The position numbers were made by a program, and so were the translations under genes. A model generated the notes under the pieces. The model saw only the letters and a list, made by a program, of their open reading frames with translations. It was not told the origin of the DNA and made no database searches. From Beijerinckiaceae bacterium (lineage in GTDB: Bacteria > Pseudomonadota > Alphaproteobacteria > Rhizobiales > Beijerinckiaceae): a stretch of DNA of 64,000 bases. Positions 1 through 64,000 of the stretch are shown piece after piece (the stretch's first letter is position 1; the number at the start of each line of letters is the position of its first letter). The stretch lies in NCBI GenBank assembly GCA_947476075.1, contig CANJPM010000003.1, positions 434 through 64,433 on the forward strand, in the 5' to 3' direction.

Positions 1-348
1 GGTGAAGCAAGTGATTTTTGCAATGAGAGGCGCCTCTTTTTATGGAAAAGAACGCTGAAATGCACGCCGATGCGCATAAAAATTAAATAATATCAGATAC
101 TTAATCACAAAAAACACACCCGGAAATAACATTTCAAAATATCACTAAAAAGATCGTTCCAAACTAATCTCAAGATAGTAAAGCTCAAGATCTTAGCTCA
201 GTCTGGAATCATGTGCGAAACGTCAATACAGTTTGCGCGCGCAGCCCAAAGTCCCTGCAAAAAAACGAGGAGCTTTCGCCCCTCGCCTGCACATCTCGTC
301 CACAAAACTTGATCTTTGCAATTCCGCTATTTGAAACGCGGACCCCCG

Positions 349-1689
349 CTATTTTTCGCGGAAAGTTTTGGCGAACGCATCGCCCAGCGGCTGCACGAGG
401 TATCTCAGAACGGTACGCTCGCCAGTCGGAATAATGACTTCGACCTGCATGCCCGCCGAAAGCACGTCTTTCAAGCTCATTGGGATGTTCGTATCCCGGA
501 TTAAAATCTGGGCGAGAAAGTAAGGCTGACGCGTGGAATCGTCGATCAGGCGATCACGAGAGACAGAGCTAACTTTACCAAGAATCACAGGCGTTGTGCG
601 CGATACGAAATTGGTAAACCGAACCTCGGCCTCAATTCCTTCGTGCACCTTGTCGATATCGACGGTGGACACCTGAGCCTCCACGATCAACTCATCCGCC
701 AACGGCACGACCTCAGCAACTGCGTCCCCGGAACGGATAACCGCCCCCTTGGTTGCGAGCTTTACATTTTGCACCCGGCCGGCACGCGGCGAGACAATAT
801 CAACGCGCCGCAGCACGTCTTCGGCAACACGTTTGCGCTCGCGTGCATCATTCATTTTCTGGCGCGTATCCTGAAGCGATACAGACACCTCTTCGCGCAG
901 CTTTTGCTTCGTCTGCTGAATTTGAAGCCGCATCTCGCTCATACTATTTTGCGATTTTGCAGCCTCAGCCTCATTGCGACCAACGATTCCCTGAAGACGC
1001 GCCGCCTCGCGTTCCAGAGCTAACCAACGGGACTTTGGCACGAGCCCCTTGTCGGCGAGATCGCGAACGCCGACGAGCTCATCGTCGATGAAGGCCAGCT
1101 GCTTTTCAGCAGATTGCAGCTCAACCCTCAGTCCATTAATTTCGCTCTGATATTGCTGAACACGGCCTTCGAGGATGCTGATTTGGCCCGTGATGGAAGA
1201 CCGCCTCTCCTGGAATTGCGCGGTTTGATCCTGCATCACTTTTTGGACGACAAGACTAGACTTCCGCGCGATTAATTCCTCGGGAAACGCAATCGAAACA
1301 GCATCGTCACGTTCGGCGATGAGTCTTGATTCCTGCGCAATAAGGCTGTCGAGCGAGTTCATTACAAGCTCAAGATTTGCACGCGATTGCGTATCGTCAA
1401 GCCGGAACAGAACCTCCCCCTCCTCAACATTCTGGCCTTCCCTGATAAGGATGTCCTGAACGATGCCGCCCTCGAAATGTTGCACCACCTTACGCCGGCT
1501 CTCGTACGTCACAGAACCTTGTGCGATAACGGCGCTGTCGAGACGCGCGAGTCCTGTCCAAGCGAAGAAACCAAATACGCAGACGACTACGACCCCATAT
1601 CCCAACCGCGTCATCAAGCCGAAATCATCAGAGGCCTCTTCAACGCCTCCAGATCCAGTGATTAACTTTCTTACGCCAGACAGGGACAT
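349..1689 (-). CDS. Type I secretion membrane fusion protein (HlyD/PrsE/AprE family)
   Basis: N-terminal TM helix, VVQHFEGGIVQDILIREGQ motif, long coiled coil, GMQVEVIIPTGERTVLRYL C-terminus; directly downstream of the ABC gene. Confidence 0.95.
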   Translation of the reverse strand: MSLSGVRKLITGSGGVEEASDDFGLMTRLGYGVVVVCVFGFFAWTGLARLDSAVIAQGSVTYESRRKVVQHFEGGIVQDILIREGQNVEEGEVLFRLDDTQSRANLELVMNSLDSLIAQESRLIAERDDAVSIAFPEELIARKSSLVVQKVMQDQTAQFQERRSSITGQISILEGRVQQYQSEINGLRVELQSAEKQLAFIDDELVGVRDLADKGLVPKSRWLALEREAARLQGIVGRNEAEAAKSQNSMSEMRLQIQQTKQKLREEVSVSLQDTRQKMNDARERKRVAEDVLRRVDIVSPRAGRVQNVKLATKGAVIRSGDAVAEVVPLADELIVEAQVSTVDIDKVHEGIEAEVRFTNFVSRTTPVILGKVSSVSRDRLIDDSTRQPYFLAQILIRDTNIPMSLKDVLSAGMQVEVIIPTGERTVLRYLVQPLGDAFAKTFREK

Positions 1690-1739
1690 TGTATTACCTT
1701 CCGGTATGCATTTTTTCAGAAAACGGCAGTGAGGCAGAT

Positions 1740-3503
1740 CTATCCGCTGATAGCGTCTTGATTCGTTGACGCCCTCTGGCGCGCAGGCTCAGCAGACGGA
1801 ACAACCTTGGGTCCCATCATCTTCGACAGCACCTCATCGCGCGGGCCTGCAGATTGAATCTGGCCGTCTTTCATCACGACGATGTAGTCGACGCTAGATA
1901 AAATATTCATCTTGTGCGTGACCACCACGACTGTACGTTTATGTTTTTTAAGCTCGACAAACGCATCGACGAGAGCCTGCTCCCCAGCAGAATCGAGATT
2001 TGCGTTAGGCTCGTCCAGAACAATCATGCACGGCAATCTAAACAAGGCGCGCGCAAGCCCAACTCGCTGACGCTGGCCACCAGAAAGAACCTGCCCGCCA
2101 TCTCCAATTTGCGTATTGTAACCATCCGGCATTTTCTGGATCATTTCATGAACACCGGCCAGAACCGCAGCTTCAATAATCTCTTCATCGCGCGCATCGG
2201 TGAAGCGGGCGATGTTCTCGGCGATGGTGCCGCTGAACAATTCCACGTCCTGCGGGAGGTAACCAAGGTGACGACCAAGCTCTTCCGAGTTCCAGTGATC
2301 AAGATCCGAGCCATCAAGGCGCACAGAGCCCGATGCAGCGGGCCATATGCCAGTCATCACACGTGCGAGCGAAGATTTGCCAGCCGCGCTGGGCCCAATG
2401 ACGGCGAGCGCGGAACCGGGCGGAATATTAATTGAGACGCCACGCAAAACCGGCGTCTGACGACCTGGCGCCAGCGCTACGACGTTCTCCAGCGAAAGGT
2501 GACCAACGGGAATAGGTAATTCCAACTTCTCTGACACGCCGTCCGTATCGCGCAGCATGCCCTGCACCCGTGCATAGGCGCTCCGCATGTTGGTAAAGCC
2601 CTTCCAATTGCCGATTGCTATTTCTACCGGCTGCAAGGCGCGACCGATGATAATAGAAGCAGCAATCATCATGCCCGGAGAGATCTCTCTTTGAAGAACA
2701 AGAAGTGCCCCAAGGCCGAGAACAAGACTTTGCGTCAACATCCGGTGGAACTTGGCTAACGCGACTAGAAGACCCGCCCGACCAGAAGCGGCCGCCTGCC
2801 ATGACAGGACGGATTCATGGTGACGACCCCAACGTGCACGCAACGCGTCAACCATGCCCATTGCTTGCAGAACCTCTGCATTACGGAATGTTGTATTCGC
2901 GTAATTGGAAGCAGCGATAGCGCTAGTCTGGGCTTTATCGAGGCGTGATTTCGTCGCCCACTCGTTACTCAAGGCAAGCACAAATGTAATGACAGACGCC
3001 GCAAGAACGAAAATTCCAAACCAAAAATTTATAAGAAACGAAGCAAAAATGTAAATTGGAACCCATGGAAAATCGAGAAGCGCGAGAAACCCTGCCCCGG
3101 TGAAGAACTCGCGAACCGAGTCAACATCCCTCAGCGCTTGCACCGGGGGCGCGCCCGAGCGACGAATTGTCGAACGCTGGACCGAGCGAAAAACATCCGC
3201 GTTGGCTACGCGGTCAAACTTTACACCAGCCCGAATTAGAACCTGGGAACGGACCAACTCAAGCACAGCAATTATCGCGTAACAAAATGCAAGAATTAAT
3301 GTAAGGAAAAGTAGTGTAGTTACGCTGCGACTGGCAAGAACGCGATCATAGACCTGCATCATGTAGAGTGGGCCGGCCAGTATCAGAATATTGATAATGA
3401 AACTAAACACGATCACGGCCGTTAACGCCGGCTTGGCCGCGGACAAGCCTTTATCTAACGCTGTTGCGCCTGTGGCTACGTTGCTCTTGTTCTTAAAGTA
3501 CAT
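1740..3503 (-). CDS. Type I secretion ABC transporter (PrtD/PrsD/AprD family)
   Basis: PLYMMQVYDRVL motif, TM domain, Walker A GPSAAGKS, LSGGQRQR signature, LDEPNANLD. Confidence 0.95.
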   Translation of the reverse strand: MYFKNKSNVATGATALDKGLSAAKPALTAVIVFSFIINILILAGPLYMMQVYDRVLASRSVTTLLFLTLILAFCYAIIAVLELVRSQVLIRAGVKFDRVANADVFRSVQRSTIRRSGAPPVQALRDVDSVREFFTGAGFLALLDFPWVPIYIFASFLINFWFGIFVLAASVITFVLALSNEWATKSRLDKAQTSAIAASNYANTTFRNAEVLQAMGMVDALRARWGRHHESVLSWQAAASGRAGLLVALAKFHRMLTQSLVLGLGALLVLQREISPGMMIAASIIIGRALQPVEIAIGNWKGFTNMRSAYARVQGMLRDTDGVSEKLELPIPVGHLSLENVVALAPGRQTPVLRGVSINIPPGSALAVIGPSAAGKSSLARVMTGIWPAASGSVRLDGSDLDHWNSEELGRHLGYLPQDVELFSGTIAENIARFTDARDEEIIEAAVLAGVHEMIQKMPDGYNTQIGDGGQVLSGGQRQRVGLARALFRLPCMIVLDEPNANLDSAGEQALVDAFVELKKHKRTVVVVTHKMNILSSVDYIVVMKDGQIQSAGPRDEVLSKMMGPKVVPSAEPARQRASTNQDAISG

Positions 3504-3706
3504 CGAATTTCCCTAAGACCCAACGACACCAACCGACTGATGTCTGCATTTCGCAAAACTTACAAGCTTGACAAGAACGAAGTTGCGCCTTTCAGCGGAC
3601 AGCGCTGAATAAAGATTCATGAGCTTCACTATTGAGCGCCACTACGATTAGGGCTTGAGAGTAGGACGTAATAATTTTACTATTCACTGAAGCTAGGAGT
3701 TTCAAC

Positions 3707-4018
3707 ATGTACACGAGCCCGCAGCGTAGGACTTCTTCGGAGACTATCGAACTCCGCAAAGATGGGGGCCAATGGCTCAAATCGTTACGCGAAGCCAAAG
3801 GACTGTCACAACGGAAGCTAGCCGATTTAATAGGCACGGATTACTATACATTCATCTCTCAATTGGAAACAGGACGCGGCCGCATCCCCCCCGATAGATA
3901 TACAGCATGGGCTGAAGCGCTCGGTGTTGAACCACGCAGTTTTGTAAAAAACATCCTGAAATTTTACGATCCCATTACATACGATGTTTTGTTCGGAAAC
4001 GAACAATCGTCTCAGTGA
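3707..4018 (+). CDS. XRE-family helix-turn-helix transcriptional regulator
   Basis: LKSLREAKGLSQRKLA...ISQLETG HTH_3 pattern; AGGAG RBS; divergent from the T1SS genes. Confidence 0.9.
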   Translation: MYTSPQRRTSSETIELRKDGGQWLKSLREAKGLSQRKLADLIGTDYYTFISQLETGRGRIPPDRYTAWAEALGVEPRSFVKNILKFYDPITYDVLFGNEQSSQ

Positions 4019-4030
4019 ACCTCACCGCAA

Positions 4031-5539
4031 TTGGAAGTCCGCACGATGTCCACAAACATTCTTCCGCTGCTGTTTCGGGCAGTAAATCAATATGATTGGA
4101 CACAGCAAGAACTTGCGGAATTCTATCGCGTTGAAACAGTCCTTATCCAATCAGGCGTCTCGCTGGAGACTGAACGCGGGTTAAGTGACGAGGGAGATCC
4201 CTGGTTTGTTTTTTGTCGCCCTCAAACGGGCGATGTCGTTATTCACTTCGCACGGTACGGGAACGAATATGTTGCCGCAGGTGGAGGCTTGGATGGCGTA
4301 CTTCGAGGTCGCAGCTTCCGAGACATCATAGATTCCTTTATGAGTTGCCAACCCATGGTTGTTTCCAGAAAGGGCGGACTGGAAACCCAAGTCGTTCTAC
4401 ATCCTACGGCACTGCTCAGCGCATTTGTTACTACAGCTTTTTTCCTATTTATGGATGCAGAAGCTGATGCTGCTCCGAACATATCGGCTAGAGAAACGCC
4501 ACACGCCCCACCCGCTGCACAAGCTCGCGTTCCAGCCGTTTTTCAAACAATGATAGAAGCGGCAGGCCTGGTGGGAAACAGAGACGCCTGGCTGGCTCTA
4601 AGCACTGTCGCTATAGCGTTCTCAATTGATATCTTCGATTTTCGCGACTCAAATCACCCGGAAATTTCTGCGTATGCTCACCTTCAAGAAGCCGAAGGTG
4701 CTGCAATCGAAGTGGAATCCCTCGGTGCAAGCGTATTCGCAGACGACAAAAGTTTAGCCCCGAGAGCAATAGAAAAATGGACTAGCATCGATTCCAGCTT
4801 CACAACCGAGACCGTGCTTCCTGTCGATTCAACCGAGAGCATGGCAATAGCGTCCATTATTTCATCGGCTGAACTTGCTATCGATGTGTTGCGACCAACA
4901 GACAAAGACCCGCTTACACAGCAATACACCGCTATATTTATAAATACCGATGCGACAACGACTATCGAGCCGGAAAATTTACTACTACTCGGCGCGTTAG
5001 ACGATTCACTTGGGGACTTAAGACATTTAACCGTCGAGAAATCTGACGTTGAAGGATTGCAGATAAAAACAACCGAATCCAAGAGCGAAGCGTACTCGCT
5101 GTTATTAATATCTCTCGATACCTCACACAACAAAACATCAACGGGGTATCTAACGACCGCCCTTATAGATGCATTAATGCCAATTCCACACGCGGTCGGT
5201 ATTCCGCAAAATGATTTCTCGGCAGAAATAAACTTTGCAACTAAGGCAATAAGCCTATCGGGATTTAAAACTGAAGGCGTCGAAAAGAATCTCAATGTAC
5301 TTGAAGCTAAATCCGCCCCAGAACTTGCAACACAAGCGATAGAATGGTTTACCCAAAATCATCCTGATTTCAAAGTCGTCTCACTCGGTCGGAGCGTTGT
5401 CGTATTTGACTGGTCAACTAGCAATCAGCTTAGCAGTTCGATCGAGCTGCACACTTGGACAATGCATGACGGATCGACGATCAATATCATCGGATCTCTA
5501 CCTGATGCATTCTCAATTGATCTATCAGCAACAGCTTGA
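4031..5539 (+). CDS. Uncharacterised protein co-oriented with the XRE gene (likely start ATG 4046)
   Basis: 502-codon ORF; globular-looking N-terminus (WTQQELAEFYRVE...GLSDEGDPWFVFC...HFAR), Ser/Thr/acidic middle, compact C-terminal segment. Confidence 0.75.
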   Translation: MEVRTMSTNILPLLFRAVNQYDWTQQELAEFYRVETVLIQSGVSLETERGLSDEGDPWFVFCRPQTGDVVIHFARYGNEYVAAGGGLDGVLRGRSFRDIIDSFMSCQPMVVSRKGGLETQVVLHPTALLSAFVTTAFFLFMDAEADAAPNISARETPHAPPAAQARVPAVFQTMIEAAGLVGNRDAWLALSTVAIAFSIDIFDFRDSNHPEISAYAHLQEAEGAAIEVESLGASVFADDKSLAPRAIEKWTSIDSSFTTETVLPVDSTESMAIASIISSAELAIDVLRPTDKDPLTQQYTAIFINTDATTTIEPENLLLLGALDDSLGDLRHLTVEKSDVEGLQIKTTESKSEAYSLLLISLDTSHNKTSTGYLTTALIDALMPIPHAVGIPQNDFSAEINFATKAISLSGFKTEGVEKNLNVLEAKSAPELATQAIEWFTQNHPDFKVVSLGRSVVVFDWSTSNQLSSSIELHTWTMHDGSTINIIGSLPDAFSIDLSATA

Positions 5540-5554
5540 ACCAGCTTGAGGACC

Positions 5555-6056
5555 TCAACAGAAATCCACTGAAAGATCATCCGGGACTGTTCCAACAAAC
5601 AGAGCCGATTCTCTTGAATTTTTGCCTCGCTTGCTTGTCGCCTGTAATCTCCGAAAGACGTCTGATCTATTTGCGCTGAAGACAGCGATGGAGGGAGCAT
5701 CGGTTCAGATGGGGCAGCGTCGAATAAAGAACGTAGAGGCAATTATCTAGCGGAAGTAGCGTATGACGTCGGAACGCCAAGATCATTGCTTCTTCTTCAA
5801 CCGGCAACACGGCGGAATGGACAGCCCTCGGTCCCATCGGAAGATAGCTAACGGAGATGCGCTTAGGCCACTTCTAAACCGTTGTTTGACTGATCCCGTC
5901 GCGTTTGGCCAGCGCCCTTAGGCTCTCTTCACTCCGCTGTGCCTCTCGACGGACCGCCCCTGTCTTGCGGGCGCTTCCGTGTCAAACCTCGCCAATGACG
6001 CCTCCCGAAAAAAGCGACGATTATCCGCATCAACACTCTTCGGGACTAAGCACCTA
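5555..6056 (-). mobile_element. IS481-family remnant, 5' half (copy 1)
   Basis: Minus-strand translation ...SEESLRALAKR...EEEAMILAFRRHTLLPLDNCLY...LHRCLQR with stops; terminal repeat cgggactaagcaccta at 6041-6056; 5691-5830 has 10 mismatches in 140 nt against 8761-8900. Confidence 0.85.
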
Positions 6057-7316
6057 AGGCTTCAAACTACTGCGCGCAGGAGATAAGGATTTCCGCTTCT
6101 CAATAGAGACGGTCGGCTCGTTCCAGAGGCAACCGGTAAAGGTGCAGCGATCAACGTTTATTACCTCAAATACTTTTGCAAGGTCCCGCCACTCGTAATT
6201 ACTCGATAGATGAGTGTCACGGTCAACCAGCGCGGTTTGCACGGAATAGCTACCCACGCCAAAATTGGCGGGGAACTGAAGCGAAAAAACATATTGATCA
6301 CCCACTGCGGGCTTGGATATGGAGTGACCGGTGTGCCAAGTGTTGGTGCCGTACATAACCTGCCCTAGGCGATCCTTGATACCGTAGCCCAGCACCAGAT
6401 TGGGAATGGGCTTGTGCACCAACACGGTCACCCGCAGCTGCAGCAGCTCGCCTACGCGCACCACATCCACTCGGTTACCGGCTATGTCATAAAGGCTCAC
6501 GTCTTCCACGCTCGCCTCGCCGGTGCCAGAAATAGTCTGCACTCTCGCATCGGCGGTCGGCAACTGAGTGACCTGCGCATGCTCCTTATCGGCGATCAAG
6601 GCGTTATAATAATCCATCACTGCTTCGGGTTCGCCATCGAGCGCCACCCGACCACGGTTGAGCAATATGGCCCTATCGCAAATCGACAGGATTGCAGCCT
6701 TGTCGTGAGATACGATCAAAAGCGTCGTACCCTGCTCGCTAAACGTACGGATGCGGTCGAAGCTCTTATGCTGAAAGTACCCATCCCCAACCGACAAGGC
6801 CTCATCCACGATCAAAACATCCGGCCGCTTGCAGGTCGCGATGCTGAACGCCAACCGCATTTGCATACCGCTGGAGTAAACACGGACAGGCATATCTAGG
6901 TAGTCGCCGATCTCTGCAAACGCCTCGATCTCTGGCATTAGCGCACTGATCTCGTCCGTCCTTAGCCCAATGAGCTGCCCCGCCATGTAGGCGTTCTGGC
7001 GTCCAGTAAAATCGGGATGAAAGCCCATGCCAAGTTCCAGCAAGGCAGCCACTCGACCGCTCACGCTAACGCTGCCTGTCGTCGGTAACGTCGTTCCACT
7101 AATCAGCTTCAACAGTGTGCTCTTACCGGCTCCGTTAAGCCCGATAATGCCTACAGAATCGCCGGACTCCAACGTGAAGGACACATCTTGCAACACCCAT
7201 TTTAACTGGTGTCGTACACGCGAATACGGAACGATCCACTCCGCCAACCTCTGCCAACGCGAAGCGTACTGTCGATAAGCCTTCCCCGCACCACTGACCT
7301 TGATCGTTCCCATCAC
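6054..7316 (-). CDS. wzt: O-antigen/polysaccharide ABC exporter ATPase with C-terminal carbohydrate-binding (Wzt_C) domain
   Basis: GLNGAGKST Walker A, LLELGMGFHPDFTGRQN, YSSGMQMRLAF, IVDEALSVGD; ~170-aa beta-rich C-terminal extension. Confidence 0.95.
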   Translation of the reverse strand: MMGTIKVSGAGKAYRQYASRWQRLAEWIVPYSRVRHQLKWVLQDVSFTLESGDSVGIIGLNGAGKSTLLKLISGTTLPTTGSVSVSGRVAALLELGMGFHPDFTGRQNAYMAGQLIGLRTDEISALMPEIEAFAEIGDYLDMPVRVYSSGMQMRLAFSIATCKRPDVLIVDEALSVGDGYFQHKSFDRIRTFSEQGTTLLIVSHDKAAILSICDRAILLNRGRVALDGEPEAVMDYYNALIADKEHAQVTQLPTADARVQTISGTGEASVEDVSLYDIAGNRVDVVRVGELLQLRVTVLVHKPIPNLVLGYGIKDRLGQVMYGTNTWHTGHSISKPAVGDQYVFSLQFPANFGVGSYSVQTALVDRDTHLSSNYEWRDLAKVFEVINVDRCTFTGCLWNEPTVSIEKRKSLSPARSSLKP

Positions 7317-8104
7317 AGCTCGTCCACAATGTCGCCAGCGTGCTTCTTAAACAACATCACGCTAAAGACGCACAACGTTATGCTCAGAACAGCGACAACA
7401 GCCACCCTGCCCCAATCGGGCCAGCCGCCACTTACAAGAATGACCTGGTACCCTTCCATCAAAGGTAGCAGAGGGTTCAGCTGCATCATGGTGGCTGCCC
7501 ACTCAGGCAGGATGCTAACCGGGTATACAATTGGCGTAGACCAGAACCAAAACTGCAGCAACACCCCAAACAACTGCCCAACATCGCGAAAGAACACATT
7601 CAGTATGCCCAACACGCCGCCAAGCCCCGCAGCGAACAACAACTGAACAAGCAGCAAGGGCGCCAGCGCCAGCACCGACCAGCCGGGAAAATTTCCCGAT
7701 AGCAGCAAAAACGCGCCAAACAATCCTAGGACGATACTAAAGTTGAAGCCTGCGCTTAGCAATATGATCAGCGGCAGACACAAACGAGGGAAATTGAGCT
7801 TCTTGATAAGATTGGAATTGTCGATAAATAAATTCACCATTCGGTTCATGATGTCTGAAAACAAACCCCAAGTCAGGATGCCTGCGCATAAATAAATTGA
7901 ATAGGAAAATGCCCCATCCGACTCGGGCAGTCGAGAGCGCATCAAATGCGAGAATATGACGGTGTACACACCGATCACCGCCATTGGCTGAATTATTATC
8001 CAGGCAAAGCTGAGCAACGAATTTCGATACTTCGCTTGAATTTCACGCTTAACGCTACCAAGGATAAACCCTCGGAACTGCCACAATGCTATCACTGCGC
8101 CCAT
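7313..8104 (-). CDS. wzm: O-antigen/polysaccharide ABC exporter permease
   Basis: KREIQAKYRNSLL, NLIKKLNFPR, FFRDVGQ, WFWSTPIVYP motifs; 4-nt overlap with wzt. Confidence 0.95.
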   Translation of the reverse strand: MGAVIALWQFRGFILGSVKREIQAKYRNSLLSFAWIIIQPMAVIGVYTVIFSHLMRSRLPESDGAFSYSIYLCAGILTWGLFSDIMNRMVNLFIDNSNLIKKLNFPRLCLPLIILLSAGFNFSIVLGLFGAFLLLSGNFPGWSVLALAPLLLVQLLFAAGLGGVLGILNVFFRDVGQLFGVLLQFWFWSTPIVYPVSILPEWAATMMQLNPLLPLMEGYQVILVSGGWPDWGRVAVVAVLSITLCVFSVMLFKKHAGDIVDEL

Positions 8105-8267
8105 TCGTTACTCCGCTCATAAAGCGCTAGAAAAACCTCGGCATTCCGCTTGCGTTAAGCAATGCGCACAACCCACCTTGGCCGTGAGCTAAGACCGTTA
8201 GCATGAGGCGTATCAGGGCTGTACCGTCTGCGCAAACGCAGAAAGCGCTACTACGTAGTGATTTACC

Positions 8268-9128
8268 TAGGTGTTTAGTGCCGGAGAGAAGCGGTACGGC
8301 TCGAATTTGAATCATTGTGGCTCTTTTGTCCACATGCTTGCGATGTATTTGTAGTGCGTGAGCCCGTTCAGCGTTTTCAGCCTAAGCGCATGGTTGTGTG
8401 CGTCGAACAAGGGCTGAAGTTGTTGCCTAGTTTGGTCGTGACTGCGGTACTGATAGCGTTTGGCAGACGCTTCTTTGATGGTGCGTTTCATGCGCTCCAC
8501 CTGGCCATTCATCCATGGATAGTTGGGCTTGGTCAGGCGGTGTTCAATGTCGTTCTCGCGTCAGATCTGATAGAAACGCTGAACCCAGTAACGGGGTGCA
8601 GCCAATCCGGGTTGCGTCGCAAAAACCACAAAAATCAACTTAAGGATGATCCGGGGCTGTTACAATAAACCGAGCCACTTCTCTTGAAGTTCTAATTTGC
8701 TTGCTTGTCGCTTGTGATCTCCAAAAGACATGTGATCTATTTGCGCTAAAGACAGCAATGGAGGGAGCATCGGGTCAGATGAGGCAGCCTCGACTAAAGA
8801 ACGTAGAGGCAATCATATAGCGGAAGTCGCGTATGAAGTCGGAACGACAAGATCATTGCTTCTTCTTCAACCGCCAACACGGCGGAATGGACAGCCCTCG
8901 GACCCCTCGGAAAATATAGCTAACGGAGATGCGCTTAGGCCAATTCTAAACCGTTATTTGCCTGATCCCGTAACGTTTGGCCTGCGCCCTTACGCTCCCT
9001 TCACTCCGCTGTGCCTCTCGACGGACCGCCTCTGTCTTGCGGGCGCTTGCGTGTAAAACCTGACCGATCACACCTCCCGAAAAAAGCGACTATTATCCGT
9101 ACCATCGATCTTCGGGACTAAACACCTA
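8268..9128 (-). mobile_element. IS481-family element with both terminal inverted repeats but an internally deleted, decayed transposase (copy 2)
   Basis: IRs taggtgtttagtgccg (8268-8283) and cgggactaaacaccta (9113-9128), 15/16 complementary; C-terminal transposase remnant HRLTKPNYPWMNGQVERMKRTIKEA...RLKTLNGLT; N-terminal half at ~8670-9060; central DDE region missing. Confidence 0.88.
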
Positions 9129-9170
9129 ATTGACCGATAGATATTCCCCGGCAAGACCTACCTGACCAGA

Positions 9171-9462
9171 TCAACCATCTGTCGCTTCAAAACAGGCCTT
9201 AGATTTTACGCCTTTTCAAATCCTGCAGCATCTCCCTGTCTCGAGAAACGAAGGCAACCAATTACCTTAACCACTGGCTCTCGCCTTCAAGCTGCTTCAG
9301 GAGCTCAATCTAGAAAGGCTGCAGGCCGCCGTACTACTTACGCGATTGTAAAATAGGGCACTTCTGACGCCAGCATAGAGCCGAACCTTCCGGAACCGCC
9401 CACTCATCGCCTCGCCTAAGTGTAAACGCGATCTGCAGCGCACTGAACCTCCACTTCTTCAT
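9171..9462 (-). pseudogene. IS3-family orfA remnant
   Basis: Minus-strand translation MKKWRFSALQIAFTLRR...YGGL...LLKQLEGESQWLR*LVA...DREMLQDL resembles IS3 OrfA (MKKSRFTEEQI...LKQLEEEN...DKEMLQD) with internal stops. Confidence 0.7.
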
Positions 9463-9693
9463 TGGTCAACTCGCCCGATCAGATCAGCTTAAAACAGAAT
9501 TTCTTTAGCAACCGTCGTCCGAAAACTCAGCCGAAGGACACCATAAACAATGCCTCTCTAAGCTCGAAGACTACCTCCTCGCAACTTCGCCTCATCCGAT
9601 CGGTCGCCGGTCCTCTATGGGCCTCAGCAATCATGAGACAGAGCAAAACTTTTAAGGAACAAGACCGCTTTGAGAATTATCAATACACAACTC

Positions 9694-11931
9694 TCACATG
9701 TTGGCTCCCCTCTTGATTTCGTGGAGAATGCTTTCTGCTGTAGACGCCCAAGAAGTCGGCCGATACGCACTTTTAACGCGATCAGACAATTCTACTAATT
9801 TTTCTCTATGGGAAAGGAAGTAGGAGATAGCAGCCGCCCAGCTTTCTGCACTATATGGCGACGCAAAAATAGTAAGCTCAGGTGCAATCTCCAGCATGCT
9901 TGAGACACCGGAACTAATGCAAGGCCTACCAGCTTTAAGGCTTTCTGCCACAGGGAGCCCCCACCCCTCATACAAAGCTGGGAAAAGTGAGAAAAGACAA
10001 TTCTCATACAACCACTGCAATTCCTGATCGTCGACATCTGTCGCTATCTGAACCAATTCATTAAGAACGCGGTCATTATTGACTTGGAAGGTTACATCTC
10101 CATCCATAAAACCTCTCCTCCCAACCAGAATAAGCTTCGGAAGCTTGGAGTCATGATGCTGAGCAAGCAACCGGTATGCATTGAGGAGACAAGTCTGATT
10201 CTTGCGCACCTCAAGTGTGCCAACAGAAAGTAGAAAATCGCCACCATTGCCAAAACGCGTCACCTCCTTAGTCTTAGGACCAAGCGGGGAGAAATCCTCA
10301 CCCAAGCGGATAACCTTTATGCATCCAGCCCTCTCTTCATCGAGAGCGAACAAAGAGACCATGTCATTCTTGGTGCATGCAGAAATAGAAAACGCGCCGT
10401 CGCATAAAGCAAATACATCCTTGCTCCAGCCACGAAAATAGTCACCAAAACCAATCCCCTGCTCGTAAAAATATGGGAAAATTGCTGGAATTAGATCATA
10501 AAAAACCTGATAAAATTTGACACCTTCAGCTTTGATCTTTTGGATTTGCTCCCGGTAGGACGCTAATGCCCACCCCGCACCCGCAGTAAAAAATACGTCC
10601 CCTTCGGAAAAACGCACAGCTTCTCCCAACCTGAAATTCCGAAAGTCACCTTCGAGCAAATGGAAGCAGCCAACTTTTTCATCAAGCGCCACGAACTGGA
10701 TTTCCGGATGCAGATCTCGCATGGCCACTGCAAGGCAAAATACTGTGCGAGGAATTCCCGTCACATGACCCTGCCAATGTAACAAAGTGGAATAGTCAAA
10801 GTATATTTTCATCTTCTTGGCCCCGGGGAGTCCTGGATAGTGATTTGCTAATACGTCAAGCATGCAAGAAGCGGTGAGATCCCAGCTTGTTTGCTTGTAA
10901 GCTAATTTTACTAATTCCGAAGCCTGCTTCAGTTTTCCGGGGTTGTCGGTAAACTCGCGTATCGCATTCACCCATTCATCCAAAAGTAACGGATGTGCAT
11001 GTTTTACCAGCCCAGGCGCAATCTCACGCATGCTAGACGTACCAGAGGCTATGCATGGCTTGCCGAAAGAAAGACTTTCCGCAACTGGAAGGCCCCAACC
11101 CTCATAGATAGATGGATAGACCGTAAAAAGGGCCTCACTATAAAGATGCTGAAGGTCTCCATCAGATACACCCTGCAAGATAAACACACGGCCAAAAAGA
11201 CGCGGGTCATTAGCAACTTGGTATTCGATGTCGTGATCTAGCCAGCCTTTTTTTCCTACAATCAAAAGATTTGGCGGCTTATACTTTTGTATGTCAACCA
11301 TATAACGATAGGCGTTCAGAAGCAAAATATGATTTTTGCGATACTCCAAGGTGCCAACGGAAAGGATGTAAGGAGATTCAGTATATTCAATTATGCGCTG
11401 TGTGGGCAGCTCGCACGAAGTTGGCAATTGGTCTCCGAGGCGGATAGGAAATATTTCTGGACATTTTAATCCGCTTGCACTGGCATATGAAATAATATCC
11501 TTACGAGTATGTTCGGAATTAGAAAATGCCAAGTCAGAAGACGAAAGCGCTTCCTTGAACCATCTCTCATATTTTTCCGAGAATCCGGTACCGTAAGAAT
11601 ATGGAAGAATTATAGGAATAATATCGTGAAAAAAGGTTACTATTTTTACGCCATTTTCTCGTAAACTTATCAACCGGGCATGGTGAGCTGGGTAATCCCA
11701 GTTGGCGCCAACCGTTACGACCACGTCGCCTGCGGTAACCTTAATCAATTCTCCACGCCGCCGTCGCTCAATGTCATAATGAGCACAGCCGCCGGTGTGA
11801 TCAAAAATGCCCAACAGAACCGATGGTGAAGCGCTACACAAATGCTGTCCTGCCTCAAGCACAACCCTCTGGATCCCAGTGGGATGCCCCGCCCAACTCG
11901 CGAGCGTTGTGCAATCAAAAATCAACTTCAT
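9694..11931 (-). CDS. Two-module GT4 glycosyltransferase (WbdA/WbpX-like)
   Basis: Two ~370-aa repeats, each starting MK(L/I)xFD..H.TGI.R and containing VGTLExRKN and (S/A)xYEGWGLPVAESL; second module starts at ATG 10812. Confidence 0.92.
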   Translation of the reverse strand: MKLIFDCTTLASWAGHPTGIQRVVLEAGQHLCSASPSVLLGIFDHTGGCAHYDIERRRRGELIKVTAGDVVVTVGANWDYPAHHARLISLRENGVKIVTFFHDIIPIILPYSYGTGFSEKYERWFKEALSSSDLAFSNSEHTRKDIISYASASGLKCPEIFPIRLGDQLPTSCELPTQRIIEYTESPYILSVGTLEYRKNHILLLNAYRYMVDIQKYKPPNLLIVGKKGWLDHDIEYQVANDPRLFGRVFILQGVSDGDLQHLYSEALFTVYPSIYEGWGLPVAESLSFGKPCIASGTSSMREIAPGLVKHAHPLLLDEWVNAIREFTDNPGKLKQASELVKLAYKQTSWDLTASCMLDVLANHYPGLPGAKKMKIYFDYSTLLHWQGHVTGIPRTVFCLAVAMRDLHPEIQFVALDEKVGCFHLLEGDFRNFRLGEAVRFSEGDVFFTAGAGWALASYREQIQKIKAEGVKFYQVFYDLIPAIFPYFYEQGIGFGDYFRGWSKDVFALCDGAFSISACTKNDMVSLFALDEERAGCIKVIRLGEDFSPLGPKTKEVTRFGNGGDFLLSVGTLEVRKNQTCLLNAYRLLAQHHDSKLPKLILVGRRGFMDGDVTFQVNNDRVLNELVQIATDVDDQELQWLYENCLFSLFPALYEGWGLPVAESLKAGRPCISSGVSSMLEIAPELTIFASPYSAESWAAAISYFLSHREKLVELSDRVKSAYRPTSWASTAESILHEIKRGANM

Positions 11932-11934
11932 AAC

Positions 11935-14919
11935 TCAGAACAATCCATCATCTTGAGAAACTACATCGCGGACAAAGGCAGGAAGCGACTCGAGAATCAC
12001 CTCCCACGTAAGTGCAGCGACGCTATCGCTGCGTGGATAACGTTCTAGAGGATGAGATTTGACCACAAGCCTAGCAAGCCCATCCGCATCTGCAGTAAGC
12101 GAGACACCACCTTCATTGGAGAAATTCTCAAACCCCCTGAAGGAGAACTCAGACCCCAGCACGCACTTACCTGACAATAAGGCTTGGGCTGTCTTGAGGT
12201 TTGATCCCCCCCCCTCCCAGATCGGCAGAACAACACCGCTAGAGCACATAATAGCCGAAGTGATATCGTCTCCTGGTACTGGGCCAAGAATATGTAACCA
12301 AGGAAAGTCGTCTTGGCGGAAGCCCACGGCCTCGTTGACCAAGCAATTTCCCACACTACCCAGCACCCACAACGCCATCCTTTTCGTCCCATCATCGAGC
12401 AATTTCAGTGCCTTTAATAAATCACGCAGACCGTTGATGTTAGGTGGGTGACAACTCCCAACGAAAACCCAATTTCTATCCTGAGCAGAAAAGCGCCTTC
12501 TCCACTTATCGTCTTCCGAGGTCGCTCCTAACTTTGAATGCCCATTAGAGTACACACTGATAGCTTTAGAAGGAGAAACATCTCGAATATAATCTGCATC
12601 GTCCGATGTGACTGCTATAGCAGCTGAACAAGAACGGATAGCAGCCTTCTCAATTGCATCTACATATGCAGCATACTTACTTGCTAAAACAGCAGGGTAA
12701 TACTTTTTATAGATTTCTCTCTTTATATGAACCTCGATGTTTTGTGAACTATAGATGACACTAACTCTTTTACAAATTATGCCATCATTCATAAGCCGTT
12801 CAACCAACGGCCATAAGAAAGGCTGCTCTATTATAATTGAGTCCGGAGAATAATCGCGAACCAAGTTAGCGACTTTTGAGTAACAGGCGGACTCGTGATC
12901 AAGATAAGTGTTTATTCCAAAATCAGACGTTATGCCATCAATGCCTAAGCTGCCCCATTTTCGTTTGTCGAGGACAACAGATTTCGTTCTGGTGTCAGAG
13001 TATTCTCCCCATTCAAAAGACAACGTCTGAACATCGAAGCGCGTCCTAAGCGCATTACGAATGTGATGACAGCGTAACTTGCCGCCATGATCCGGGTTTT
13101 CTAAGCTGTAAGTTGTCATTTGCAAAATTCTTGATCGTCCGTCCTCTTTTGACGCACTGCGGGCATTAACACGACCAACATCAGCATAACGGACAATGCC
13201 GGATTGACTGCTAATTTTTTGCTGCTCCCACCAACTCTCTATGTAAACTGGTAATTTTCCAACACGACTGAACCGACCTGAAAACTCAGTCCCAAAGAAC
13301 GACATTTTCACATCAGAAGCCCGAACAATTCGCTCGCAAGGTAGTGAGCCTTGCCGCCCAGATCCTACAAAACCAGCGCCATGATGCACAATGAAATTGG
13401 ACTGAGAAAGACCGCGTAGCCTTGTCTTAATGATAGGAAAGCGATTAAGAAAAGCACGCACCCGGCTAGCCAAACGAGGCCGCGAGACGACCCAATTTCT
13501 TACAAGCAATATCGCATAAGGCATGACGATACTAAGCCTGAAATCTCTTTTTAGAGTGAGGTAGCCCACCGCCCATTGAGCAAAAAGTCGGGCCTTATAC
13601 GTGACTGAACGGAATGGTGCGGTGATTCGCCACGAACGGCTTTGATAAATGGCCATAAGCTGCTGGGCGGCCTGTTGGGCTTTGGCTTCTGCATGCCGAG
13701 TTTCGGCTTCAGCCAGCTGAATCTTTACTTGAGCTTGCTGAGCTTTTGTCTCAGATACATGGTGACCGAAGCGTATATACCTATCAAATACATTTGGTGG
13801 GTAACGCAAGAAAGCCAACAACTCCAGCCTCTCAGAAGCTAGATAAAAACGATTTAATCCATCAGTATAGGCTAAGAGATAGTTAGCGCCTGTTAGAACA
13901 ACCTCCCAGTCGTGATGAACTTCTTCTTGCGAGTTGGGTTTCGTAGCTTCAACGACGACAATCCATGGACGGAATTTGTCAAAATCCATCCCGTAAATTA
14001 CTTCTTTCTCAAAACCTTCGACATCGATCTTTAAGAAATGAATATCTTTTTTAGCATGTTCAGCGCAAATGTCACGCAATGGGAAAACTGGCACCTTCTG
14101 CCAAGCGCCAACATGTCCATTCGCTTCATGCATTGCAATTACATCTAGAGATGCAGTCGCCCATCCGCGTACGTTGCTTTCCCATATATCAATGTGCCCA
14201 TGCAGATCTCCTGCAGCGCAAAACAGATTAATGTCTCTATTGCGCGCTATGCTCAAATCATCAAAATGAGACTTTATTGGTTCGATATTAACTCCGCTCC
14301 AACCTCTATCGTAAAAAGCTTTTGTCACAGAATCGACAACCGGATCATTGGCTCCGACATCGATATAAAAACCATTTTTGATATGCTTAAGCGCTCGAAA
14401 TAGCATAACATCTTCGTAGTTTTGGGAAAACGTTATAAAATCTCCTTTTAAGTTAGCGCCCTCAAATGCAATAAAACCTTCTTCAATTCTAACGATTGTA
14501 TTCACCCCATATAGATGGGCGATTATAGCCAATCGACGGTGACCATCAAGTTGACCACACTGTTCACTGATAAAAATAGGAGGAAAATCATTTTTCTCTG
14601 AAGGAGATTTGAACCCACAGCTCTCAATATCATTCTTCAACTTTATAAATTTGTTCCAGGTGAAATCATTTACTCCGATACTGGATCCTTTTATTTTTGA
14701 GCAATATACATTGAAAAAATTTTCACAATTTTTCTCAAGGCTAATATAAAATGGCGACTCTAGAATAGAGTCAACAATGATTGTTCCTTGATCAACCCAG
14801 TGTCCAATTGGTAAATCAATCAACTTAATATAACCATTTTTTGGGAGTGGAGCTCGCTTATAATTTGATATACATTTTACATCCATGACATTACCCTTGG
14901 ATTCACCCGCGACGTGCAC
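11935..14919 (-). CDS. Multidomain protein: ParB/Srx-like N-domain + FkbM methyltransferase + coiled coil + GT-B-like glycosyltransferase domain
   Basis: DGHRRL at aa125-130; FSQNYEDVMLFRAL...YIDVGAN...GVNIEP...LKIDVEGFE (FkbM); Q/A/E-rich helix ending YQSRSWRITAPFR; C-terminal FVGSCHPPN...GGGSNLKTAQAL. Confidence 0.85.
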   Translation of the reverse strand: MHVAGESKGNVMDVKCISNYKRAPLPKNGYIKLIDLPIGHWVDQGTIIVDSILESPFYISLEKNCENFFNVYCSKIKGSSIGVNDFTWNKFIKLKNDIESCGFKSPSEKNDFPPIFISEQCGQLDGHRRLAIIAHLYGVNTIVRIEEGFIAFEGANLKGDFITFSQNYEDVMLFRALKHIKNGFYIDVGANDPVVDSVTKAFYDRGWSGVNIEPIKSHFDDLSIARNRDINLFCAAGDLHGHIDIWESNVRGWATASLDVIAMHEANGHVGAWQKVPVFPLRDICAEHAKKDIHFLKIDVEGFEKEVIYGMDFDKFRPWIVVVEATKPNSQEEVHHDWEVVLTGANYLLAYTDGLNRFYLASERLELLAFLRYPPNVFDRYIRFGHHVSETKAQQAQVKIQLAEAETRHAEAKAQQAAQQLMAIYQSRSWRITAPFRSVTYKARLFAQWAVGYLTLKRDFRLSIVMPYAILLVRNWVVSRPRLASRVRAFLNRFPIIKTRLRGLSQSNFIVHHGAGFVGSGRQGSLPCERIVRASDVKMSFFGTEFSGRFSRVGKLPVYIESWWEQQKISSQSGIVRYADVGRVNARSASKEDGRSRILQMTTYSLENPDHGGKLRCHHIRNALRTRFDVQTLSFEWGEYSDTRTKSVVLDKRKWGSLGIDGITSDFGINTYLDHESACYSKVANLVRDYSPDSIIIEQPFLWPLVERLMNDGIICKRVSVIYSSQNIEVHIKREIYKKYYPAVLASKYAAYVDAIEKAAIRSCSAAIAVTSDDADYIRDVSPSKAISVYSNGHSKLGATSEDDKWRRRFSAQDRNWVFVGSCHPPNINGLRDLLKALKLLDDGTKRMALWVLGSVGNCLVNEAVGFRQDDFPWLHILGPVPGDDITSAIMCSSGVVLPIWEGGGSNLKTAQALLSGKCVLGSEFSFRGFENFSNEGGVSLTADADGLARLVVKSHPLERYPRSDSVAALTWEVILESLPAFVRDVVSQDDGLF

Positions 14920-15030
14920 TGCTTGTTACCGATAGATTGAAGCGTGATTGTTTTGTTTCTCTAAAAAGGTAAGATTATACATAAGCGGATGTCTGGCATC
15001 ATTAAACCGAAAATATGTTACAGACGAATG

Positions 15031-15605
15031 GCGCAAGATACATGGGAAGATATTTTGCCCCGGGGCTCTTTTCTACATGTTGGGGCAGCGATAGATGGCC
15101 TCCACGCTCGCCACCCAATCAACGAATCCAAAAGGATTAGCCCAACTTCATACCCTCACGAAATAGGAAGCTCCGCGGCATTAACGAGCCACGCTTGATC
15201 GTAAACGCAGCAACGTTTTATCCGTAGCACAAACGCTTGACGTATCAACGGCAAGACTGCGTTCCACTCGATCGTTGCTTTGTACCTGTCGATAGTCCCG
15301 TTTTCCAGCGCGCCGCGGACAAAACCGAGTCCCAGCGTTAACCCCGAATCTTGGCATGAAACTTTTTCAAGTCAAACACAGCCGAGCCGCATCAAGCTTT
15401 TCCTCCTCCGAAACCCCGGCCGTCCCTTCGAAAAGCATCTTGCCCCAAACTGTAATCTGATTGTGTTGAACGTCAAATAACTTGGCCAATTCGGCAGACA
15501 TTTCCTCTCCATTGACGGTGGGAAAGCCAGTGCTCATTTTAGATTTTTCCTTAAAGTCCGGCGCAGTCTGATCGTCATGCGCTCCGTTGCCTCGTACATT
15601 ACACC
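15031..15605 (-). pseudogene. IS3-family orfA/orfB remnant
   Basis: ATG at 15578 (MTIRLRRT); frameshifted ...AELAKLFDVQHNQITVW..MLFEGTAGV, KKFHAKI, and VEAIYRCPNM*KRAPGQNIFPCILR resembling IS3 OrfB IEAIYRRPNTSKPAPGHKIYPYLLR. Confidence 0.72.
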
Positions 15606-15820
15606 ACGTGCAGCAAATTTTTGTCTTATCCAAGCCGTGCATTTTTTTCGGCGCTACCACTAAACGCCCTCGACAAGGCGAAACTGGGCTGGTCTGGGAC
15701 AAATAGTAATCTATAGATTTACAAATGTTCGCAATAGCTTTTCACCTGTTCAGGTAACAAACTGCCCTATTGGCCCGGCTTGTATGTTCGTTGCCAGGAA
15801 GTTTGGAAGTTGAACACGGT

Positions 15821-16855
15821 ATGAGCAAAACAGCCCTTATCACCGGCGTGAGTGGTCAAGATGGCGCGTATCTCGCGCGCTTCTTGCTCGAGCTGGGCTA
15901 TAGGGTTGTCGGATCTCAGCGTCGATCTTCCTCCTTGAATACTGCGCGTCTGGCTTATCTTGGCATCGAGAAAGATGTCGAATACGTCGACATGGATCTT
16001 GTCGAAATCACCAATGTCATGCGTGTCGTTGAAGAATTCGAACCAGATGAGATATACAACCTTGCAGCACAGAGCTTTGTGGGCCTCTCATTCGAGCAGC
16101 CAATTTATACGGCAGACGTAGACGGACTTGGAGTTACGCGACTTCTTGAATCTATCCGTGTGATTAATTCAAAAATCAAATTCTATCAGGCGTCGACCTC
16201 GGAAATGTTCGGCTCTGTTGAGCAAACGCCACAGACTGAGAATACTCCGTTTTTTCCGCGCAACCCCTATGGAATTGCGAAGCTTTACGCCCATTGGATG
16301 ACGACCAATTATCGAGAAACCCATGGAATTCATGCATGCTCGGGTATCTTGTTCAATCATGAATCGCCTCTGCGCGGGAGAGAGTTTGTAACGCGCAAAA
16401 TCACCTCGCAGCTCGCGATGGTGAAGCATGGTCATCAAGATTATATGTCGCTCGGAAATATTGACGCCAAGCGGGATTGGGGCTTTGCAGGAGATTATGT
16501 AACGGGTATGTGGCGGATGCTGCAGAGCGAGAAGCCCGGTTCCTACGTCCTCGCTACAGGCGAAGCAAAGTCAGTGCGCGACTTCGCGCAGGTAGCAGCT
16601 CTAGAGCTCGGTTTCGATGTTGTTTGGGTCGGAAACGGCGTCGATGAGCGCGGAGTTGATCGTAAAACGAACCGCACGATCATAACAATTGATCCAAAAT
16701 ACTATCGACCAATCGTCGTTGAATCGCTGGTGGGGTCTCCACTGAAGGCGGAGATGGAGCTCGGCTGGACGCGCAAGGTTGGCTTTGCCGAGCTTGTTGG
16801 CGCAATGGCTCGCTCTGACGACAAGCAGGCTCAAGACCGATCGCTAGCTTTTTGA
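15821..16855 (+). CDS. gmd: GDP-mannose 4,6-dehydratase
   Basis: KTALITGVSGQDGAYLA, YNLAAQSFV, FYQASTSEMFG, PRNPYGIAKLY, GILFNHESPLRG, RDWG. Confidence 0.97.
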   Translation: MSKTALITGVSGQDGAYLARFLLELGYRVVGSQRRSSSLNTARLAYLGIEKDVEYVDMDLVEITNVMRVVEEFEPDEIYNLAAQSFVGLSFEQPIYTADVDGLGVTRLLESIRVINSKIKFYQASTSEMFGSVEQTPQTENTPFFPRNPYGIAKLYAHWMTTNYRETHGIHACSGILFNHESPLRGREFVTRKITSQLAMVKHGHQDYMSLGNIDAKRDWGFAGDYVTGMWRMLQSEKPGSYVLATGEAKSVRDFAQVAALELGFDVVWVGNGVDERGVDRKTNRTIITIDPKYYRPIVVESLVGSPLKAEMELGWTRKVGFAELVGAMARSDDKQAQDRSLAF

Positions 16856-18019
16856 TCAACGAATATTAAAGGCGTTTCCAGCACGTCGATAGATCTCCAT
16901 CGTCTGCAAGGCTGCAACCTCCCACGTTAGAGAATCTGACCCACGCGTATCGCTCAGGCCAGAGCTTTGAGACGCATCGGATAGCGCCTCGCTCCAACGA
17001 TCAATATTCATTGTCTCTACAAAAAGACCGACCCCGCAGCTCGCCTCATGATGTGGCGGTATATCAGACGCAATGATGCGCGCACCTGCTGCTCGCGCCT
17101 CCGCAATGGGCATCCCGAACCCCTCATACATAGAAGGATAGAACATAGCGCGCGCGCTCGCGTAAAGATCGCGGAGCTCATCGTCTGAAACGTAACCAAG
17201 CAAGCGCAATGAACCGCTTTGTATGAGCCGCTCCGCCTCCTTGGGCATAGTCGCTCGGGACCAGCCTTTCATGCCCGCCAGGACGAGCGGGAAACGCTGC
17301 TGAATAGGCGCAGGGCATTGCGCATAGGCGCGAATAAGCGTTGCAAGATTCTTGCGTGGCTCAAGTGTGCCAACACATAAAAAATATAGATCTGCTGTGA
17401 GGTCGTGCTTGGCCATGGTTGCCGATACTGAGGCCGTACGAAAGAAGACATCGTCGACCCCCGGCGTTGCGACCACAATTTTTTGGCGATCAACGCCGTA
17501 GTAATCGACAATTTCTTTAGCCGTAAATTCGGAGATCGTATGGATGACAGGCACACTGGAGATCTGCTTGTCCAGCCCCTCCATCCACCGAATTCGCTCA
17601 ATTGGATGGTGCTGCGGAAAGCGCTTGTTTGACAAGTCGTAGATCACCGGAACGAACGGCAAACTTGAGAATGATGGCGGACGATAGAGAAAAGCGTGGA
17701 AGAAATCAGGCCGTACATATGGGACCGTTGCACGATAGAAGCCTGCACGCAGAATTTGACAAGCTTTGCGCACAAGACGGATACTGAGCAACAATTGAGT
17801 AGCGGAATGCTTGACGTCGCCGATCACGGGTGCAGGCTCGTAATGAGCAGACGTAACACGCTGCCAATCGAACACATTGAACGCAAGATAATCGACATCA
17901 GCGGTAAGCTGCGTAATCGCCCGCATCAAGGAAACCTGGTACTTGCCGACACCCGTTCGCAAATTCAGAAACGGCCTTAAATCGACTGCGATACGATGCT
18001 TAACTGGGCGCCTAACCAT
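16856..18019 (-). CDS. GT4 glycosyltransferase (WbpY/WbkA-like)
   Basis: TGVGKY, VGTLEPRKNL, YPSMYEGFGMPIAEA; start taken at ATG 18019, overlapping the upstream gene stop. Confidence 0.92.
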   Translation of the reverse strand: MVRRPVKHRIAVDLRPFLNLRTGVGKYQVSLMRAITQLTADVDYLAFNVFDWQRVTSAHYEPAPVIGDVKHSATQLLLSIRLVRKACQILRAGFYRATVPYVRPDFFHAFLYRPPSFSSLPFVPVIYDLSNKRFPQHHPIERIRWMEGLDKQISSVPVIHTISEFTAKEIVDYYGVDRQKIVVATPGVDDVFFRTASVSATMAKHDLTADLYFLCVGTLEPRKNLATLIRAYAQCPAPIQQRFPLVLAGMKGWSRATMPKEAERLIQSGSLRLLGYVSDDELRDLYASARAMFYPSMYEGFGMPIAEARAAGARIIASDIPPHHEASCGVGLFVETMNIDRWSEALSDASQSSGLSDTRGSDSLTWEVAALQTMEIYRRAGNAFNIR

Positions 18020-19151
18020 TTTCTGCACAACTTTCCGATATGCTGCATAGCAGCTCTTCGAGCCGCGATTGATAGGTCGCCTGATCATAGAGCGCGGAAG
18101 CGCGAGCCCGCGCATTTGTTGAAAGTTTGCAGCGCATAGCATCATCTGTGAGCAGCGTATTGATTGCAGCCGCTAGCCCAATAACGTCGCCCGGAGAGAT
18201 CGTCAGAGCTTCGATCCCGTGGCGGGCGACTTCAGGAACTGCGGTTGGAATTTGAGTGTTCACGATTGCGCATCCGCAAGCCATAGCCTCTACCTGCGCT
18301 ATGCCAAATGTTTCTGCAGAGCTAATAGACGGAAATGCAAAAACTGAGGCGGCGTTCAGCAGTGCGATAAGGTCACATTGTGAAAGAGATCCGACCAGTT
18401 CAACGCGATGATTAAGCCCTGCTTCATTAATCAGAAATTGCAGCGCATCCCGCTCCGTGCCCTCGCCAACGATGGCGATGCGCGCCTGAATGTGCCTCGC
18501 AGCCTCGATGAGAACATCGAAACCTTTGTACTTGACGAGTCGACCACAGGCCGCCACGAGAGGCAATTTCTCGCCATCGAGCTCTTGTTTGAACGCAGCT
18601 CCACTGTCGGAATTGAAGATGTCCGTGTCGACTGCGTATGGAATGATTGCGCACTTGTCTCGAAACGCCTCGAGGATAGATCCAGCGTAGGCGATCGTCG
18701 GGTGCGAGATGATGATGCGATCTGCTCTCTTCAATGATCTCCGTATCAACGGCTTGATCAGCCGATAGATCAACTTCTGCGAGACTATATGCGAATGCCA
18801 ATAGATAACTAGCTTCTGGCGACGTCGTAGGAACAGGCCGAACACAAGATCGGCGAGCGGGAAAGGCGCATGCATCATAAGCACGTCAGCTTTGCGCGAG
18901 CGGAGCCAAAGCACAAAGGGATAGATCGGTGCGATGGGCAGCGACATCAGATCGCCCCATGAGCGCACGCTCTCTAAGACGACACCGTTGCTGACTTCTA
19001 TCGGTCTTGGTGTCTTGCTGGTGACGAGGATCGATTGTTCAAACTTCTCAGGCGCCAATCGCGATACGATATCGATCACGTACGGGATACCGCCAAAAAC
19101 ATCGGGATAGAAGACTTTGTATGAATGCAAAATGTGTATCTTCGGGCGCAT
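18012..19151 (-). CDS. GT4 glycosyltransferase (WbpZ-like)
   Basis: ILHSYKVFYPD..GGI, YWHSHIV, GRLVKYKG, ETFGIAQVEAMACG. Confidence 0.92.
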   Translation of the reverse strand: MRPKIHILHSYKVFYPDVFGGIPYVIDIVSRLAPEKFEQSILVTSKTPRPIEVSNGVVLESVRSWGDLMSLPIAPIYPFVLWLRSRKADVLMMHAPFPLADLVFGLFLRRRQKLVIYWHSHIVSQKLIYRLIKPLIRRSLKRADRIIISHPTIAYAGSILEAFRDKCAIIPYAVDTDIFNSDSGAAFKQELDGEKLPLVAACGRLVKYKGFDVLIEAARHIQARIAIVGEGTERDALQFLINEAGLNHRVELVGSLSQCDLIALLNAASVFAFPSISSAETFGIAQVEAMACGCAIVNTQIPTAVPEVARHGIEALTISPGDVIGLAAAINTLLTDDAMRCKLSTNARARASALYDQATYQSRLEELLCSISESCAENG

Positions 19152-19248
19152 CGATCATCACCAATCAGCGCGATTCAGCGCCGCAAAGCGCAAGCCGCAA
19201 TTGAATCACCCCGCTGTGGCGCATCTATAACGCAGGGTACGTAAAAAG

Positions 19249-20457
19249 TTAAAGGCGCCCAAGCTCGGTTGCTGCGGTCAGCCGGAGGACGAAGACCGCG
19301 ATACATATGTCGGCCCAGAACCATGCCTGCCAGAGGCCATGACTTACAAGCGCAACGACGGAGACGGCGGCCACAAGCCCGCACGTTTGCTGGAACGCGC
19401 TCCGCCCCAACTTTGCAGCAGCACGCCAAACAGCGATGCTGGCGAGCGCGCCCAACAACACGCCCGGGGCTCCCAACTCAAGCCAGACTTGTAAAAAATT
19501 GTTATGGGGATGGCCCCAGCCCATTCCCTCGAAGCTTCCCATACGCACGGCGTCTTCGGCAAAAGCAAGCGCTGCGCCTGCCCCGCTCCCCCAAGGCAGC
19601 GCCGCGATTGCAGCCAAGCCACCGCCACGCCAAATCTCGATCCGTTCCTGAGCGTGCGCTGCCTCAAGGACGCCACCCTTTGAAGGGAGTAAGGCATCCG
19701 ACACGGACCCAAGCCAGGGCGCGGTGAGCCAGCATAGCAAAAGACATAAGCCGACGAGCGCTACCGATGCGCGTCTCGGCGTTAACGCAGCAAAAGCCCA
19801 AGCCGCCGCTGAGGCGGCCAACGCCAACTTCGCAGCCTCACTTTCGCTTATGACGATAGCGGCGCTAACACTGATCCACGCCAAGCAGCCCCACGCCCGC
19901 GACACGTCTTTGCGTCCCGACAACCCCCAACAGAGCAACAAGAGACTCACTGCCACCATGTTGTATCGATGGCCCGCTTCCCCGCTGCGGACGATAGAGG
20001 CGATTTCAAGCCCGCTCAGCAAATCCAAAGCGACGACAACGCCGCCCAGAGTCAGGCTTAGTGCAAACAAACGATGAAATGCGACGCCCAGAGATGGAGG
20101 AGGCTGCGCAACGACCAAAAGCCCCGCGGCGAAAACCACCACGCAGCCGACAATTTGCGCAAGCCCGCGCGCAGGTAGAGGCGACCAGAGCAATGTGCAT
20201 GTCGACCATGCAAAGAAGCCCATCAGCGTGAGGCTCGCAGGATGCAGAAAAGCTTGCGTAAGGCGCGCACGCACAGACGCGCCTGACAAAAGCTGCGCCA
20301 TGACGCTGATGAGCGCGGCCAGCGCCAGTAGCGGCGGACCTGCGCGTCTCACGAGCGGCAGAGCAACCGGCAACAGGACAAGCATCAACGCCGACGCAGT
20401 AAGCAACGCGAGTGCGATACGGCTATTATTGTGAAGCGGGAGACCCGCGAAGTTCAA
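19249..20457 (-). CDS. O-antigen ligase family membrane protein (WaaL/Wzy_C)
   Basis: Multiple TM helices; ERIEIWR and HPHNNFLQVWLELGAPG motifs. Confidence 0.85.
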   Translation of the reverse strand: MNFAGLPLHNNSRIALALLTASALMLVLLPVALPLVRRAGPPLLALAALISVMAQLLSGASVRARLTQAFLHPASLTLMGFFAWSTCTLLWSPLPARGLAQIVGCVVVFAAGLLVVAQPPPSLGVAFHRLFALSLTLGGVVVALDLLSGLEIASIVRSGEAGHRYNMVAVSLLLLCWGLSGRKDVSRAWGCLAWISVSAAIVISESEAAKLALAASAAAWAFAALTPRRASVALVGLCLLLCWLTAPWLGSVSDALLPSKGGVLEAAHAQERIEIWRGGGLAAIAALPWGSGAGAALAFAEDAVRMGSFEGMGWGHPHNNFLQVWLELGAPGVLLGALASIAVWRAAAKLGRSAFQQTCGLVAAVSVVALVSHGLWQAWFWADICIAVFVLRLTAATELGRL

Positions 20458-20469
20458 AAGATCACCCGT

Positions 20470-22392
20470 TTACGCTGCATCGACAGCAAGCCTCACGGGC
20501 GCATTGATCAGCGCATATAATGCTTGCCGCGCCAGATTTTTATCATCAAGGTCAATCGCGTGGCGCAAGCCGGTAAGCGCAGCGTCTATGTGATCGAATC
20601 CCTGCCCTTCGGCATCAAGCTGAAACACGCCCTTCACAAGCGACGGGCTTGCGTTTTCACCCGCAGCGACAAGCGCTTCTTCAAGCCGCTCGCCAGGGCG
20701 GAGCCCGGTAAAGGCAATCTTGACGTCAACATGCGGCGTCCAGCCACACCAAGCGATCAACTGCTCGGCGAGATCTACGATGCGAACAGGCTCTCCCATG
20801 TCGAGCAGGAATGTCGCCGTATTCATACCTGCCTTGTCAGGAGTCCCAACGTGCGCGAGCGAACAAGACACCAGAACAAGTTCGCTGGCTTCCTTGATGC
20901 TCATAAAATAGCGCTTCATCGCCGGATCGGTCACAGTCACCGGCCCGCCGCTCGCAATCTGGCGCAAGAAAATAGGGACTACTGAACCACTGGAGCCAAG
21001 CACATTTCCGAAACGAACAGACAGAACCTGACGCCGCTCAATGGTCTTTGTGCGTGCGACGAGTATCTCTGCGCATCGTTTGGTTAAACCAAGCATGCCC
21101 ACCGGATCGACAGCCTTGTCAGTCGATATATTCACCAACATCGGAAGATCGATCTGGCTTGCAATCTGCAAGACGTTCAGCGAACCAAAGACATTCGTCT
21201 TGATCGCCTCCTGCCAGTTCTGCTCCGCCAGATCGACATGTTTGAGAGCGGCCGAATGAACGACGATATCAGGCGCCGCATGACTCATCACCGACTTCAT
21301 ACGAGCATAGTCGCGCACATCAGCCAAACAACCGCTAACTTGACAGCCGTTGTTATCAGCCTGTAGCTCAGCAAGAATATGCTGGATCGCCTGCTCGGAA
21401 ATATCGACGATCACTAATTCGCGCGCGCCATGAGCGACGACGCGACGCGCGATCTCACCACCAATAGATCCGCCGCCGCCAGTGATAAGCACGGACTTCC
21501 CGCGCACGATCTCATCGATGCGATCACGGTCAACGCGTATTTCATGCCGCAAAAAGAAGTCGCCGAAATTCAGCGGTACGAGACCTGGGCTTTGCGCAAA
21601 ATCGACCGGCTGCAAACGAAGAATTTGCAACCCCAACCTCCGCGCAGCCAATTGCAGGTCGCGCAATTCGTCGGGGCGCTCGGAGAGGCTTGTCGCCGTC
21701 AGAACCGCGCAAACGCTAAAGCCTCGCAAACGCAGCGACGAACAGCAAGCTTCCAGCTGGTCGACGCCGCCATAGACCTGAACGCCGCGGACGCTTTTAG
21801 CTTCAGAGGCGCCGCGCGGCAACAACCCGGCCGCTATCACGACATTCTTCAAGAGGCCCTGCTCGACAGCGCGCAAAGCGGCATCAAACTCTTTCAAAGG
21901 ACCGACGAAGACAATAGCTTCGATGTTCTCAAGCTCTTTCATCTTGCGCTGATGCAGCAGCCGATAAGTGCGATAGGCGACGCGGCCGCCGACCAAAAAT
22001 GAGCATTGGAACATGAAGAAAACAAATATACCGGCGGCTCCGACATTATAGCCCAATGCGAGCGGAGCTGCGGCGCTCGCGATCAGCAACAGCAGCGATA
22101 CAAGCGCCCCGCCTCTCACGATAGCCAGAAAATCAAACAAAGACGCCAAGCGCCACCGCGACGATAATACGCCCTGCGACCATAACGAAAGAGCCGACGC
22201 AAGAGCGACAACTCCCGCTAACGGCGCCAGACTCGTCATGTAATGAAGAAGGTTTGCAGGGCGCTCCAGCAACGCGATTGCAATGCAGAGCGCGAAGACG
22301 CTGCAAAAGGCGTCGTGAAGAACAACAAGCAGATTCTTCACGCGCCTCAACCGAGCCTGACGATCGATTCCCGATTGGTTGAGACTAGCCAT
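20470..22392 (-). CDS. Nucleoside-diphosphate sugar 4,6-dehydratase (WbpM/PglF/CapD family)
   Basis: Four N-terminal TM helices; VLITGGGGSIG, HSAALKHV, STDKAVDP, VRFGNVLGSSGSVVP, TGLRPGERLEE. Confidence 0.93.
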   Translation of the reverse strand: MASLNQSGIDRQARLRRVKNLLVVLHDAFCSVFALCIAIALLERPANLLHYMTSLAPLAGVVALASALSLWSQGVLSSRWRLASLFDFLAIVRGGALVSLLLLIASAAAPLALGYNVGAAGIFVFFMFQCSFLVGGRVAYRTYRLLHQRKMKELENIEAIVFVGPLKEFDAALRAVEQGLLKNVVIAAGLLPRGASEAKSVRGVQVYGGVDQLEACCSSLRLRGFSVCAVLTATSLSERPDELRDLQLAARRLGLQILRLQPVDFAQSPGLVPLNFGDFFLRHEIRVDRDRIDEIVRGKSVLITGGGGSIGGEIARRVVAHGARELVIVDISEQAIQHILAELQADNNGCQVSGCLADVRDYARMKSVMSHAAPDIVVHSAALKHVDLAEQNWQEAIKTNVFGSLNVLQIASQIDLPMLVNISTDKAVDPVGMLGLTKRCAEILVARTKTIERRQVLSVRFGNVLGSSGSVVPIFLRQIASGGPVTVTDPAMKRYFMSIKEASELVLVSCSLAHVGTPDKAGMNTATFLLDMGEPVRIVDLAEQLIAWCGWTPHVDVKIAFTGLRPGERLEEALVAAGENASPSLVKGVFQLDAEGQGFDHIDAALTGLRHAIDLDDKNLARQALYALINAPVRLAVDAA

Positions 22393-22472
22393 TCAAAGCA
22401 ACTTCCGGGGCGCGAAATGCGCACCATCGTTACATCAGTAAACGCAATTTTTTTTTGAACGTTTGTAACCGT

Positions 22473-23348
22473 TCATCTCTTTGCCCAATCATGCACGCCG
22501 GCGCAGGTCGTCTCGTGTACGGGCTTCCATCCCGCCTCAAGCAAGGCCTGCGGCGGCGTCAGGCGAGACTGCGTCAGCGTTTCAAACAGCGTCTCCCTGC
22601 CAATCATTTGCGTGAGCGAGCGTAAAAGCGGCAGCGGAACATTTATCAAAAGAGCGTTGCGCCCCAAAGCGTGGCGATAGTCATGCAATAAGGCATTCAG
22701 GCTCGACGTTCCCGGATCGGACAGAACGAACGCGCCGCCAAGCTCTCGCCTGAGGGCAAAAGATACGGCTGACGCGACGTTCTGCACCGAAACCAGCGAC
22801 AACGGCGCATTCAACAAGCCCAGAGGCAAAGGCAAACGAGAGCGCGCAAGCAACTCGAGCGCGCGCATGTTATAGCGCGCACCAAATCCATAGACCGGAA
22901 CGGGCCGCAGCATGCAGGCGGAGGGATGAAGCGCCAAAAGCGCCTGTTCCGCAGCGCGTTTGGATCGGCCATAGGCGTCGCAGGGCTCCTGCCCGCTGTT
23001 GTCTGCAGCGCGGATCGACGACATGAACACGACGCGTTGCGACGATGCTGCCTGCGCAAGCGCGCGCGCTGGCGCTACGTTCACCCGCTCATATTCAGAC
23101 TCCGCAACACCGCGTGTGTGCGCGATACCCGCCAGATGGACGATTGAATTGACGCCGATCAGAACTTGCTCCCAGCGCACATGCGCTACGTCTTCAACGA
23201 TTGTCTGCTCAACGCCCGCAGGCAATAAAGGACAATGTCGACGCACCAGCGCGCGCACCAGATAGCCGTCATCCACGAGACGATTTACGACGCAGCGGCC
23301 GATAAAGCCTGCGGCGCCTGTCACAAGCACACGCTCGAGCCTGTTCAT
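22473..23348 (-). CDS. NAD-dependent epimerase/dehydratase (WbpV-like)
   Basis: VTGAAGFIG, HLAGIAH, YGRSKRAAE catalytic YxxxK. Confidence 0.88.
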   Translation of the reverse strand: MNRLERVLVTGAAGFIGRCVVNRLVDDGYLVRALVRRHCPLLPAGVEQTIVEDVAHVRWEQVLIGVNSIVHLAGIAHTRGVAESEYERVNVAPARALAQAASSQRVVFMSSIRAADNSGQEPCDAYGRSKRAAEQALLALHPSACMLRPVPVYGFGARYNMRALELLARSRLPLPLGLLNAPLSLVSVQNVASAVSFALRRELGGAFVLSDPGTSSLNALLHDYRHALGRNALLINVPLPLLRSLTQMIGRETLFETLTQSRLTPPQALLEAGWKPVHETTCAGVHDWAKR

Positions 23349-24337
23349 GACGTTCTGGCAAGCGAGAGCAGCAATCCGCTCACAGTGAGGACCGCCAGCG
23401 CGGCAAGCGACGTCAGCGTGCTGGCATCTTGCCCAAGGCCTGCGAACGCCAGAGCGCAGAGGGAAAGCGTGAACATAGCTACCCGCGCGATGATCGACCA
23501 GTTCGACTGGCCCGCGTCAAACGCTTGCTGATAAAAATGCGCCCTGTGCGGCAGCCAAAAACGTTCACCGCGCAAAATGCGTTTGCACAGCGTAATGCTG
23601 GCGTCAGCAATGAAATAAAGCGGCGGAGCCAAGGCGGCAAACAGGCTCACGTCGCGCGCGATGCGATAACACAGCACGCCGCCCAGAAAGCCAAGCGGCA
23701 CGCTGCCGGCATCGCCAAGGAAGAGCCGCGCACGCGGGCGATTGAATATGAAGAAGCCCAGCAAAGCGCCCGCAAGCGCTGCACCCAAAGCGCCTTCGGT
23801 GGCGCTCATGAATCCAAGTCCGCCAAGCAGAGCAACGAAGGCGAAAAGCGGAACGAATTGCGCAACGACGATCCCGTCGATCCCGTCCATGAAATTCGTC
23901 AGGTTCATAAACCAGAACAGAGCCAGGCATACGCCAAGAAATTCGATCGCGTAAGGAACCTGCGGCGCAAGACGCCTGTCGCCGCCTTCGTTGAACACGA
24001 ACAGCGCGACGACGGCCATATAGAGTACAAAACGCACCGCAATCGGCAAACGGCGAATGTCGTCAAGAGCGCCGACGACGCATACGGCCAGCGCGCATAC
24101 AATCGCCGTCGTCAAGCCGGTGAATTGCGACAGCGCAATCATTGCAATGAACGCGCCAGCGAGTACAAACGCTCCGCCAAGCTGCGGCACAGGAGTTTTG
24201 TGCGACGAGCGCGCACCCGGCAGCGCAAGTGCGATGCGGCTCAGGCGCGGCAGCGCAATGTAGATTGAGATGGCCGTGACCGCGAAGCCGGCCATTACAA
24301 GCGCCAAAAGAGAAACGATGGGCTGTGATGCAAACAT
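23345..24337 (-). CDS. MraY/WecA-family undecaprenyl-phosphate glycosyl-1-phosphate transferase (WbpL-like)
   Basis: SSHKTPVPQLGG, GALDD, NLTNFMDGIDG, FLGDAGSVPLG, HRAHFYQ. Confidence 0.92.
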   Translation of the reverse strand: MFASQPIVSLLALVMAGFAVTAISIYIALPRLSRIALALPGARSSHKTPVPQLGGAFVLAGAFIAMIALSQFTGLTTAIVCALAVCVVGALDDIRRLPIAVRFVLYMAVVALFVFNEGGDRRLAPQVPYAIEFLGVCLALFWFMNLTNFMDGIDGIVVAQFVPLFAFVALLGGLGFMSATEGALGAALAGALLGFFIFNRPRARLFLGDAGSVPLGFLGGVLCYRIARDVSLFAALAPPLYFIADASITLCKRILRGERFWLPHRAHFYQQAFDAGQSNWSIIARVAMFTLSLCALAFAGLGQDASTLTSLAALAVLTVSGLLLSLARTS

Positions 24338-24346
24338 GCGTTCAGA

Positions 24347-25033
24347 TCACGGTCTGTCTTCCGCCAGGAGCTGGGCGACGAAATCGCCGATGCCCTTCTC
24401 GCTGCGCGCGCGCTTCAATTGTTCAGAGAGCAGGATCGCTTTCACTTCCGACAAAGCGCGCTGCACGTCCTCATTGACGATCACGTAATCGTACATTTTC
24501 CAGCGTTCGATCTCATGGCGCGCATTCTCAAGCCGCTTTGAAATGACGTCGGGCGCATCCTCGGCGCGGCGCTCAAGCCGGGCGCGCAACTCGCGCATAG
24601 AGGGCGGCAGGATGAAAATGGTCACAGTGTCGGGACCTGCTTTTTCGCGCACCTGCTGCGTGCCTTGGTAATCAATATCGAACAGCATGTCGCGCCCCTG
24701 CGCGAGCACTTTCTGCACCGGGCTTTTTGGCGTGCCGTAGAAATTGCCATGCACCTCGGCCCATTCAAGCAGATCGTCCTGCGCCCGGAGCTTTTCGAAA
24801 TCTTCATGCGAGACAAAGCGATAATGAATTCCATCGACCTCGCTGGTGCGACGCGGCCGGGTGGTCACGGAAATCGACAGCGTGAGGTCGAGGTCACGGT
24901 CCTGCAGCAGATCCCGCGTCAGCGTCGTCTTGCCGGCGCCCGAGGGCGAAGACAGGATCAGCATCAGGCCACGACGATGGATCGGGCCTTGCCTTGCTGC
25001 GTCTGAGACGCGCAGAGAATTCGTCATTGCCAT
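24347..25033 (-). CDS. gmk: Guanylate kinase
   Basis: LILSSPSGAGKTT, TTRPRR..EVDG..Y.F, EWAEVHGNFYGTP, FILPPS; start at ATG 25033 or 25027. Confidence 0.97.
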   Translation of the reverse strand: MAMTNSLRVSDAARQGPIHRRGLMLILSSPSGAGKTTLTRDLLQDRDLDLTLSISVTTRPRRTSEVDGIHYRFVSHEDFEKLRAQDDLLEWAEVHGNFYGTPKSPVQKVLAQGRDMLFDIDYQGTQQVREKAGPDTVTIFILPPSMRELRARLERRAEDAPDVISKRLENARHEIERWKMYDYVIVNEDVQRALSEVKAILLSEQLKRARSEKGIGDFVAQLLAEDRP

Positions 25034-25055
25034 ACCTTCATGAAAACCGGGACGC

Positions 25056-25928
25056 TCATTCGACGTTCTGGACCTGCTCGCGAAATTGTTCGATCTCCAC
25101 GCGCAGCTCCATGCCCAATCGGGTGAGCTGCGAATCGTTTGATTTTGCGCAGAGCGTATTGGCTTCACGTCCCAATTCCTGCGCCAGAAAATCGAGCCGG
25201 CGACCCACGGGCTTGCCGCTGGCGAGTAGTTCGCGGACGGCGGAGACATGTGCCTTCAGTCGGTCCAGCTCTTCGCGCACATCCGCTTTGGCAGCGATCA
25301 AAATCGCCTCTTGATGCAGGCGCGCGGGGTCCAGCGTCGCGGATGCTTCGATCAATGCAGCCACGCTCTGCGCCAGCCGCGTGCGCACGGCCTCCGGGCG
25401 GCGGCCGGGAGTCGCGTCGGCGGCTTCCACCAATTGATCCATGGCGGCAAGCCGCTGTGCGAGAACATCGTGCAAGGCGCCGCCTTCACGCGCGCGCATG
25501 GCCAGCAGATCGGCCATTGCCTGGTCGAGGCTGACCAGCGCCGCCGAGAACACGATAGTCATGGTCTTCTCGTCGTCGACGCTCTCGATCACTTCAACGA
25601 TCCCGCGCACGGCGAGCAATCCGTCGATTGAGGCGGGCTGGAGATTGGCGGACGCAGGGATGCGGGCCAGCGCCTGCGTGAGAGCGGAGATGGCGGCCTC
25701 GTTGAGACGCACCTCTGGTGCGCCCGCCTCTCGCTGGGCCGTGAGGGTGGCGTAGCAGGCGCCGCGCGAGATTTGGGCGCTGATGCGTGCGCGCACGTCT
25801 TGCTCGATTGCGTCAAAACCGGGCGGCAGCCGCAACCGCAGGTCGAGCCCCTTGGCGTTAACGCTCTTGATCTCCCAAACCAGCCGCCAATTCCCGTGCA
25901 TAGTCTGGGCGCGTGCGAAGCCGGTCAT
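25056..25928 (-). CDS. yicC: YicC/YloC family endoribonuclease
   Basis: SMTGFA, WEIKSVNAKGLD, DVREELDRL, GRRLDFLAQELGREANTLCAKS, EQVQNVE. Confidence 0.95.
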   Translation of the reverse strand: MTGFARAQTMHGNWRLVWEIKSVNAKGLDLRLRLPPGFDAIEQDVRARISAQISRGACYATLTAQREAGAPEVRLNEAAISALTQALARIPASANLQPASIDGLLAVRGIVEVIESVDDEKTMTIVFSAALVSLDQAMADLLAMRAREGGALHDVLAQRLAAMDQLVEAADATPGRRPEAVRTRLAQSVAALIEASATLDPARLHQEAILIAAKADVREELDRLKAHVSAVRELLASGKPVGRRLDFLAQELGREANTLCAKSNDSQLTRLGMELRVEIEQFREQVQNVE

Positions 25929-26076
25929 ACTTTGAAGCTTGGCGCCCGTGGAGCTGGCTGGTGAGACTAACGTCATGACGATCCGAAATATCACGCCCGA
26001 CGCGGCGCCCCGGGGCGCGCACCATAGGTCTTGCAGGCTTCGCGCTCAATGGCGTAGGCTTGAAACAGCGTGGAAA

Positions 26077-27912
26077 TCAGCGAAACGCAGGTATCGTTTG
26101 CGCGGAGTTCAGGTCCCAGGTCCGGTTCAGCAGCGGGTCGATCTTGGTGCCCTCGGAGGCGTCCACCACCCGAACGCGCTCAGTCTTTAGCTCCGGCGGG
26201 GGCCGGGAGGCGACGCCAAAGCGGGAAGCGCGCTCCTGCATCTCGCTAAACCGCCGATCAGCCACCGGCTCCATGGCAAGATTGACGGGCTCTGATTCAG
26301 GCTCGGCTACGGCCATTTCGCCTGAGGCAGGACCGTCGAGCATATTCTCGAAGGCCGGCGCGTTCACGCCGCGCACCGCGATGCCCATGTCCTCAAGGCT
26401 TGGCCCCATCGCGAAGGTAGCGCTGGCGAACGCGCGCCCCGGCGATTTGGCGCTCGCCAAGTGAACGCTGGCGAACGCGGAGGCGGCAGGAATAGCGCCA
26501 TTCATGATGAGCTTGTCTTTTGAGGCGAAGGCCCGCGCGCCGCGTGGCTTGTCTTCGTCGGCGGGCAACAGCGCCGCGCCGACAGGACCATTCGTCGCTG
26601 CTGACCCGATTGCAGCAAGCGTTGGAAAGGCTCCGACAATCTCCCCAAGGCCACCGTAAACCGGGTCGAAAAACAACAGCTGGCCGCGACGCTGCGGCGG
26701 GCGCTTGTCGGCGGCGGGGACCGCTGGCGCATCTTCGATTGGTGTTGCGCGGTCAACGGGAGCTGGCCCATCGTTGGCGCCACTCGCCTTCTCACGGGCG
26801 TCGCGCTCAATGTCCCGCCAGCGGGCGACGTTGCGATTGTGCTGCTCAAGGCTTTCAGCGAACACGTGCCCGCCTGTGCCGTCGGCGACGAAATAGAGAT
26901 CACGGGTGCGTGAAGGATTGGCGACCGCCTCAAGGGCGGCGCGTCCGGGATTGGCTATAGGTCCGGGCGGCAATCCATCTATCGTGTAGGTATTGTAGGG
27001 CGTCGGCCTGGTGATTTCCGGCCGCTGGATCGGACGACCGAGCGTGCCCTTGCCGCCGACGATGCCGTAGACGATCGTCGGGTCCGATTGCAGCCTCATC
27101 CGCTTGTTAAGGCGGTTATGGAACACTGCGGCTACGCGGGTGCGCTCGTCGGCCCGACCAGTTTCCTTTTCAACAATGGAAGCCAGCGTCACCAGCTCGA
27201 ACTTGGAGCGGATCGGCAGATCGGGGGCGCGGCGAGCCCACACCTGATCGACGACGCGGTTTTGGTCCATCTGCATTTTGCGGACGAGTTCGGCGCGAGA
27301 CATGCCACGAGGCACACGATAGGTCTCGGGCAATATGGTGCCTTCGCGGGGGATGTCGCGGACTTCGCCCACGAGCACCTCCGCCTCCATCAGGCGCTGG
27401 ATGATCTGCTCGCTGGTCAGCCCTTCGGGAACAGTGACGGAATGCAGCAATTGGCGACCAGAGACCAGCGCGTCCATCACGTCGCGCAGGCTTGCTTCCT
27501 TGCGGAACAGATATTCGCCCGCCTTCACGCTCGACCAGCGGCCCTCGATCCAAAGAGCGGCCTTGAGCAGCGCGGGCCCGTCTATAATTCCGGAGGCATG
27601 CAATTGATCGATGATGTCGACCACTTCCGTACGAGGCGCAATGAAGAGCACCTGATCGGACGCCAGCGGTCCCGGAGCTTCAAGCTCACGCTGCACGGCC
27701 ATGAAGGCGGCTACGGCGCTGATGGCCACAACCAAAAGAAACGACAGGAAGCCGCTGGCGGCGCCAAGCCGGGGGCGACGCTTGCTCGGCGGCTTGGGCG
27801 GTGGCGGCGGCGGAGCGGCTTCGGGATGCAACGCCTCCTGCGGCGAGCGCATAGGACGCCTCGCGAAAAACCGCGCCTTGGGACGCTCCTCTTGATTTGG
27901 CTCGGAATTCAT
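26077..27912 (-). CDS. mltG: Endolytic transglycosylase MltG with long C-terminal extension
   Basis: TM helix, KAGEY, TVPEG, LASIVEKETG, RLQSDPT, YNTY..GLPPGPIANPG, LYFVADGTGGH. Confidence 0.93.
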   Translation of the reverse strand: MNSEPNQEERPKARFFARRPMRSPQEALHPEAAPPPPPPKPPSKRRPRLGAASGFLSFLLVVAISAVAAFMAVQRELEAPGPLASDQVLFIAPRTEVVDIIDQLHASGIIDGPALLKAALWIEGRWSSVKAGEYLFRKEASLRDVMDALVSGRQLLHSVTVPEGLTSEQIIQRLMEAEVLVGEVRDIPREGTILPETYRVPRGMSRAELVRKMQMDQNRVVDQVWARRAPDLPIRSKFELVTLASIVEKETGRADERTRVAAVFHNRLNKRMRLQSDPTIVYGIVGGKGTLGRPIQRPEITRPTPYNTYTIDGLPPGPIANPGRAALEAVANPSRTRDLYFVADGTGGHVFAESLEQHNRNVARWRDIERDAREKASGANDGPAPVDRATPIEDAPAVPAADKRPPQRRGQLLFFDPVYGGLGEIVGAFPTLAAIGSAATNGPVGAALLPADEDKPRGARAFASKDKLIMNGAIPAASAFASVHLASAKSPGRAFASATFAMGPSLEDMGIAVRGVNAPAFENMLDGPASGEMAVAEPESEPVNLAMEPVADRRFSEMQERASRFGVASRPPPELKTERVRVVDASEGTKIDPLLNRTWDLNSAQTIPAFR

Positions 27913-28095
27913 TAAGACGAAAAGTCCTCAGCTTCGCGCTTTACGACCTGGGCGCTCAAGTTGTCGATACGCAAGCTAACATCCGTGCATGCCCGAAAAA
28001 GAACCCTACGAAAGGCTCGATCTCTAACGATACCCTAGATGGGAATATGGCGAAATAGCGAACCCGCGCTCAGCTCACGCCAGAAAACTGTCGGC

Positions 28096-29358
28096 TCAAC
28101 CGAGCCGACGGAATACGATCGACGCATTGGTGCCGCCAAATCCAAAAGAATTGGACAAAGCCACGTCGATCCTGCGATTGCGCGGCTTGTGAGCCACAAG
28201 GTCGATCACGGTTTCAACCGACGGATTGTCGAGGTTGAGTGTCGGCGGCGCTACATTGTCGCGGATCGCCAGCAGCGAGAAGATCGCCTCAACCGCGCCA
28301 GCCGCGCCCAGCAAATGACCGATGGCGGACTTGGTCGACGACATCGAAATCGTCTTGGCTGCATCCCCGACAACGCGCTGGACTGCGCCAAGCTCGATCT
28401 CGTCTCCCAGCGGCGTCGATGTTCCGTGGGCGTTGATGTAATCGATCTCGGATGGCGACACGCCGGCGCGCTTGATGGCCGCGCTCATGCAACGGAAGGC
28501 GCCGTCGCCGTCCTCGGAAGGTGCAGTGATGTGATAGGCGTCGCCAGACAGGCCGTAACCAATCAGCTCGCCATAGATTTTCGCGCCGCGCGCCCGTGCG
28601 TGTTCGTATTCTTCAAGCACCACGCAGCCGGCGCCCTCGCCCATGACGAAGCCGTCGCGGTCCTTGTCATAGGGACGAGAACCTTTTTCGGGCGCGTCGT
28701 TAAAACTTGTGGATAGTGCGCGACAGGCGGCAAAACCAGCCATGCCGAGACGGTTGACGGCAGATTCAGCGCCGCCCGCAACCATCACGTCGGCGTCTCC
28801 AAGCATGATGAGGCGACCAGCGTCGCCAATCGCATGGGCCCCCGTGGAGCAGGCCGTCACCACGGAATGGTTCGGCCCCTTCAATCCGTGCATGATTGAG
28901 ATGTGGCCGGAGCCCAGATTGATGAGACGACCAGGCACAAAGAAAGGCGACAGCCTGCGCGGCCCGCGTTCCTTCAGGACCAGCGAGGCTTCGTAAATGC
29001 CGCCGAGGCCGCCGATGCCGGAGCCCACAAGAACGCCTGTTGCGTTCTGATCCTTGGCGGTCTTGGGAGCCCATTGCGCATCCGCCAGAGCCTGCGTCGC
29101 GGCGCTGACTGCATAGATGATGAAATCGTCGACCTTGCGCTGTTCCTTCGGCTCCATCCATGCGTCTGGATTCCAGGTGCCGTTGGTTCCGTCGCCGCGT
29201 TTCACCTGACAAGCGATCTGGCAGGGAAGGTCGGAGACTTCAAAATTCGTGATGCGCGCAGCTCCGCTGCGGCCAGCCAGAATACCAGCCCAGGTTTCCT
29301 CAGCGTTGCCCGCGAGAGGCGAAACCATACCAATTCCGGTTACGACAACCCTTCTCAC
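28096..29358 (-). CDS. fabF: 3-oxoacyl-ACP synthase II
   Basis: RRVVVTGIG, TACSTGAH, INAHGTST, SNSFGFGGTNA. Confidence 0.97.
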   Translation of the reverse strand: MRRVVVTGIGMVSPLAGNAEETWAGILAGRSGAARITNFEVSDLPCQIACQVKRGDGTNGTWNPDAWMEPKEQRKVDDFIIYAVSAATQALADAQWAPKTAKDQNATGVLVGSGIGGLGGIYEASLVLKERGPRRLSPFFVPGRLINLGSGHISIMHGLKGPNHSVVTACSTGAHAIGDAGRLIMLGDADVMVAGGAESAVNRLGMAGFAACRALSTSFNDAPEKGSRPYDKDRDGFVMGEGAGCVVLEEYEHARARGAKIYGELIGYGLSGDAYHITAPSEDGDGAFRCMSAAIKRAGVSPSEIDYINAHGTSTPLGDEIELGAVQRVVGDAAKTISMSSTKSAIGHLLGAAGAVEAIFSLLAIRDNVAPPTLNLDNPSVETVIDLVAHKPRNRRIDVALSNSFGFGGTNASIVFRRLG

Positions 29359-29425
29359 CCGCGATCTCCAAATATGTGTGCCGACGACGGGTCACGAAAC
29401 AAGCCGGGATCCGTCCCGACGCGAC

Positions 29426-29492
29426 GAGGGCCGGGAACCCCGGCCCTCGATCCGCAAACGATTGGGCCGGGAACCCCGGCCCTCGATCCGCA
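29426..29492. repeat. Two identical 29-bp GC-rich hairpin units, period 36
   Basis: gggccgggaaccccggccctcgatccgca at 29428-29456 and 29464-29492; the first forms a 10-bp stem GAGGGCCGGG/CCCGGCCCTC. Confidence 0.9.
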
Positions 29493-29570
29493 CGAATTTA
29501 GCCGCGATGATAAGACCTTCGTATTCCACAGGCTTTCGCCTGCGCGAAGGTCACATCGAAAGAAGTTGGA

Positions 29571-29810
29571 TCAGGCCGCGGCTGCCTTCTCAAGGAACTT
29601 CACAGCGTCGCCGACCGTGGTGATCGTCTCGGCCGCGTCATCAGGGATCTCGACCCCGAACTCTTCTTCAAACGCCATCACCAGTTCAACGGTGTCGAGC
29701 GAGTCGGCGCCGAGGTCGTCGATGAAATTGGCAGCCTCGACAACCTTGTCGGCTTCTACGCCGAGATGCTCGATAACGATCTTCTTCACGCGCTCGGCAA
29801 CATCGCTCAT
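29571..29810 (-). CDS. acpP: Acyl carrier protein
   Basis: [20 protein letters not shown]. Confidence 0.98.
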
Positions 29811-30105
29811 CTTGAATTTCCCTGTTGTTTATCAGACCGCAAGCCAACCGCACCGCCAGACAAAAGCGCAAAACGCCCTCTGCCCGGCAAAAGCCGGTGG
29901 CCCCCAAACTTACAATCCCAATGTCGCCGCCAAATGTTTGCGGGAGCACCAGACTACAAGCAAACACCCATGGCGCCTTAGCGCACGCAAATGTCCACCA
30001 GCAGATTCCGCGCCTCGTACCATACTTCCTGAATGATGGCGAGAGCCGAAGAACCGTCCAAAACGGCCCCTTGAGGCCGGGCGATGATTCTCTGTCACCG
30101 CCAAA

Positions 30106-30843
30106 TCAGATCATCGCCATCCCGCCGTTGACATGCAAGGTCTGGCCGGTGACGTAGGCCGCCTCGCGGCTGGCCAGATAAACGACGGCGGCGGCTATAT
30201 CGGCTCCCTCGCCCAGTCGTCCGGCGGGAATCGTCCCCATGATCGCGTCTTTCTGCTTCTCGTTCAAAGCGTCGGTCATGGGGCTGGCGATAAAGCCCGG
30301 AGCCACGCAATTGACTGTGATGTTGCGGCTGGCGACTTCAGCGGCCAGCGATTTCGACATGCCGATCATGCCCGCTTTTGAGGCAGCATAATTGCCCTGG
30401 CCCGGATTTCCGGTGACGCCGACGATGGAGGTGATGGACACGATACGCCCGAAACGGCGTTTCATCATGCCCCGCAGGCAGGCGCGCGACAGGCGAAACG
30501 CCGAGGTCAGATTGACCGCCAGCACCTCGTCCCAATCCTCGTCCTTCATTCGCATGAACAGGCCGTCGCGGGTGATGCCAGCGTTGTTTACGAGCACGTC
30601 GATCTGGCCCATCGCCTTCTCTGCATGCGGCACAAGCGCCTCGACCTGCTCGCGATCCCCAAGATTGCAGGGCACGATATGCACGCGGTCGCCCAGCTCG
30701 CCGGCCAGCGCCTCAAGCGCGGCGGCGCGGGTGCCCGACAGCGTAACGGTCGCGCCCTGCGCATGAAGCGCGCGCGCCATAGCGCCTCCGAGGCCGCCAG
30801 TGGCGCCGGTGACGAGGGCGTTCAAGCCGGTGAGATCGAACAT
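30106..30843 (-). CDS. fabG: 3-oxoacyl-ACP reductase
   Basis: TGATGGLG, NNAGITRD, NYAASKAG, NGGMAMI; located between fabD and acpP. Confidence 0.96.
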   Translation of the reverse strand: MFDLTGLNALVTGATGGLGGAMARALHAQGATVTLSGTRAAALEALAGELGDRVHIVPCNLGDREQVEALVPHAEKAMGQIDVLVNNAGITRDGLFMRMKDEDWDEVLAVNLTSAFRLSRACLRGMMKRRFGRIVSITSIVGVTGNPGQGNYAASKAGMIGMSKSLAAEVASRNITVNCVAPGFIASPMTDALNEKQKDAIMGTIPAGRLGEGADIAAAVVYLASREAAYVTGQTLHVNGGMAMI

Positions 30844-30875
30844 GGACAGCTCCTAATGTGAGCGAGAAAAGGGGT

Positions 30876-31829
30876 TCAGGACTTCATGTATTGCTTGAAG
30901 GATTCCACGTCCGCCGGCGCGCCAACAGGCGTCCCAATCGCTTCCGGCGCAATCCTTTTTACCAAACCTGACAAGACCTTACCGGCCCCAAGCTCATAAA
31001 ATAGATTAACGCCGCTGGACGCCATATAGCTGACCGATTCCGCCCAGCGCACCGAGCCCGTGACCTGCTCGACGAGGCGGGCGCGGATCTCTGCAGGGTC
31101 CGTGATGGGCGTCGCGAGCACGTTGGCGACCAGCGCCACGCAGGGCGCCTTGATCGCGACATTGGTCAGCGCCTGCGCCATGGCTGAGGCTGCGGGCTGC
31201 ATCAATGCGCAATGGAAGGGCGCGGAGACGGGCAGCAAAATGCAGCGCTTGGCGCCCTTGGCCTTGGCGATCTCCATCGCCTTCTCGACTGCAGCTTTGG
31301 CGCCGGAGGCCACAACCTGCCCGCCGCCATTGTCGTTGGCGACCTGACAGACAAGCCCGGTCTCTGCGGCGGCCTCGACGCAGGCCTCCCGCGCGGTCGC
31401 AAGGTCTAGCCCCAGCAGAGCGGCCATTGCCCCCTCTCCCGGCGCAACCGCCTTCTGCATGGAATCGCCGCGAATACGCAGCAGCCGTGCGGCATCCGCC
31501 AGCGTGAAGGCGCCGGCGGCGGCAAGCGCGGAATATTCGCCCAGCGAATGCCCGGCGACGAACTTCGCCTGCGTCGCCAGATCAAGCCCGGCCTCAGCCT
31601 CCAGCACGCGCACGACGGCAAGGCTCGTCGCCATCAAAGCGGGCTGGGCGTTGGCGGTAAGGGTCAGCTCGGCCTCGGGGCCGTCAAACATAAGGGCTGA
31701 AAGTTTTTGTGACAGCGCCTCGTCCACTTCCGCAAAAACCGCACGGGCGGCGGGAAACGATTCGGCGAGCGCCTTGCCCATGCCGACTGATTGGGAGCCC
31801 TGCCCCGGAAATACGAAAGCCGTCGCCAT
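30876..31829 (-). CDS. fabD: Malonyl-CoA:ACP transacylase
   Basis: FVFPGQGSQ, GHSLGEY, VSAPFHC. Confidence 0.97.
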   Translation of the reverse strand: MATAFVFPGQGSQSVGMGKALAESFPAARAVFAEVDEALSQKLSALMFDGPEAELTLTANAQPALMATSLAVVRVLEAEAGLDLATQAKFVAGHSLGEYSALAAAGAFTLADAARLLRIRGDSMQKAVAPGEGAMAALLGLDLATAREACVEAAAETGLVCQVANDNGGGQVVASGAKAAVEKAMEIAKAKGAKRCILLPVSAPFHCALMQPAASAMAQALTNVAIKAPCVALVANVLATPITDPAEIRARLVEQVTGSVRWAESVSYMASSGVNLFYELGAGKVLSGLVKRIAPEAIGTPVGAPADVESFKQYMKS

Positions 31830-32038
31830 AAAATGTGTCCTTGATGCAGCCGCAGGCCTGGCCGGAGAATTCGACGCTGTGACCGCCTCTTGAAGCGGCT
31901 TGGGGCGGGGAGTCAAGTATGCCCGAGCGCGCCCAGAACTGGCCGGAGTGAGAGCAAGCTCTAGCAATGTGCTTGAATTTCGACGTAAGTCGCCCGGCGA
32001 TAACCTTCTCTTCAGCGCGATTCGACGGGACGATCTAC

Positions 32039-32455
32039 ATGGCCGCCATTCCAGGCAAAAGCTGCGGACCGTGCACCATGTGCTGCAAGGTGCTGGTGAT
32101 CGAGCATTTCAAGAAAGACGCCGGCGTCCTTTGCGAACATTGCGTCGTAAAAGGCGGCTGCAACATCTACCAGGATCGGCCCGACGTGTGCCGCGATTAT
32201 GAATGTGACTGGATGATGGAGCGCTCGCTCGGCCCGATGCTGCGCCCCGACAAAGTTGGCACAATCCTGCAGGAAGATCAGGATTCAGACGAATACCAGG
32301 CCGTCGTAGACCCCGCCACGCCCAACGCATGGCGCAATCCGCTGGTGTTCAAAGTGCTGGTGTCCAAAGCCAGGGAAGGCCGCACCGTGATCGCCAAAGC
32401 CGGCCTGAAATCATGGCGCATCTTTGAAGACGGGAAGACCGCGCCGTGGACTTGA
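32039..32455 (+). CDS. Cysteine-rich protein (YkgJ-like Zn/Fe-S cluster family)
   Basis: CGPCTMCC...CEHC...CNIYQDRPDVCRDYEC, nine Cys in ~50 aa. Confidence 0.75.
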   Translation: MAAIPGKSCGPCTMCCKVLVIEHFKKDAGVLCEHCVVKGGCNIYQDRPDVCRDYECDWMMERSLGPMLRPDKVGTILQEDQDSDEYQAVVDPATPNAWRNPLVFKVLVSKAREGRTVIAKAGLKSWRIFEDGKTAPWT

Positions 32456-32524
32456 GCCGCTAACCTTGCACGCACGTCCGTAAAGCCGCCATGATGAAGC
32501 GGCGCTAAAAAAGGAACACCAAAG

Positions 32525-33442
32525 ATGACCTTCACCAACGCGCGGACCAGACTTGAAGCGCGCTGGGCGGCAACGCCAATGGCGGCCAAGGGCGTGTTTC
32601 TGGTGTCGGCCGGGTCCATCGGCCTCGTGCTCATGGCGGCGCTGGCCAAATATCTGGGCTCCCGGCTGCCTCCGTTTGAAATTCTGTTTTTCCGCTCGGC
32701 TGTTGGCTTTATCTGCGCACTCTGGGTGTTTCGCTCCGATCTAATGGAGCCTCTGCGCACCAAGCGTCCCGGCGCACATTTCTTTCGCGGCCTCGTGGGG
32801 GCTGGCGGCAATGCCTGCTTTTTCTGGACGATCACGCACATGATGCTGGCGGATTCGCTGGCGCTGCAATTCTCGCGGCCGCTGTGGATGATACCGCTGG
32901 CCTTGTGCTTTCTGTCGGAAGTGGTGGGCTTCCGCCGCATCGCCGTCGCCACTGTTGGTTTTGCGGGCATTCTTATGTACGCACGCCCGTTTACGGAAGG
33001 ATTCGACCCGAACGCCATTGTAGGCGCCTTCGGCGGCCTGTTCGCGGCGCTGGTGGTCGTGGCGATCAAGAACCTGCAAAGCTCCGGCACCGAACCCACG
33101 CGCGTCATCATGTTTTATTACGCGTTCTGGAACGCTTTTTTCGCTGCTTTGCCCGCTCTCTTCACATGGATCGCACCGACCGGCCCGGAGCTGGTTCTGC
33201 TTGTGCTGATCGGCGTCATGGGCATGGGCGGACAGGCCCTGATAACCCACGGACTGAGCATGGGCGACGCCACGGCTCTGGTTCCGCTCGACTATCTGCG
33301 GGTGATCTACGCCGCGATTCTGGGCTTTATATTGTTTGGCGAAGTGCCCAACGCCTGGAGCTTTGGCGGCATGGCGCTCATCATAGCGGCTTCGCTTTAT
33401 CTCGTGCTGACCGAGCGCAAGGGGAAAACAGCGAAGGCTTAG
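32525..33442 (+). CDS. DMT/EamA family transporter
   Basis: About ten TM helices; EILFFRS, FSRPLW, LVPLDYLR, FGEVP. Confidence 0.88.
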   Translation: MTFTNARTRLEARWAATPMAAKGVFLVSAGSIGLVLMAALAKYLGSRLPPFEILFFRSAVGFICALWVFRSDLMEPLRTKRPGAHFFRGLVGAGGNACFFWTITHMMLADSLALQFSRPLWMIPLALCFLSEVVGFRRIAVATVGFAGILMYARPFTEGFDPNAIVGAFGGLFAALVVVAIKNLQSSGTEPTRVIMFYYAFWNAFFAALPALFTWIAPTGPELVLLVLIGVMGMGGQALITHGLSMGDATALVPLDYLRVIYAAILGFILFGEVPNAWSFGGMALIIAASLYLVLTERKGKTAKA

Positions 33443-33758
33443 CGCCTTGAGCCGCAACCCAAGCCGCTATCGGAGCCAGGCGGACGGACCCGACAGGAAT
33501 TGCCAGAGCGCGCGAGGACCCGCGCAGTCCAGTTCCCACCAACGTGTGTGTTGCATCCGTTCCAAATCCGCGTATAACGCGCACTTCGCAGCTTCCGGCC
33601 GGGGGCTGAACGGAAGGTCGTGCGCCCTTTTGGGCTTGCGTCAGGAGTTTACTCCGTCTTCCCGTGTCTCCGCCTTCGAATGCGTTCCGTCGAGCCTTTC
33701 TCCGGGCTCGGAGGGCTCCGCGCTGGTCGCCAGGCGACAACAGAGAAAGGCATAAGCA

Positions 33759-34205
33759 ATGGCTCTTTACGAGCACATTTACCTTGCCCGTCAGGACGTT
33801 ACACCCCAGCAGGTGGAAACGATGACGGAGCAGTTCAAGACAGTGATCGAAGCCAATGGCGGCTCCATCGCCAAGCTCGAATATTGGGGCGTCAAGACGC
33901 TCGCCTACCGGATCAAGAAGAACCGCAAGGCGCATTTCACGCTCATGAACATCAATGCGTCGGCAGCAGCTGTCGCGGAGATGGAGCGTCAGATGGGCAT
34001 CAACGAAGACATTCTTCGTTTCATGACCATCCGCATGGAAGAGCATGAGGAAGGCCCGTCTGCGATGATGCGCAAGCGTGAGGAATCGGATCGTGACGAT
34101 CGCGGCGAACGCCGTGGCCCGCGCAGCGATCGCGGCGACCGCGGCGACCGCCCTGACCGTCCCCGTCGTCCCCGTGAAGACGCGCCCATGGAAGGAGCTA
34201 TCTAA
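33759..34205 (+). CDS. rpsF: 30S ribosomal protein S6
   Basis: [32 protein letters not shown]. Confidence 0.98.
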
Positions 34206-34441
34206 TGGCAACTGCCGCACGTCGCCCCTTCTTCCGTCGTCGCAAGACCTGCCCTTTCTCGACCGCCGGTTCGCCGAAGATCGACTATAAGGACACACGT
34301 CTGCTCTCGCGCTACATCTCCGAGCGCGGCAAGATCGTGCCCTCGCGCATCACCGCCGTTTCGGCGAAGAAGCAGCGTGAGCTCGCTCAGGCCATCAAGC
34401 GCGCGCGCTTTCTGGGCCTGCTGCCCTACGTGATCCGCTAA
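34205..34441 (+). CDS. rpsR: 30S ribosomal protein S18
   Basis: [35 protein letters not shown]. Confidence 0.98.
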
Positions 34442-34450
34442 GTTCAATTC

Positions 34451-34474
34451 CTCTCCCCGCTCGCGCGGGGAGAG
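34451..34474 (+). terminator. Hairpin after rpsR (terminator or REP-like)
   Basis: ctctccccgc-tcgc-gcggggagag followed by ttcctttat. Confidence 0.5.
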
Positions 34475-34582
34475 TTCCTTTATGCTCCCAGCCGCCCGGA
34501 TGGTCCGGTCGGCAAGGCTGGACGGGCTTTCCCGCTCCTAACCGTCGAAATCGCGACGGGACACCCAGGCGACGCGCACAGC

Positions 34583-35596
34583 ATGTTTCAGCAAATCATC
34601 ATAGCAATCGGCGCCGGACTCGCGTCAGCTCTGCTGTTCTTCATTCCGATGAAGGGCACGGCCTATGCAATGATCGCGCTGTTTTCCGCTTTGCCGCTGA
34701 TGATCGCCGGGCTCTCCTTCAACCCCATTCTCGCTTTGCTTGGCGCGGGCGCCGGCGGGCTGGCGCTGTTCTTCGGCCTGACGCTCGTGGCCGACGTGGA
34801 AACGATCCCCGCTTTACTGTTCACCGGCTTCTTCGCCGCGACCTCGGCCCTGCCCGCCTGGCAATTGACGCGACTGGCCTGGCTTGGTCGCCCACCCGTA
34901 CAGGGCGAGGCGCCAGCCTCCGATGGTCTTGTCTGGTATCCCATCGGCAATCTCGTCGCCTGGATGACAGCTATGGCGGCTGCCGCGTCCATCGGCGGCC
35001 TTATGATCGCCGTTTTTGCCGTTGGTTCGTTCGGCGTGCTGTTGTCGGAAACGGCGACTCTGCTTGCGCCTGTGCTGGCGCGGCTTTTGAGCAATGTCGA
35101 CAAATTCCCCACCAGCTTGACGGCAGAAGAAGTGGGTCGCGCCTTCGTGCTGTCGATGCCGCCTGCGCTGGCTGTATGGACGTTGCTGGGCATGGCGCTG
35201 AACCTGTGGCTGGCGGCGCGCATTGCGGCGTTCTCGCAGAGCATGCGTCGTCCGTGGATGAGCCTGCCCGAGAATTTTGAATTGCCGCGCGTCATCTTGC
35301 CGGCGTTCGCCGCCGCGATTGCGCTGGCTCTGATCGACGGTCTGCCGCGCGTGATAGGCGCAACGATAGCCGTTTCCATTGGTGCGGCTCTGGCCCTCAA
35401 GGGTCTTGCCGCAATTCATTCGACCACACGCGCCATGTCGAGCCGCGTGGCGATTCTTTCAGCCGTCTACATGACGATGCTGGTCCTGTTCCCGCTCCCG
35501 GCACCGCTTCTTACGGCGCTCGGTTTGTCGGCGATGCTCACCCCGCGCAAGCGCCCCCCGGCGCTTCCGCCTGCCGCGAACTCAAACGAAAATTAA
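34583..35596 (+). CDS. DUF2232/YybS-family membrane protein
   Basis: Polytopic membrane protein in the usual rpsR-rplI position. Confidence 0.8.
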   Translation: MFQQIIIAIGAGLASALLFFIPMKGTAYAMIALFSALPLMIAGLSFNPILALLGAGAGGLALFFGLTLVADVETIPALLFTGFFAATSALPAWQLTRLAWLGRPPVQGEAPASDGLVWYPIGNLVAWMTAMAAAASIGGLMIAVFAVGSFGVLLSETATLLAPVLARLLSNVDKFPTSLTAEEVGRAFVLSMPPALAVWTLLGMALNLWLAARIAAFSQSMRRPWMSLPENFELPRVILPAFAAAIALALIDGLPRVIGATIAVSIGAALALKGLAAIHSTTRAMSSRVAILSAVYMTMLVLFPLPAPLLTALGLSAMLTPRKRPPALPPAANSNEN

Positions 35597-35608
35597 AGGA
35601 GACTACAA

Positions 35609-36178
35609 ATGGAAGTCATTCTGCTCGAACGCGTCGCCAAACTGGGCCAAATGGGCGAAACCGTAAAGGTTCGCGACGGCTTTGCGCGCAACTTCCTGCT
35701 GCCGCAGGGCAAGGCGCTGCGCGCCACCGGCGCCAACAAGAAGCGCTTCGACGATCAGCGCGCCCAGCTTGAGGCCCGCAACCTTGAACAGAAGGCGGAA
35801 GCCGAGAAGGTGCACGCCAAGCTCGACGGCCAGAGCTTCGTTATCATCCGTCAGGCTGGCGAAACCGGCCAGCTCTACGGCTCCGTATCGACCCGCGACA
35901 TCGCCGACATCGTCACCGCCGGCGGCGTGAGCGTGAACCGCAATCAGGTTTCCCTGCTGACACCGATCAAGGCCATTGGCCTGCACACGGTGCCGGTGCT
36001 GCTGCATCCGGAAGTGGAAGCAAAGGTGACGATCAACGTCGCCCGCTCCGAGCAGGAAGCCGAGCGCCAGACGCGCGGCGAAGAACTCGACACGCGCGAA
36101 GAGATGTCCATGGACGATCTCGGCCTCGAAATCGGCGCCGCCCTTGCGGAAGCCGGCGGCGACATGGGCGACCGGTAA
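35609..36178 (+). CDS. rplI: 50S ribosomal protein L9
   Basis: [36 protein letters not shown]. Confidence 0.98.
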
Positions 36179-36202
36179 GGTTTTCGCCAAGCTGCTTGAG
36201 AC

Positions 36203-36236
36203 AAGACGCCCGCGCGCAAGCGCGGGCGTCTTTCTA
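36203..36236 (+). terminator. Intrinsic terminator after rplI
   Basis: 13-bp stem aagacgcccgcgc/gcgcgggcgtctt, gcaa loop, T-rich tail. Confidence 0.75.
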
Positions 36237-36642
36237 TGAACCGCAGGCTTCAAGCCCGCAAAACACCGCCAGCCGTGTCGCTGCCAGCAGCCAAGATGGT
36301 TTGGACTGCACCGGACACAAATTTGTTTGGAATCGTTGATTGGACTGCCAGCAACGCTGATGCAATCGGCAATGCGGGCCTGGAAGCCCGTGGTCCCAAG
36401 CGGCTCCCGCCCCTGAGTCAGATCGCCCGCCACGCGTCAAGCAATCACTACGCAATCCCCATGGCGCCAGAGAGAGGCATGTGGATTGCGGGACGAACGC
36501 ACAGTCTTTCCTCCTTGATTAACCATGTCGCTCGCACATGCGATTGGGACATGCGACACAAGCCTCGCAGGTGCGCCGCGCGATTGGTATCCTGTCGCCA
36601 CAGCGTTCGAGTCGCATTTCGCCTTCAGATCACTGGAAACAC

Positions 36643-38145
36643 ATGTCCGCCGTCGAACAGATAGGGACCCGGTTCGCTCTTATGGCGAACCAGCCCGAAC
36701 CCGCAGCCTACCGGTTGGCGCCGCACAACATCGAGGCTGAGCAAGCCCTGTTGGGCGCCATTCTCGTCAATAACGACGCCTTTGATCGCGTCTCAGACTT
36801 TCTGCGGCCTGAACATTTCTACGAAGAGATTCACCGCCGCGTGTTTGAAGTCACGGCGCAGCTCGTGCGCGCGGGCAAGGTCGCGTCCCCAATTACGCTG
36901 AAAACCTTTCTGGGAGAGCATGATCTTGGCGGCATGACGGTGCCGCAATATCTGGCGCGCGTGGCCGCTGAAGCCACCACCGTCATCAATGCCGAGGATT
37001 ACGGCCGCACGATCTACGATCTGGCTGTGCGCCGAAACCTCATCGGCATCGGCGAGGAAATCGTCAATACGGCGTATGATTCCCCCGTCGATCTCAACCC
37101 GCGCGTCCAGATCGAGGAGGCCGAGCGCCGCCTCTATGAGATTGCCGAACAAGGACGCTACGACGGCGGCTTTCAATCGTTCTCGCAGGCGCTGACAACC
37201 GCTATCGACACCGCGGCCAAAGCCTATGAGCGCGACGGCAAGCTGTCTGGCATCAGCACAGGCATGAGCGACCTTGATTACAAACTCGGCGGCCTGCAAT
37301 CGTCCGATCTTGTGATCGTCGCCGGACGTCCCGGCATGGGTAAAACGGCGCTGGCCACCAATATCGCGTTCAACATCGCCAAGGCTTACGAATACGAAGT
37401 GCGGCCCGATGGCGTACATATTCCCAAGAATGGCGGAATCGTCGGCTTCTTCTCGCTCGAAATGTCGGCAGAACAGCTCGCAACCCGCATCATCGCCGAG
37501 CAATCAGGCGTACCCTCCTACAAAATCCGCCGTGGCGACATTCAGGACAGCGAGTTTCACAAAATCTCGGAAGCCGCGCGCGAAATGCAGCAGATTCCGT
37601 TCTTCATCGACCAGACCGGCGGCATCTCCATCGCCCAGCTCGTGGCGCGCGCAAGGCGCCTGAAGCGTCAGCGCGGGCTCGACGTGCTGGTGGTGGACTA
37701 TTTGCAGCTCCTCAGCGGCTCCAAGTCGGCCGGCTCAAACCGCGTGCAGGAACTGACCGAAATCACCACCGGTCTGAAGGCGCTCGCCAAAGAGCTGAAT
37801 GCGCCGGTGATCGCGCTCTCGCAGCTCTCGCGTCAGGTTGAATCGCGCGACGACAAGCGTCCGCAATTGTCCGATCTTCGTGAATCGGGCTCCATCGAAC
37901 AGGACGCCGACGTCGTGATGTTCGTGTATCGCGAAGAATATTACATTAAAAACAAGCAACCGCGCGAAGGCACGGAAGAGTTCACCTCGTGGCTGGCCGA
38001 GATGGAGCGCGCACATGGTCGCGCTGAAGTCATTATCGGCAAACAGCGCCATGGCCCCACCGGGACGGTGGAATTGCAGTTCGACGCCGAAGTGACGCGG
38101 TTCTCGAACATGGCGCGCGAAGACGCGCTGCCGGAGCGCATGTGA
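36643..38145 (+). CDS. dnaB: Replicative DNA helicase
   Basis: PHNIEAEQALLG, AGRPGMGKT, FSLEMS, VDYLQL, LSQLSR, DLRESGSIEQDAD, KQRHGPTG; no intein seen. Confidence 0.97.
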   Translation: MSAVEQIGTRFALMANQPEPAAYRLAPHNIEAEQALLGAILVNNDAFDRVSDFLRPEHFYEEIHRRVFEVTAQLVRAGKVASPITLKTFLGEHDLGGMTVPQYLARVAAEATTVINAEDYGRTIYDLAVRRNLIGIGEEIVNTAYDSPVDLNPRVQIEEAERRLYEIAEQGRYDGGFQSFSQALTTAIDTAAKAYERDGKLSGISTGMSDLDYKLGGLQSSDLVIVAGRPGMGKTALATNIAFNIAKAYEYEVRPDGVHIPKNGGIVGFFSLEMSAEQLATRIIAEQSGVPSYKIRRGDIQDSEFHKISEAAREMQQIPFFIDQTGGISIAQLVARARRLKRQRGLDVLVVDYLQLLSGSKSAGSNRVQELTEITTGLKALAKELNAPVIALSQLSRQVESRDDKRPQLSDLRESGSIEQDADVVMFVYREEYYIKNKQPREGTEEFTSWLAEMERAHGRAEVIIGKQRHGPTGTVELQFDAEVTRFSNMAREDALPERM

Positions 38146-39272
38146 GCAACAAGGCGCACATGACAGGCTCAGAAAGGCTTGGTTCGCAAGCCATTCTGAC
38201 GATTGATCTTGACGCGCTGGTGGCCAATTGGCGCGCAATGGGCGCACGCGCCGCGCCCGCGCAATGCGCCGCCGTGGTGAAAGCCGACGCTTATGGAATT
38301 GGAGTCAAGCCAGCGGCGCTGGCGCTTTCGCGCGCCGGATGCGTAAGCTTTTTTGTCGCGCATATCAACGAGGCCATACATTTGCGCGCCATTCTCGGCG
38401 CTGCGCCCGCGGATATTTATTGCCTGAACGGATTGCCCGACGATTCGGCGGCCATAGCAGCGCTGCTGGACGCTGACATTTTCCCCGTCCTCGGCTCCGC
38501 AACAGAATGGACGCTCTGGCAAGCGCAGGTGCCCAATCGCAAAGCCGCGCTCCATGTCGACACCGGCATGAACCGCCTGGGCATCAGCCCTGCGGAGGCT
38601 GCTGTAATCGGAGCGACGCCCGCAGCTGACAATGTGGCGCTTGTCATGAGCCATTTCGCCTCGTCCGAAGAGCCAGACAATCCGATGAACGCGGCGCAAC
38701 ATGCAGCGTTTGACGCTGTGCGCCAATTGTTTCCGCACGCGCGCGCAAGCCTTGCAAATTCGTCAGGCGTGTTCCTGCCTTCAACCCCGCACTACGATCT
38801 CGTGCGTGTCGGCTACGCGATTTATGGCGGAAATCCAACGCCGGGCGCGCCCAATCCGATGCAAAGCGTCGTGCATTTACAGGCTCCGATCATCCAGCTG
38901 CGCGAGGTCGAGGCTGGCGCTTGCGTCGGTTATAATTCCACCTGGCGCGCGCCCTCAGCCCGTCGCCTCGCCACCATTGGAACGGGCTATGCTGACGGGC
39001 TGCTGCGCTCGGCCTCAGGATCGCAAGAAAAGCCTGGCGCGCAGGCCTGTATTGGCGGCATGCTGTGCCCAATAGTCGGCCGCGTCTCAATGGATTTGTG
39101 CGTGATCGACGTAACGGACGCGCCAGTGACTGCGACTGCGCCCGGCGCGCTGGTGGAGCTGCTTGGCGCCACTATCGCAATCGACGATCTTGCTGCGCGC
39201 GCCAACACAATCGGCTACGAAATCCTTACAAGCCTCAGCAGCAGATATTACCGACAATATGTCGGCGGCTGA
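38142..39272 (+). CDS. alr: Alanine racemase
   Basis: AVVKADAYG PLP lysine, VDTGMNRLG, GYADG, GRVSMD, TIGYEILT. Confidence 0.96.
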   Translation: MSNKAHMTGSERLGSQAILTIDLDALVANWRAMGARAAPAQCAAVVKADAYGIGVKPAALALSRAGCVSFFVAHINEAIHLRAILGAAPADIYCLNGLPDDSAAIAALLDADIFPVLGSATEWTLWQAQVPNRKAALHVDTGMNRLGISPAEAAVIGATPAADNVALVMSHFASSEEPDNPMNAAQHAAFDAVRQLFPHARASLANSSGVFLPSTPHYDLVRVGYAIYGGNPTPGAPNPMQSVVHLQAPIIQLREVEAGACVGYNSTWRAPSARRLATIGTGYADGLLRSASGSQEKPGAQACIGGMLCPIVGRVSMDLCVIDVTDAPVTATAPGALVELLGATIAIDDLAARANTIGYEILTSLSSRYYRQYVGG

Positions 39273-39290
39273 TTTAAAGGAGCGGAAGAC

Positions 39291-39719
39291 TTGAACGCCT
39301 ATCTCTGGATCAAGTCGCTACACGTCGTCGCCGTGATTTCATGGATGGCAGGCCTGTTATATCTGCCGCGTCTGTTTGTTTATCACGTCGAGAACGAACG
39401 GTCGGAAGACCTGCGCGAGCTGTTTCCCGTAATGGAATACAAGCTGTATCGTTACATCATGAACCCGGCGATGATCGTGGCTTGGGCCAGCGGGTTGTAT
39501 CTGGCGATCTATAATTATTTCTTCTACGAAACTTGGTTCCTGACGAAGTTCGCGCTCGTGATCGCAATGACCGCGACGCATTTTTATCTCGGCGCGCTCG
39601 GTCGCAAGTTCAGGGCGAACCAGAACGCCCACACTTCCCGCTATTACCGCATCCTCAACGAGGCCCCGACGCTGCTCATGATCGCCATCGTCGCCCTGGT
39701 GATCGTGAAGCCGTTCTGA
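39291..39719 (+). CDS. hemJ: Protoporphyrinogen oxidase HemJ
   Basis: WIKSLHVVAVISWMAGLLYLPRLFVYH, NEAPTLLM...IVKPF. Confidence 0.9.
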   Translation: MNAYLWIKSLHVVAVISWMAGLLYLPRLFVYHVENERSEDLRELFPVMEYKLYRYIMNPAMIVAWASGLYLAIYNYFFYETWFLTKFALVIAMTATHFYLGALGRKFRANQNAHTSRYYRILNEAPTLLMIAIVALVIVKPF

Positions 39720-39800
39720 AAGGCCCATTGCCAAGCGCCAATGTTCCTGTATTGTTCTTCTTGTGAGAGATTCGCCAGACGGATTTTGAAGGAGAGCGCC

Positions 39801-40022
39801 ATGCGGGCGGATGAAGCGACGATCGAGGCGAGTGGGCGTTTTACGGTTGAGCGTTTCAACGGTCGCGGGCTTCCCAAATCATTGTCCGACGCCGCCACCT
39901 CGTTTCAGGCTGCGCTTGATGAGCTGCATGCGGCCGAAATGGAGCTCGAACGGCAGATCGTGGACCTGCGCGTCTATATCAATGCGGCTTCGGCGAGCCC
40001 TTCGCCCAATCTTGCGGTCTGA
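39801..40022 (+). CDS. Small hypothetical protein (helical/coiled-coil)
   Basis: AGGAGAG RBS before ATG 39801; ends 7 nt before radA; ALDELHAAEMELERQIVDL heptad pattern. Confidence 0.5.
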   Translation: MRADEATIEASGRFTVERFNGRGLPKSLSDAATSFQAALDELHAAEMELERQIVDLRVYINAASASPSPNLAV

Positions 40023-40029
40023 TTGAAAC

Positions 40030-41499
40030 ATGGCAAAGGCGCGCACGAATTACGTCTGCCAGAATTGTGGCGCCGTGGCGCAGCGCTGGCAGGGCCGCTG
40101 CGAAGCGTGCGAGGCGTGGAATTCCATGAGCGAGGAAGCGCCCTCCTCCGGCATCGCAGCACGCGCCGTGCGCGGAGCCGGCAAGGGTCGCGTTTTTGCG
40201 CTTGAAGGGTTGCACGGCGCGCATCGCGAGGCGCCTCGTATTTTGTCGGGCATCGGCGAGCTGGATCGCGTCACTGGCGGCGGCTTTGTGCCTGGCTCCG
40301 TGATCCTGATCGGCGGCGAACCTGGGATCGGCAAATCAACGCTCTTGATTCAGGCTTGCGCGCGCATGGCTTCAGCTGGCCGTCGCGTCGTCTACATTTC
40401 CGGCGAAGAGGCTGTAGCCCAGGTGCGTATGCGCGCCACCCGGCTGGGGCTGGCGGAATCGCCCGTCGAGTTGGCGGCTGAAACGAGCGTCGAGGACATT
40501 GTCGCCACGCTTCAAACCGGCGAGCGTCCTGCCCTTGTCGTGATCGATTCCATCCAAACCATGTGGACAGACGCAGCCGAAGCCTCACCGGGAACCGTGA
40601 CGCAAGTGCGCACATCGGCTCAGGCGCTTATCCGCTACGCCAAGACCACGGGCGCCTGCGTCATAATGGTCGGCCATGTCACAAAGGACGGTCAAATCGC
40701 TGGTCCGCGCGTGGTGGAGCATATGGTGGACGCTGTCGTGTCGTTTGAGGGCGACGGCGGGCGCCAGTTCCGGATTTTGCGTGCGGTGAAGAACCGTTTT
40801 GGGCCGACAGACGAGATCGGCGTATTCGAGATGACGGGGGCCGGCCTGAGCGAAGTCACCAATCCATCCGCGCTCTTTCTGGCGGGCCGCGACGGCGCAG
40901 CGCCCGGCGCGGCTGTCTTTGCGGGCATGGAGGGCACCCGCCCTGTGCTGGTGGAAATTCAGGCGCTTGTGGCCCCAACCTCGCTTGGCACCCCGCGCCG
41001 GGCGGTCGTGGGTTGGGATCCGGCGCGGCTGTCGATGCTGCTCGCGGTGCTGGAGGCCCATGGAGGGCTCAAGCTCGGTCAGCACGACGTTTATCTGAAT
41101 GTGGCGGGCGGCTTGCGGATTGACGAGCCAGCCGCCGATCTGGCGGCTGCGGCCGCCCTTGTCTCCTCCCTCACCGGCGCCGTTCTGCCGGGCGATTCGG
41201 TATTCTTTGGAGAAGTAGCGCTCTCGGGCGCGATCCGGCCGGTCTCCCATGGCGGCCAGCGGTTGAAGGAAGCCGCAAAGCTTGGTTTCGTCGCCGCCTT
41301 TGCGCCTGCCGGACCGCTGGAGGGGCAGGAAAAAGGACCGCTCAGCGTCACGGCCTGCAGCCATATTGCAGCGCTTGTCGCTGACGTAGCCGCACGCGCC
41401 ACGGTCAAGGCGCAGACACGGGAGAGGACGCGGGAGGAAAGCTCGCCGGGAGGCGATCCGTCGCGGAATCGGCGCCGTCAGGAAGCGTTGCAAGATTGA
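40030..41499 (+). CDS. radA: DNA repair protein RadA/Sms
   Basis: CQNCG...CEAC Zn finger, GGEPGIGKSTL, VIDSIQT, KNRFG, EGTRP. Confidence 0.97.
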   Translation: MAKARTNYVCQNCGAVAQRWQGRCEACEAWNSMSEEAPSSGIAARAVRGAGKGRVFALEGLHGAHREAPRILSGIGELDRVTGGGFVPGSVILIGGEPGIGKSTLLIQACARMASAGRRVVYISGEEAVAQVRMRATRLGLAESPVELAAETSVEDIVATLQTGERPALVVIDSIQTMWTDAAEASPGTVTQVRTSAQALIRYAKTTGACVIMVGHVTKDGQIAGPRVVEHMVDAVVSFEGDGGRQFRILRAVKNRFGPTDEIGVFEMTGAGLSEVTNPSALFLAGRDGAAPGAAVFAGMEGTRPVLVEIQALVAPTSLGTPRRAVVGWDPARLSMLLAVLEAHGGLKLGQHDVYLNVAGGLRIDEPAADLAAAAALVSSLTGAVLPGDSVFFGEVALSGAIRPVSHGGQRLKEAAKLGFVAAFAPAGPLEGQEKGPLSVTACSHIAALVADVAARATVKAQTRERTREESSPGGDPSRNRRRQEALQD

Positions 41500-41679
41500 T
41501 TTGCGGTCAAAATCCAGAGTCGGCGGCGTTTTCTTTGTTGACGTAAAGCCAGGGCGCGGCGAACAGGGATGACGCTTTGGCTTTGCTTCGATATAAGATC
41601 GCTATCGACTCTCTTTTTTACTCGCGCCAGCGCCGATCTCCTTCGCGTTTGACCGGGCCAAAGTGCGGATCACATTTCA

Positions 41680-42264
41680 ATGCCCTCCTATCTTGATCTT
41701 GCCCTGATCGCCGTCGTGCTCATTTCCGGCGTTCTTTCGCTCTTGCGCGGTTTTACGCGCGAGGTGCTCGCCATTGGTTCATGGGCTGCGGCAGCTTTTG
41801 CAGCCTTTTATCTGCATCCCATCCTTCTCCCCTACGTCAAGCCGCACATCGCCAAGGAGAGCATCGCGCTCGCCGTCGCCATCGGCGCTGTGTTCCTTGT
41901 GACGCTTGTCATTGTCTCAATGATAACTGTGCGAATCTCGGACGCCATTCTCGATTCCAAGATCGGCGCGCTGGACCGCTCGCTCGGCTTCATCTTTGGC
42001 GCGGCGCGCGGCCTGCTCCTGTGCGTGGTGGCGTTTCTGTTCTTCAACTGGCTCGTACCGGAGAAAACGCAGCCCGACTGGGTGCGCGAAGCCAAGACGA
42101 GGCCCCTGCTTCAATCGAGCGGCGAAACGCTGATGGCCCTGTTGCCGGAAGATCCACTCAGCGCCTTCCAGCAGCGCATGAAGCGCAATCGCGAAGACGA
42201 GGTCGCGCCGGAAGAGCCGGAATTGCGGACTGCGCCAGGCGCCGCGCCCGGCAGGCGTTCCTGA
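41680..42264 (+). CDS. cvpA: CvpA (colicin V production) membrane protein
   Basis: RGFTREVL, LDRSLGFIFGAARG; directly upstream of purF. Confidence 0.92.
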   Translation: MPSYLDLALIAVVLISGVLSLLRGFTREVLAIGSWAAAAFAAFYLHPILLPYVKPHIAKESIALAVAIGAVFLVTLVIVSMITVRISDAILDSKIGALDRSLGFIFGAARGLLLCVVAFLFFNWLVPEKTQPDWVREAKTRPLLQSSGETLMALLPEDPLSAFQQRMKRNREDEVAPEEPELRTAPGAAPGRRS

Positions 42265-42369
42265 GCTTTTGAAGGCTAAATCTGCGCCTGCGCCGGGCTG
42301 CGCGCTGACAAAGCGTTTCAAAGGGGCTATGTAATCGCTACGGAATACGTCCCCGAGTTAGGGATTCGT

Positions 42370-43917
42370 ATGTGTTTTTCCGAGACGAGTTCGCAGGAGA
42401 CAGCCATGGTGTGCGCACACGGCAACGGACCTTTTAACGATGAGTCCGACCTGAATCTCGATCTCGACGGCGACACGCTGCGTGAAGAATGCGGCGTGTT
42501 CGGCATATTCGGGCATCCTGACGCCGCAGCGATTACGGCGCTTGGCCTGCATGCCTTGCAGCATCGCGGACAGGAGGCGGCGGGCATCGTTTCTTTTGAT
42601 GGAAAGCGCTTCTCCTCCGAGCGCCGCATGGGCCTCGTCAGCGACCATTTCTCCACCAAATCCGTCATCGACCGCCTGCCCGGCTCGGCTGCTATCGGCC
42701 ATGTCCGCTATTCCACCACCGGCGAGACGATCCTGCGCAACGTGCAGCCGCTATTTGCCGAGCTAGACAGCGGCGGCTTTGCGGTCGCCCACAACGGCAA
42801 TCTCACCAATGCGCTGTCGCTGCGTCGCGAATTGATCCGCGACGGCGCGATCTATCAATCGACATCCGACACCGAAGTGATTTTGCACATCGTGGCGCGC
42901 TCGCGCCGCCCGCGCATTCTAGAGCGTTTCATTGAAGCGCTGCGTCAGATTGAGGGCGCCTATTCATTGGTGGCGCTGACCAACAAAAAGCTCATCGGTG
43001 CGCGCGATCCGCTGGGCATTCGCCCCCTCGTACTGGGCGAACTCGACGGACATTACATGCTGGCGTCCGAAACCTGCGCGCTTGACATCATCGGCGCCCG
43101 CTTCGTGCGCGATATCGAAAACGGCGAAATCGTCGTGATCTCGGAAGATGGCGTCGAAAGCCACAAGCCGTTCCCGCCGCAGCAGCAGCGTCCGTGCATC
43201 TTCGAGTACATCTATTTCTCGCGCCCTGATTCGATCGTTCACGGGCGCTCCGTCTACGAGGTGCGCAAGCTCATGGGCGCGCAATTGGCGATGGAATCGG
43301 GCATTGACGCCGACATGGTCGTGCCCGTCCCCGATTCCGGCGTGCCTGCGGCGATTGGCTATTCGCAAGCGTCGGGCATCCCGTTTGAGCTTGGCATCAT
43401 CCGCAACCATTATGTCGGACGCACATTCATCCAGCCCACGCAATCCATTCGCGAACTGGGCGTGCGCCTGAAACACAGCGCCAATCGCAATGTGGTCAAT
43501 GGCAAGCGCATCATATTGATCGACGATTCGATCGTGCGCGGAACCACGTCGGTGAAAATCGTGCAGATGATGCGCGACGCCGGCGCCAAGGAGGTGCATT
43601 TCCGCATTTCCTCGCCGCCGATCACCCACCCCGATTATTACGGCATCGACACGCCTCAGAAGGACAAGCTGCTTGCGGCGCAGATGACGAAGGACGGCGT
43701 GATCGACATCGAGGGCATGTGCAAATATGTCGGCGCGGATTCGCTGGCCTTCCTGTCGGTGGACGGCATCTATCGCGCCATGGGCTATGAGGGCCGCGAT
43801 GCCGCGCGGCCGCAATTCACGGATCATTGCTTCACCGGCGATTATCCCACCGCCCTCACCGACATTGCGGGCGAGCCGTCCCGTCAGCAATTGTCGTTGC
43901 TGGCCGAAGCAGGCTAA
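42370..43917 (+). CDS. purF: Amidophosphoribosyltransferase (start may be ATG 42406)
   Basis: EECGVFG, LQHRGQE, GHVRYST, HNGNL, PVPDSG, DDSIVRGTT. Confidence 0.97.
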   Translation: MCFSETSSQETAMVCAHGNGPFNDESDLNLDLDGDTLREECGVFGIFGHPDAAAITALGLHALQHRGQEAAGIVSFDGKRFSSERRMGLVSDHFSTKSVIDRLPGSAAIGHVRYSTTGETILRNVQPLFAELDSGGFAVAHNGNLTNALSLRRELIRDGAIYQSTSDTEVILHIVARSRRPRILERFIEALRQIEGAYSLVALTNKKLIGARDPLGIRPLVLGELDGHYMLASETCALDIIGARFVRDIENGEIVVISEDGVESHKPFPPQQQRPCIFEYIYFSRPDSIVHGRSVYEVRKLMGAQLAMESGIDADMVVPVPDSGVPAAIGYSQASGIPFELGIIRNHYVGRTFIQPTQSIRELGVRLKHSANRNVVNGKRIILIDDSIVRGTTSVKIVQMMRDAGAKEVHFRISSPPITHPDYYGIDTPQKDKLLAAQMTKDGVIDIEGMCKYVGADSLAFLSVDGIYRAMGYEGRDAARPQFTDHCFTGDYPTALTDIAGEPSRQQLSLLAEAG

Positions 43918-43955
43918 AGGTTCGCGCGATTCCAGATCGCGCAGCCGGAGCGCTC

Positions 43956-44705
43956 ATGTCGAAACCCTTTCAAGATCGAATCGCCCTCGTCACCGGCGCC
44001 TCGCGCGGCATTGGCCGCGCGTTGGCGCTGGAGCTCGCGCGACAGGGCGCTCATGTGATCGCGCTGGCGCGCACACAGGGCGGGCTTGAAGCGCTGGACG
44101 ATGAAATCCGCGCGTTTGGAGGACAGGCGACTCTTGTCCCATGCGACGTCCGCGACGGCGAGGGACTTGATCGGCTTGGTCTGGCGATCCACCAGCGCTG
44201 GGGCAGACTCGACGCGTTCATCGGCAACGCAGCGGTGCTGGGGCCGATCACGCCCTTGCCCCACGTCGACCCGCCTCAATTTGACGAAGCAATGGCGATT
44301 AACGTGACTGCTAACTGGCGGCTGCTGCGTTCGCTCGACCAATTGCTGCGTGCGTCAGACGCGGGCCGCGTCGCGCTCATCACGTCAAGCGCAGGCCATT
44401 GCGCCGACATGCCCGCCTATCGCGGGATCTACGCGGCCACAAAGGCGGCGCTTGAGGCGCTTGGCCGCACCTATGCCGCCGAGACGCGCAATATCACAAA
44501 CGTGCGCGTTACTCTGGTCGATCCCGGTCGGGTGCGCACCCGCATGCGCACGCAATTGATGCCGGGCGAAGACCCGCAAACCCTGCCCGCGCCCGAGGAT
44601 GTCGCCCCGAAGATACTCGCCGCCTGCGCGCCGGACTGGACCCAGACGGGCGTTCTGTTCGAGGCGCAGAGCGGCGCAGTGCGGGCGTTCCAGGCCCCGG
44701 CTTAA
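43956..44705 (+). CDS. SDR family oxidoreductase (YciK-like)
   Basis: VTGASRGIG, YAATKAALE; usual position after purF. Confidence 0.88.
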   Translation: MSKPFQDRIALVTGASRGIGRALALELARQGAHVIALARTQGGLEALDDEIRAFGGQATLVPCDVRDGEGLDRLGLAIHQRWGRLDAFIGNAAVLGPITPLPHVDPPQFDEAMAINVTANWRLLRSLDQLLRASDAGRVALITSSAGHCADMPAYRGIYAATKAALEALGRTYAAETRNITNVRVTLVDPGRVRTRMRTQLMPGEDPQTLPAPEDVAPKILAACAPDWTQTGVLFEAQSGAVRAFQAPA

Positions 44706-44716
44706 GCGCCCGCCCC

Positions 44717-45418
44717 TCAGCCGCCCATATCAAACACGAGCGCTTCCGCCTCTGTATCGAGCGCCTTCACAACGATCTCGGCCTCGTCTGAGATCATCAG
44801 CCCGTCGCCCTCCGAGAGCCTCTCGCCATTCACCTCAAGGGCGCCGCGCGCAACCTGCAACCAGCCAAGGCGGGCGGGCGCGAACGCATGACGCACCAGC
44901 GCGCCGGGAGTGAGGACGGTCGCGTACAAATCGACGTCGGAATGCACTTTCACCGAACCCTTGCGGGCGTCGCGCGAGGCTACAAGGGCCAGCGCGTCGC
45001 GGCGCTCCTGCGCGAACGACTTTTGCTCATAGGATGGCGCAAGGCCTTTGGCCTCCGGCAGCAGCCATATCTGCAAGAAATGCACGGGCTCTTTGTCGGA
45101 GGCGTTGAACTCGCTGTGCCGAATGCCCGACCCCGCGCTCATGCGCTGCACGTCGCCGGGAGCAATCGTCGAGCCGGTTCCTATCGAGTCCTTATGTGCA
45201 AGCGCACCTTCAAGAACATAGGAAATAATCTCCATGTCGCGATGGCCATGGGTGTCGAACCCGCCGCCTGCCGCCACGCGGTCATCATTGATGACGCGCA
45301 GCGGGCCAAAGCCCATAAAGGCGGGATCATAAAATTCGCCAAAAGAAAACGTGTGACGCGAGTCAAGCCAGCCGAAATCGGCGCGGCCCCGTTCCCCGGC
45401 TTTTCTGATTTGCAACAT
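44717..45418 (-). CDS. Pirin family protein (YhhW-like)
   Basis: WLDSRHTFSFG, LRVINDD, THGHRDMEII, MSAGSGIRHSE, FLQIW. Confidence 0.93.
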   Translation of the reverse strand: MLQIRKAGERGRADFGWLDSRHTFSFGEFYDPAFMGFGPLRVINDDRVAAGGGFDTHGHRDMEIISYVLEGALAHKDSIGTGSTIAPGDVQRMSAGSGIRHSEFNASDKEPVHFLQIWLLPEAKGLAPSYEQKSFAQERRDALALVASRDARKGSVKVHSDVDLYATVLTPGALVRHAFAPARLGWLQVARGALEVNGERLSEGDGLMISDEAEIVVKALDTEAEALVFDMGG

Positions 45419-45620
45419 GTGAAGCTCCATGGCCGATACAAGTCTATATCGACTGTGCGGGACGGACCTTCAAGATGCGCGCTGCAAGAGGGCGTTTGCA
45501 AAGATGCAGGGGCGGCTCGCGCGTCATCCCGGTATTGCCGGGACCGCAGCAGGCTACGAGCGCGCGGCCTGTCGTGGTTGGATCATTGAGCGTGAAGCGG
45601 CGAGCGTCGCGGATGCAAAC

Positions 45621-47054
45621 TCAATAAATCTTGCGCTTGCCCTTGGTGCCGTAGGGATTGTCCTGCGTGCGCGTCGAGATGCGAATTGGCACGCCGGGCA
45701 AGTCAAAGGTCTGGCGCAGACCGTTGGTCAGAAAGCGCTGGTAGCTGGTCGGCAATTGATCGAGCTGGTTGCCGAAGATCACGAAGAACGGCGGGCGCGC
45801 CTTGGGCTGCGTCATATAGCGGATCTTGATGCGGCGACCCGACACTGCGGGCGGCGGGGTTCGCTCGACGACGCCGGTCAGCCAGCGATTGAGCTTACCG
45901 GTGGAGATGCGGCGGTTCCACGTCTCCTGCACGCGCATGATCGCACCCATCAGCTTGTCGAGCCCCGCGCCCGTAAGGCCGGAGACGGGCACGACGGGCG
46001 CGCCGCGAACCTGCGGCAGAAGGCGATCAGCCTCCTCGCGCAGCTCTTGCAGTTTCTTGCCCTGATCCTCGATCAAATCCCATTTGTTGAGGCCAATCAC
46101 CAGCGCGCGGCCTTCGCGCTCGGTCAGGTCGGCGATGGTGAGATCCTGCTTTTCAAACGGGATCGTGGCGTCGAGCAACAGCACCACCACTTCAGCGAAG
46201 CGCACAGCGCGCAGGGCGTCGGCTGTGGCCAGCTTTTCGAGTTTGTCCTGCACGTTGGCGCGGCGACGAAGACCTGCGGTGTCCCACAGCTTCATCTGCC
46301 GCACAGGCCCGTCGCCGTCGCGGCCGGCCCATTCGAAATCAACGCTGATGGAATCGCGCGTGAGGCCTGCTTCCGGGCCGGTCAGCAATCTGTCCTGCCC
46401 CACAAGGCGATTGATGAGCGTCGATTTGCCAGCGTTCGGGCGCCCAACCACCGCGATGCGCAGCGGCTTGGTGATGTCCAGCTCGGTGCCGTCCTCCTCC
46501 TCGCCAAAGACCGGACGAGTCTCGTTGTCTTCCTCAACCTCGATTTCAGGACCTGTGGAATCAGGCAAAGCGGCCAGCACCGCTTCAAACAACGAACCAA
46601 AACCGTCGCCATGCTCCGCCGACAGCGGCACAGGTTCGCCAAGGCCCAACTCCCAGGCGTCAAGCGCGCCCGCTTCACCCTGCCTGCCCTCGGCCTTGTT
46701 GGCGATGAGCACAAGCGGCTTGCCGGCGCGGCGCACCAGTTCGGCGAAATGCCGGTCCGTGGGGGTGACGCCGACGCGCGCGTCGATCACGAAGAAGATC
46801 GCGTCCGCAAGCTCAATGGCGGCCTCCGTCTGGGCGCGCATGCGGCCAGACAGCGATTCAACGTCGCCGGTCTCAAGGCCCGCCGTGTCGATGATTTTGA
46901 ACGACAGATCGCCGAGGCGCGCATCGCCTTCGCGGCGGTCGCGCGTGACGCCGGGACGGTCATCGACCAACGCCAGCTTTCTGCCGACAAGCCGGTTGAA
47001 CAGCGTCGATTTTCCGACGTTAGGCCGGCCGATGATGGCGATGGTGAAAGACAT
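45621..47054 (-). CDS. der: Ribosome biogenesis GTPase Der
   Basis: Two G domains ([20 protein letters not shown]), DTAG twice, C-terminal KH-like PIRI. Confidence 0.97.
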
Positions 47055-47117
47055 GTGCTCCGCTCCGCGGCTAAAACTCACGACCGCGCCTGACTGGCTG
47101 CGGCCAACTTGCCGCGC

Positions 47118-47801
47118 TTACTTGTTCGGCGTTTCGCCGGATTTAATCTCTGCATTGCGCCCGCCCGCGACCAGCCCGAGCATGGTGCTGGCGCGTTCGC
47201 GAAGGCCTTGCGGCGCCTGGGGATCAGCTATGATCATGTCGAACCAGCGTCCAGCATTTTCAAGATCGCCGGCGCGCAGGGCCGACAGGCCGAGCAATTC
47301 GCGGGCTGAATGACGAAACGGCGCCGTCGGCGCGGCCAATGGCTCGACGCGTTGCTTCATTTGAACAGCGTCTGCGCTATCCACCATCAACAAAGCGGCG
47401 CGCAAACGAGCAGCGTTCTGGAGCACCGGATCGACCCTGGAATCGGCGGCAAGCGCATCGTAAATCTTGACGGCCTCCTCCGGGTCGCGGGCGCCGATTT
47501 CGGCGGCGGCGCGGAAGCGGGCAAGCATGGAATAACCGGGCGGGCCGGAACGGGCGATGTCGAGGAAAGCCGCCTCGGCCTCCTTGTCCTTGCCTTCGCG
47601 CGCCAGCTGAACGGCGGATTCGAACTGGGAGCCGGCAGCTTCCGCCGAAAGCTTGCGCTGATGCTCCCAAACGCGCCAGCCAGCCGTCGCCAGAACGATC
47701 AGAGCGGCGGCGCCAATAATCCATTTTTTATAGCGTTTCCAAACCTCTATGGCTCGGTCCCGGCGGTATTCCTCATCAACTTCGCGGATAAAGTCCGACA
47801 T
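47118..47801 (-). CDS. YfgM-like membrane-anchored TPR protein
   Basis: MSDFIREVDEEYRRD, single TM helix, helical repeats; upstream of der. Confidence 0.85.
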   Translation of the reverse strand: MSDFIREVDEEYRRDRAIEVWKRYKKWIIGAAALIVLATAGWRVWEHQRKLSAEAAGSQFESAVQLAREGKDKEAEAAFLDIARSGPPGYSMLARFRAAAEIGARDPEEAVKIYDALAADSRVDPVLQNAARLRAALLMVDSADAVQMKQRVEPLAAPTAPFRHSARELLGLSALRAGDLENAGRWFDMIIADPQAPQGLRERASTMLGLVAGGRNAEIKSGETPNK

Positions 47802-48062
47802 CGTGCGTCCGTTGGTCAGTTCAGGCTTCGACAGATCGCAGCCCATGTTCAAGCAGCCGTTAGCACGGAAAGCCGCAAAAAACGAGCAAAGAACGATTAC
47901 TGGTCGCTGAAGCCTTGCTATTATTCGCGACCCTAGAGCGCTTGTCGCGGCAATCGCTGGCGCATTGAGCGCGATTTTTTTGGCGTCACAGCCAGAGCTT
48001 GCTATCTTGTTCCCCGTAGATTTGCGGAGGATTCGGCGTATCGCCGGGGAAAGAAGCGTCGC

Positions 48063-49286
48063 GTGGCCGATGACAAGGCTCAAAAGCCCAATATTCAGAA
48101 GCCCTGGTCCGTACAGGGACCGATTTACGCCGTCGGGTTCTTCGCCAGCAGCATGACCGACGTCGCCTCCATCGTCCTGCCGCTGTGGCTGGCGGGAAGG
48201 GGCGCATCGGCGGCCACCATCGGCGTCATTATCGGGGCCAAGCACATCCTGCCGTTTTTCTTCGCCATTCACGGCGGCGCGCTGATGGATCGCTTTGGCG
48301 CCCGGCGGCTGATGGTTTATTGCGCGCTCATCAGCGTCGTCACATTGCCGATGTTTCCAATCGTCGGCTGGTTGCCGGCCGTATTCGCGTTGCAGATGCT
48401 GAGCGGCTTTGGGTCCGCGATGGGCTGGCTTGGCGCGCAAACTCTGTTCGGACAATCGCTGCGCGCAAACCATATTTATGCGGGCAGGTTTTCGTTCGCG
48501 CTGCGGATGGGCGGGTTTGTCGGCCCGCCGATTGCCGGTCTTGCCTGGGATCACATTGGAATCGGCGGCGGTTTTGGCTTTCTGGCGCTATGGGCCATGG
48601 GCACGGTCGTATCGTCTCTGTGCACACCGAAAATCGGCAGCGCGCCTGAGGCTGGCCAGCGTTTGCGGGCCGCCGACATCCTGCCGCGCATGGCTGACTA
48701 TCGCGCAGCTTTCCGGCTCGCCACGATTCCAGCGATGACCGCCGTGCTGATGGTGACGGTCATCCGCATCGCAGCCAGCAGCGTGCAGGATTCGTTCTAT
48801 CCGCTTTATCTCGTGCTGGCGGGCTTCTCCGCCACGCAGATCGGCGCGTTGATGACGATCTCGGCGGCGGCGGCAGCGGGCAGCTCGCTGCTTGTAAGCC
48901 ATGTCACGCGCTATATTCCCAGCATGTGGGCGCTTATTCTTGCTTCCGCCGGCTCGGTGATCTTCGTCGCCATGACGCCGCTGCTGTCGACGCTGACGTC
49001 TCTGACGATCGTAGCGCTGCTGCGCGGCCTTTGCATGGGCGTCAGCCAGCCGTTGATGCTCTCCATGCTCATCAACGCCTCCGGAGAGGGCTCGCAGGGC
49101 AAGGGCGCAGCGCTGCGCACCACCGCCAACCGCGCCGCCGCCGCATTAACGCCGGTCTCGATGGGGCTTGTCGCGTCCGCCACGGGGCTGGCCACCAGCT
49201 TCTTTATCGTCGGCGGCGTGCTGCTGGGGGCGCTGGCGATCATCAGCGCCTATCTCGCGCGGCGACCGGACATTGTGCGCGAGTGA
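48063..49286 (+). CDS. MFS transporter
   Basis: About twelve TM helices; GGALMDRFGARR motif A. Confidence 0.88.
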   Translation: MADDKAQKPNIQKPWSVQGPIYAVGFFASSMTDVASIVLPLWLAGRGASAATIGVIIGAKHILPFFFAIHGGALMDRFGARRLMVYCALISVVTLPMFPIVGWLPAVFALQMLSGFGSAMGWLGAQTLFGQSLRANHIYAGRFSFALRMGGFVGPPIAGLAWDHIGIGGGFGFLALWAMGTVVSSLCTPKIGSAPEAGQRLRAADILPRMADYRAAFRLATIPAMTAVLMVTVIRIAASSVQDSFYPLYLVLAGFSATQIGALMTISAAAAAGSSLLVSHVTRYIPSMWALILASAGSVIFVAMTPLLSTLTSLTIVALLRGLCMGVSQPLMLSMLINASGEGSQGKGAALRTTANRAAAALTPVSMGLVASATGLATSFFIVGGVLLGALAIISAYLARRPDIVRE

Positions 49287-49443
49287 GAGAGATTGGACCG
49301 CGCGGGGACGCGGGTGATCGAGAGCCAGGGCGCTCTTCCGACACGCTCCATGTGCAAGCAAACCCGGACTTGGCAAACGTTGCGTCATGGAGCATGTTAA
49401 GAAATTGCTTACGCTTTTTTTCACCCGTGAAGGGAGACCTATC

Positions 49444-49899
49444 ATGAAACCATTCGCCACAGGCGCAGCCGCCGTGCTCGCTGTTGTCATGCTGTCGCCT
49501 GCTCCGGCCGCAGCTTTCTCCGTCGGCGCCGGCCTCAATCTGGCCTCGCAGCTCAAGGCGGATCCGCTGGTGTCAGAAGTGCAATATCGCCGCCATGGCG
49601 CCCGTCGCTATGCGCCGCCGCCGCGGCGCGCTGTGCGTCGCAGTCGCGGCAATGGGCTTGCCGTGGGCCTCGGCGCCGCCGCCGTAATCGGCATTCTGGG
49701 CGCGGCGGCGGCTGCAAACGCAGCGCCTGCACAGCAGTATTATGGTTACAGCTCGGGCTACAATCCCGGCTATCCATCGGGCTATTACGCTGCGCCCCAG
49801 CCCGTTTATGTGCAGCCCGCCTGCAGCTGGCAGCGTCAGGATCTGTTCGATTCCTATGGCAATTACGCCGGCGTGCGCCGTGTAAAAGTCTGCCATTAG
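49444..49899 (+). CDS. Secreted Pro/Tyr/Gly-rich hypothetical protein
   Basis: Signal peptide MKPFATGAAAVLAVVMLSPAPAAA, Arg-rich patch, hydrophobic Gly/Ala helix, C-terminal Cys pair; AAGGGAG RBS. Confidence 0.7.
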   Translation: MKPFATGAAAVLAVVMLSPAPAAAFSVGAGLNLASQLKADPLVSEVQYRRHGARRYAPPPRRAVRRSRGNGLAVGLGAAAVIGILGAAAAANAAPAQQYYGYSSGYNPGYPSGYYAAPQPVYVQPACSWQRQDLFDSYGNYAGVRRVKVCH

Positions 49900-49988
49900 C
49901 TGAACTTCGTCCGGCGACGCCCGTTCACACTGGACTGGACTGCGGCGCTTCGGCGCCGCAAAATGCTGTCCTTGTAAAGGAGAGGCGT

Positions 49989-50963
49989 ATGTCGCAGCCA
50001 GACTGGAAAATTCCCTCCGGCTTGCAGCCAAAGGCGGAGGATTATTCTTATGATTTGGAATCCGCCCTCTCCTCGATGGTGACGCTAACCTCGCACATCC
50101 CCGAAGACGCATTCACCGCAGAGACGCTTGGCGTGTTGCGCGCGGGCCACGGCGTGATTATCCGCGAAGACGGATTGATCCTGACCATCGGCTACCTGAT
50201 CACCGAGGCTGAGGAGATCTGGCTGACGACGAACGACGGCCGCACTTTCCCCGGCCATGTGCTCGCCTATGATCAGGAGAGCGGCTTCGGGCTGGTGCAG
50301 GCGTTGGCTCATCTTGACTTGCCCATGATGCTGCTTGGCGATTCATCGCAGGCCAAGGCAGGCGACCCGATCGTGCTTGCAGGCGCTGGCGGGCGTGAAA
50401 AATGCGTGGCGGCGCGTATCGTCTCGCGTCAGGAATTCGCCGGCTATTGGGAATACGTTCTAGACGACGCCATCTACACGGCTCCAGCCCATCCAAATTG
50501 GGGCGGCGCCGCATGCATCGACGAAAGCGGCGCGCTGATCGGCATCGGCTCGCTTCATCTCGAACAGGGCGCGGAGGGCGGCAAGAAAGGCCATCTCAAT
50601 ATGGTCGTGCCTATCAATCTGTTGAAGCCGATCCTCAACGACCTCGTGACGCTTGGCCGCCGCAGCACGCCGCCAAAGCCATGGCTTGGGCTCTACGCCT
50701 CCGAGCTGGAGGACCGTGTGGTCGTCGTCGGCCGCAGTCAAAGAGGCCCTGCGCGCCGCGCCGATCTGCGCAACGGCGACATCATCGTCGCAGTGGCGGG
50801 AGAGCCCGTGGCGACGCTGGCGGAATTGTATCGCCGCATTCAGGCGCAGGGCGACGCCGGCTCAGAAGTGCCTCTCACCATTCACCGCGACGGGCGATCG
50901 TTCGACGTGTTCGTACAGTCGAGCGACCGCACGAAAATGTTCAAAGCGCCCCAGCTGCATTAG
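49989..50963 (+). CDS. HtrA/S1C trypsin-like fold + PDZ protein, catalytic residues apparently replaced
   Basis: GHGVII, VLAYDQESGFGLV, PNWGGAA, KPWLGL, GPARRADLRNGDII. Confidence 0.85.
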   Translation: MSQPDWKIPSGLQPKAEDYSYDLESALSSMVTLTSHIPEDAFTAETLGVLRAGHGVIIREDGLILTIGYLITEAEEIWLTTNDGRTFPGHVLAYDQESGFGLVQALAHLDLPMMLLGDSSQAKAGDPIVLAGAGGREKCVAARIVSRQEFAGYWEYVLDDAIYTAPAHPNWGGAACIDESGALIGIGSLHLEQGAEGGKKGHLNMVVPINLLKPILNDLVTLGRRSTPPKPWLGLYASELEDRVVVVGRSQRGPARRADLRNGDIIVAVAGEPVATLAELYRRIQAQGDAGSEVPLTIHRDGRSFDVFVQSSDRTKMFKAPQLH

Positions 50964-51042
50964 GCGCCCCGCCCCCATTTATTAACAAACGGTAAAAAGG
51001 GGCTATCGCCCCCGCCCCGCTCCCGGTAACGTGGCGGCACGC

Positions 51043-51193
51043 GAACGGTGCCCCGCGTTAAGGCGGGGTAAACGGGAAGTCGGATCAAACCGCGCTGCCC
51101 CCGCAACTGTGAACGGAGAGCAACCCGACCACTGGGGAAATGCCCGGGAAGATCGGCGAGCGTATAATCCGTTAGAGCCAGGAGACCGGCCGC
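51043..51193 (+). ncRNA. Cobalamin riboswitch
   Basis: acggtg...aaacgggaag...gcccccgcaactgtga...ccactggg...gggaag...agagccaggagaccggcc, upstream of a TonB-dependent receptor. Confidence 0.92.
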
Positions 51194-51236
51194 TCGCACA
51201 TATCAACCACCGGCGGAGGGCCGGTCTGGAGGACTT

Positions 51237-53255
51237 GTGTCGAAACGTCGGTACCGCATCATTGCGGCCGCGCACCTGTGCGTGGCCTCACTCGCGTCCA
51301 TTGCCCTTGCCTCGCAGGCATATGCGCAGGACGCGACCATCCCCGAAATCACCGTCACCGCATTGCGCGCCGAGCAAACGCTCCAGCGCACGGGTTCCGC
51401 AGTGAGCATTATCAGCCAGGACGAGATAGCGCGCTCCAGCGCGCGCACCGTCGACGATTTGCTGCGGCAATCGCCGGGCCTGACCATCAACACATCCGGC
51501 GGCCCCGGCCAATTACAGAATGTGCTATTGCGCGGGGCTGAAGCGCGCCACACGCTGGTGTTATTGGACGGCGTGCGCCTCAACGATCCGTCGAGCACCG
51601 GCGGCGAAATGGATTTCTCCGCGATCTCCCTCGACAATGTGGACCGGATCGAAATTCTGCGCGGCCCGCAATCAGCCCTCTACGGCTCGGACGCCATGGG
51701 CGGCGTGATCCAGATCTTCACCAAAAAAGGCCGCAGCGGCCACGGCGGCGCCATCAGCGTCGAGGCGGGCTCTTATGGCGCCAAAGAAACCCGGGCCAAT
51801 CTGCATGGCTCGGAAGGGCCGGTTTTCTACAGCCTCGGGATCAGCGCGTTCAATACGGACGGCTTTTCGGCTATCGGCTATCGAATTCCGCGCATCGCCG
51901 GAACGCTGCCGCCGCTGGAGGCCGACGGCGCCACGCGCCTGAGCGGCGATTTCAACATCGGCTGGCGCGCCAGCGATGTTTTGACGCTGGAGGCTGGCGT
52001 CAGCCGCATCGACAATCGCGCCAAGATAGATTCCGTCGGCTCCTATCCGGACGTGCCCGGGGACACGCGCACGATCCTCACGCGCTCTTATCTCAGCGCC
52101 ACCCATCTTGCCTTCGACGGGATGCTGCGCAGCAAGCTGACCTTGTTCTCGACGCAGACTGATCGCAACCTGAATACGTTTTATCGCTACGATTCAGGCC
52201 CAAGTGACTATAGCAGCACGCGCTTTGCCTATCGGGGCGAGCGCATGGGCGCTGAATACCAGGGTGATCTGCGTCTTGGCGACTTTGGCCTGTTGACGCT
52301 TGGCGCGCGCACGGAGCGCGACAAAGCCGGTCAAAGCACCGGCGAGCTGTATCCAGACGTCACAAACGAGACCGCCACCGTCAAAGCGCGCCAGACGACC
52401 AATTCGGCCTTTGGAATATGGTCAAAAACCATTGGCGAGAACTGGAATGTCTCGCTCGGCGCCCGGCTTGACGATGTGAGCGGCGCCGACAGCATCAAAG
52501 GCGGGCGCGGCGGCGTCACCTTTGGAACATGGCGCGCGACAAGCTCGTATCTGATCACGCAGACCGGCACCAAATTGCGCGGCTCCATCGGCACGGGCGC
52601 CAAGGCGCCCTCGCTGTACCAGCTCTATTCCGAATATGGCACCAACACTTTGGCGCCGGAAAAATCGCTTGGGCTGGACATCGGCTTCGACCAGAAGCTG
52701 AATGCGCGGCTTGATTTTTCGGCCTCGTATTTCAGCAACAGCTTCCGCAATCTGATCGACTTTGCGAGCACGTCCCCGCCCTGCGGGGCGAGCCAGTACA
52801 CTGAATATTTCGGAGAGCGCTATTACGGCTGCTACGTCAACATCGCGCGCGCAAAAACGAAAGGCGCGGAGCTGGAATTGAAGGCCAGCCTCATTCCTGA
52901 ATTTGTGCGCCTGAAAGCGGCCTATACGCACCTCAACGCCAAGGACGAAACGACCGGCTTTGATCTGGCGCGCAGGCCCAAACACACCGCACGGCTGGCG
53001 CTTGAATATCGCCCGCGCGAGGGATGGATGATCGAGCCGCGCCTGACTTTTGTCGGCGCGCGCTTCGATGCGCCGGGCGAGAAGCGACCGCTATCGGCAT
53101 ATACGAGGCTCGACGCTTACGGCGAATATCGCATCAGCGAAAACGCCACCGCCTATGTGCGGCTGGAGAACCTCACCAATGCGCATTATGAAAACGTATT
53201 CAATTACGGCACGGCGGGCCGCTCGGGTTATGCGGGCCTGCGGGTAAAATGGTAG
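51237..53255 (+). CDS. btuB: TonB-dependent vitamin B12 receptor
   Basis: Signal peptide, ITVTA TonB box, LLDGVRLND, IEILRGPQSALYGSDAMGGVI plug, ENLTN..Y, terminal Trp; riboswitch upstream. Confidence 0.9.
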   Translation: MSKRRYRIIAAAHLCVASLASIALASQAYAQDATIPEITVTALRAEQTLQRTGSAVSIISQDEIARSSARTVDDLLRQSPGLTINTSGGPGQLQNVLLRGAEARHTLVLLDGVRLNDPSSTGGEMDFSAISLDNVDRIEILRGPQSALYGSDAMGGVIQIFTKKGRSGHGGAISVEAGSYGAKETRANLHGSEGPVFYSLGISAFNTDGFSAIGYRIPRIAGTLPPLEADGATRLSGDFNIGWRASDVLTLEAGVSRIDNRAKIDSVGSYPDVPGDTRTILTRSYLSATHLAFDGMLRSKLTLFSTQTDRNLNTFYRYDSGPSDYSSTRFAYRGERMGAEYQGDLRLGDFGLLTLGARTERDKAGQSTGELYPDVTNETATVKARQTTNSAFGIWSKTIGENWNVSLGARLDDVSGADSIKGGRGGVTFGTWRATSSYLITQTGTKLRGSIGTGAKAPSLYQLYSEYGTNTLAPEKSLGLDIGFDQKLNARLDFSASYFSNSFRNLIDFASTSPPCGASQYTEYFGERYYGCYVNIARAKTKGAELELKASLIPEFVRLKAAYTHLNAKDETTGFDLARRPKHTARLALEYRPREGWMIEPRLTFVGARFDAPGEKRPLSAYTRLDAYGEYRISENATAYVRLENLTNAHYENVFNYGTAGRSGYAGLRVKW

Positions 53256-53273
53256 GCTTGCAACAAGCGCCAA

Positions 53274-53302
53274 GCGTCACGCGGGCCACCCCTGCGTGAC
53301 GC
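53274..53302. terminator. Hairpin between convergent btuB and arsC-like genes
   Basis: gcgtcacgcggg/cctgcgtgacgc stem. Confidence 0.6.
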
Positions 53303-53304
53303 GC

Positions 53305-53652
53305 CTACCCCAAAGCCTTCGCGTAAATATCCGGTTTGAAGCCCACCAGCAGGCGCCCGCCCATGTCCAGCACCGGGCGCTTGATGAGCGAGGGTTGCGC
53401 GAGCATGAGGTCGATGGCTTTGGCGCAATCGATGTCCTGCTTGTCAGCCTCGGAGAGCTTGCGAAACGTCGTGCCGGCGCGGTTCAGCAATTGCGACCAG
53501 TCGACAAGCTTCGTCCATCCCTCAAGCTGCGCGCGCTCAATGCCCTGCGATTTATAATCGTGAAACGCATGCTCCACCCCGTTCGCCTCCAGCCAGTCGC
53601 GGGCCTTCTTCATCGTGTCGCAAGCGCGGATGCCGTAGATGGTGATGGTCAT
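53305..53652 (-). CDS. ArsC/Spx family protein (YffB-like)
   Basis: IYGIRACDTMKKARDWL, HDYK, LLNRAGTTFRKL, PSLIKRPVL. Confidence 0.93.
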   Translation of the reverse strand: MTITIYGIRACDTMKKARDWLEANGVEHAFHDYKSQGIERAQLEGWTKLVDWSQLLNRAGTTFRKLSEADKQDIDCAKAIDLMLAQPSLIKRPVLDMGGRLLVGFKPDIYAKALG

Positions 53653-53703
53653 GGGGGACTCTTGGGCTTTTGAACGTCCGTCCTTAAAGGGGAGAACGCA
53701 CGG

Positions 53704-53738
53704 CGTCCAGACTGGCACAATCTGGACCGCGCGCGTCC
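53704..53738. repeat. Palindromic REP-like unit left of the TA pair
   Basis: gtccaga-ctggcacaa-tctggac hairpin; 53721-53738 is the exact reverse complement of 54522-54539. Confidence 0.75.
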
Positions 53739-53758
53739 AGCGCCGTCCGCACAGGCGT

Positions 53759-54118
53759 TCAAGGTGCGGGGGGCCGATCCGAGGTTTCAAGCAGCGCGGA
53801 AACAACGGCCTTAAGCTCCGGCGCCAGATCGACAGCTATTTTCCAAACGCGGGCATGATCTATCGACGCATATCCGTGGATCAGGATATTTCTAAAGCCG
53901 ATAATTTCTCGAAGATTTGGTATTTTCTGCGCCAAATCTGGCGACACTTTGGACAGCCTGTTCAAGGCTTCGCCAACGATCTCAAACTGCCGTTCCACCG
54001 CTGAGCGAACAAGAGCGTTATCTGCATAAGATGTCGCGTCGAGGCCATGAATAAACTGCTCAATGGCAAGCGCCGCCTGCTGGACGTCCCACAGAAAAGC
54101 CCGGGGATCACGCTCCAT
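53759..54118 (-). CDS. HEPN/HepT-like ribonuclease toxin (DUF86)
   Basis: AVERQFEIVGEA, RNILIHGY (R-X4-H), VWKI. Confidence 0.92.
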   Translation of the reverse strand: MERDPRAFLWDVQQAALAIEQFIHGLDATSYADNALVRSAVERQFEIVGEALNRLSKVSPDLAQKIPNLREIIGFRNILIHGYASIDHARVWKIAVDLAPELKAVVSALLETSDRPPAP

Positions 54119-54446
54119 AGATCAGCCTCCGCGACCGATCGACAGCCGCTTGCACGAACGGGTTTGCAATAGCGTCAGCCTCAACCAGATCGACGCGCCG
54201 CCCAAAGAGCGCCTCAAGCTCCCCGGCAAGTCCAAAGAATTGCTTGAGCGCCGACATGGACGAATCCGGCTTGAACTTCACCAAAACGTCAATATCGCTC
54301 GTCTGCGGATTGAAATCATGCTCCCGGGCAGCCGATCCAAACAGCTCCAGACGCGAAACGTCATACGCGCGACAGAGAGCCGCCAGGGCTTCGTGATTGC
54401 TTCCGAGGTCAGCGTGCATTGATGTTACCGTTTTTGCCGGGGACAC
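54108..54446 (-). CDS. Minimal nucleotidyltransferase antitoxin (MNT/MntA-like); start possibly ATG 54419
   Basis: LFGSAAR...SDIDVLV (GS-X-DxD), LEALFGRRVDLV; overlaps the HEPN gene. Confidence 0.92.
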   Translation of the reverse strand: MSPAKTVTSMHADLGSNHEALAALCRAYDVSRLELFGSAAREHDFNPQTSDIDVLVKFKPDSSMSALKQFFGLAGELEALFGRRVDLVEADAIANPFVQAAVDRSRRLIYGA

Positions 54447-54521
54447 ATCTCAAGAGCGGCGCTATTTTCCCCTGTCTGATATTCTGAGGCAAGAATCCTG
54501 AGAAGTCGAGGCTGCGCGCGA

Positions 54522-54665
54522 GGACGCGCGCGGTCCAGACGTGGCAAATGTTCGAGGGCGCCTTCCTTCTCCCGCATGCAGGGTGGGTTTTGCGTCAGCA
54601 AAAGCCGGATGAGGGCTTGTTCACGATAGCAAGCGCCCTCATCCGTCGCGCGTTGCGCGACAGCC
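54522..54665. repeat. Palindromic repeat cluster (second REP-like unit plus a Rhizobiales-type intergenic palindrome)
   Basis: ggacgcgcgcggtccaga at 54522-54539; cggatgagggc/gccctcatccg 11-bp stem at 54606-54645; ccttctcccgc motif. Confidence 0.65.
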
Positions 54666-54920
54666 TAGAACGAGCGCTGTCCACGTCACAAGACGCTTTG
54701 ACCTAATCTGACACGGAGCGGCTGTTGATTGTAAGCGAGGACCGATTAGCAGGTCCGATCCCAAATTTTCTATCTAGATGACCTTCGGCTTGCTTGATTT
54801 TCTGTTCTCTATCAAGGGGATAGATTTAAACTCCGGTTTTGTCCGCAAATTTTTATTCAGCTAACGTGGACTTAAGCTCAACTTTATGGAAGAAATTATT
54901 GCGAACGGAGAAGGAACGAC

Positions 54921-56015
54921 ATGACCGATTCCACCTCGACGGAAGCTAAACGTGTGCGGCTCAGCCAAGCCGACGTCCCCTCTATGGATTTGGAAAAGGC
55001 GCTCAGGCTCGCCCGCGCGATTTGGGACAACTTCGCTGGAAAAGGCGCTCGCCCACTGCAACTCGCCGAGGCACTGGATACTAAGCCAAGCAGTGGGGGC
55101 TGGCGCGAACTCTGCGGAGCCTCAATAGCTTATGGCCTGACCGATGGCGGCTATAATGCACAAGAAATTCGTCTTACAGAGCTTGGACGGAGGATCGTTG
55201 CACCACGTGCTGAAGGCGACGAGATCGATGCGGTTGTAGAGGCCAGCTTAACGCCGCGAGTGTGCAATAAATTCCTAACCAAATACGACGGCGCAAAGTT
55301 TCCAACGGATCGGATAGCGATTTCAGTCCTTGTTGACCTCGGGGTTCCAAAAGAACGGACAGATAAAGTAGTTGGTATATTGAAAGCGAATAGCCAATTT
55401 TCGGGGGTTTTCACATTAATCAAGGGTGAAAATTATCTGGCGCTTTCAACTCCCAGCCAAGCGCCTCGCAAAGAAGCATCGAATATCGAAAGCGAAGGCG
55501 ATGTCGTAGCAGAGACCATTCCCCAAGATTCCTCACAGCCAGTAATCGAATCCGTCGAATCAGAGGTCTTTCAGAAATCACGAAAAATATTCGTAGCTCA
55601 CGGACGAAAGCTTGAGGCCCTAGATGCAATCAAGAAGGCGCTGGACCGGCTAAAGGTACCATACGTTGTGGCTGTCGATGAACCTCATGCTGGACGACCC
55701 ATCTCGCAAAAGGTTGCGCATCTAATGAAAGAATGCTCCGCTGGCATTTTCATATTCACCCCGGATGAAGTTTTCTTGAATGAAAAAGACGAGAAAATTT
55801 TTCGACCAAGTGAAAATGTCATTTATGAGCTAGGAGCGGGCTCTGTACTGTGGGGTGGAAAAATCGTGATTCTTAAAGAAGAATCTGTATTCTTCCCGTC
55901 GGACTATAGGGATTTGGGATACGTCTCATTCTCAATGGCGAACTTAGCTTCGATACAGTCCAATCTTCTGATGGAACTGATTGGCTTGGATTTCGTCAAG
56001 TTACAAGTTGGCTAA
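54921..56015 (+). CDS. TIR-domain protein (CAP12/Pycsar-type predicted nucleotide-binding TIR) with uncharacterised N-terminal domain
   Basis: C-terminal KIFVAHGR...GRPISQK...AGIFIFTPDE...RPSENVIYELG...ILKE...PSD; AT-rich; N-terminal ~165 aa looks like a winged helix. Confidence 0.85.
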   Translation: MTDSTSTEAKRVRLSQADVPSMDLEKALRLARAIWDNFAGKGARPLQLAEALDTKPSSGGWRELCGASIAYGLTDGGYNAQEIRLTELGRRIVAPRAEGDEIDAVVEASLTPRVCNKFLTKYDGAKFPTDRIAISVLVDLGVPKERTDKVVGILKANSQFSGVFTLIKGENYLALSTPSQAPRKEASNIESEGDVVAETIPQDSSQPVIESVESEVFQKSRKIFVAHGRKLEALDAIKKALDRLKVPYVVAVDEPHAGRPISQKVAHLMKECSAGIFIFTPDEVFLNEKDEKIFRPSENVIYELGAGSVLWGGKIVILKEESVFFPSDYRDLGYVSFSMANLASIQSNLLMELIGLDFVKLQVG

Positions 56016-56033
56016 CATTTCCCAATCCCGCCC

Positions 56034-57626
56034 TCACTCCCACTCAATCGTCCCCGGTGGCTTGCTTGTCACGTCGTAAACAACCCTATTGATCCCCTTC
56101 ACCTCGTTGATGATACGCGTGGCGGCGCGGCCGAGCACGTTCATGTCGAAGGGGTAGAAGTCCGCCGTCATGCCGTCGACTGAGGTGACGGCGCGCAGGG
56201 CGCATACGCTGTCGTACGTGCGCCCGTCCCCCATCACGCCGACTGTGCGCACGGGCAGAAGCACTGCGAAGGCTTGCCAGATGACGTCGTAGAGGCCGGC
56301 TTTGCGGATCTCGTCGAGATAGATCGCGTCCGCCTTGCGCAGGATTTCCAGCTTTTCGCGGCTGAGGCCGCCGGGGATGCGGATGGCCAGGCCCGGGCCG
56401 GGGAATGGGTGGCGGCCGACGAACGCTTCCGACAGGCCCAGCTCGCGGCCCAGCGCGCGGACTTCGTCCTTGAAGAGTTCGCGCAGGGGCTCAACCAGCT
56501 TCATCTTCATGCGCTCGGGCAGGCCGCCGACGTTGTGGTGGCTTTTGATCGTCACCGACGGGCCGCCGGAGAAGGAGACGCTTTCGATCACGTCCGGATA
56601 GAGCGTGCCCTGCGCCAGAAAACCAAGTTCGCCCTTGCCGTCGGCGGCGATCTTTTTGGCTTCCTCGTCGAACACGTCGATGAACAGCTTGCCGATGATC
56701 TTGCGCTTGGTCTCGGGATCGGCGACGCCCTCAAGCTGGCCGATGAACAGGTCGCTGGCGTCCACATGCACCAGCGGGATGTTGTAATGGTCGCGGAACA
56801 GGGTGACGACCTGTTCGGCCTCGCCCATACGCAGCAGGCCGTGATCGACGAACACGCAGGTCAGCCGGTCGCCGATGGCCTCGTGGATCAGCACCGCCGC
56901 CACGGCGGAATCGACGCCGCCCGAAAGGCCGCAGAGCACGCGACCATCGCCAACCTGTTTGCGGATGGAGGCGATAGCTTCGCCACGGAAGGCGGCCATG
57001 GTCCAGTCGCTTTTCAGGCCCGCAACCTTGTGCACAAAATTGGCGATCAGCTTTGCGCCGTCGGGCGTGTGCACGACTTCGGGGTGGAACATGGTGGTGA
57101 AGATGCGGCGCTTCTCGTCGGACGCTATTGCGAACGGCGCGTTTTCGCTAACGGCTTTCACCGTGAAGCCTTCGGGTAATTTGGTCACGCGGTCGCCGTG
57201 GCTCATCCAAACGGGATAGCGGGCGCCCAATTCCCAGACGCCGTCAAACAGCAAGCTGGGCTCGACGATCTCGATGTCGGCGCGGCCAAATTCGGCAGCA
57301 TGGCCACCCTCCACCGCGCCGCCAAGCTGCACGGCTGTGGTCTGCTGGCCGTAGCAGATCGAGAGGATCGGCAGGCCGGAGTCAAAAATCGCCTGCGGCG
57401 CGCGGGGCGAGCCCTCTTGCGTCACCGAGGCCGGGCCGCCCGAGAGGATCACGGCCTTGGGCGCCAAATCGCGGAACGCGGCCTCGGCGGACTGGAACGG
57501 CGCGATTTCGCAATAGACCCCCGCCTCGCGCACGCGGCGCGCGATGAGCTGCGTCACCTGCGAGCCGAAATCGACGATGAGCACCTTGTCGTGGTTGCGG
57601 ACGATATCGGTATGGGTGGCGGTCAT
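56034..57626 (-). CDS. guaA: GMP synthase
   Basis: [50 protein letters not shown]. Confidence 0.98.
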
Positions 57627-57859
57627 GACGATCTCTTGGCTCGCGCTGTCTTAGATACGAGGCCGGAATAGGCCATGGGGGCGGCAGGCGCAATGCAGGC
57701 GCGCCAGCGCCCGCGGTAAAAAGCGCAATCGCTCGCATTTGAGCGATCAGATTCGGCTTTGCTCAAGCTGGCGCTGGCAAGGTTAAGGCGTCAGGAAAGG
57801 ACGCCAAGATGAAACGCCTCGCCAGCTCTCAATTCGCCGCTTTGTTCAACGAAGAGACC

Positions 57860-59167
57860 TCAAGCGCTGCGCGTGACCAGCGCGACGTAGAAGCCGTCGG
57901 TGTCGGTGGTCGCGGGCGAGAGGCGCAGGCCCGGCCCCAGCTTCGAGCCGCAATCGGCCAGCTCTGGCAGGCCCGCCTTGCGCGCCGCATGGGCCATGTC
58001 GATGGGCAGGTAATCGGCGTGTGAATTGAGGAAAGCGCTCACGCGGTCCTCGTTCTCCGCCTTCAGCACCGAGCACGTGACATAGGCGATGCGCCCGCCC
58101 GGCTTCACGAAGCGCGCGGCCTCATTCAATGCTTCGTCCTGATCGCGGATGCGCAGCTCCAGCGCGCCGGGGCGCACGCGCCATTTGGCGTCCGGGTTGC
58201 GACGCCACGCGCCGGCGCCGGTGCAAGGCGCATCCACCACCACGAGATCGCATCGTCCGGCCAGATCGGACAGAATGTCCTGCTTGCCCTTGGGGGCGCG
58301 CACCTGCACGTTGCGCACGCCAGCCCGCTCCAGACGCTCGAAGATGGGCGTCAGGCGGCGACCGTCCTTGTCGGTAGCGTAGAGCTGGCCCTTGTTGTCC
58401 ATCATCGCGGCCAGACACAGCGTCTTGCCTCCGCCGCCTGCGCACAGGTCCAGAACCTGCCAGCCGGGCTCGGCGCCGCTGAGCAGCGCGGCGATCTGCG
58501 AGCCCTCGTCCTGAACCTCGATCTGGCCCTTGGCGTAGGCGGGTTCAGCCGACAGCGCCGGGGCGCGCCCGTCAATCCCGACGTCAATCCGCAGCCCCCA
58601 GGGCGAAAAGCGGGTGGCGCGGGGACCAAGATGGTCCAGTTCAGCGAGCGCCTTGTCGCGATCAGTGAGCAGGAGGTTTGCGCGCAGATCGACAGGAGCG
58701 CGGGCGGCGAGCGCCCTGCCCTCTTCCGCCGCCCGGTCACCCCAGGCTTCTTCGAGCTGGGGCGCAAGCCATTCGGGATAATCGCCCAAAACATGGGCCG
58801 GGGCGCCGGACATGTCGCAGGCGGTCAGGCGCCCCGTCTCGACCTCGCTCAGCGGCGGCGGGGCGTGGCCCTCGCCGTTGCATAAACTGGAGATTGCATT
58901 CACGTCCAGCCCGCGAGCGCGCACAAGGGCGCCAAGCGCAATACCTCGGGCAGTAGCGGATTCGAGCTTTTCGCCCATCAACCAGGCCGATGAGGATTTA
59001 ACGCGCAGACTGTCCCAGACCAGCCCGGCGATGGCGGAACGGTCCTTGGAGCCGGCGAAACGGTGGGCGAGCCCCCATTCCTTCAGGGAATCGGCGGCTG
59101 GCCGACGGCGCACCGCGATATCTTCGAGAACTTCAATCGCGGCGGCGAGACGGGCGGCGGGGGTCAT
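57860..59167 (-). CDS. RsmB/NOP family m5C RNA methyltransferase
   Basis: MTPAARL, EVQDEGSQ, DLCAGGGGKT, VDAPCTG.G.WRRNPD, YVTCS. Confidence 0.93.
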   Translation of the reverse strand: MTPAARLAAAIEVLEDIAVRRRPAADSLKEWGLAHRFAGSKDRSAIAGLVWDSLRVKSSSAWLMGEKLESATARGIALGALVRARGLDVNAISSLCNGEGHAPPPLSEVETGRLTACDMSGAPAHVLGDYPEWLAPQLEEAWGDRAAEEGRALAARAPVDLRANLLLTDRDKALAELDHLGPRATRFSPWGLRIDVGIDGRAPALSAEPAYAKGQIEVQDEGSQIAALLSGAEPGWQVLDLCAGGGGKTLCLAAMMDNKGQLYATDKDGRRLTPIFERLERAGVRNVQVRAPKGKQDILSDLAGRCDLVVVDAPCTGAGAWRRNPDAKWRVRPGALELRIRDQDEALNEAARFVKPGGRIAYVTCSVLKAENEDRVSAFLNSHADYLPIDMAHAARKAGLPELADCGSKLGPGLRLSPATTDTDGFYVALVTRSA

Positions 59168-59257
59168 GGGCTTTTCCGAACAGCAGCGCGGGCAAAGCGT
59201 CCGCGGCGCGCCCGTTCATGCCGTGTTCCGATGACAAAAGTCCAGCCTGTTACGGCC

Positions 59258-59428
59258 TCAGGGTGCGATTACGTCCTTTGCGCGCCCCTGTTGGGGGCGG
59301 CAGGCGTACCAGCAACCGGCGCACAGCGCGGCCAGAAAGAGGGAAATAAGCCACGGGCCGAAGAGCCCCACAAAAATGATGAGGACGATAAATCCAACCA
59401 TCGCCTTTTCGGCGAAACGAGCAAACAT
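59258..59428 (-). CDS. Putative small membrane protein (56 aa)
   Basis: Hydrophobic run MVGFIVLIIFVGLFGPWLISLFLAALCAGCW; GGAG about 9 nt upstream; fills an otherwise empty gap. Confidence 0.45.
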   Translation of the reverse strand: MFARFAEKAMVGFIVLIIFVGLFGPWLISLFLAALCAGCWYACRPQQGRAKDVIAP

Positions 59429-59498
59429 CGACCGGCTCCGCACTCAACGCGCTGCTTCATGACCACAGGAAGCAGCGTTAAAAGAGTACATGCAAACT

Positions 59499-59515
59499 GG
59501 TTAAAGTTTGTTTTA
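59499..59515 (-). promoter_or_regulatory. Possible CtrA-like box
   Basis: Minus strand TAAA-ACAAACT-TTAAC versus consensus TTAA-N7-TTAAC (one mismatch). Confidence 0.25.
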
Positions 59516-59612
59516 GAGGGCCGGGCCATGACCCGAAGAGCTGGAGCCCTTCTTTTGACCAAGGGCTTCCACGCCATGGAGGGACGACAGAGTTTAGCGC
59601 GTCACTCAAGCC

Positions 59613-60269
59613 CTACGCGCGCACCGTCGTCACGCCAATCATGGAATCGCGCGTGACCAGCGCGGCCAGCTCGTCTTCGCTCAAACTCTCCGACCCTGCG
59701 GGACGCTGCGGAACAACGAGATAACGCAGGTCAGCGGTGGAATCATGCACGCGCAACTCGACGCTGTCGGGCGTCAGCGTGCCAAATTCCGCCAACACCT
59801 CGCGCGGCTCACGCACGATGCGGGCTCGATAGGCGCGGCTTTTGTACCACGACGGCGGCAGTCCGAGCAGCTCGCGCGGATAGCACGAGCACAGCGTGCA
59901 GACGACGACGTTGTGAACCTCATCCGTGTTCTCCAGCGCGACAAGCTCCGTCGTGTTCATCGGGAAACCAAGCTCCGCCACCGCCGCATTGGCGTCGCTC
60001 ATCAACCGCTCGCGAAACGCGGGATCAACCCATGCACGGGCGACGACTTTTGCACCATGGGCTGGCGTAATCATGTCGCGCGCTTCAATGGCGGCGCGCA
60101 CTTCGTCGGCAGTCACCACGCCTTTTTCGATCAGCAATTCCTTCAGCGCCACGCCGAGAATTTGATAATACGAATGCACCTTGTCGTCAGGCTGCGGCGG
60201 CGAATGCGCATGTCCATGTGAATGTTCGTGGTCATGATGATGATCGTGTTCGTGATGATGCTGGCTCAT
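59613..60269 (-). CDS. Cobalt nitrile hydratase alpha / thiocyanate hydrolase gamma (ScnC-like) subunit
   Basis: VVCTLCSCYPR metal-binding motif (Thr indicates Co type), WYKS..YR, RVHDSTADLRYLV, VTRDSMIG; His-rich N-terminus. Confidence 0.93.
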   Translation of the reverse strand: MSQHHHEHDHHHDHEHSHGHAHSPPQPDDKVHSYYQILGVALKELLIEKGVVTADEVRAAIEARDMITPAHGAKVVARAWVDPAFRERLMSDANAAVAELGFPMNTTELVALENTDEVHNVVVCTLCSCYPRELLGLPPSWYKSRAYRARIVREPREVLAEFGTLTPDSVELRVHDSTADLRYLVVPQRPAGSESLSEDELAALVTRDSMIGVTTVRA

Positions 60270-60279
60270 GCTGTGCTCC

Positions 60280-60564
60280 TCAGGGCTGCTCAAGCCAGTT
60301 ATCCTGCAAGTCGATATGCACGCTGTCGCGCTCCGATCCCTTGTAATCGGGCCATATCTCAACCTGCCGGAAACGCACTTCGTAAACGTGCTTCTTCTCT
60401 CCCGGCAGATTGAAGGCCAGCGTTTCAGGGTTGCCGTAGGCGCCAAAGCGGCGCGTCACCACCCCCGTCTTGCCGCGAATGTAGACCGGCGTTCTAAAAT
60501 GCCCGATCGGATAATCCTCGCGCACGCGCACGACGTCGCCCTCGACGAAACGCTCTAGCGGCAT
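60280..60564 (-). CDS. Nitrile hydratase beta C-terminal SH3-like half (ScnA-like subunit)
   Basis: RFVEGDVVRV...GHFRTPVYIRGKTG...YEVRF...IW...V.IDL...WLE. Confidence 0.9.
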   Translation of the reverse strand: MPLERFVEGDVVRVREDYPIGHFRTPVYIRGKTGVVTRRFGAYGNPETLAFNLPGEKKHVYEVRFRQVEIWPDYKGSERDSVHIDLQDNWLEQP

Positions 60565-60902
60565 TTGGCTTCCTCCTCCGGACTCAGCTCCAGTTCGCCG
60601 GTGTCGGCCAGACGTGCCCGCACCAGCGCAACGCGGGCGTCGATCTCATCCTGCGTGAGGATTCCCTTGTCGACCATCTGGCGCTGAAGCGAGGCCGTCC
60701 AGCGCTCGTAATAGGACAGGCGCTCGTAAACGTCGTGCCCAAGCTGTTCGATGGTGCGGCGGTTCTCATGGCTGATGACGATGCGCTTGGCGCCGATGAC
60801 GCCGCGCAAACCATCTATCTGCTTCTCCCAGAACGCCAATTCGTGCGTTGAGGGATCTACCGGGCCATCCTCAAGGCCGCCAACGTCATTAGGACCGCGC
60901 AT
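60555..60902 (-). CDS. Nitrile hydratase beta N-terminal half (ScnB-like subunit)
   Basis: PNDVGG, FWEK, ENRRTIEQL, YERLSYYERW, DKGILT.DE; GGGGAGAG RBS. Confidence 0.9.
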   Translation of the reverse strand: MRGPNDVGGLEDGPVDPSTHELAFWEKQIDGLRGVIGAKRIVISHENRRTIEQLGHDVYERLSYYERWTASLQRQMVDKGILTQDEIDARVALVRARLADTGELELSPEEEAKCR

Positions 60903-61017
60903 GTTCTCTCCCCATATTGGAACGATCATGCAGTGACGCGGGAACCTGCGCAAGCCTGATGCAAACGTGGCGCAAAAAGTCTAGTCTAAGCATATGCCTT
61001 CAACAGGAATGCAGCGC

Positions 61018-61455
61018 ATGGAACATCTCTTTACGCGTTTCGCCAATTCCGTCTCGCGCGCAGCCGGACGGCCGCTGACGTTCGTGATCTGCTGCGGCTC
61101 GATTGTGCTTTGGGCCGCCACCGGCCCCTTGTTTGGCTTTTCGGACACCTGGCAATTGGCGGTCAACACGTCGACCACCATCATCACCTTCCTGATGGTG
61201 TTCCTGATCCAGAACACGCAAAACCGCGACGGCGCAGCTATCCAGGCAAAGCTCGACGAATTGCTGCGCGCAGTGTCTGACGCGCGCAACGAGTTCATCG
61301 GCATTGAGCATTTAACAGAAGAAGAGTTGGACGAAATCCGCAAGGACATCGAGCGCGCAGCCTATGGCGACGACCTCGACGACCCCGAGGGCAAGCGCAA
61401 GCTGGAACTGCTGCGCGCTTCGTTCTTGCGCATGTCCGCCACGCGAACGACCTAG
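61018..61455 (+). CDS. Low-affinity iron permease (Fet4-like) family protein
   Basis: LWAATGPLFGFSDTWQLAVNTSTTIITFLMVFLIQNTQNRD..AIQAKLDELL. Confidence 0.9.
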   Translation: MEHLFTRFANSVSRAAGRPLTFVICCGSIVLWAATGPLFGFSDTWQLAVNTSTTIITFLMVFLIQNTQNRDGAAIQAKLDELLRAVSDARNEFIGIEHLTEEELDEIRKDIERAAYGDDLDDPEGKRKLELLRASFLRMSATRTT

Positions 61456-61462
61456 CGCCAGC

Positions 61463-62965
<1,503 letters not shown>

Positions 62966-63106
62966 TCAAGCGGCCAAGCCGCTAAAACAGGAGAGAGCGC
63001 GGGAATCTCTTCTCGCGCTGCATTGACGCCGGCTCTTAGCACGGGGGCCGCCGGGCGCAAAGGGCCGCTCAGGGCGAAGGAGGAAAGAAGACGCGCCCGC
63101 CCGCAA

Positions 63107-63610
63107 TCAGTACGACCAGCCCTCGGGCAAATCGCCGGACGCGTCCTCCAGCAGGTCGCCGCCGGGAGAAAAGTCGCCCTTGGCGGGTGAGGCGTTCGAC
63201 TTGGGCTTCCGGTTGGCTATCGTTCGTTCTACAGCGAGCTTTGTGCTTTCACGCTTCAGGAAGCTGCCGAATTCGTGCTTGTACTGGACTTCAAGTTTCA
63301 CAGTAGAAGACACGTCTCCTCCCTGAACCTTCACAACGACGATTCCAGAATTGCCGATCTGGTTGATTTTGTGCTGTTCCATCACGCGAGCCAGGAGCGC
63401 TCGGCCCTCTGACAATCGCTGGGTCTCCGAGCGCGGCGCCCCGCCGACAGAAGCCAACGCCACCTGTGTCGCCACGGAATCGAGCGTGTCTCGAAACTCG
63501 ACGAGCCTCAAATATTCAACGACCATGAGCCCGCCCAAAGTAAGCGGCAGGAGCAAGATGGCTATCGCAACGCCAAAAGAGCCCCTTTTATCGCGCACAA
63601 AGCGCTTCAT
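63107..63610 (-). CDS. TadE/TadG-like Flp pilus assembly protein
   Basis: MKRFVRDKRGSFGVAIAILLLPL (prepilin-like RG plus hydrophobic helix), LDSVATQVALAS. Confidence 0.7.
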   Translation of the reverse strand: MKRFVRDKRGSFGVAIAILLLPLTLGGLMVVEYLRLVEFRDTLDSVATQVALASVGGAPRSETQRLSEGRALLARVMEQHKINQIGNSGIVVVKVQGGDVSSTVKLEVQYKHEFGSFLKRESTKLAVERTIANRKPKSNASPAKGDFSPGGDLLEDASGDLPEGWSY

Positions 63611-63681
63611 TAAAACTCGCATCGAACAATCCATTCGTCAAAAAAGTGACTCGAAATTCGGCGCGCCTTAAAAAATCCGGC

Positions 63682-63697
63682 GTTAGGGAATTGTTAA
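63682..63697 (-). promoter_or_regulatory. Possible CtrA box upstream of the Tad-like gene
   Basis: Minus strand TTAA-CAATTCC-CTAAC versus TTAA-N7-TTAAC (one mismatch) in an AT-rich intergenic region. Confidence 0.35.
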
Positions 63698-63877
63698 TCA
63701 GCCGGGGGGAGAGCGGCAATTCAAAGGGCGATTAAGCAATAAAATTAAGGATTAAAGACCCAATCGACGCGGGGGATTGCGCACTTTCGTTCCTTGACGT
63801 ACGCGGGCGCGATGACCAACATGGGGCCTCAAAATGGATCCGAAGCCTGAATTTCGGAAAGAGCCAGCGGTGGAAAC

Positions 63878-64000
63878 GTGAAAGTATTTGTCTTCGATCT
63901 CCTGCCCTATGACACCCATCTTGCGCATTTGAAGCAGGCGGATGGCGAGCTGCCCTACCCGCTCAGCAAAATTCATTGCGACCCCAAAATCGTCGCCCGC
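63878..64000 (+). CDS. Start of a probable LLM-class flavin-dependent oxidoreductase (runs off the window)
   Basis: GTG start, MKVFVFDLLPYDTHL...LPYPL...DPKI; only 41 codons visible. Confidence 0.5.
   Translation, partial: MKVFVFDLLPYDTHLAHLKQADGELPYPLSKIHCDPKIVAR

Follow-up and report, generated by a model that had tools for sequence, protein, structure and literature searches.

A divergent ParB/Srx-like domain fused to FkbM, coiled-coil and GT4-like modules in a candidate chain terminator of a Beijerinckiaceae surface-glycan locus

Chain termination sets the length and the export of ABC-transporter-dependent surface glycans, whose transporter reads the cap, and to our knowledge few capping enzymes, and few kinds of cap chemistry, have been characterised. 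The locus described here raises the question of what a rare, unannotated N-terminal domain could be doing in a protein that is otherwise built like a chain terminator. The window (the whole 64,000-nt stretch of Beijerinckiaceae DNA that was analysed) carries a gene in a surface-glycan (O-antigen) locus whose predicted product is a fusion protein that combines, as known terminators do, a methyltransferase, a coiled-coil spacer and a glycosyltransferase (GT)-like domain. A previous reading of the letters alone (the sequence-only reading) had reported the open reading frame at 11935-14919 on the reverse strand, and the frame is real, being open throughout, with 994 codons counted from GTG 14919. 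Starting at this GTG would add 11 residues; ATG 14886 is the likely start because AAGGG lies 9 nt upstream of it and because the resulting 983 residues equal the length of a homologue from an independent assembly (P0002, 98% identity). The same architecture is found in this homologue and in another of 1008 residues (P0003, 61-68% identity), so the fusion that the reading had proposed to look for elsewhere does recur, and in both contigs the gene that comes after it encodes a two-module GT4 protein. The copy in the window and the 98%-identical one (in locus L005) are separated by 7 differences only, for which dN/dS is uninformative. The protein begins with the N-domain, followed by the FkbM domain, an Ala/Gln-rich helix of 43 residues, the motif SRSWRITAP and a set of basic helices; a disordered linker then leads to the GT4-like GT-B domain (Table 1).

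Table 1. Positions in the window of the fusion gene, of its parts and of the neighbouring genes discussed in the text.
Feature	Position	Strand	Basis or remark
Whole gene	11935..14886	(-)	983 codons + stop; likely start ATG 14886
N-domain, aa 1-150	14437..14886	(-)	rare unannotated family, ParB/Srx-like core
Box I-like helix + loop (WNKFIKLKNDIESCGF...PP), then PIFI strand	14578..14658	(-)	best-aligned hhalign block
Box II / P-motif GxxR (G115-H-R-R118, within LDGHRRLAII)	14533..14544	(-)	G115, R118 invariant
FkbM-family SAM methyltransferase domain, aa 152-372	13771..14433	(-)	PF05050 E 1.1e-25; TIGR01444 E 3.2e-14; AF2 pLDDT >90
Ala/Gln-rich helix, 43 aa, presumed coiled-coil spacer	13642..13770	(-)	AF2 helix 373-415
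SRSWRITAP motif closing the coiled coil	13615..13641	(-)	family consensus SxSWRxTxPxR
Basic helical region, aa 425-494	13405..13614	(-)	AF2 helices 423-442, 454-467, 470-482, 484-494
Low-confidence linker, aa 495-585	13132..13404	(-)	AF2 pLDDT <50 at aa 496-545, 563-577
GT4-like GT-B domain, aa 586-983	11938..13131	(-)	non-canonical donor-site motifs; AF2 pLDDT ~90
745-aa protein, two canonical GT4 modules	9694..11931	(-)	PF00534, two stretches, E 1e-36; adjoins fusion gene
wzm	7313-8104	(-)	ABC2_membrane E 5e-22
wzt with Wzt_C cap-binding domain	6054-7316	(-)	ABC_tran + Wzt_C E 3e-33
gmd, GDP-mannose 4,6-dehydratase (6-deoxyhexose precursor)	15770..16855	(+)	TIGR01472 437 bits > equivalog cut-off 415

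The part of the protein that follows the N-domain is of a common kind, hundreds of relatives sharing the order FkbM, helix of variable length, SWRxTxP and GT domain, and one of these relatives is named 'O-antigen chain-terminating methyltransferase' in its source. The FkbM domain and the helix of about 40 residues ending in SRSWRITAP, both described by the sequence-only reading, are recovered by profile matches and by the AF2 model respectively, the latter with an unbroken helix across residues 373-442. The candidate cap-adding module, FkbM, lies directly N-terminal of helix 373-415, a placement read from domain order only. We presume from the model that the spacer is a coiled coil. Relatives give weak Alanine_zipper matches, and the distance from YPPNxFD to SWRxT, which is 19-258 residues in 48 relatives, is 47 residues here, in the lower part of that range; if the helix works as a ruler, a short ruler might mean short chains. 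The basic helical region beyond the motif is conserved in four relatives (P0028, P0029, P0031 and P0037) and is a candidate for contact with the membrane or with a partner. The C-terminal module also occurs in fusion with other enzymes that might add caps: a class-I methyltransferase in P0057 and a carbamoyltransferase in P0031 and P0037. The carbamoyltransferase relatives have an SRSWRITAP-type motif as well. The GT-B-like domain was likewise read correctly from the letters, although its Pfam match is weak (26 bits for a cut-off of 27): in a Foldseek search of the AF2 model it matches retaining GT4 enzymes with E values of 7e-14 to 1e-9 and TM-scores up to 0.71 (MshA, sucrose-phosphate synthase (SPS), PimA and WaaG). 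The donor-binding R-K pair of GT4 enzymes is replaced by H-x-P-N in this domain; of the two Glu of EX7E only the first is present, Gln standing in place of the second both here and in the four closest relatives sharing the C-terminal module. Both the R-K pair and EX7E are retained in the locus's four canonical GT4 modules. Since the canonical donor-binding residues are missing, the GT-like domain may be non-catalytic.

The two-module GT4 neighbour is the presumed polymerase partner, and in P0057 such a GT4 module is fused to the same C-terminal domain. Besides wzm, wzt and gmd, the locus contains genes for GT4s and for WaaL-like, WbpM-like and WbpL-like proteins. The Wzt_C domain that had been noticed in the neighbouring wzt is there, and the best solved match of this Wzt is that of A. 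aeolicus, over the full length including the cap-binding domain (CBD; E 9e-72). The A. aeolicus CBD binds a plain 3-O-methyl sugar, the cap being 3-O-methyl-Man/Rha; in the locus studied here the mannose/6-deoxyhexose pathway gene gmd is present. In the methyl pocket, the methyl-stacking Trp362 and Ala348 are conserved here, whereas Leu300 is Gly, Thr346 is Gln and the trap loop differs. The main text of the A. aeolicus WzmWzt paper does not contain the word 'methyltransferase'.

The resemblance to the known coiled-coil chain terminators is, as far as sequences tell, architectural: among the PDB sequence matches of residues 170-983 no solved terminator was found that would indicate homology to WbdD, WbbB or ORF6. 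With WbdD (E. coli O9a / K. pneumoniae O3, O8/O5) the protein has in common an ABC-transporter-dependent locus with a Wzt CBM, a methyltransferase, here a putative terminating one, placed N-terminally on the coiled coil, and a C-terminal region, here presumed to be membrane-proximal, by a multi-module polymerase (PMC3482155, PMC11231755). However, WbdD lacks a GT domain and pairs its class-I methyltransferase with a eukaryotic-like kinase, whereas FkbM, ParB/Srx-like and GT4-like domains are combined here. With K. pneumoniae O7 ORF6 and O12 WbbB it shares the presence of a terminator module, a coiled coil and one or more C-terminal GT modules in a single polypeptide. ORF6 includes a CBM and, beside its methyltransferase, a cryptic kinase that was found only by modelling (PMC11231755); this kinase is AmiN/APH-like and placed after the methyltransferase, and the GTs are GT2, while WbbB terminates with a beta-Kdo transferase. 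Unlike either of them, the present protein has its ParB/Srx-like domain before FkbM, and a GT4-like domain with altered motifs. Given its locus, its architecture and these precedents, it is probably a terminator or capping protein.

The N-domain appears to found a very rare family. Searches with the single sequence and with profiles gave no usable Pfam, NCBIfam or PDB sequence match, only 21 proteins were matched among 1.8 billion representatives, and even with E values as high as 10 allowed, PF02195, the ParB_N Pfam model, matches neither the target nor one of the 16 family members searched. The ParB/Srx pattern that the sequence-only reading had pointed out, in strings that lie where it had placed them, nevertheless exceeds chance at the profile level. 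In hhalign, the family aligns with 20 divergent PF02195-matching sequences at 86% probability (P 5e-6, score 39.3) and with all 47 ParB_N sequences at 71% (P 3.6e-5), against a maximum score of 17.8 and probabilities of at most 1.7% in the controls (40 column shuffles and one reversed). The alignment is in register over a helix, a strand and GxxR. Its Box I part runs from W77 to G91, through the loop and PIFI, along ParB 'l..SI...G..qPI.V', with W77, F80, L83, I87 and G91 invariant or nearly so in the family and with AF2 placing a helix at 77-90 and a strand at 104-107. Its Box II part has G115 and R118, invariant across 16 family sequences, in register with ParB G-x-r-R. R118 is the sole invariant polar residue, and the family alignment holds no invariant Asp, Glu or His as a candidate catalytic base; in two members Asn replaces D114, and the residue preceding R118 is His in most of them and Arg here. 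In those ParB-fold proteins that bound NTP in one survey, changing the GxxR arginine to Ala abolished the binding (PMC12704722). Box III, the second P motif, is absent, the domain ending about 25 residues past Box II with no equivalent conserved block, and it is often missing in orphan ParB-fold proteins (PMC12704722). The family also has a conserved aromatic patch (ESPYY, Y61, W77).

Structural comparison points in the same direction, weakly. The AF2 model of the whole protein gives the N-domain a pLDDT of about 50, an effect of misaligned short family sequences in the long alignment, and a dedicated model was used instead (pLDDT 78.8, pTM 0.75). With it, the only compact Foldseek match in PDB is sulfiredoxin 6ky4, whose E value of 2.1 is the best there (61 columns, rmsd 4.2); in the viral library BFVD the best E value, 0.054, is not significant, and about 10 of the best 46 proteins are annotated as ParB/Srx. 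A likeness of residues 16-60 to the activation segment of Nek7 kinase (45 residues, E 0.09-0.14) was rejected as chance, since only Nek7 entries and no other kinase family were involved, the stretch is short and AF2 has beta-hairpins there. A profile match to the GhpA grappling-hook protein was also discarded as the sum of weak repeats, and so were the repeat-driven partial matches of P0007, a tandem-repeat protein, and P0014, a giant protein whose 90% cluster members are named Calx-beta domain-containing. The likeliest reading of the N-domain is that of a ParB/Srx (ParB-CTPase fold) module which has diverged strongly but retains Box I and the phosphate-binding motif GxxR, and the fold assignment is itself likely. 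Like the known members of the fold (PF02195: ParB, sulfiredoxin, SerK, SbnI and orphan fusions), it has the Box I helix and loop, the PI.V strand and the Box II GxxR, and is a small module found alone or fused; unlike them, it is missed by PF02195, lacks Box III, carries an additional beta-sheet at its N terminus and two helices as insertions, and is partnered with FkbM in a glycan pathway. The words FkbM, glycosyltransferase and polysaccharide do not occur in the main text of the survey of ParB-fold proteins (PMC12704722). Among proteins of this fold are enzymes that use ATP (Srx, SerK, SbnI), and fusions with SAM methyltransferases were found to bind ATP (PMC12704722). Whether the N-domain binds an NTP seems to us evenly balanced.

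The company that the N-domain keeps is informative about its possible role. It is fused to FkbM also in P0005 and P0006 and to RgpF in P0015, it occurs with only a coiled coil and SWRxTxP in P0011, P0012 and P0017, and in L004 it stands alone with an FkbM gene 3.7 kb away; a search for related loci added only three, with little context. In close relatives of the FkbM domain, the slot N-terminal to it is taken by another FkbM in P0043 and P0045 and by a sulfotransferase in P0050 and P0053. These fusions and the enzymes that otherwise fill the slot make a second, nucleotide-dependent capping step plausible. However, the closest relative of the remaining protein (P0028, 62% identity from FkbM to GT) has no N-domain, and neither has the FkbM-to-GT body of P0029, so that the N-domain is dispensable for the basic design. 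In a quick FkbM tree whose search was left unfinished, the three FkbMs that carry an N-domain cluster with P0030 (SH-aLRT 86), a grouping compatible with a single gain of the N-domain and no proof of it.

We tentatively propose, as a model that falls somewhat short of probable, that the protein acts as chain terminator and assembly scaffold of an ABC-transporter-dependent O-antigen pathway, with the N-domain as an NTP-dependent second modifier. The GT4-like domain and the basic helices would keep the protein at the membrane, beside the two-module GT4 polymerase, and the Ala/Gln coiled coil would place the N-terminal enzymes at a distance of some nanometres from this polymerase, where a glycan of sufficient length could reach them. 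FkbM would then O-methylate the non-reducing terminal sugar, probably mannose or a 6-deoxyhexose given the presence of gmd, which would stop elongation and provide a cap for the C-terminal domain of Wzt, with export to follow. At the tip, the N-domain would bind a nucleoside triphosphate and make a second nucleotide-dependent modification on the same terminus, for which phosphoryl transfer from ATP would be the likeliest chemistry. That the N-domain is a second cap-modifying enzyme is in itself doubtful, and it is unlikely to be specifically a kinase; it is likewise unlikely that it is a carbohydrate-directed phosphotransferase, or another NTP-dependent transferase, adding a phosphate-type group at the ruler tip beside the methylation by FkbM.

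A more specific version was that of the sequence-only reading, whose capping enzyme stands as regards the architecture and locus of a coiled-coil terminator and the ParB/Srx-like N-domain, and fails to gain support as regards a kinase and a phospho-methyl cap. Here, the ParB/Srx-type kinase would phosphorylate the terminal sugar and FkbM would methylate the phosphate, giving a methyl-phosphate cap like that of WbdD in O9a. The retained GxxR in a ParB relative, the repeated fusion or proximity of the N-domain to FkbM, its position at the tip of the ruler, the sulfotransferases in the same slot, the cryptic kinase of O7 ORF6 and the change of two of four A. aeolicus methyl-pocket residues would all agree with it. 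FkbM-family enzymes, however, are hydroxyl O-methyltransferases, and we know of none that methylates phosphate; moreover, P0028 and P0029 would cap without an N-domain, the closest solved CBD reads plain O-methyl through a Trp that is conserved here, and the N-domain family has no invariant catalytic base. Such a cap is therefore improbable. The same lack of a base, together with an NTP-binding Arg as the only invariant polar residue and the dispensability of the domain, would suit a nucleotide-binding module that is no enzyme and tunes terminator timing or coiled-coil assembly by switching or oligomerising, as in the N-engagement of ParB, an NTP-dependent switch being the canonical role of the fold (PMC12704722). 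We consider this unlikely, because true enzymes occupy the slot in relatives and because members with only the N-domain and a coiled coil would be left with no catalytic part.

Still less probable is a module that binds a ligand or a partner with no nucleotide chemistry, the ParB-like core being an inherited scaffold only. Such a module might keep the end of the glycan in place for FkbM, in the manner of the CBM of O7 ORF6, or dock another protein; its aromatic residues could suit sugar binding, and 17 of 28 ParB-fold proteins tested bound no NTP (PMC12704722). However, G115 and R118 are invariant in the GxxR register, and W77, like F80, lies in the Box I helix and is probably a core residue. 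Finally, the likeness to ParB/Srx could reflect convergence or chance, with the N-domain being an orphan fold, in keeping with the missing Pfam match, Foldseek E values above 0.05 and full-domain TM-scores of 0.23-0.37. This is very improbable in view of the hhalign score, which none of the 41 controls approached, the in-register alignment, the enrichment of ParB/Srx annotations among weak Foldseek matches in two libraries, and the reciprocal weak HMM matches, which include a ParB-like protein with DGHRR.

As this protein shows, the widespread FkbM, coiled-coil and GT design has an exchangeable N-terminal slot, which in one relative or another is taken by an additional methyltransferase, by a sulfotransferase or by the very rare ParB/Srx-like module, and which predicts new cap chemistries. 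The protein would also bring the ParB-CTPase fold to glycan biosynthesis, by way of a family that is invisible to Pfam-based surveys. Should the phosphotransferase function be true, terminator kinases would have evolved independently in three forms, the N-domain being the third, a ParB-fold enzyme would for the first time be seen to act on glycans, and the proteins made of N-domain, coiled coil and SWRxTxP would be stand-alone phosphate-capping terminators. Against the proposed role, the family also has stand-alone members outside glycan loci (L002, L003); in favour of the ParB/Srx assignment, three of its members weakly match a phage DNA methyltransferase family.

The fusion protein is encoded by a single open frame of 994 codons when counted from a GTG, with a Shine-Dalgarno-like AAGGG 9 nt upstream of an ATG at 14886. 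Starting at this ATG gives 983 aa, the same length as P0002, which comes from an independent metagenome assembly and is 98% identical, and residues are numbered here from that methionine. The sequence-only reading described the ORF and its parts correctly: the strings it quoted are in place, and the FkbM domain, the helix and the GT domain are all seen. FkbM is recognised by PF05050 (E 1.1e-25) and TIGR01444 (E 3e-14), and beyond it Pfam and NCBIfam recognise in this protein only both halves of a GT4-type glycosyltransferase, weakly. Foldseek relates the C-terminal domain, taken from an AlphaFold2 model of the whole protein (58-row alignment, mean pLDDT 78.3), to the retaining GT4 enzymes MshA, sucrose-phosphate synthase, PimA and WaaG (E down to 7e-14, TM up to 0.71).

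Features of the O-antigen locus, of a neighbouring ORF and of the fusion protein (positions in the window unless marked aa)
Feature	Position	Strand	Remarks
ORF, 502 aa	4031-5539	+	between T1SS-like ABC/HlyD pair and wzt
wzt	6054-7316	-	with Wzt_C cap-binding domain, aa about 255-420
wzm	7313-8104		
Non-coding/degenerate sequence	8127-9460		flank of two-gene module
Insertion-sequence remnant	8312-8512	-	rve_3 integrase fragment
Two-module GT4 gene	9694-11931	-	745 aa, two canonical GT4 modules; 3 nt from fusion gene
Fusion gene	11935-14919	-	
FkbM domain	aa about 152-372		confident, pLDDT above 90 (AlphaFold2)
Single long helical stretch	aa 373-442		AlphaFold2
Further helices	up to aa 494		AlphaFold2
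Disordered linker	aa 495-585		AlphaFold2
C-terminal, GT4-like domain	aa 586-983; 11938-13131	-	confident (AlphaFold2)
Non-coding/degenerate sequence	15367-15702		flank of two-gene module
GT4 ORF	16856-18145	-	
GT4 ORF	18012-19151	-	
gmd		opposite to fusion gene	match above equivalog cut-off

The body of the protein, from FkbM through the coiled coil to the GT domain, is part of a large family that is annotated but uncharacterised. In nearly all of its 536 relatives (query aa 176-994 in the 994-aa numbering) the FkbM domain starts almost at the N-terminus (residue about 14), followed by a helix of highly variable length leading to a conserved SxSWRxTxPxR motif and by one to three GT modules. 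Between YPPNxFD and SWRxT, the spacer spans 19-258 aa (median 71.5, n=48 sequences) and measures 47 aa in our protein. Its C-terminal module, made of the SWR motif, basic helices and a GT4-like domain with 'GSWHxPN' and 'GGGSNLKTAQALLS', is common to several architectures: it is preceded by FkbM in P0028 (62% identity across the whole body) and P0029, by a carbamoyltransferase in P0031 and P0037, and by a class-I methyltransferase in P0057, which carries the source name 'O-antigen chain-terminating methyltransferase' and ends in a fused GT resembling the two-module GT4 neighbour of the fusion gene. These last three proteins have coiled coils of 200-300 aa and a Gln at the second EX7E Glu; those with a carbamoyltransferase are candidate carbamoyl-capping terminators. 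In close FkbM relatives the slot N-terminal to FkbM is occupied by a second FkbM (P0043, P0045) or by a sulfotransferase of the Sulfotransfer_2 type (P0050, P0053), which suggests doubly methylated or sulfate-plus-methyl caps.

In the known terminators WbdD, WbbB and Klebsiella pneumoniae O7 ORF6, a cap-type enzyme that can be exchanged is joined to a variable coiled coil and to a GT region that lies near the membrane beside the polymerase (PMC11231755, PMC3482155), and the same logic is found in our protein and its relatives. As no sequence homology to these three was found, the likeness is architectural, and the fusion protein would act like this class of coiled-coil terminators by analogy, without being homologous to it. 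Two things are new here: the ParB/Srx-like family at the N-terminus, and the realisation that there is a slot in which a 'second cap enzyme' can be exchanged. The GT end also has its peculiarities: whereas the R-K pair and both EX7E Glu are kept by all four canonical GT4 modules in the locus, neither the pair nor the second Glu is present in the GT4-like domain, which has 'GSCHPPN' in place of the canonical 'GTLExRKN' and 'EGGGSNLKTAQA' in place of 'EGWGLPVAE'. Since the altered motifs are kept in the closest relatives bearing this module, the domain may act as a transferase of a non-canonical kind or only as a scaffold.

The N-domain (aa 1-150) had no match in Pfam, NCBIfam, PHROGs (for the fusion protein itself) or PDB sequences, and searches of 64 other species-representative genomes of the genus and 400 of the order did not find it. 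An exhaustive phmmer search of 1.84 billion representatives matched only 21 proteins, of which 2-3 are spurious repeat proteins. The true members have in common the pattern ESPYY ... Y ... W..F..L...I...G ... PI.V ... GQxDG(H/A/T)(H/R)RLAIL..L.G....V...G, with W77, G115, R118, G127 and G137 invariant; R118 is the sole invariant polar residue, D114 becomes Asn in two members, and the position preceding R118 is His in most members and Arg in our protein. A resemblance of aa 16-60 (14740-14840, minus strand; 'GYIKLIDLPIGHW...SILESPFYISLEK') to the DFG-to-APE activation segment of the kinase Nek7 (E about 0.1) was judged to be due to chance.

A dedicated AlphaFold2 model of the N-domain (13-row alignment, pLDDT 78.8, pTM 0.75) shows an N-terminal beta-sheet, two helices, helix 77-90, strand 104-107, helix 116-126 and strand 131-135. 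With this model Foldseek returned no significant match in PDB or BFVD; the sole compact PDB match was Arabidopsis sulfiredoxin (E 2.1, 61 columns, rmsd 4.2), and roughly 10 of the 46 top weak BFVD matches (best E 0.054) are annotated as ParB-like nuclease, ParB/sulfiredoxin, partition protein, DUF262 or DNA methylase. PF02195 does not detect the family. Aligned by hhalign with 47 PF02195-matching domains from related genomes, the family alignment reached 71% probability (P 3.6e-5), rising to 86% (P 5e-6, score 39.3) with the 20 divergent non-chromosomal ones, against at most 1.7% and a best score of 17.8 in the controls (reversed and 40 column shuffles). The matched block places the ParB 'L..SI...G..qPI.V' helix-loop-strand and G-x-r-R in register. 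Among the tested ParB-fold proteins that bind NTP, replacing the arginine equivalent to R118 ended the binding, and loss of Box III, which is absent from the N-domain, is common in orphan ParB-fold proteins (PMC12704722). That survey took PF02195 as its starting point, and the words FkbM, glycosyltransferase and polysaccharide are absent from its main text. The N-domain is thus probably a highly divergent ParB/Srx-fold module.

Several observations favour a functional, glycan-directed role for this domain. It lies ahead of FkbM in two FkbM lineages (the fusion protein with P0003 and P0006, and P0005), behind an RgpF rhamnan-synthesis domain in P0015, and forms with a coiled coil ending in SWKxTxP the whole of P0011, P0012 and P0017; in locus L004 its gene is 3.7 kb from an FkbM gene. 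The same slot in FkbM relatives carries real enzymes, and the ParB fold includes the ATP-using enzymes Srx, SerK and SbnI as well as ATP-binding fusions to SAM methyltransferases (PMC12704722). A second enzymatic modification by the N-domain is a tentative hypothesis. The L004 contig, of metagenomic origin, has the stand-alone N-domain gene and the FkbM gene at 2684-3097 and 6800-7543; it has many small, very basic ORFs and may stem from a phage.

The sequence-only reading went further and suggested that the N-domain may be a kinase, or another module that uses nucleotides, and that the cap is of a phospho-methyl type. The terminator-type architecture and the divergent ParB/Srx-like domain are supported, the latter by hhalign, but a kinase specifically now appears unlikely: P0028 and P0029 do without the N-domain, no catalytic base is invariant in the family alignment, and two stand-alone members (L002, L003) lie outside glycan loci. 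The Wzt of the locus also argues against it. Its best solved match, full length including the cap-binding domain, is Aquifex aeolicus Wzt (E 9e-72), whose own cap-binding domain binds a cap that is simply 3-O-methyl-mannose or -rhamnose (PMC9445017). Taken together with the other points, the simplest cap would be a sugar that FkbM has O-methylated. Of the A. aeolicus pocket, the methyl-stacking Trp362 and Ala348 are kept, Leu300 is replaced by Gly and Thr346 by Gln, and the trap loop differs, so the cap may be related, rather than identical, to 3-O-methyl-mannose or -rhamnose.

The fusion gene lies within a low-GC island (44-52% versus 60-64% in the remaining window) that is an ABC-transporter-dependent O-antigen locus. 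Beyond the genes tabulated from wzt onward, it encodes a WbpM-like dehydratase, an SDR and a WecA/WbpL-like initiating transferase and has a Wzy_C/WaaL-like gene; from wzt to the WbpL-like gene it covers about 6.0-24.3 kb. The pair of fusion protein and two-module GT4 recurs on the contigs of P0002 and P0003, followed on the latter by a transposase-type HTH_32 gene, and looks like a horizontally moved cassette. In the window this two-gene module sits between non-coding or degenerate stretches and in the lowest-GC part (44-47% versus 60-64%; GC profile 8000-16000). The 502-aa ORF at 4031-5539 is without a Pfam or NCBIfam match. As listed, the two further GT4 ORFs share 134 nt, and the downstream one (16856-18145) therefore probably has a later start codon.

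Follow-up and report, generated by a model that had tools for sequence, protein, structure and literature searches.

Three-subunit nitrile hydratases which do without an activator have been described, among them AnhD-AnhE-AnhA and ToyJKL (PMC7329996, PMC13243292). The AnhD-AnhE-AnhA enzyme of Streptomyces canus CGMCC 13662 is of the Co-type, hydrates neutral nitriles and is built from subunits of 10.4, 11.4 and 21.3 kDa (PMC7329996). In this enzyme, as in ToyJKL, the toyocamycin nitrile hydratase of Streptomyces rimosus, the beta subunit exists as two separate halves which go together with a single alpha subunit, and there is no activator gene. The anh genes are arranged in the order N-half, C-half, alpha.

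The thiocyanate hydrolase ScnBAC of Thiobacillus thioparus (2DD4/2DD5; TIGR03887) has the same split of beta and the same gene order, carries CTLCSCYPR and a His/Asp-rich N-terminal tail on its catalytic subunit, and has an Arg-Arg pair in the N-half of beta. The classical two-subunit Co-type enzymes (Geobacillus pallidus 2DPP, Pseudomonas putida 3QXE, Pseudonocardia thermophila 1IRE) share the metal motif and the catalytic Arg, Tyr and Trp residues, but their beta is fused and contains a linker, CSCYP is followed by Trp, and His or Phe replaces the second Arg of the beta N-half. They also need an activator gene, and beta-like open reading frames follow alpha at two of the loci analysed here (L189, L190).

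The locus treated here lies in a 64,000-nucleotide stretch of alphaproteobacterial DNA (the window) and consists of three adjacent genes on the minus strand in the order beta-N, beta-C, alpha (Table 1). The ATG of beta-C overlaps the TAG stop codon of beta-N by 10 nt, and Shine-Dalgarno-like purine runs (GGGGAGAG, GGAGGAGGAAG and GAGGAG) are found 5-7 nt 5' of all three starts. The earlier note had described three reading frames with separate starts, this overlap and a CTLCSCYPR motif, and had compared the split and the gene order to scnB-scnA-scnC; direct reading, the Pfam matches and comparison with thiocyanate hydrolase operons bear out each of these points. The three genes form one operon for an enzyme of the nitrile hydratase type in which two small proteins naturally take the place of a single beta subunit. 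Searches around the operon gave no Rfam match and no promoter-like or terminator-like sites.

Table 1. Features of the three-gene operon in the window
Feature	Positions	Strand	Evidence
Beta N-half, 115 aa (P0001), equivalent of AnhD / ScnB	60555-60902	minus	Pfam NHase_beta_N, E 1.4e-18
Beta C-half, 94 aa (P0002), equivalent of AnhE / ScnA	60280-60564	minus	Pfam NHase_beta_C, E 6.6e-21
Alpha, catalytic metal-binding subunit, 218 aa (P0003)	59613-60269	minus	Pfam NHase_alpha, E 5e-81
Codons of the CTLCSCYPR metal motif, alpha residues 124-132	59874-59900	minus	direct sequence reading
Codons of HENRRT, pocket-lining segment, beta-N residues 45-50	60753-60770	minus	alignment with 2DD4_B and 3QXE_B
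Codons of the His/Asp-rich N-terminal tail of alpha (MSQHHHEHDHHHDHEHSHGHAHSP)	60198-60269	minus	direct sequence reading

On the NCBIfam model nitrile_beta (226 positions) beta-N covers positions 1-99 and beta-C positions 138-225. The linker is thus absent rather than frame-shifted, since positions 100-137 are missing between the pieces. These score 56.7 and 71.2 bits with TIGR03888, whose cut-off for a full-length beta (152.2 bits) neither of them reaches. Among the classified loci which bear an alpha gene, 139 of 159 have a split beta, and 9 further loci in Actinomycetota have it as well; with three exceptions in the classified loci a split beta accompanies Arg after CSCYP and a fused beta accompanies Trp. 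The earlier note had named a frameshift artefact absent in homologues as a refuting case, but the split recurs with separate starts in some 150 related loci, spread over many phyla, which far exceeds chance or assembly artefact. The same note pointed to a non-Thiobacillus alphaproteobacterium as the host; such a layout is not unusual there, as the form is common in Alphaproteobacteria. Reyranella, Vineibacter terrae, Azospirillum canadense, Marimonas arenosa and Frigidibacter are cultured relatives which carry split-beta loci.

A CTLCSCY motif with its Thr and Tyr is the signature of Co-type enzymes, and alpha has it at residues 124-130. The alpha subunit scores 260.7 bits with TIGR01323 (nitrile hydratase alpha), which passes the cut-off of 249.85, and 206.7 bits with TIGR03887 (thiocyanate hydrolase gamma), which fails the cut-off of 291.45. 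A genuine thiocyanate hydrolase gamma used as a control, from an operon of metagenomic origin (its beta has 95% identity with 2DD4_B), does the reverse (398.9 bits with TIGR03887, 200.0 bits with TIGR01323). The best matches of alpha among solved structures are Co-type nitrile hydratases (2e-66), with thiocyanate hydrolase gamma at 9e-50. At the 28 alpha positions which separate thiocyanate hydrolase from nitrile hydratases of the Trp type, the clade of the window agrees with the nitrile hydratases at 15 and with thiocyanate hydrolase at 4, and close to the metal site it reads ENTDEVHN as in nitrile hydratases, where thiocyanate hydrolase reads ADTPTLKH.

The complete CTLCSCYPR is present in all 121 of the closest alpha homologues. 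Its last residue, Arg132, corresponds to gamma Arg136 of thiocyanate hydrolase and sits where fused-beta enzymes have Trp. The earlier note was right that this Arg is present, but its use as a marker of an anion pocket does not hold: the residue occurs in nearly all of the classified split-beta loci other than those of thiocyanate hydrolase and is therefore not specific to the latter, and the three-subunit Streptomyces enzymes, whose architecture is the same, hydrate neutral nitriles. It is probably a trait of the clade and would not in itself be evidence of an anionic substrate.

The two beta pieces give different best matches among solved structures, beta-N with the beta subunit of thiocyanate hydrolase (2DD4_B, E 6e-8) and beta-C with a classical enzyme (about 5e-17; E 4.8e-17 to residues 130-217 of the beta subunit of the P. 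putida Co-type nitrile hydratase), thiocyanate hydrolase alpha following at 5e-7. The segment HENRRT of beta-N aligns with EERRRK of 2DD4 chain B, a motif which the earlier note had given correctly, and with DEFRHS of the Co-type 3QXE_B from P. putida. The Arg triplet of thiocyanate hydrolase is absent and replaced by Asn47-Arg48-Arg49, the first position being equivalent to nitrile hydratase beta Phe51. The proposed loss of one Arg is thus real: all 61 thiocyanate hydrolases have Arg where the window has Asn47, and most split-beta enzymes have Leu (43/66). Arg48, Tyr64, Tyr65 and Trp68 of beta-N and Arg24, Tyr28 and Arg30 of beta-C do not vary in any of the groups, and the window has every one of the Arg, Tyr and Trp residues of beta which hold the oxidised Cys ligands in Co-type enzymes. 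Ser44, His45 and His56 of beta-N are specific to the clade of the window; at positions 44, 45, 47 and 56 this clade has Ser, His, Asn and His, the other split-beta enzymes Val, Asp, Leu and Pro/Glu.

A search with TIGR03887 in 401 Pseudomonadota genomes gave nothing above the cut-off, and genuine thiocyanate hydrolase operons were obtained from metagenomes with a 2DD4_B fragment; thiocyanate hydrolases were included in a phylogenetic tree. A branch with support 100/100 parts a superclade of enzymes with split beta and Arg, in which both the window and thiocyanate hydrolase are found, from the ordinary nitrile hydratases with fused beta. Inside this superclade the thiocyanate hydrolases group together to the exclusion of all others (100/100), their branch having a length of 1.33 changes per site, and a different clade (100/99) contains the window, which is on a short branch; long and short branches of this kind are as expected after a change of function in thiocyanate hydrolase. 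A tree in which the two clades are sisters passes the AU test (p 0.85). The phylogeny which the earlier note had suggested as a check therefore gives a divided answer, since the window does not cluster with the ordinary fused-beta nitrile hydratases but is also outside the thiocyanate hydrolase clade. It should be noted that a quick first tree, which placed thiocyanate hydrolase outside all other rows, has been superseded by this more careful one; the AU test showed that the first search was suboptimal.

All nine split-beta loci of Actinomycetota carry CSCYPR and group inside the superclade. A protein search started from an actinobacterial alpha gave only metagenomic relatives of the Rubrobacter type. 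Their subunits have 99, 96-100 and 203-207 aa, and those of the window (115, 94 and 218 aa) are somewhat larger, although small like those of AnhD-AnhE-AnhA. Other differences are found in the pocket of beta-N, which reads Ser-His-Glu-Asn in the window and Thr-Asp-Glu-Leu/His in the actinobacterial loci, and relative to the Streptomyces enzymes in the alphaproteobacterial host and a much longer His/Asp tail on alpha. Judged by their architecture and with the Actinomycetota loci as proxies, AnhA and ToyJ would belong to the same superclade and carry the same Arg.

The best explanation, which we consider probable with some reserve, is that the operon codes for an activator-less three-subunit nitrile hydratase of the Co-type, like AnhD-AnhE-AnhA of Streptomyces, probably acting on a small polar nitrile. 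This is favoured because the domains and catalytic residues are intact and because TIGR01323 is passed and TIGR03887 failed with the control giving the opposite, because alpha is nitrile-hydratase-like at 15 against 4 of the 28 discriminating positions and Gly-His is kept in beta-C, because activator-less three-subunit Co-type enzymes for neutral nitriles are documented (PMC7329996, PMC13243292), because the Actinomycetota split-beta loci match in subunit sizes and all have CSCYPR, and because the window is on a short branch of the superclade and has the Co-type motif, with no activator gene found in the window or the rest of the genome. The enzyme would have the composition (beta-N)(beta-C)(alpha). 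Alpha is predicted to hold Co(III) via the three Cys and the backbone of CTLCSC, and the oxidised Cys ligands would be held by Arg48 of beta-N together with the conserved Arg24 and Arg30 of beta-C, one of which should match the second conserved beta Arg of classical nitrile hydratases. Water would be added to the C-N triple bond to give the amide. The substrate is probably small and polar; a small polar nitrile is the most likely one because this clade of Hyphomicrobiales has a pocket (alpha Arg132; beta-N Ser44, His45, Asn47, Arg49 and His56) which is more polar than that of other family members.

Maturation would take place without a dedicated activator protein, as for AnhD-AnhE-AnhA of S. 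canus. No third beta-like reading frame which could code for an activator is found beside the operon or elsewhere in the window, and the genome, which is 92% complete, has no beta-N-like gene other than that of the operon itself. The activator profile TIGR03889 has no match in the source genome, but it has none in the control genomes either, which makes this a weak negative. At three of the thiocyanate hydrolase loci (L152, L160, L171) a beta-like third reading frame, possibly an activator gene, follows gamma. The His/Asp-rich tail of alpha, which holds 12-13 His, is a plausible aid for capturing cobalt. At least four His in the equivalent stretch are present in 66 of 74 split-beta/Arg alphas, in 37 of 63 thiocyanate hydrolase gammas and in 5 of 11 alphas of the fused/Trp type; the last figure led us to reject the tail as a marker of the split-beta class.

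The operon is located between guaB and rsmB-guaA, a position which is stable in several Hyphomicrobiales. No amidase, aldoxime dehydratase or other nitrile-related gene travels with it among its neighbours, so nitrile catabolism finds no pathway support. When the neighbours of 74 split-beta loci were clustered, no cluster occurred in more than 10 loci, and the members were lineage-specific housekeeping genes, e.g., those for threonine dehydratase, acyl-CoA dehydrogenase, adenylosuccinate lyase and CTP synthase. Two ideas which arose from the neighbours were given up: a role linked to purines (guaB, guaA and purB), which is within-lineage synteny, and a molybdenum enzyme of the xanthine dehydrogenase family as a partner, which is confined to two sub-lineages and has no equivalog match.

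A rather unlikely alternative is a specialised hydratase whose polar and basic pocket would bind a small cyano compound, anionic or strongly polar but not thiocyanate. The stable site in the core genome would agree more readily with housekeeping or detoxification than with a catabolic island. Cyano-carboxylates (cyanoacetate, beta-cyanoalanine), glycolonitrile and compounds of the cyanamide type are examples of candidates. The clade-specific Ser44, His45, Asn47 and His56 of beta-N are polar or basic, and alpha Arg132 and beta-N Arg49 add to this; the two Arg are, however, clade-wide and carry no specific information. The proposal is read from the residues, and neither a transporter nor a downstream enzyme singles out any one compound. 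A related proposal is that, within the superclade, the Hyphomicrobiales clade may have acquired a new specificity directed at a small cyano compound which is anionic or very polar; thiocyanate may be among such compounds. There is some room for it because of the polar, His-lined pocket, the fixed position between guaB and rsmB-guaA and the sister relation that was not rejected, but we regard it as unlikely. If this is true, the enzyme would represent a living link which stands between nitrile hydratase and thiocyanate hydrolase.

That the operon codes for a second, less diverged thiocyanate hydrolase, which would convert SCN- to carbonyl sulfide and ammonia and allow thiocyanate to be used as a source of nitrogen or sulfur, is very unlikely. 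The split beta, gene order, Arg after CSCYP, Arg48-Arg49 pair and His/Asp-rich tail are all as in ScnBAC, and the common superclade and the AU test fit with the proposal, but the traits in question are found throughout the superclade. On the other side, the window alpha is 85 bits under the TIGR03887 cut-off and the control 107 bits over it, and Asn47 stands for Arg at the position equivalent to Phe51. Beta-N lacks the Asn, Asp and Gly replacements of thiocyanate hydrolase, and beta-C keeps Gly21-His22 where that enzyme has the Phe-Tyr pair. ScnBAC has ADT for ENT and KH for HN in gamma, i.e., the surroundings of the metal site also differ. ScnB (157 aa) and ScnA (126 aa) have N-terminal extensions of about 45 and 30 residues which the window pieces do not have. 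The earlier note had proposed a thiocyanate hydrolase or an intermediate enzyme; membership of the same split-beta/Arg superclade agrees with this, but the TIGR03887 score, the position outside the exclusive clade, the incomplete triplet, the Gly-His pair and the missing extensions do not. By the tests run the predicted enzyme is a relative of thiocyanate hydrolase and not a member of that family.

Finally, the source genome is a draft of 357 contigs, but that faulty assembly or a frameshift has produced the split in what is an ordinary two-subunit nitrile hydratase, or that the genes are decaying, has practically no probability and is already refuted by the same split with separate starts in the loci of many phyla, besides which the 100-137 part of the fused-beta model is missing and not shifted, both beta pieces have ribosome-binding sites, the catalytic residues are all intact, and the nearest relatives are 93-96% identical across the alpha subunit.

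The operon by itself does not disclose an enzyme of a new kind. The branch to which it belongs is very large and already annotated, but has hardly been studied. To our knowledge the two Streptomyces enzymes and thiocyanate hydrolase are the only split-beta enzymes which have been studied. The substrates of the alphaproteobacterial enzymes would bear on the turnover of nitriles and amides in the environment, on pesticide breakdown and on the origin of thiocyanate hydrolase, and the window operon is a well-conserved and easily cloned representative with a distinctive polar pocket. Split-beta cobalt nitrile hydratases of the Arg type are very frequent among bacteria from soil, freshwater and the sea. 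The protein search gave at least 8000 scored relatives, and a gene of the nitrile hydratase alpha type was found in 50 of 401 sampled Pseudomonadota genomes and in 47 of 401 from Actinomycetota, or about one genome in eight.

Judged from its sequence, the operon in the window probably codes for an activator-less cobalt nitrile hydratase of three subunits, whose substrate is probably small and polar. The three genes are close-packed on one strand. The ATG of the beta C-half and the TAG of the beta N-half overlap by 10 nt, the C-half stop and the alpha start are 10 bases apart, and a purine-rich ribosome-binding site can be read 5-7 nt 5' of each of the three starts. The alpha subunit has an N-terminal tail, MSQHHHEHDHHHDHEHSHGHAH, followed by the strongly conserved PPQPDDKVHSYYQILG; CTLCSCYPR makes up residues 124-132. 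ORFs, overlap and motif were re-read in the window, and the layout observed in the earlier note was right in every detail. A search of the operon's surroundings gave no Rfam match and no consensus promoter or terminator.

Coordinates of features in the window and in related loci from other genomes or metagenomes (L-numbers)
Feature	Locus	Position	Strand	Length	Pfam match
Beta N-half, P0001	window	60555-60902	minus	115 aa	NHase_beta_N, E 1.4e-18
Beta C-half, P0002	window	60280-60564	minus	94 aa	NHase_beta_C, E 6.6e-21
Alpha subunit, P0003	window	59613-60269	minus	218 aa	NHase_alpha, E 5e-81
PF04120-type gene	window	60994-61455	plus	153 aa	PF04120
Small ORF between alpha and rsmB	window	59264-59428 (longest ORF 59258-59443)	minus	~55 aa	
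Small ORF, copy	L002	6790-6945			
Small ORF, copy	L211	7237-7404			
Small ORF, copy	L212	7373-7540			
Inserted subunit pair	L002	3318-5935			
Inserted subunit pair	L003	1634-4251			
Inserted subunit pair	L009	7206-9835			
Split beta, order alpha, beta-N, beta-C	L093	787-2088			
Split beta with Trp	L037	9333-10684			
Order beta-C, alpha, beta-N	L061	9125-10947			
Beta-N-like ORF after gamma	L152	1521-1943		129-159 aa	
Beta-N-like ORF after gamma	L160	1655-2134		129-159 aa	
Beta-N-like ORF after gamma	L171	5398-5787		129-159 aa	
Upstream ORF, Reyranella group	L064	4939-5982			

The two beta pieces match positions 1-99 and 138-225 of the 226-position NCBIfam beta model; thus the linker of the fused beta is missing, not frame-shifted. 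All of the 121 closest protein relatives have CTLCSCYPR and the His-rich tail. The beta form was classed in 80 loci from one-per-species genomes, 12 from sampled Pseudomonadota, 80 metagenomic thiocyanate hydrolase loci and 30 Actinomycetota loci. A near-perfect rule emerged: Arg after CSCYP goes with a split beta, Trp with a fused one. Leaving the Actinomycetota aside, the tally was 139 split/Arg, 10 fused/Trp, two split/Lys and one split/Trp; L037 was tallied as partial/Trp, yet it has separate beta-N and beta-C ORFs and is a second split/Trp locus. Among the Actinomycetota loci nine were split with Arg and 20 fused with Trp. The hosts are Alpha- and Gammaproteobacteria, Actinomycetota, Chloroflexota, Acidobacteriota, Gemmatimonadota, Binatota and Rhodothermota. 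That the split recurs across loci and phyla rules out a frameshift artefact as its source.

A few loci deviate. The split beta of L093 is nested in the fused/Trp clade, so it is a second, independent split which kept Trp. L037 is placed within the Arg superclade, and L060 and L074 have Lys after CSCYP. L040, L058, L061 and L062 group together with good support (100/99) and share the gene order beta-C, alpha, beta-N. From this clade the beta-N of L061 (Azospirillum canadense) was read, and its Phe51-equivalent residue is Lys (EEKRRG); the motif is also present in L048, where the gene order is standard. With 245.3 on the nitrile hydratase alpha model and 218.8 on the thiocyanate hydrolase gamma model, the L061 alpha falls narrowly below both NCBIfam cut-offs.

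Activator-less three-subunit cobalt nitrile hydratases are known from Streptomyces canus (AnhD, 10.4 kDa; AnhE, 11.4 kDa; AnhA, 21.3 kDa) and Streptomyces rimosus (ToyJKL). AnhD is a homologue of the N-terminal part of beta and AnhE of the C-terminal part; acetamiprid, thiacloprid and benzonitrile are hydrated by the S. canus enzyme, which loads cobalt without a helper protein (PMC7329996; PMC13243292). In the split-beta loci of the sampled Actinomycetota the three subunits measure 99, 96-100 and 203-207 aa, CSCYPR is always present, and the loci group within the superclade of the window; by analogy we infer that AnhDEA and ToyJKL belong to the split-beta/Arg type. No mention of the motif CSCYPR turned up in the literature searched.

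A careful maximum-likelihood tree was made of 90 alpha-type subunits. A 100/100 branch parts all fused-beta/Trp enzymes from all split-beta enzymes, the exception being L093 on the fused side. Ten Hyphomicrobiales sequences, the window's among them, make up one clade (100/99), the sister of which is a mixed Woeseiaceae/Gemmatimonadota/gammaproteobacterial group (97/93). Genuine thiocyanate hydrolases group to the exclusion of all else (100/100), within the split-beta assemblage and on a stem of 1.33 changes per site, with a weakly supported attachment point (81/59). An earlier quick tree placed them outside all else, and in an AU test on that tree joining them to the window's clade was better by 43 log-likelihood units and not rejected (p 0.85); their place within the superclade in the careful tree is therefore tentative. 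The safe reading is that the enzyme of the window is neither an ordinary fused nitrile hydratase nor within the thiocyanate hydrolase clade, and that it belongs to the broad split-beta/Arg superclade of which thiocyanate hydrolase is a fast-evolving offshoot.

A hydratase specialised for an anionic or polar cyano substrate is an unlikely alternative. The earlier note took the Arg after CSCYP as a sign of an anionic substrate, but in the sequences compared this residue is a trait of the entire superclade and so carries no evidence for one. The EERRRK given there for the thiocyanate hydrolase beta was correct and aligns with HENRRT of the window. At position 47 of beta-N, which corresponds to pocket residue Phe51, the window's clade has Asn; 43 of 66 other split enzymes have Leu there, and 61/61 thiocyanate hydrolases have Arg. 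Ser44, His45 and His56 were found only in the window's clade among the groups compared. Arg49 is common to all split-beta groups and gives way to His, Phe or Trp in fused enzymes; Arg48 (beta Arg52 of classical enzymes), Tyr64, Tyr65 and Trp68 are invariant in all groups.

True thiocyanate hydrolysis, proposed in the earlier note, is very improbable: the layout matches thiocyanate hydrolase and the enzymes are related, but every test specific to that family among those run came out negative. The window alpha passes the NCBI nitrile hydratase alpha model (260.7 bits, cut-off 249.85) and is below the cut-off of the thiocyanate hydrolase gamma model (206.7 against 291.45). Control operons were genuine thiocyanate hydrolase loci drawn from metagenomes with part of PDB 2DD4 chain B as query. 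The gamma of one of them, L100, with a beta 95% identical to the Thiobacillus thioparus one, gave the reverse (398.9 bits on the gamma model, 200.0 on the alpha model). Among solved structures Co-type nitrile hydratases are nearest to alpha (2e-66; 2DD4_C 9e-50) and the P. putida Co-type beta to beta-C (5e-17; 2DD4_A 5e-7); the beta N-half is the sole piece marginally nearer to thiocyanate hydrolase beta (6e-8 vs 1e-5). At 28 alpha positions where a thiocyanate hydrolase consensus of at least 90% is unlike a Trp-type nitrile hydratase consensus of at least 75%, the window's clade sides with nitrile hydratase at 15, with thiocyanate hydrolase at four (Arg132 among them) and with neither at nine. 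Beside the metal site the window has ENTDEVHNVVVCTLCSCYPR and thiocyanate hydrolase ADTPTLKHVVVCTLCSCYPR. The beta-C retains Gly21-His22, Arg24, Pro26, Tyr28 and Arg30, whereas thiocyanate hydrolase has Phe-Tyr for Gly-His; ScnB (157 aa) and ScnA (126 aa) have N-terminal extensions which the window's pieces lack. In these alignments the catalytic residues are intact and the thiocyanate-hydrolase-specific changes absent.

Three genuine thiocyanate hydrolase loci (L152, L160, L171) have a beta-N-like ORF after gamma, a position expected for a P15K-type activator. Two others (L127, L129) have a second beta-N/beta-C-like pair upstream, and L148 has one beta-C-like ORF.

The His/Asp-rich tail of the window alpha is long, with 12-13 His. 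Of 74 split-beta/Arg alphas, 66 have at least four His in the equivalent stretch of 32 residues, as do 37 of the 63 thiocyanate hydrolase gammas (e.g. MSADHDHDHDHDHK in L100) and 5 of 11 fused/Trp alphas. Since some fused/Trp alphas carry it too, the tail is a frequent accessory of Co-type catalytic subunits and no marker of the split class. It is plausible that it catches cobalt where an activator is absent. In the Reyranella group (L064; same cluster L020, L034, L035, L052, L054) an upstream same-strand ORF, its start probably over-called, has a cupin-like domain at its end and, C-terminally, a His/Asp-rich tail of its own (HPHPDDHAHGHDHAHGHDHAHPH).

The host genome (3.87 Mb, 357 contigs) is 92% complete, and its only alpha gene and only beta-N-like gene are those of the operon. 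The activator model had no match in it, and was empty in the control genomes too. The neighbourhoods examined showed no amidase, aldoxime dehydratase, cobalt transporter or activator; in 74 more distant split-beta loci no neighbour family occurred in more than 10 loci, and those were housekeeping genes of the respective lineages.

The operon is flanked on one side by the divergent PF04120-type gene and then guaB, on the other by a small two-helix membrane ORF, rsmB and guaA. The closest relatives, L007 and L008 (guaB 97-99% identical), have the same order, as do L002 (a Beijerinckiaceae genome) and other Hyphomicrobiales (L009, L211, L212), so the operon has a stable place on the chromosome of this lineage and is inherited vertically. 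Extra genes vary inside the conserved frame. L002, L003 and L009 have a pair of subunits from the xanthine dehydrogenase family, a [2Fe-2S] ferredoxin subunit and a 720-aa molybdopterin subunit, inserted between beta-C and alpha. In L004-L006 a more distant pair is found behind alpha and a short-chain dehydrogenase; an equivalog search with these pairs gave no match. The pair may hint at a substrate, for those sub-lineages only. After alpha there is a short-chain dehydrogenase in L004 and L210, with or without such a pair, and a MAPEG protein in L211 and L212.

PF04120 is named low-affinity iron permease in Pfam, and the product in the window is a membrane protein; the gene holds its position in L002, L003, L007, L008, L009 and L212 (78-99% identity). 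The small ORF gave no match in a family search. Two membrane helices are predicted in its product, which has a CxGCWY motif, and the ORF is kept in place in L002, L211 (58% identity) and L212.
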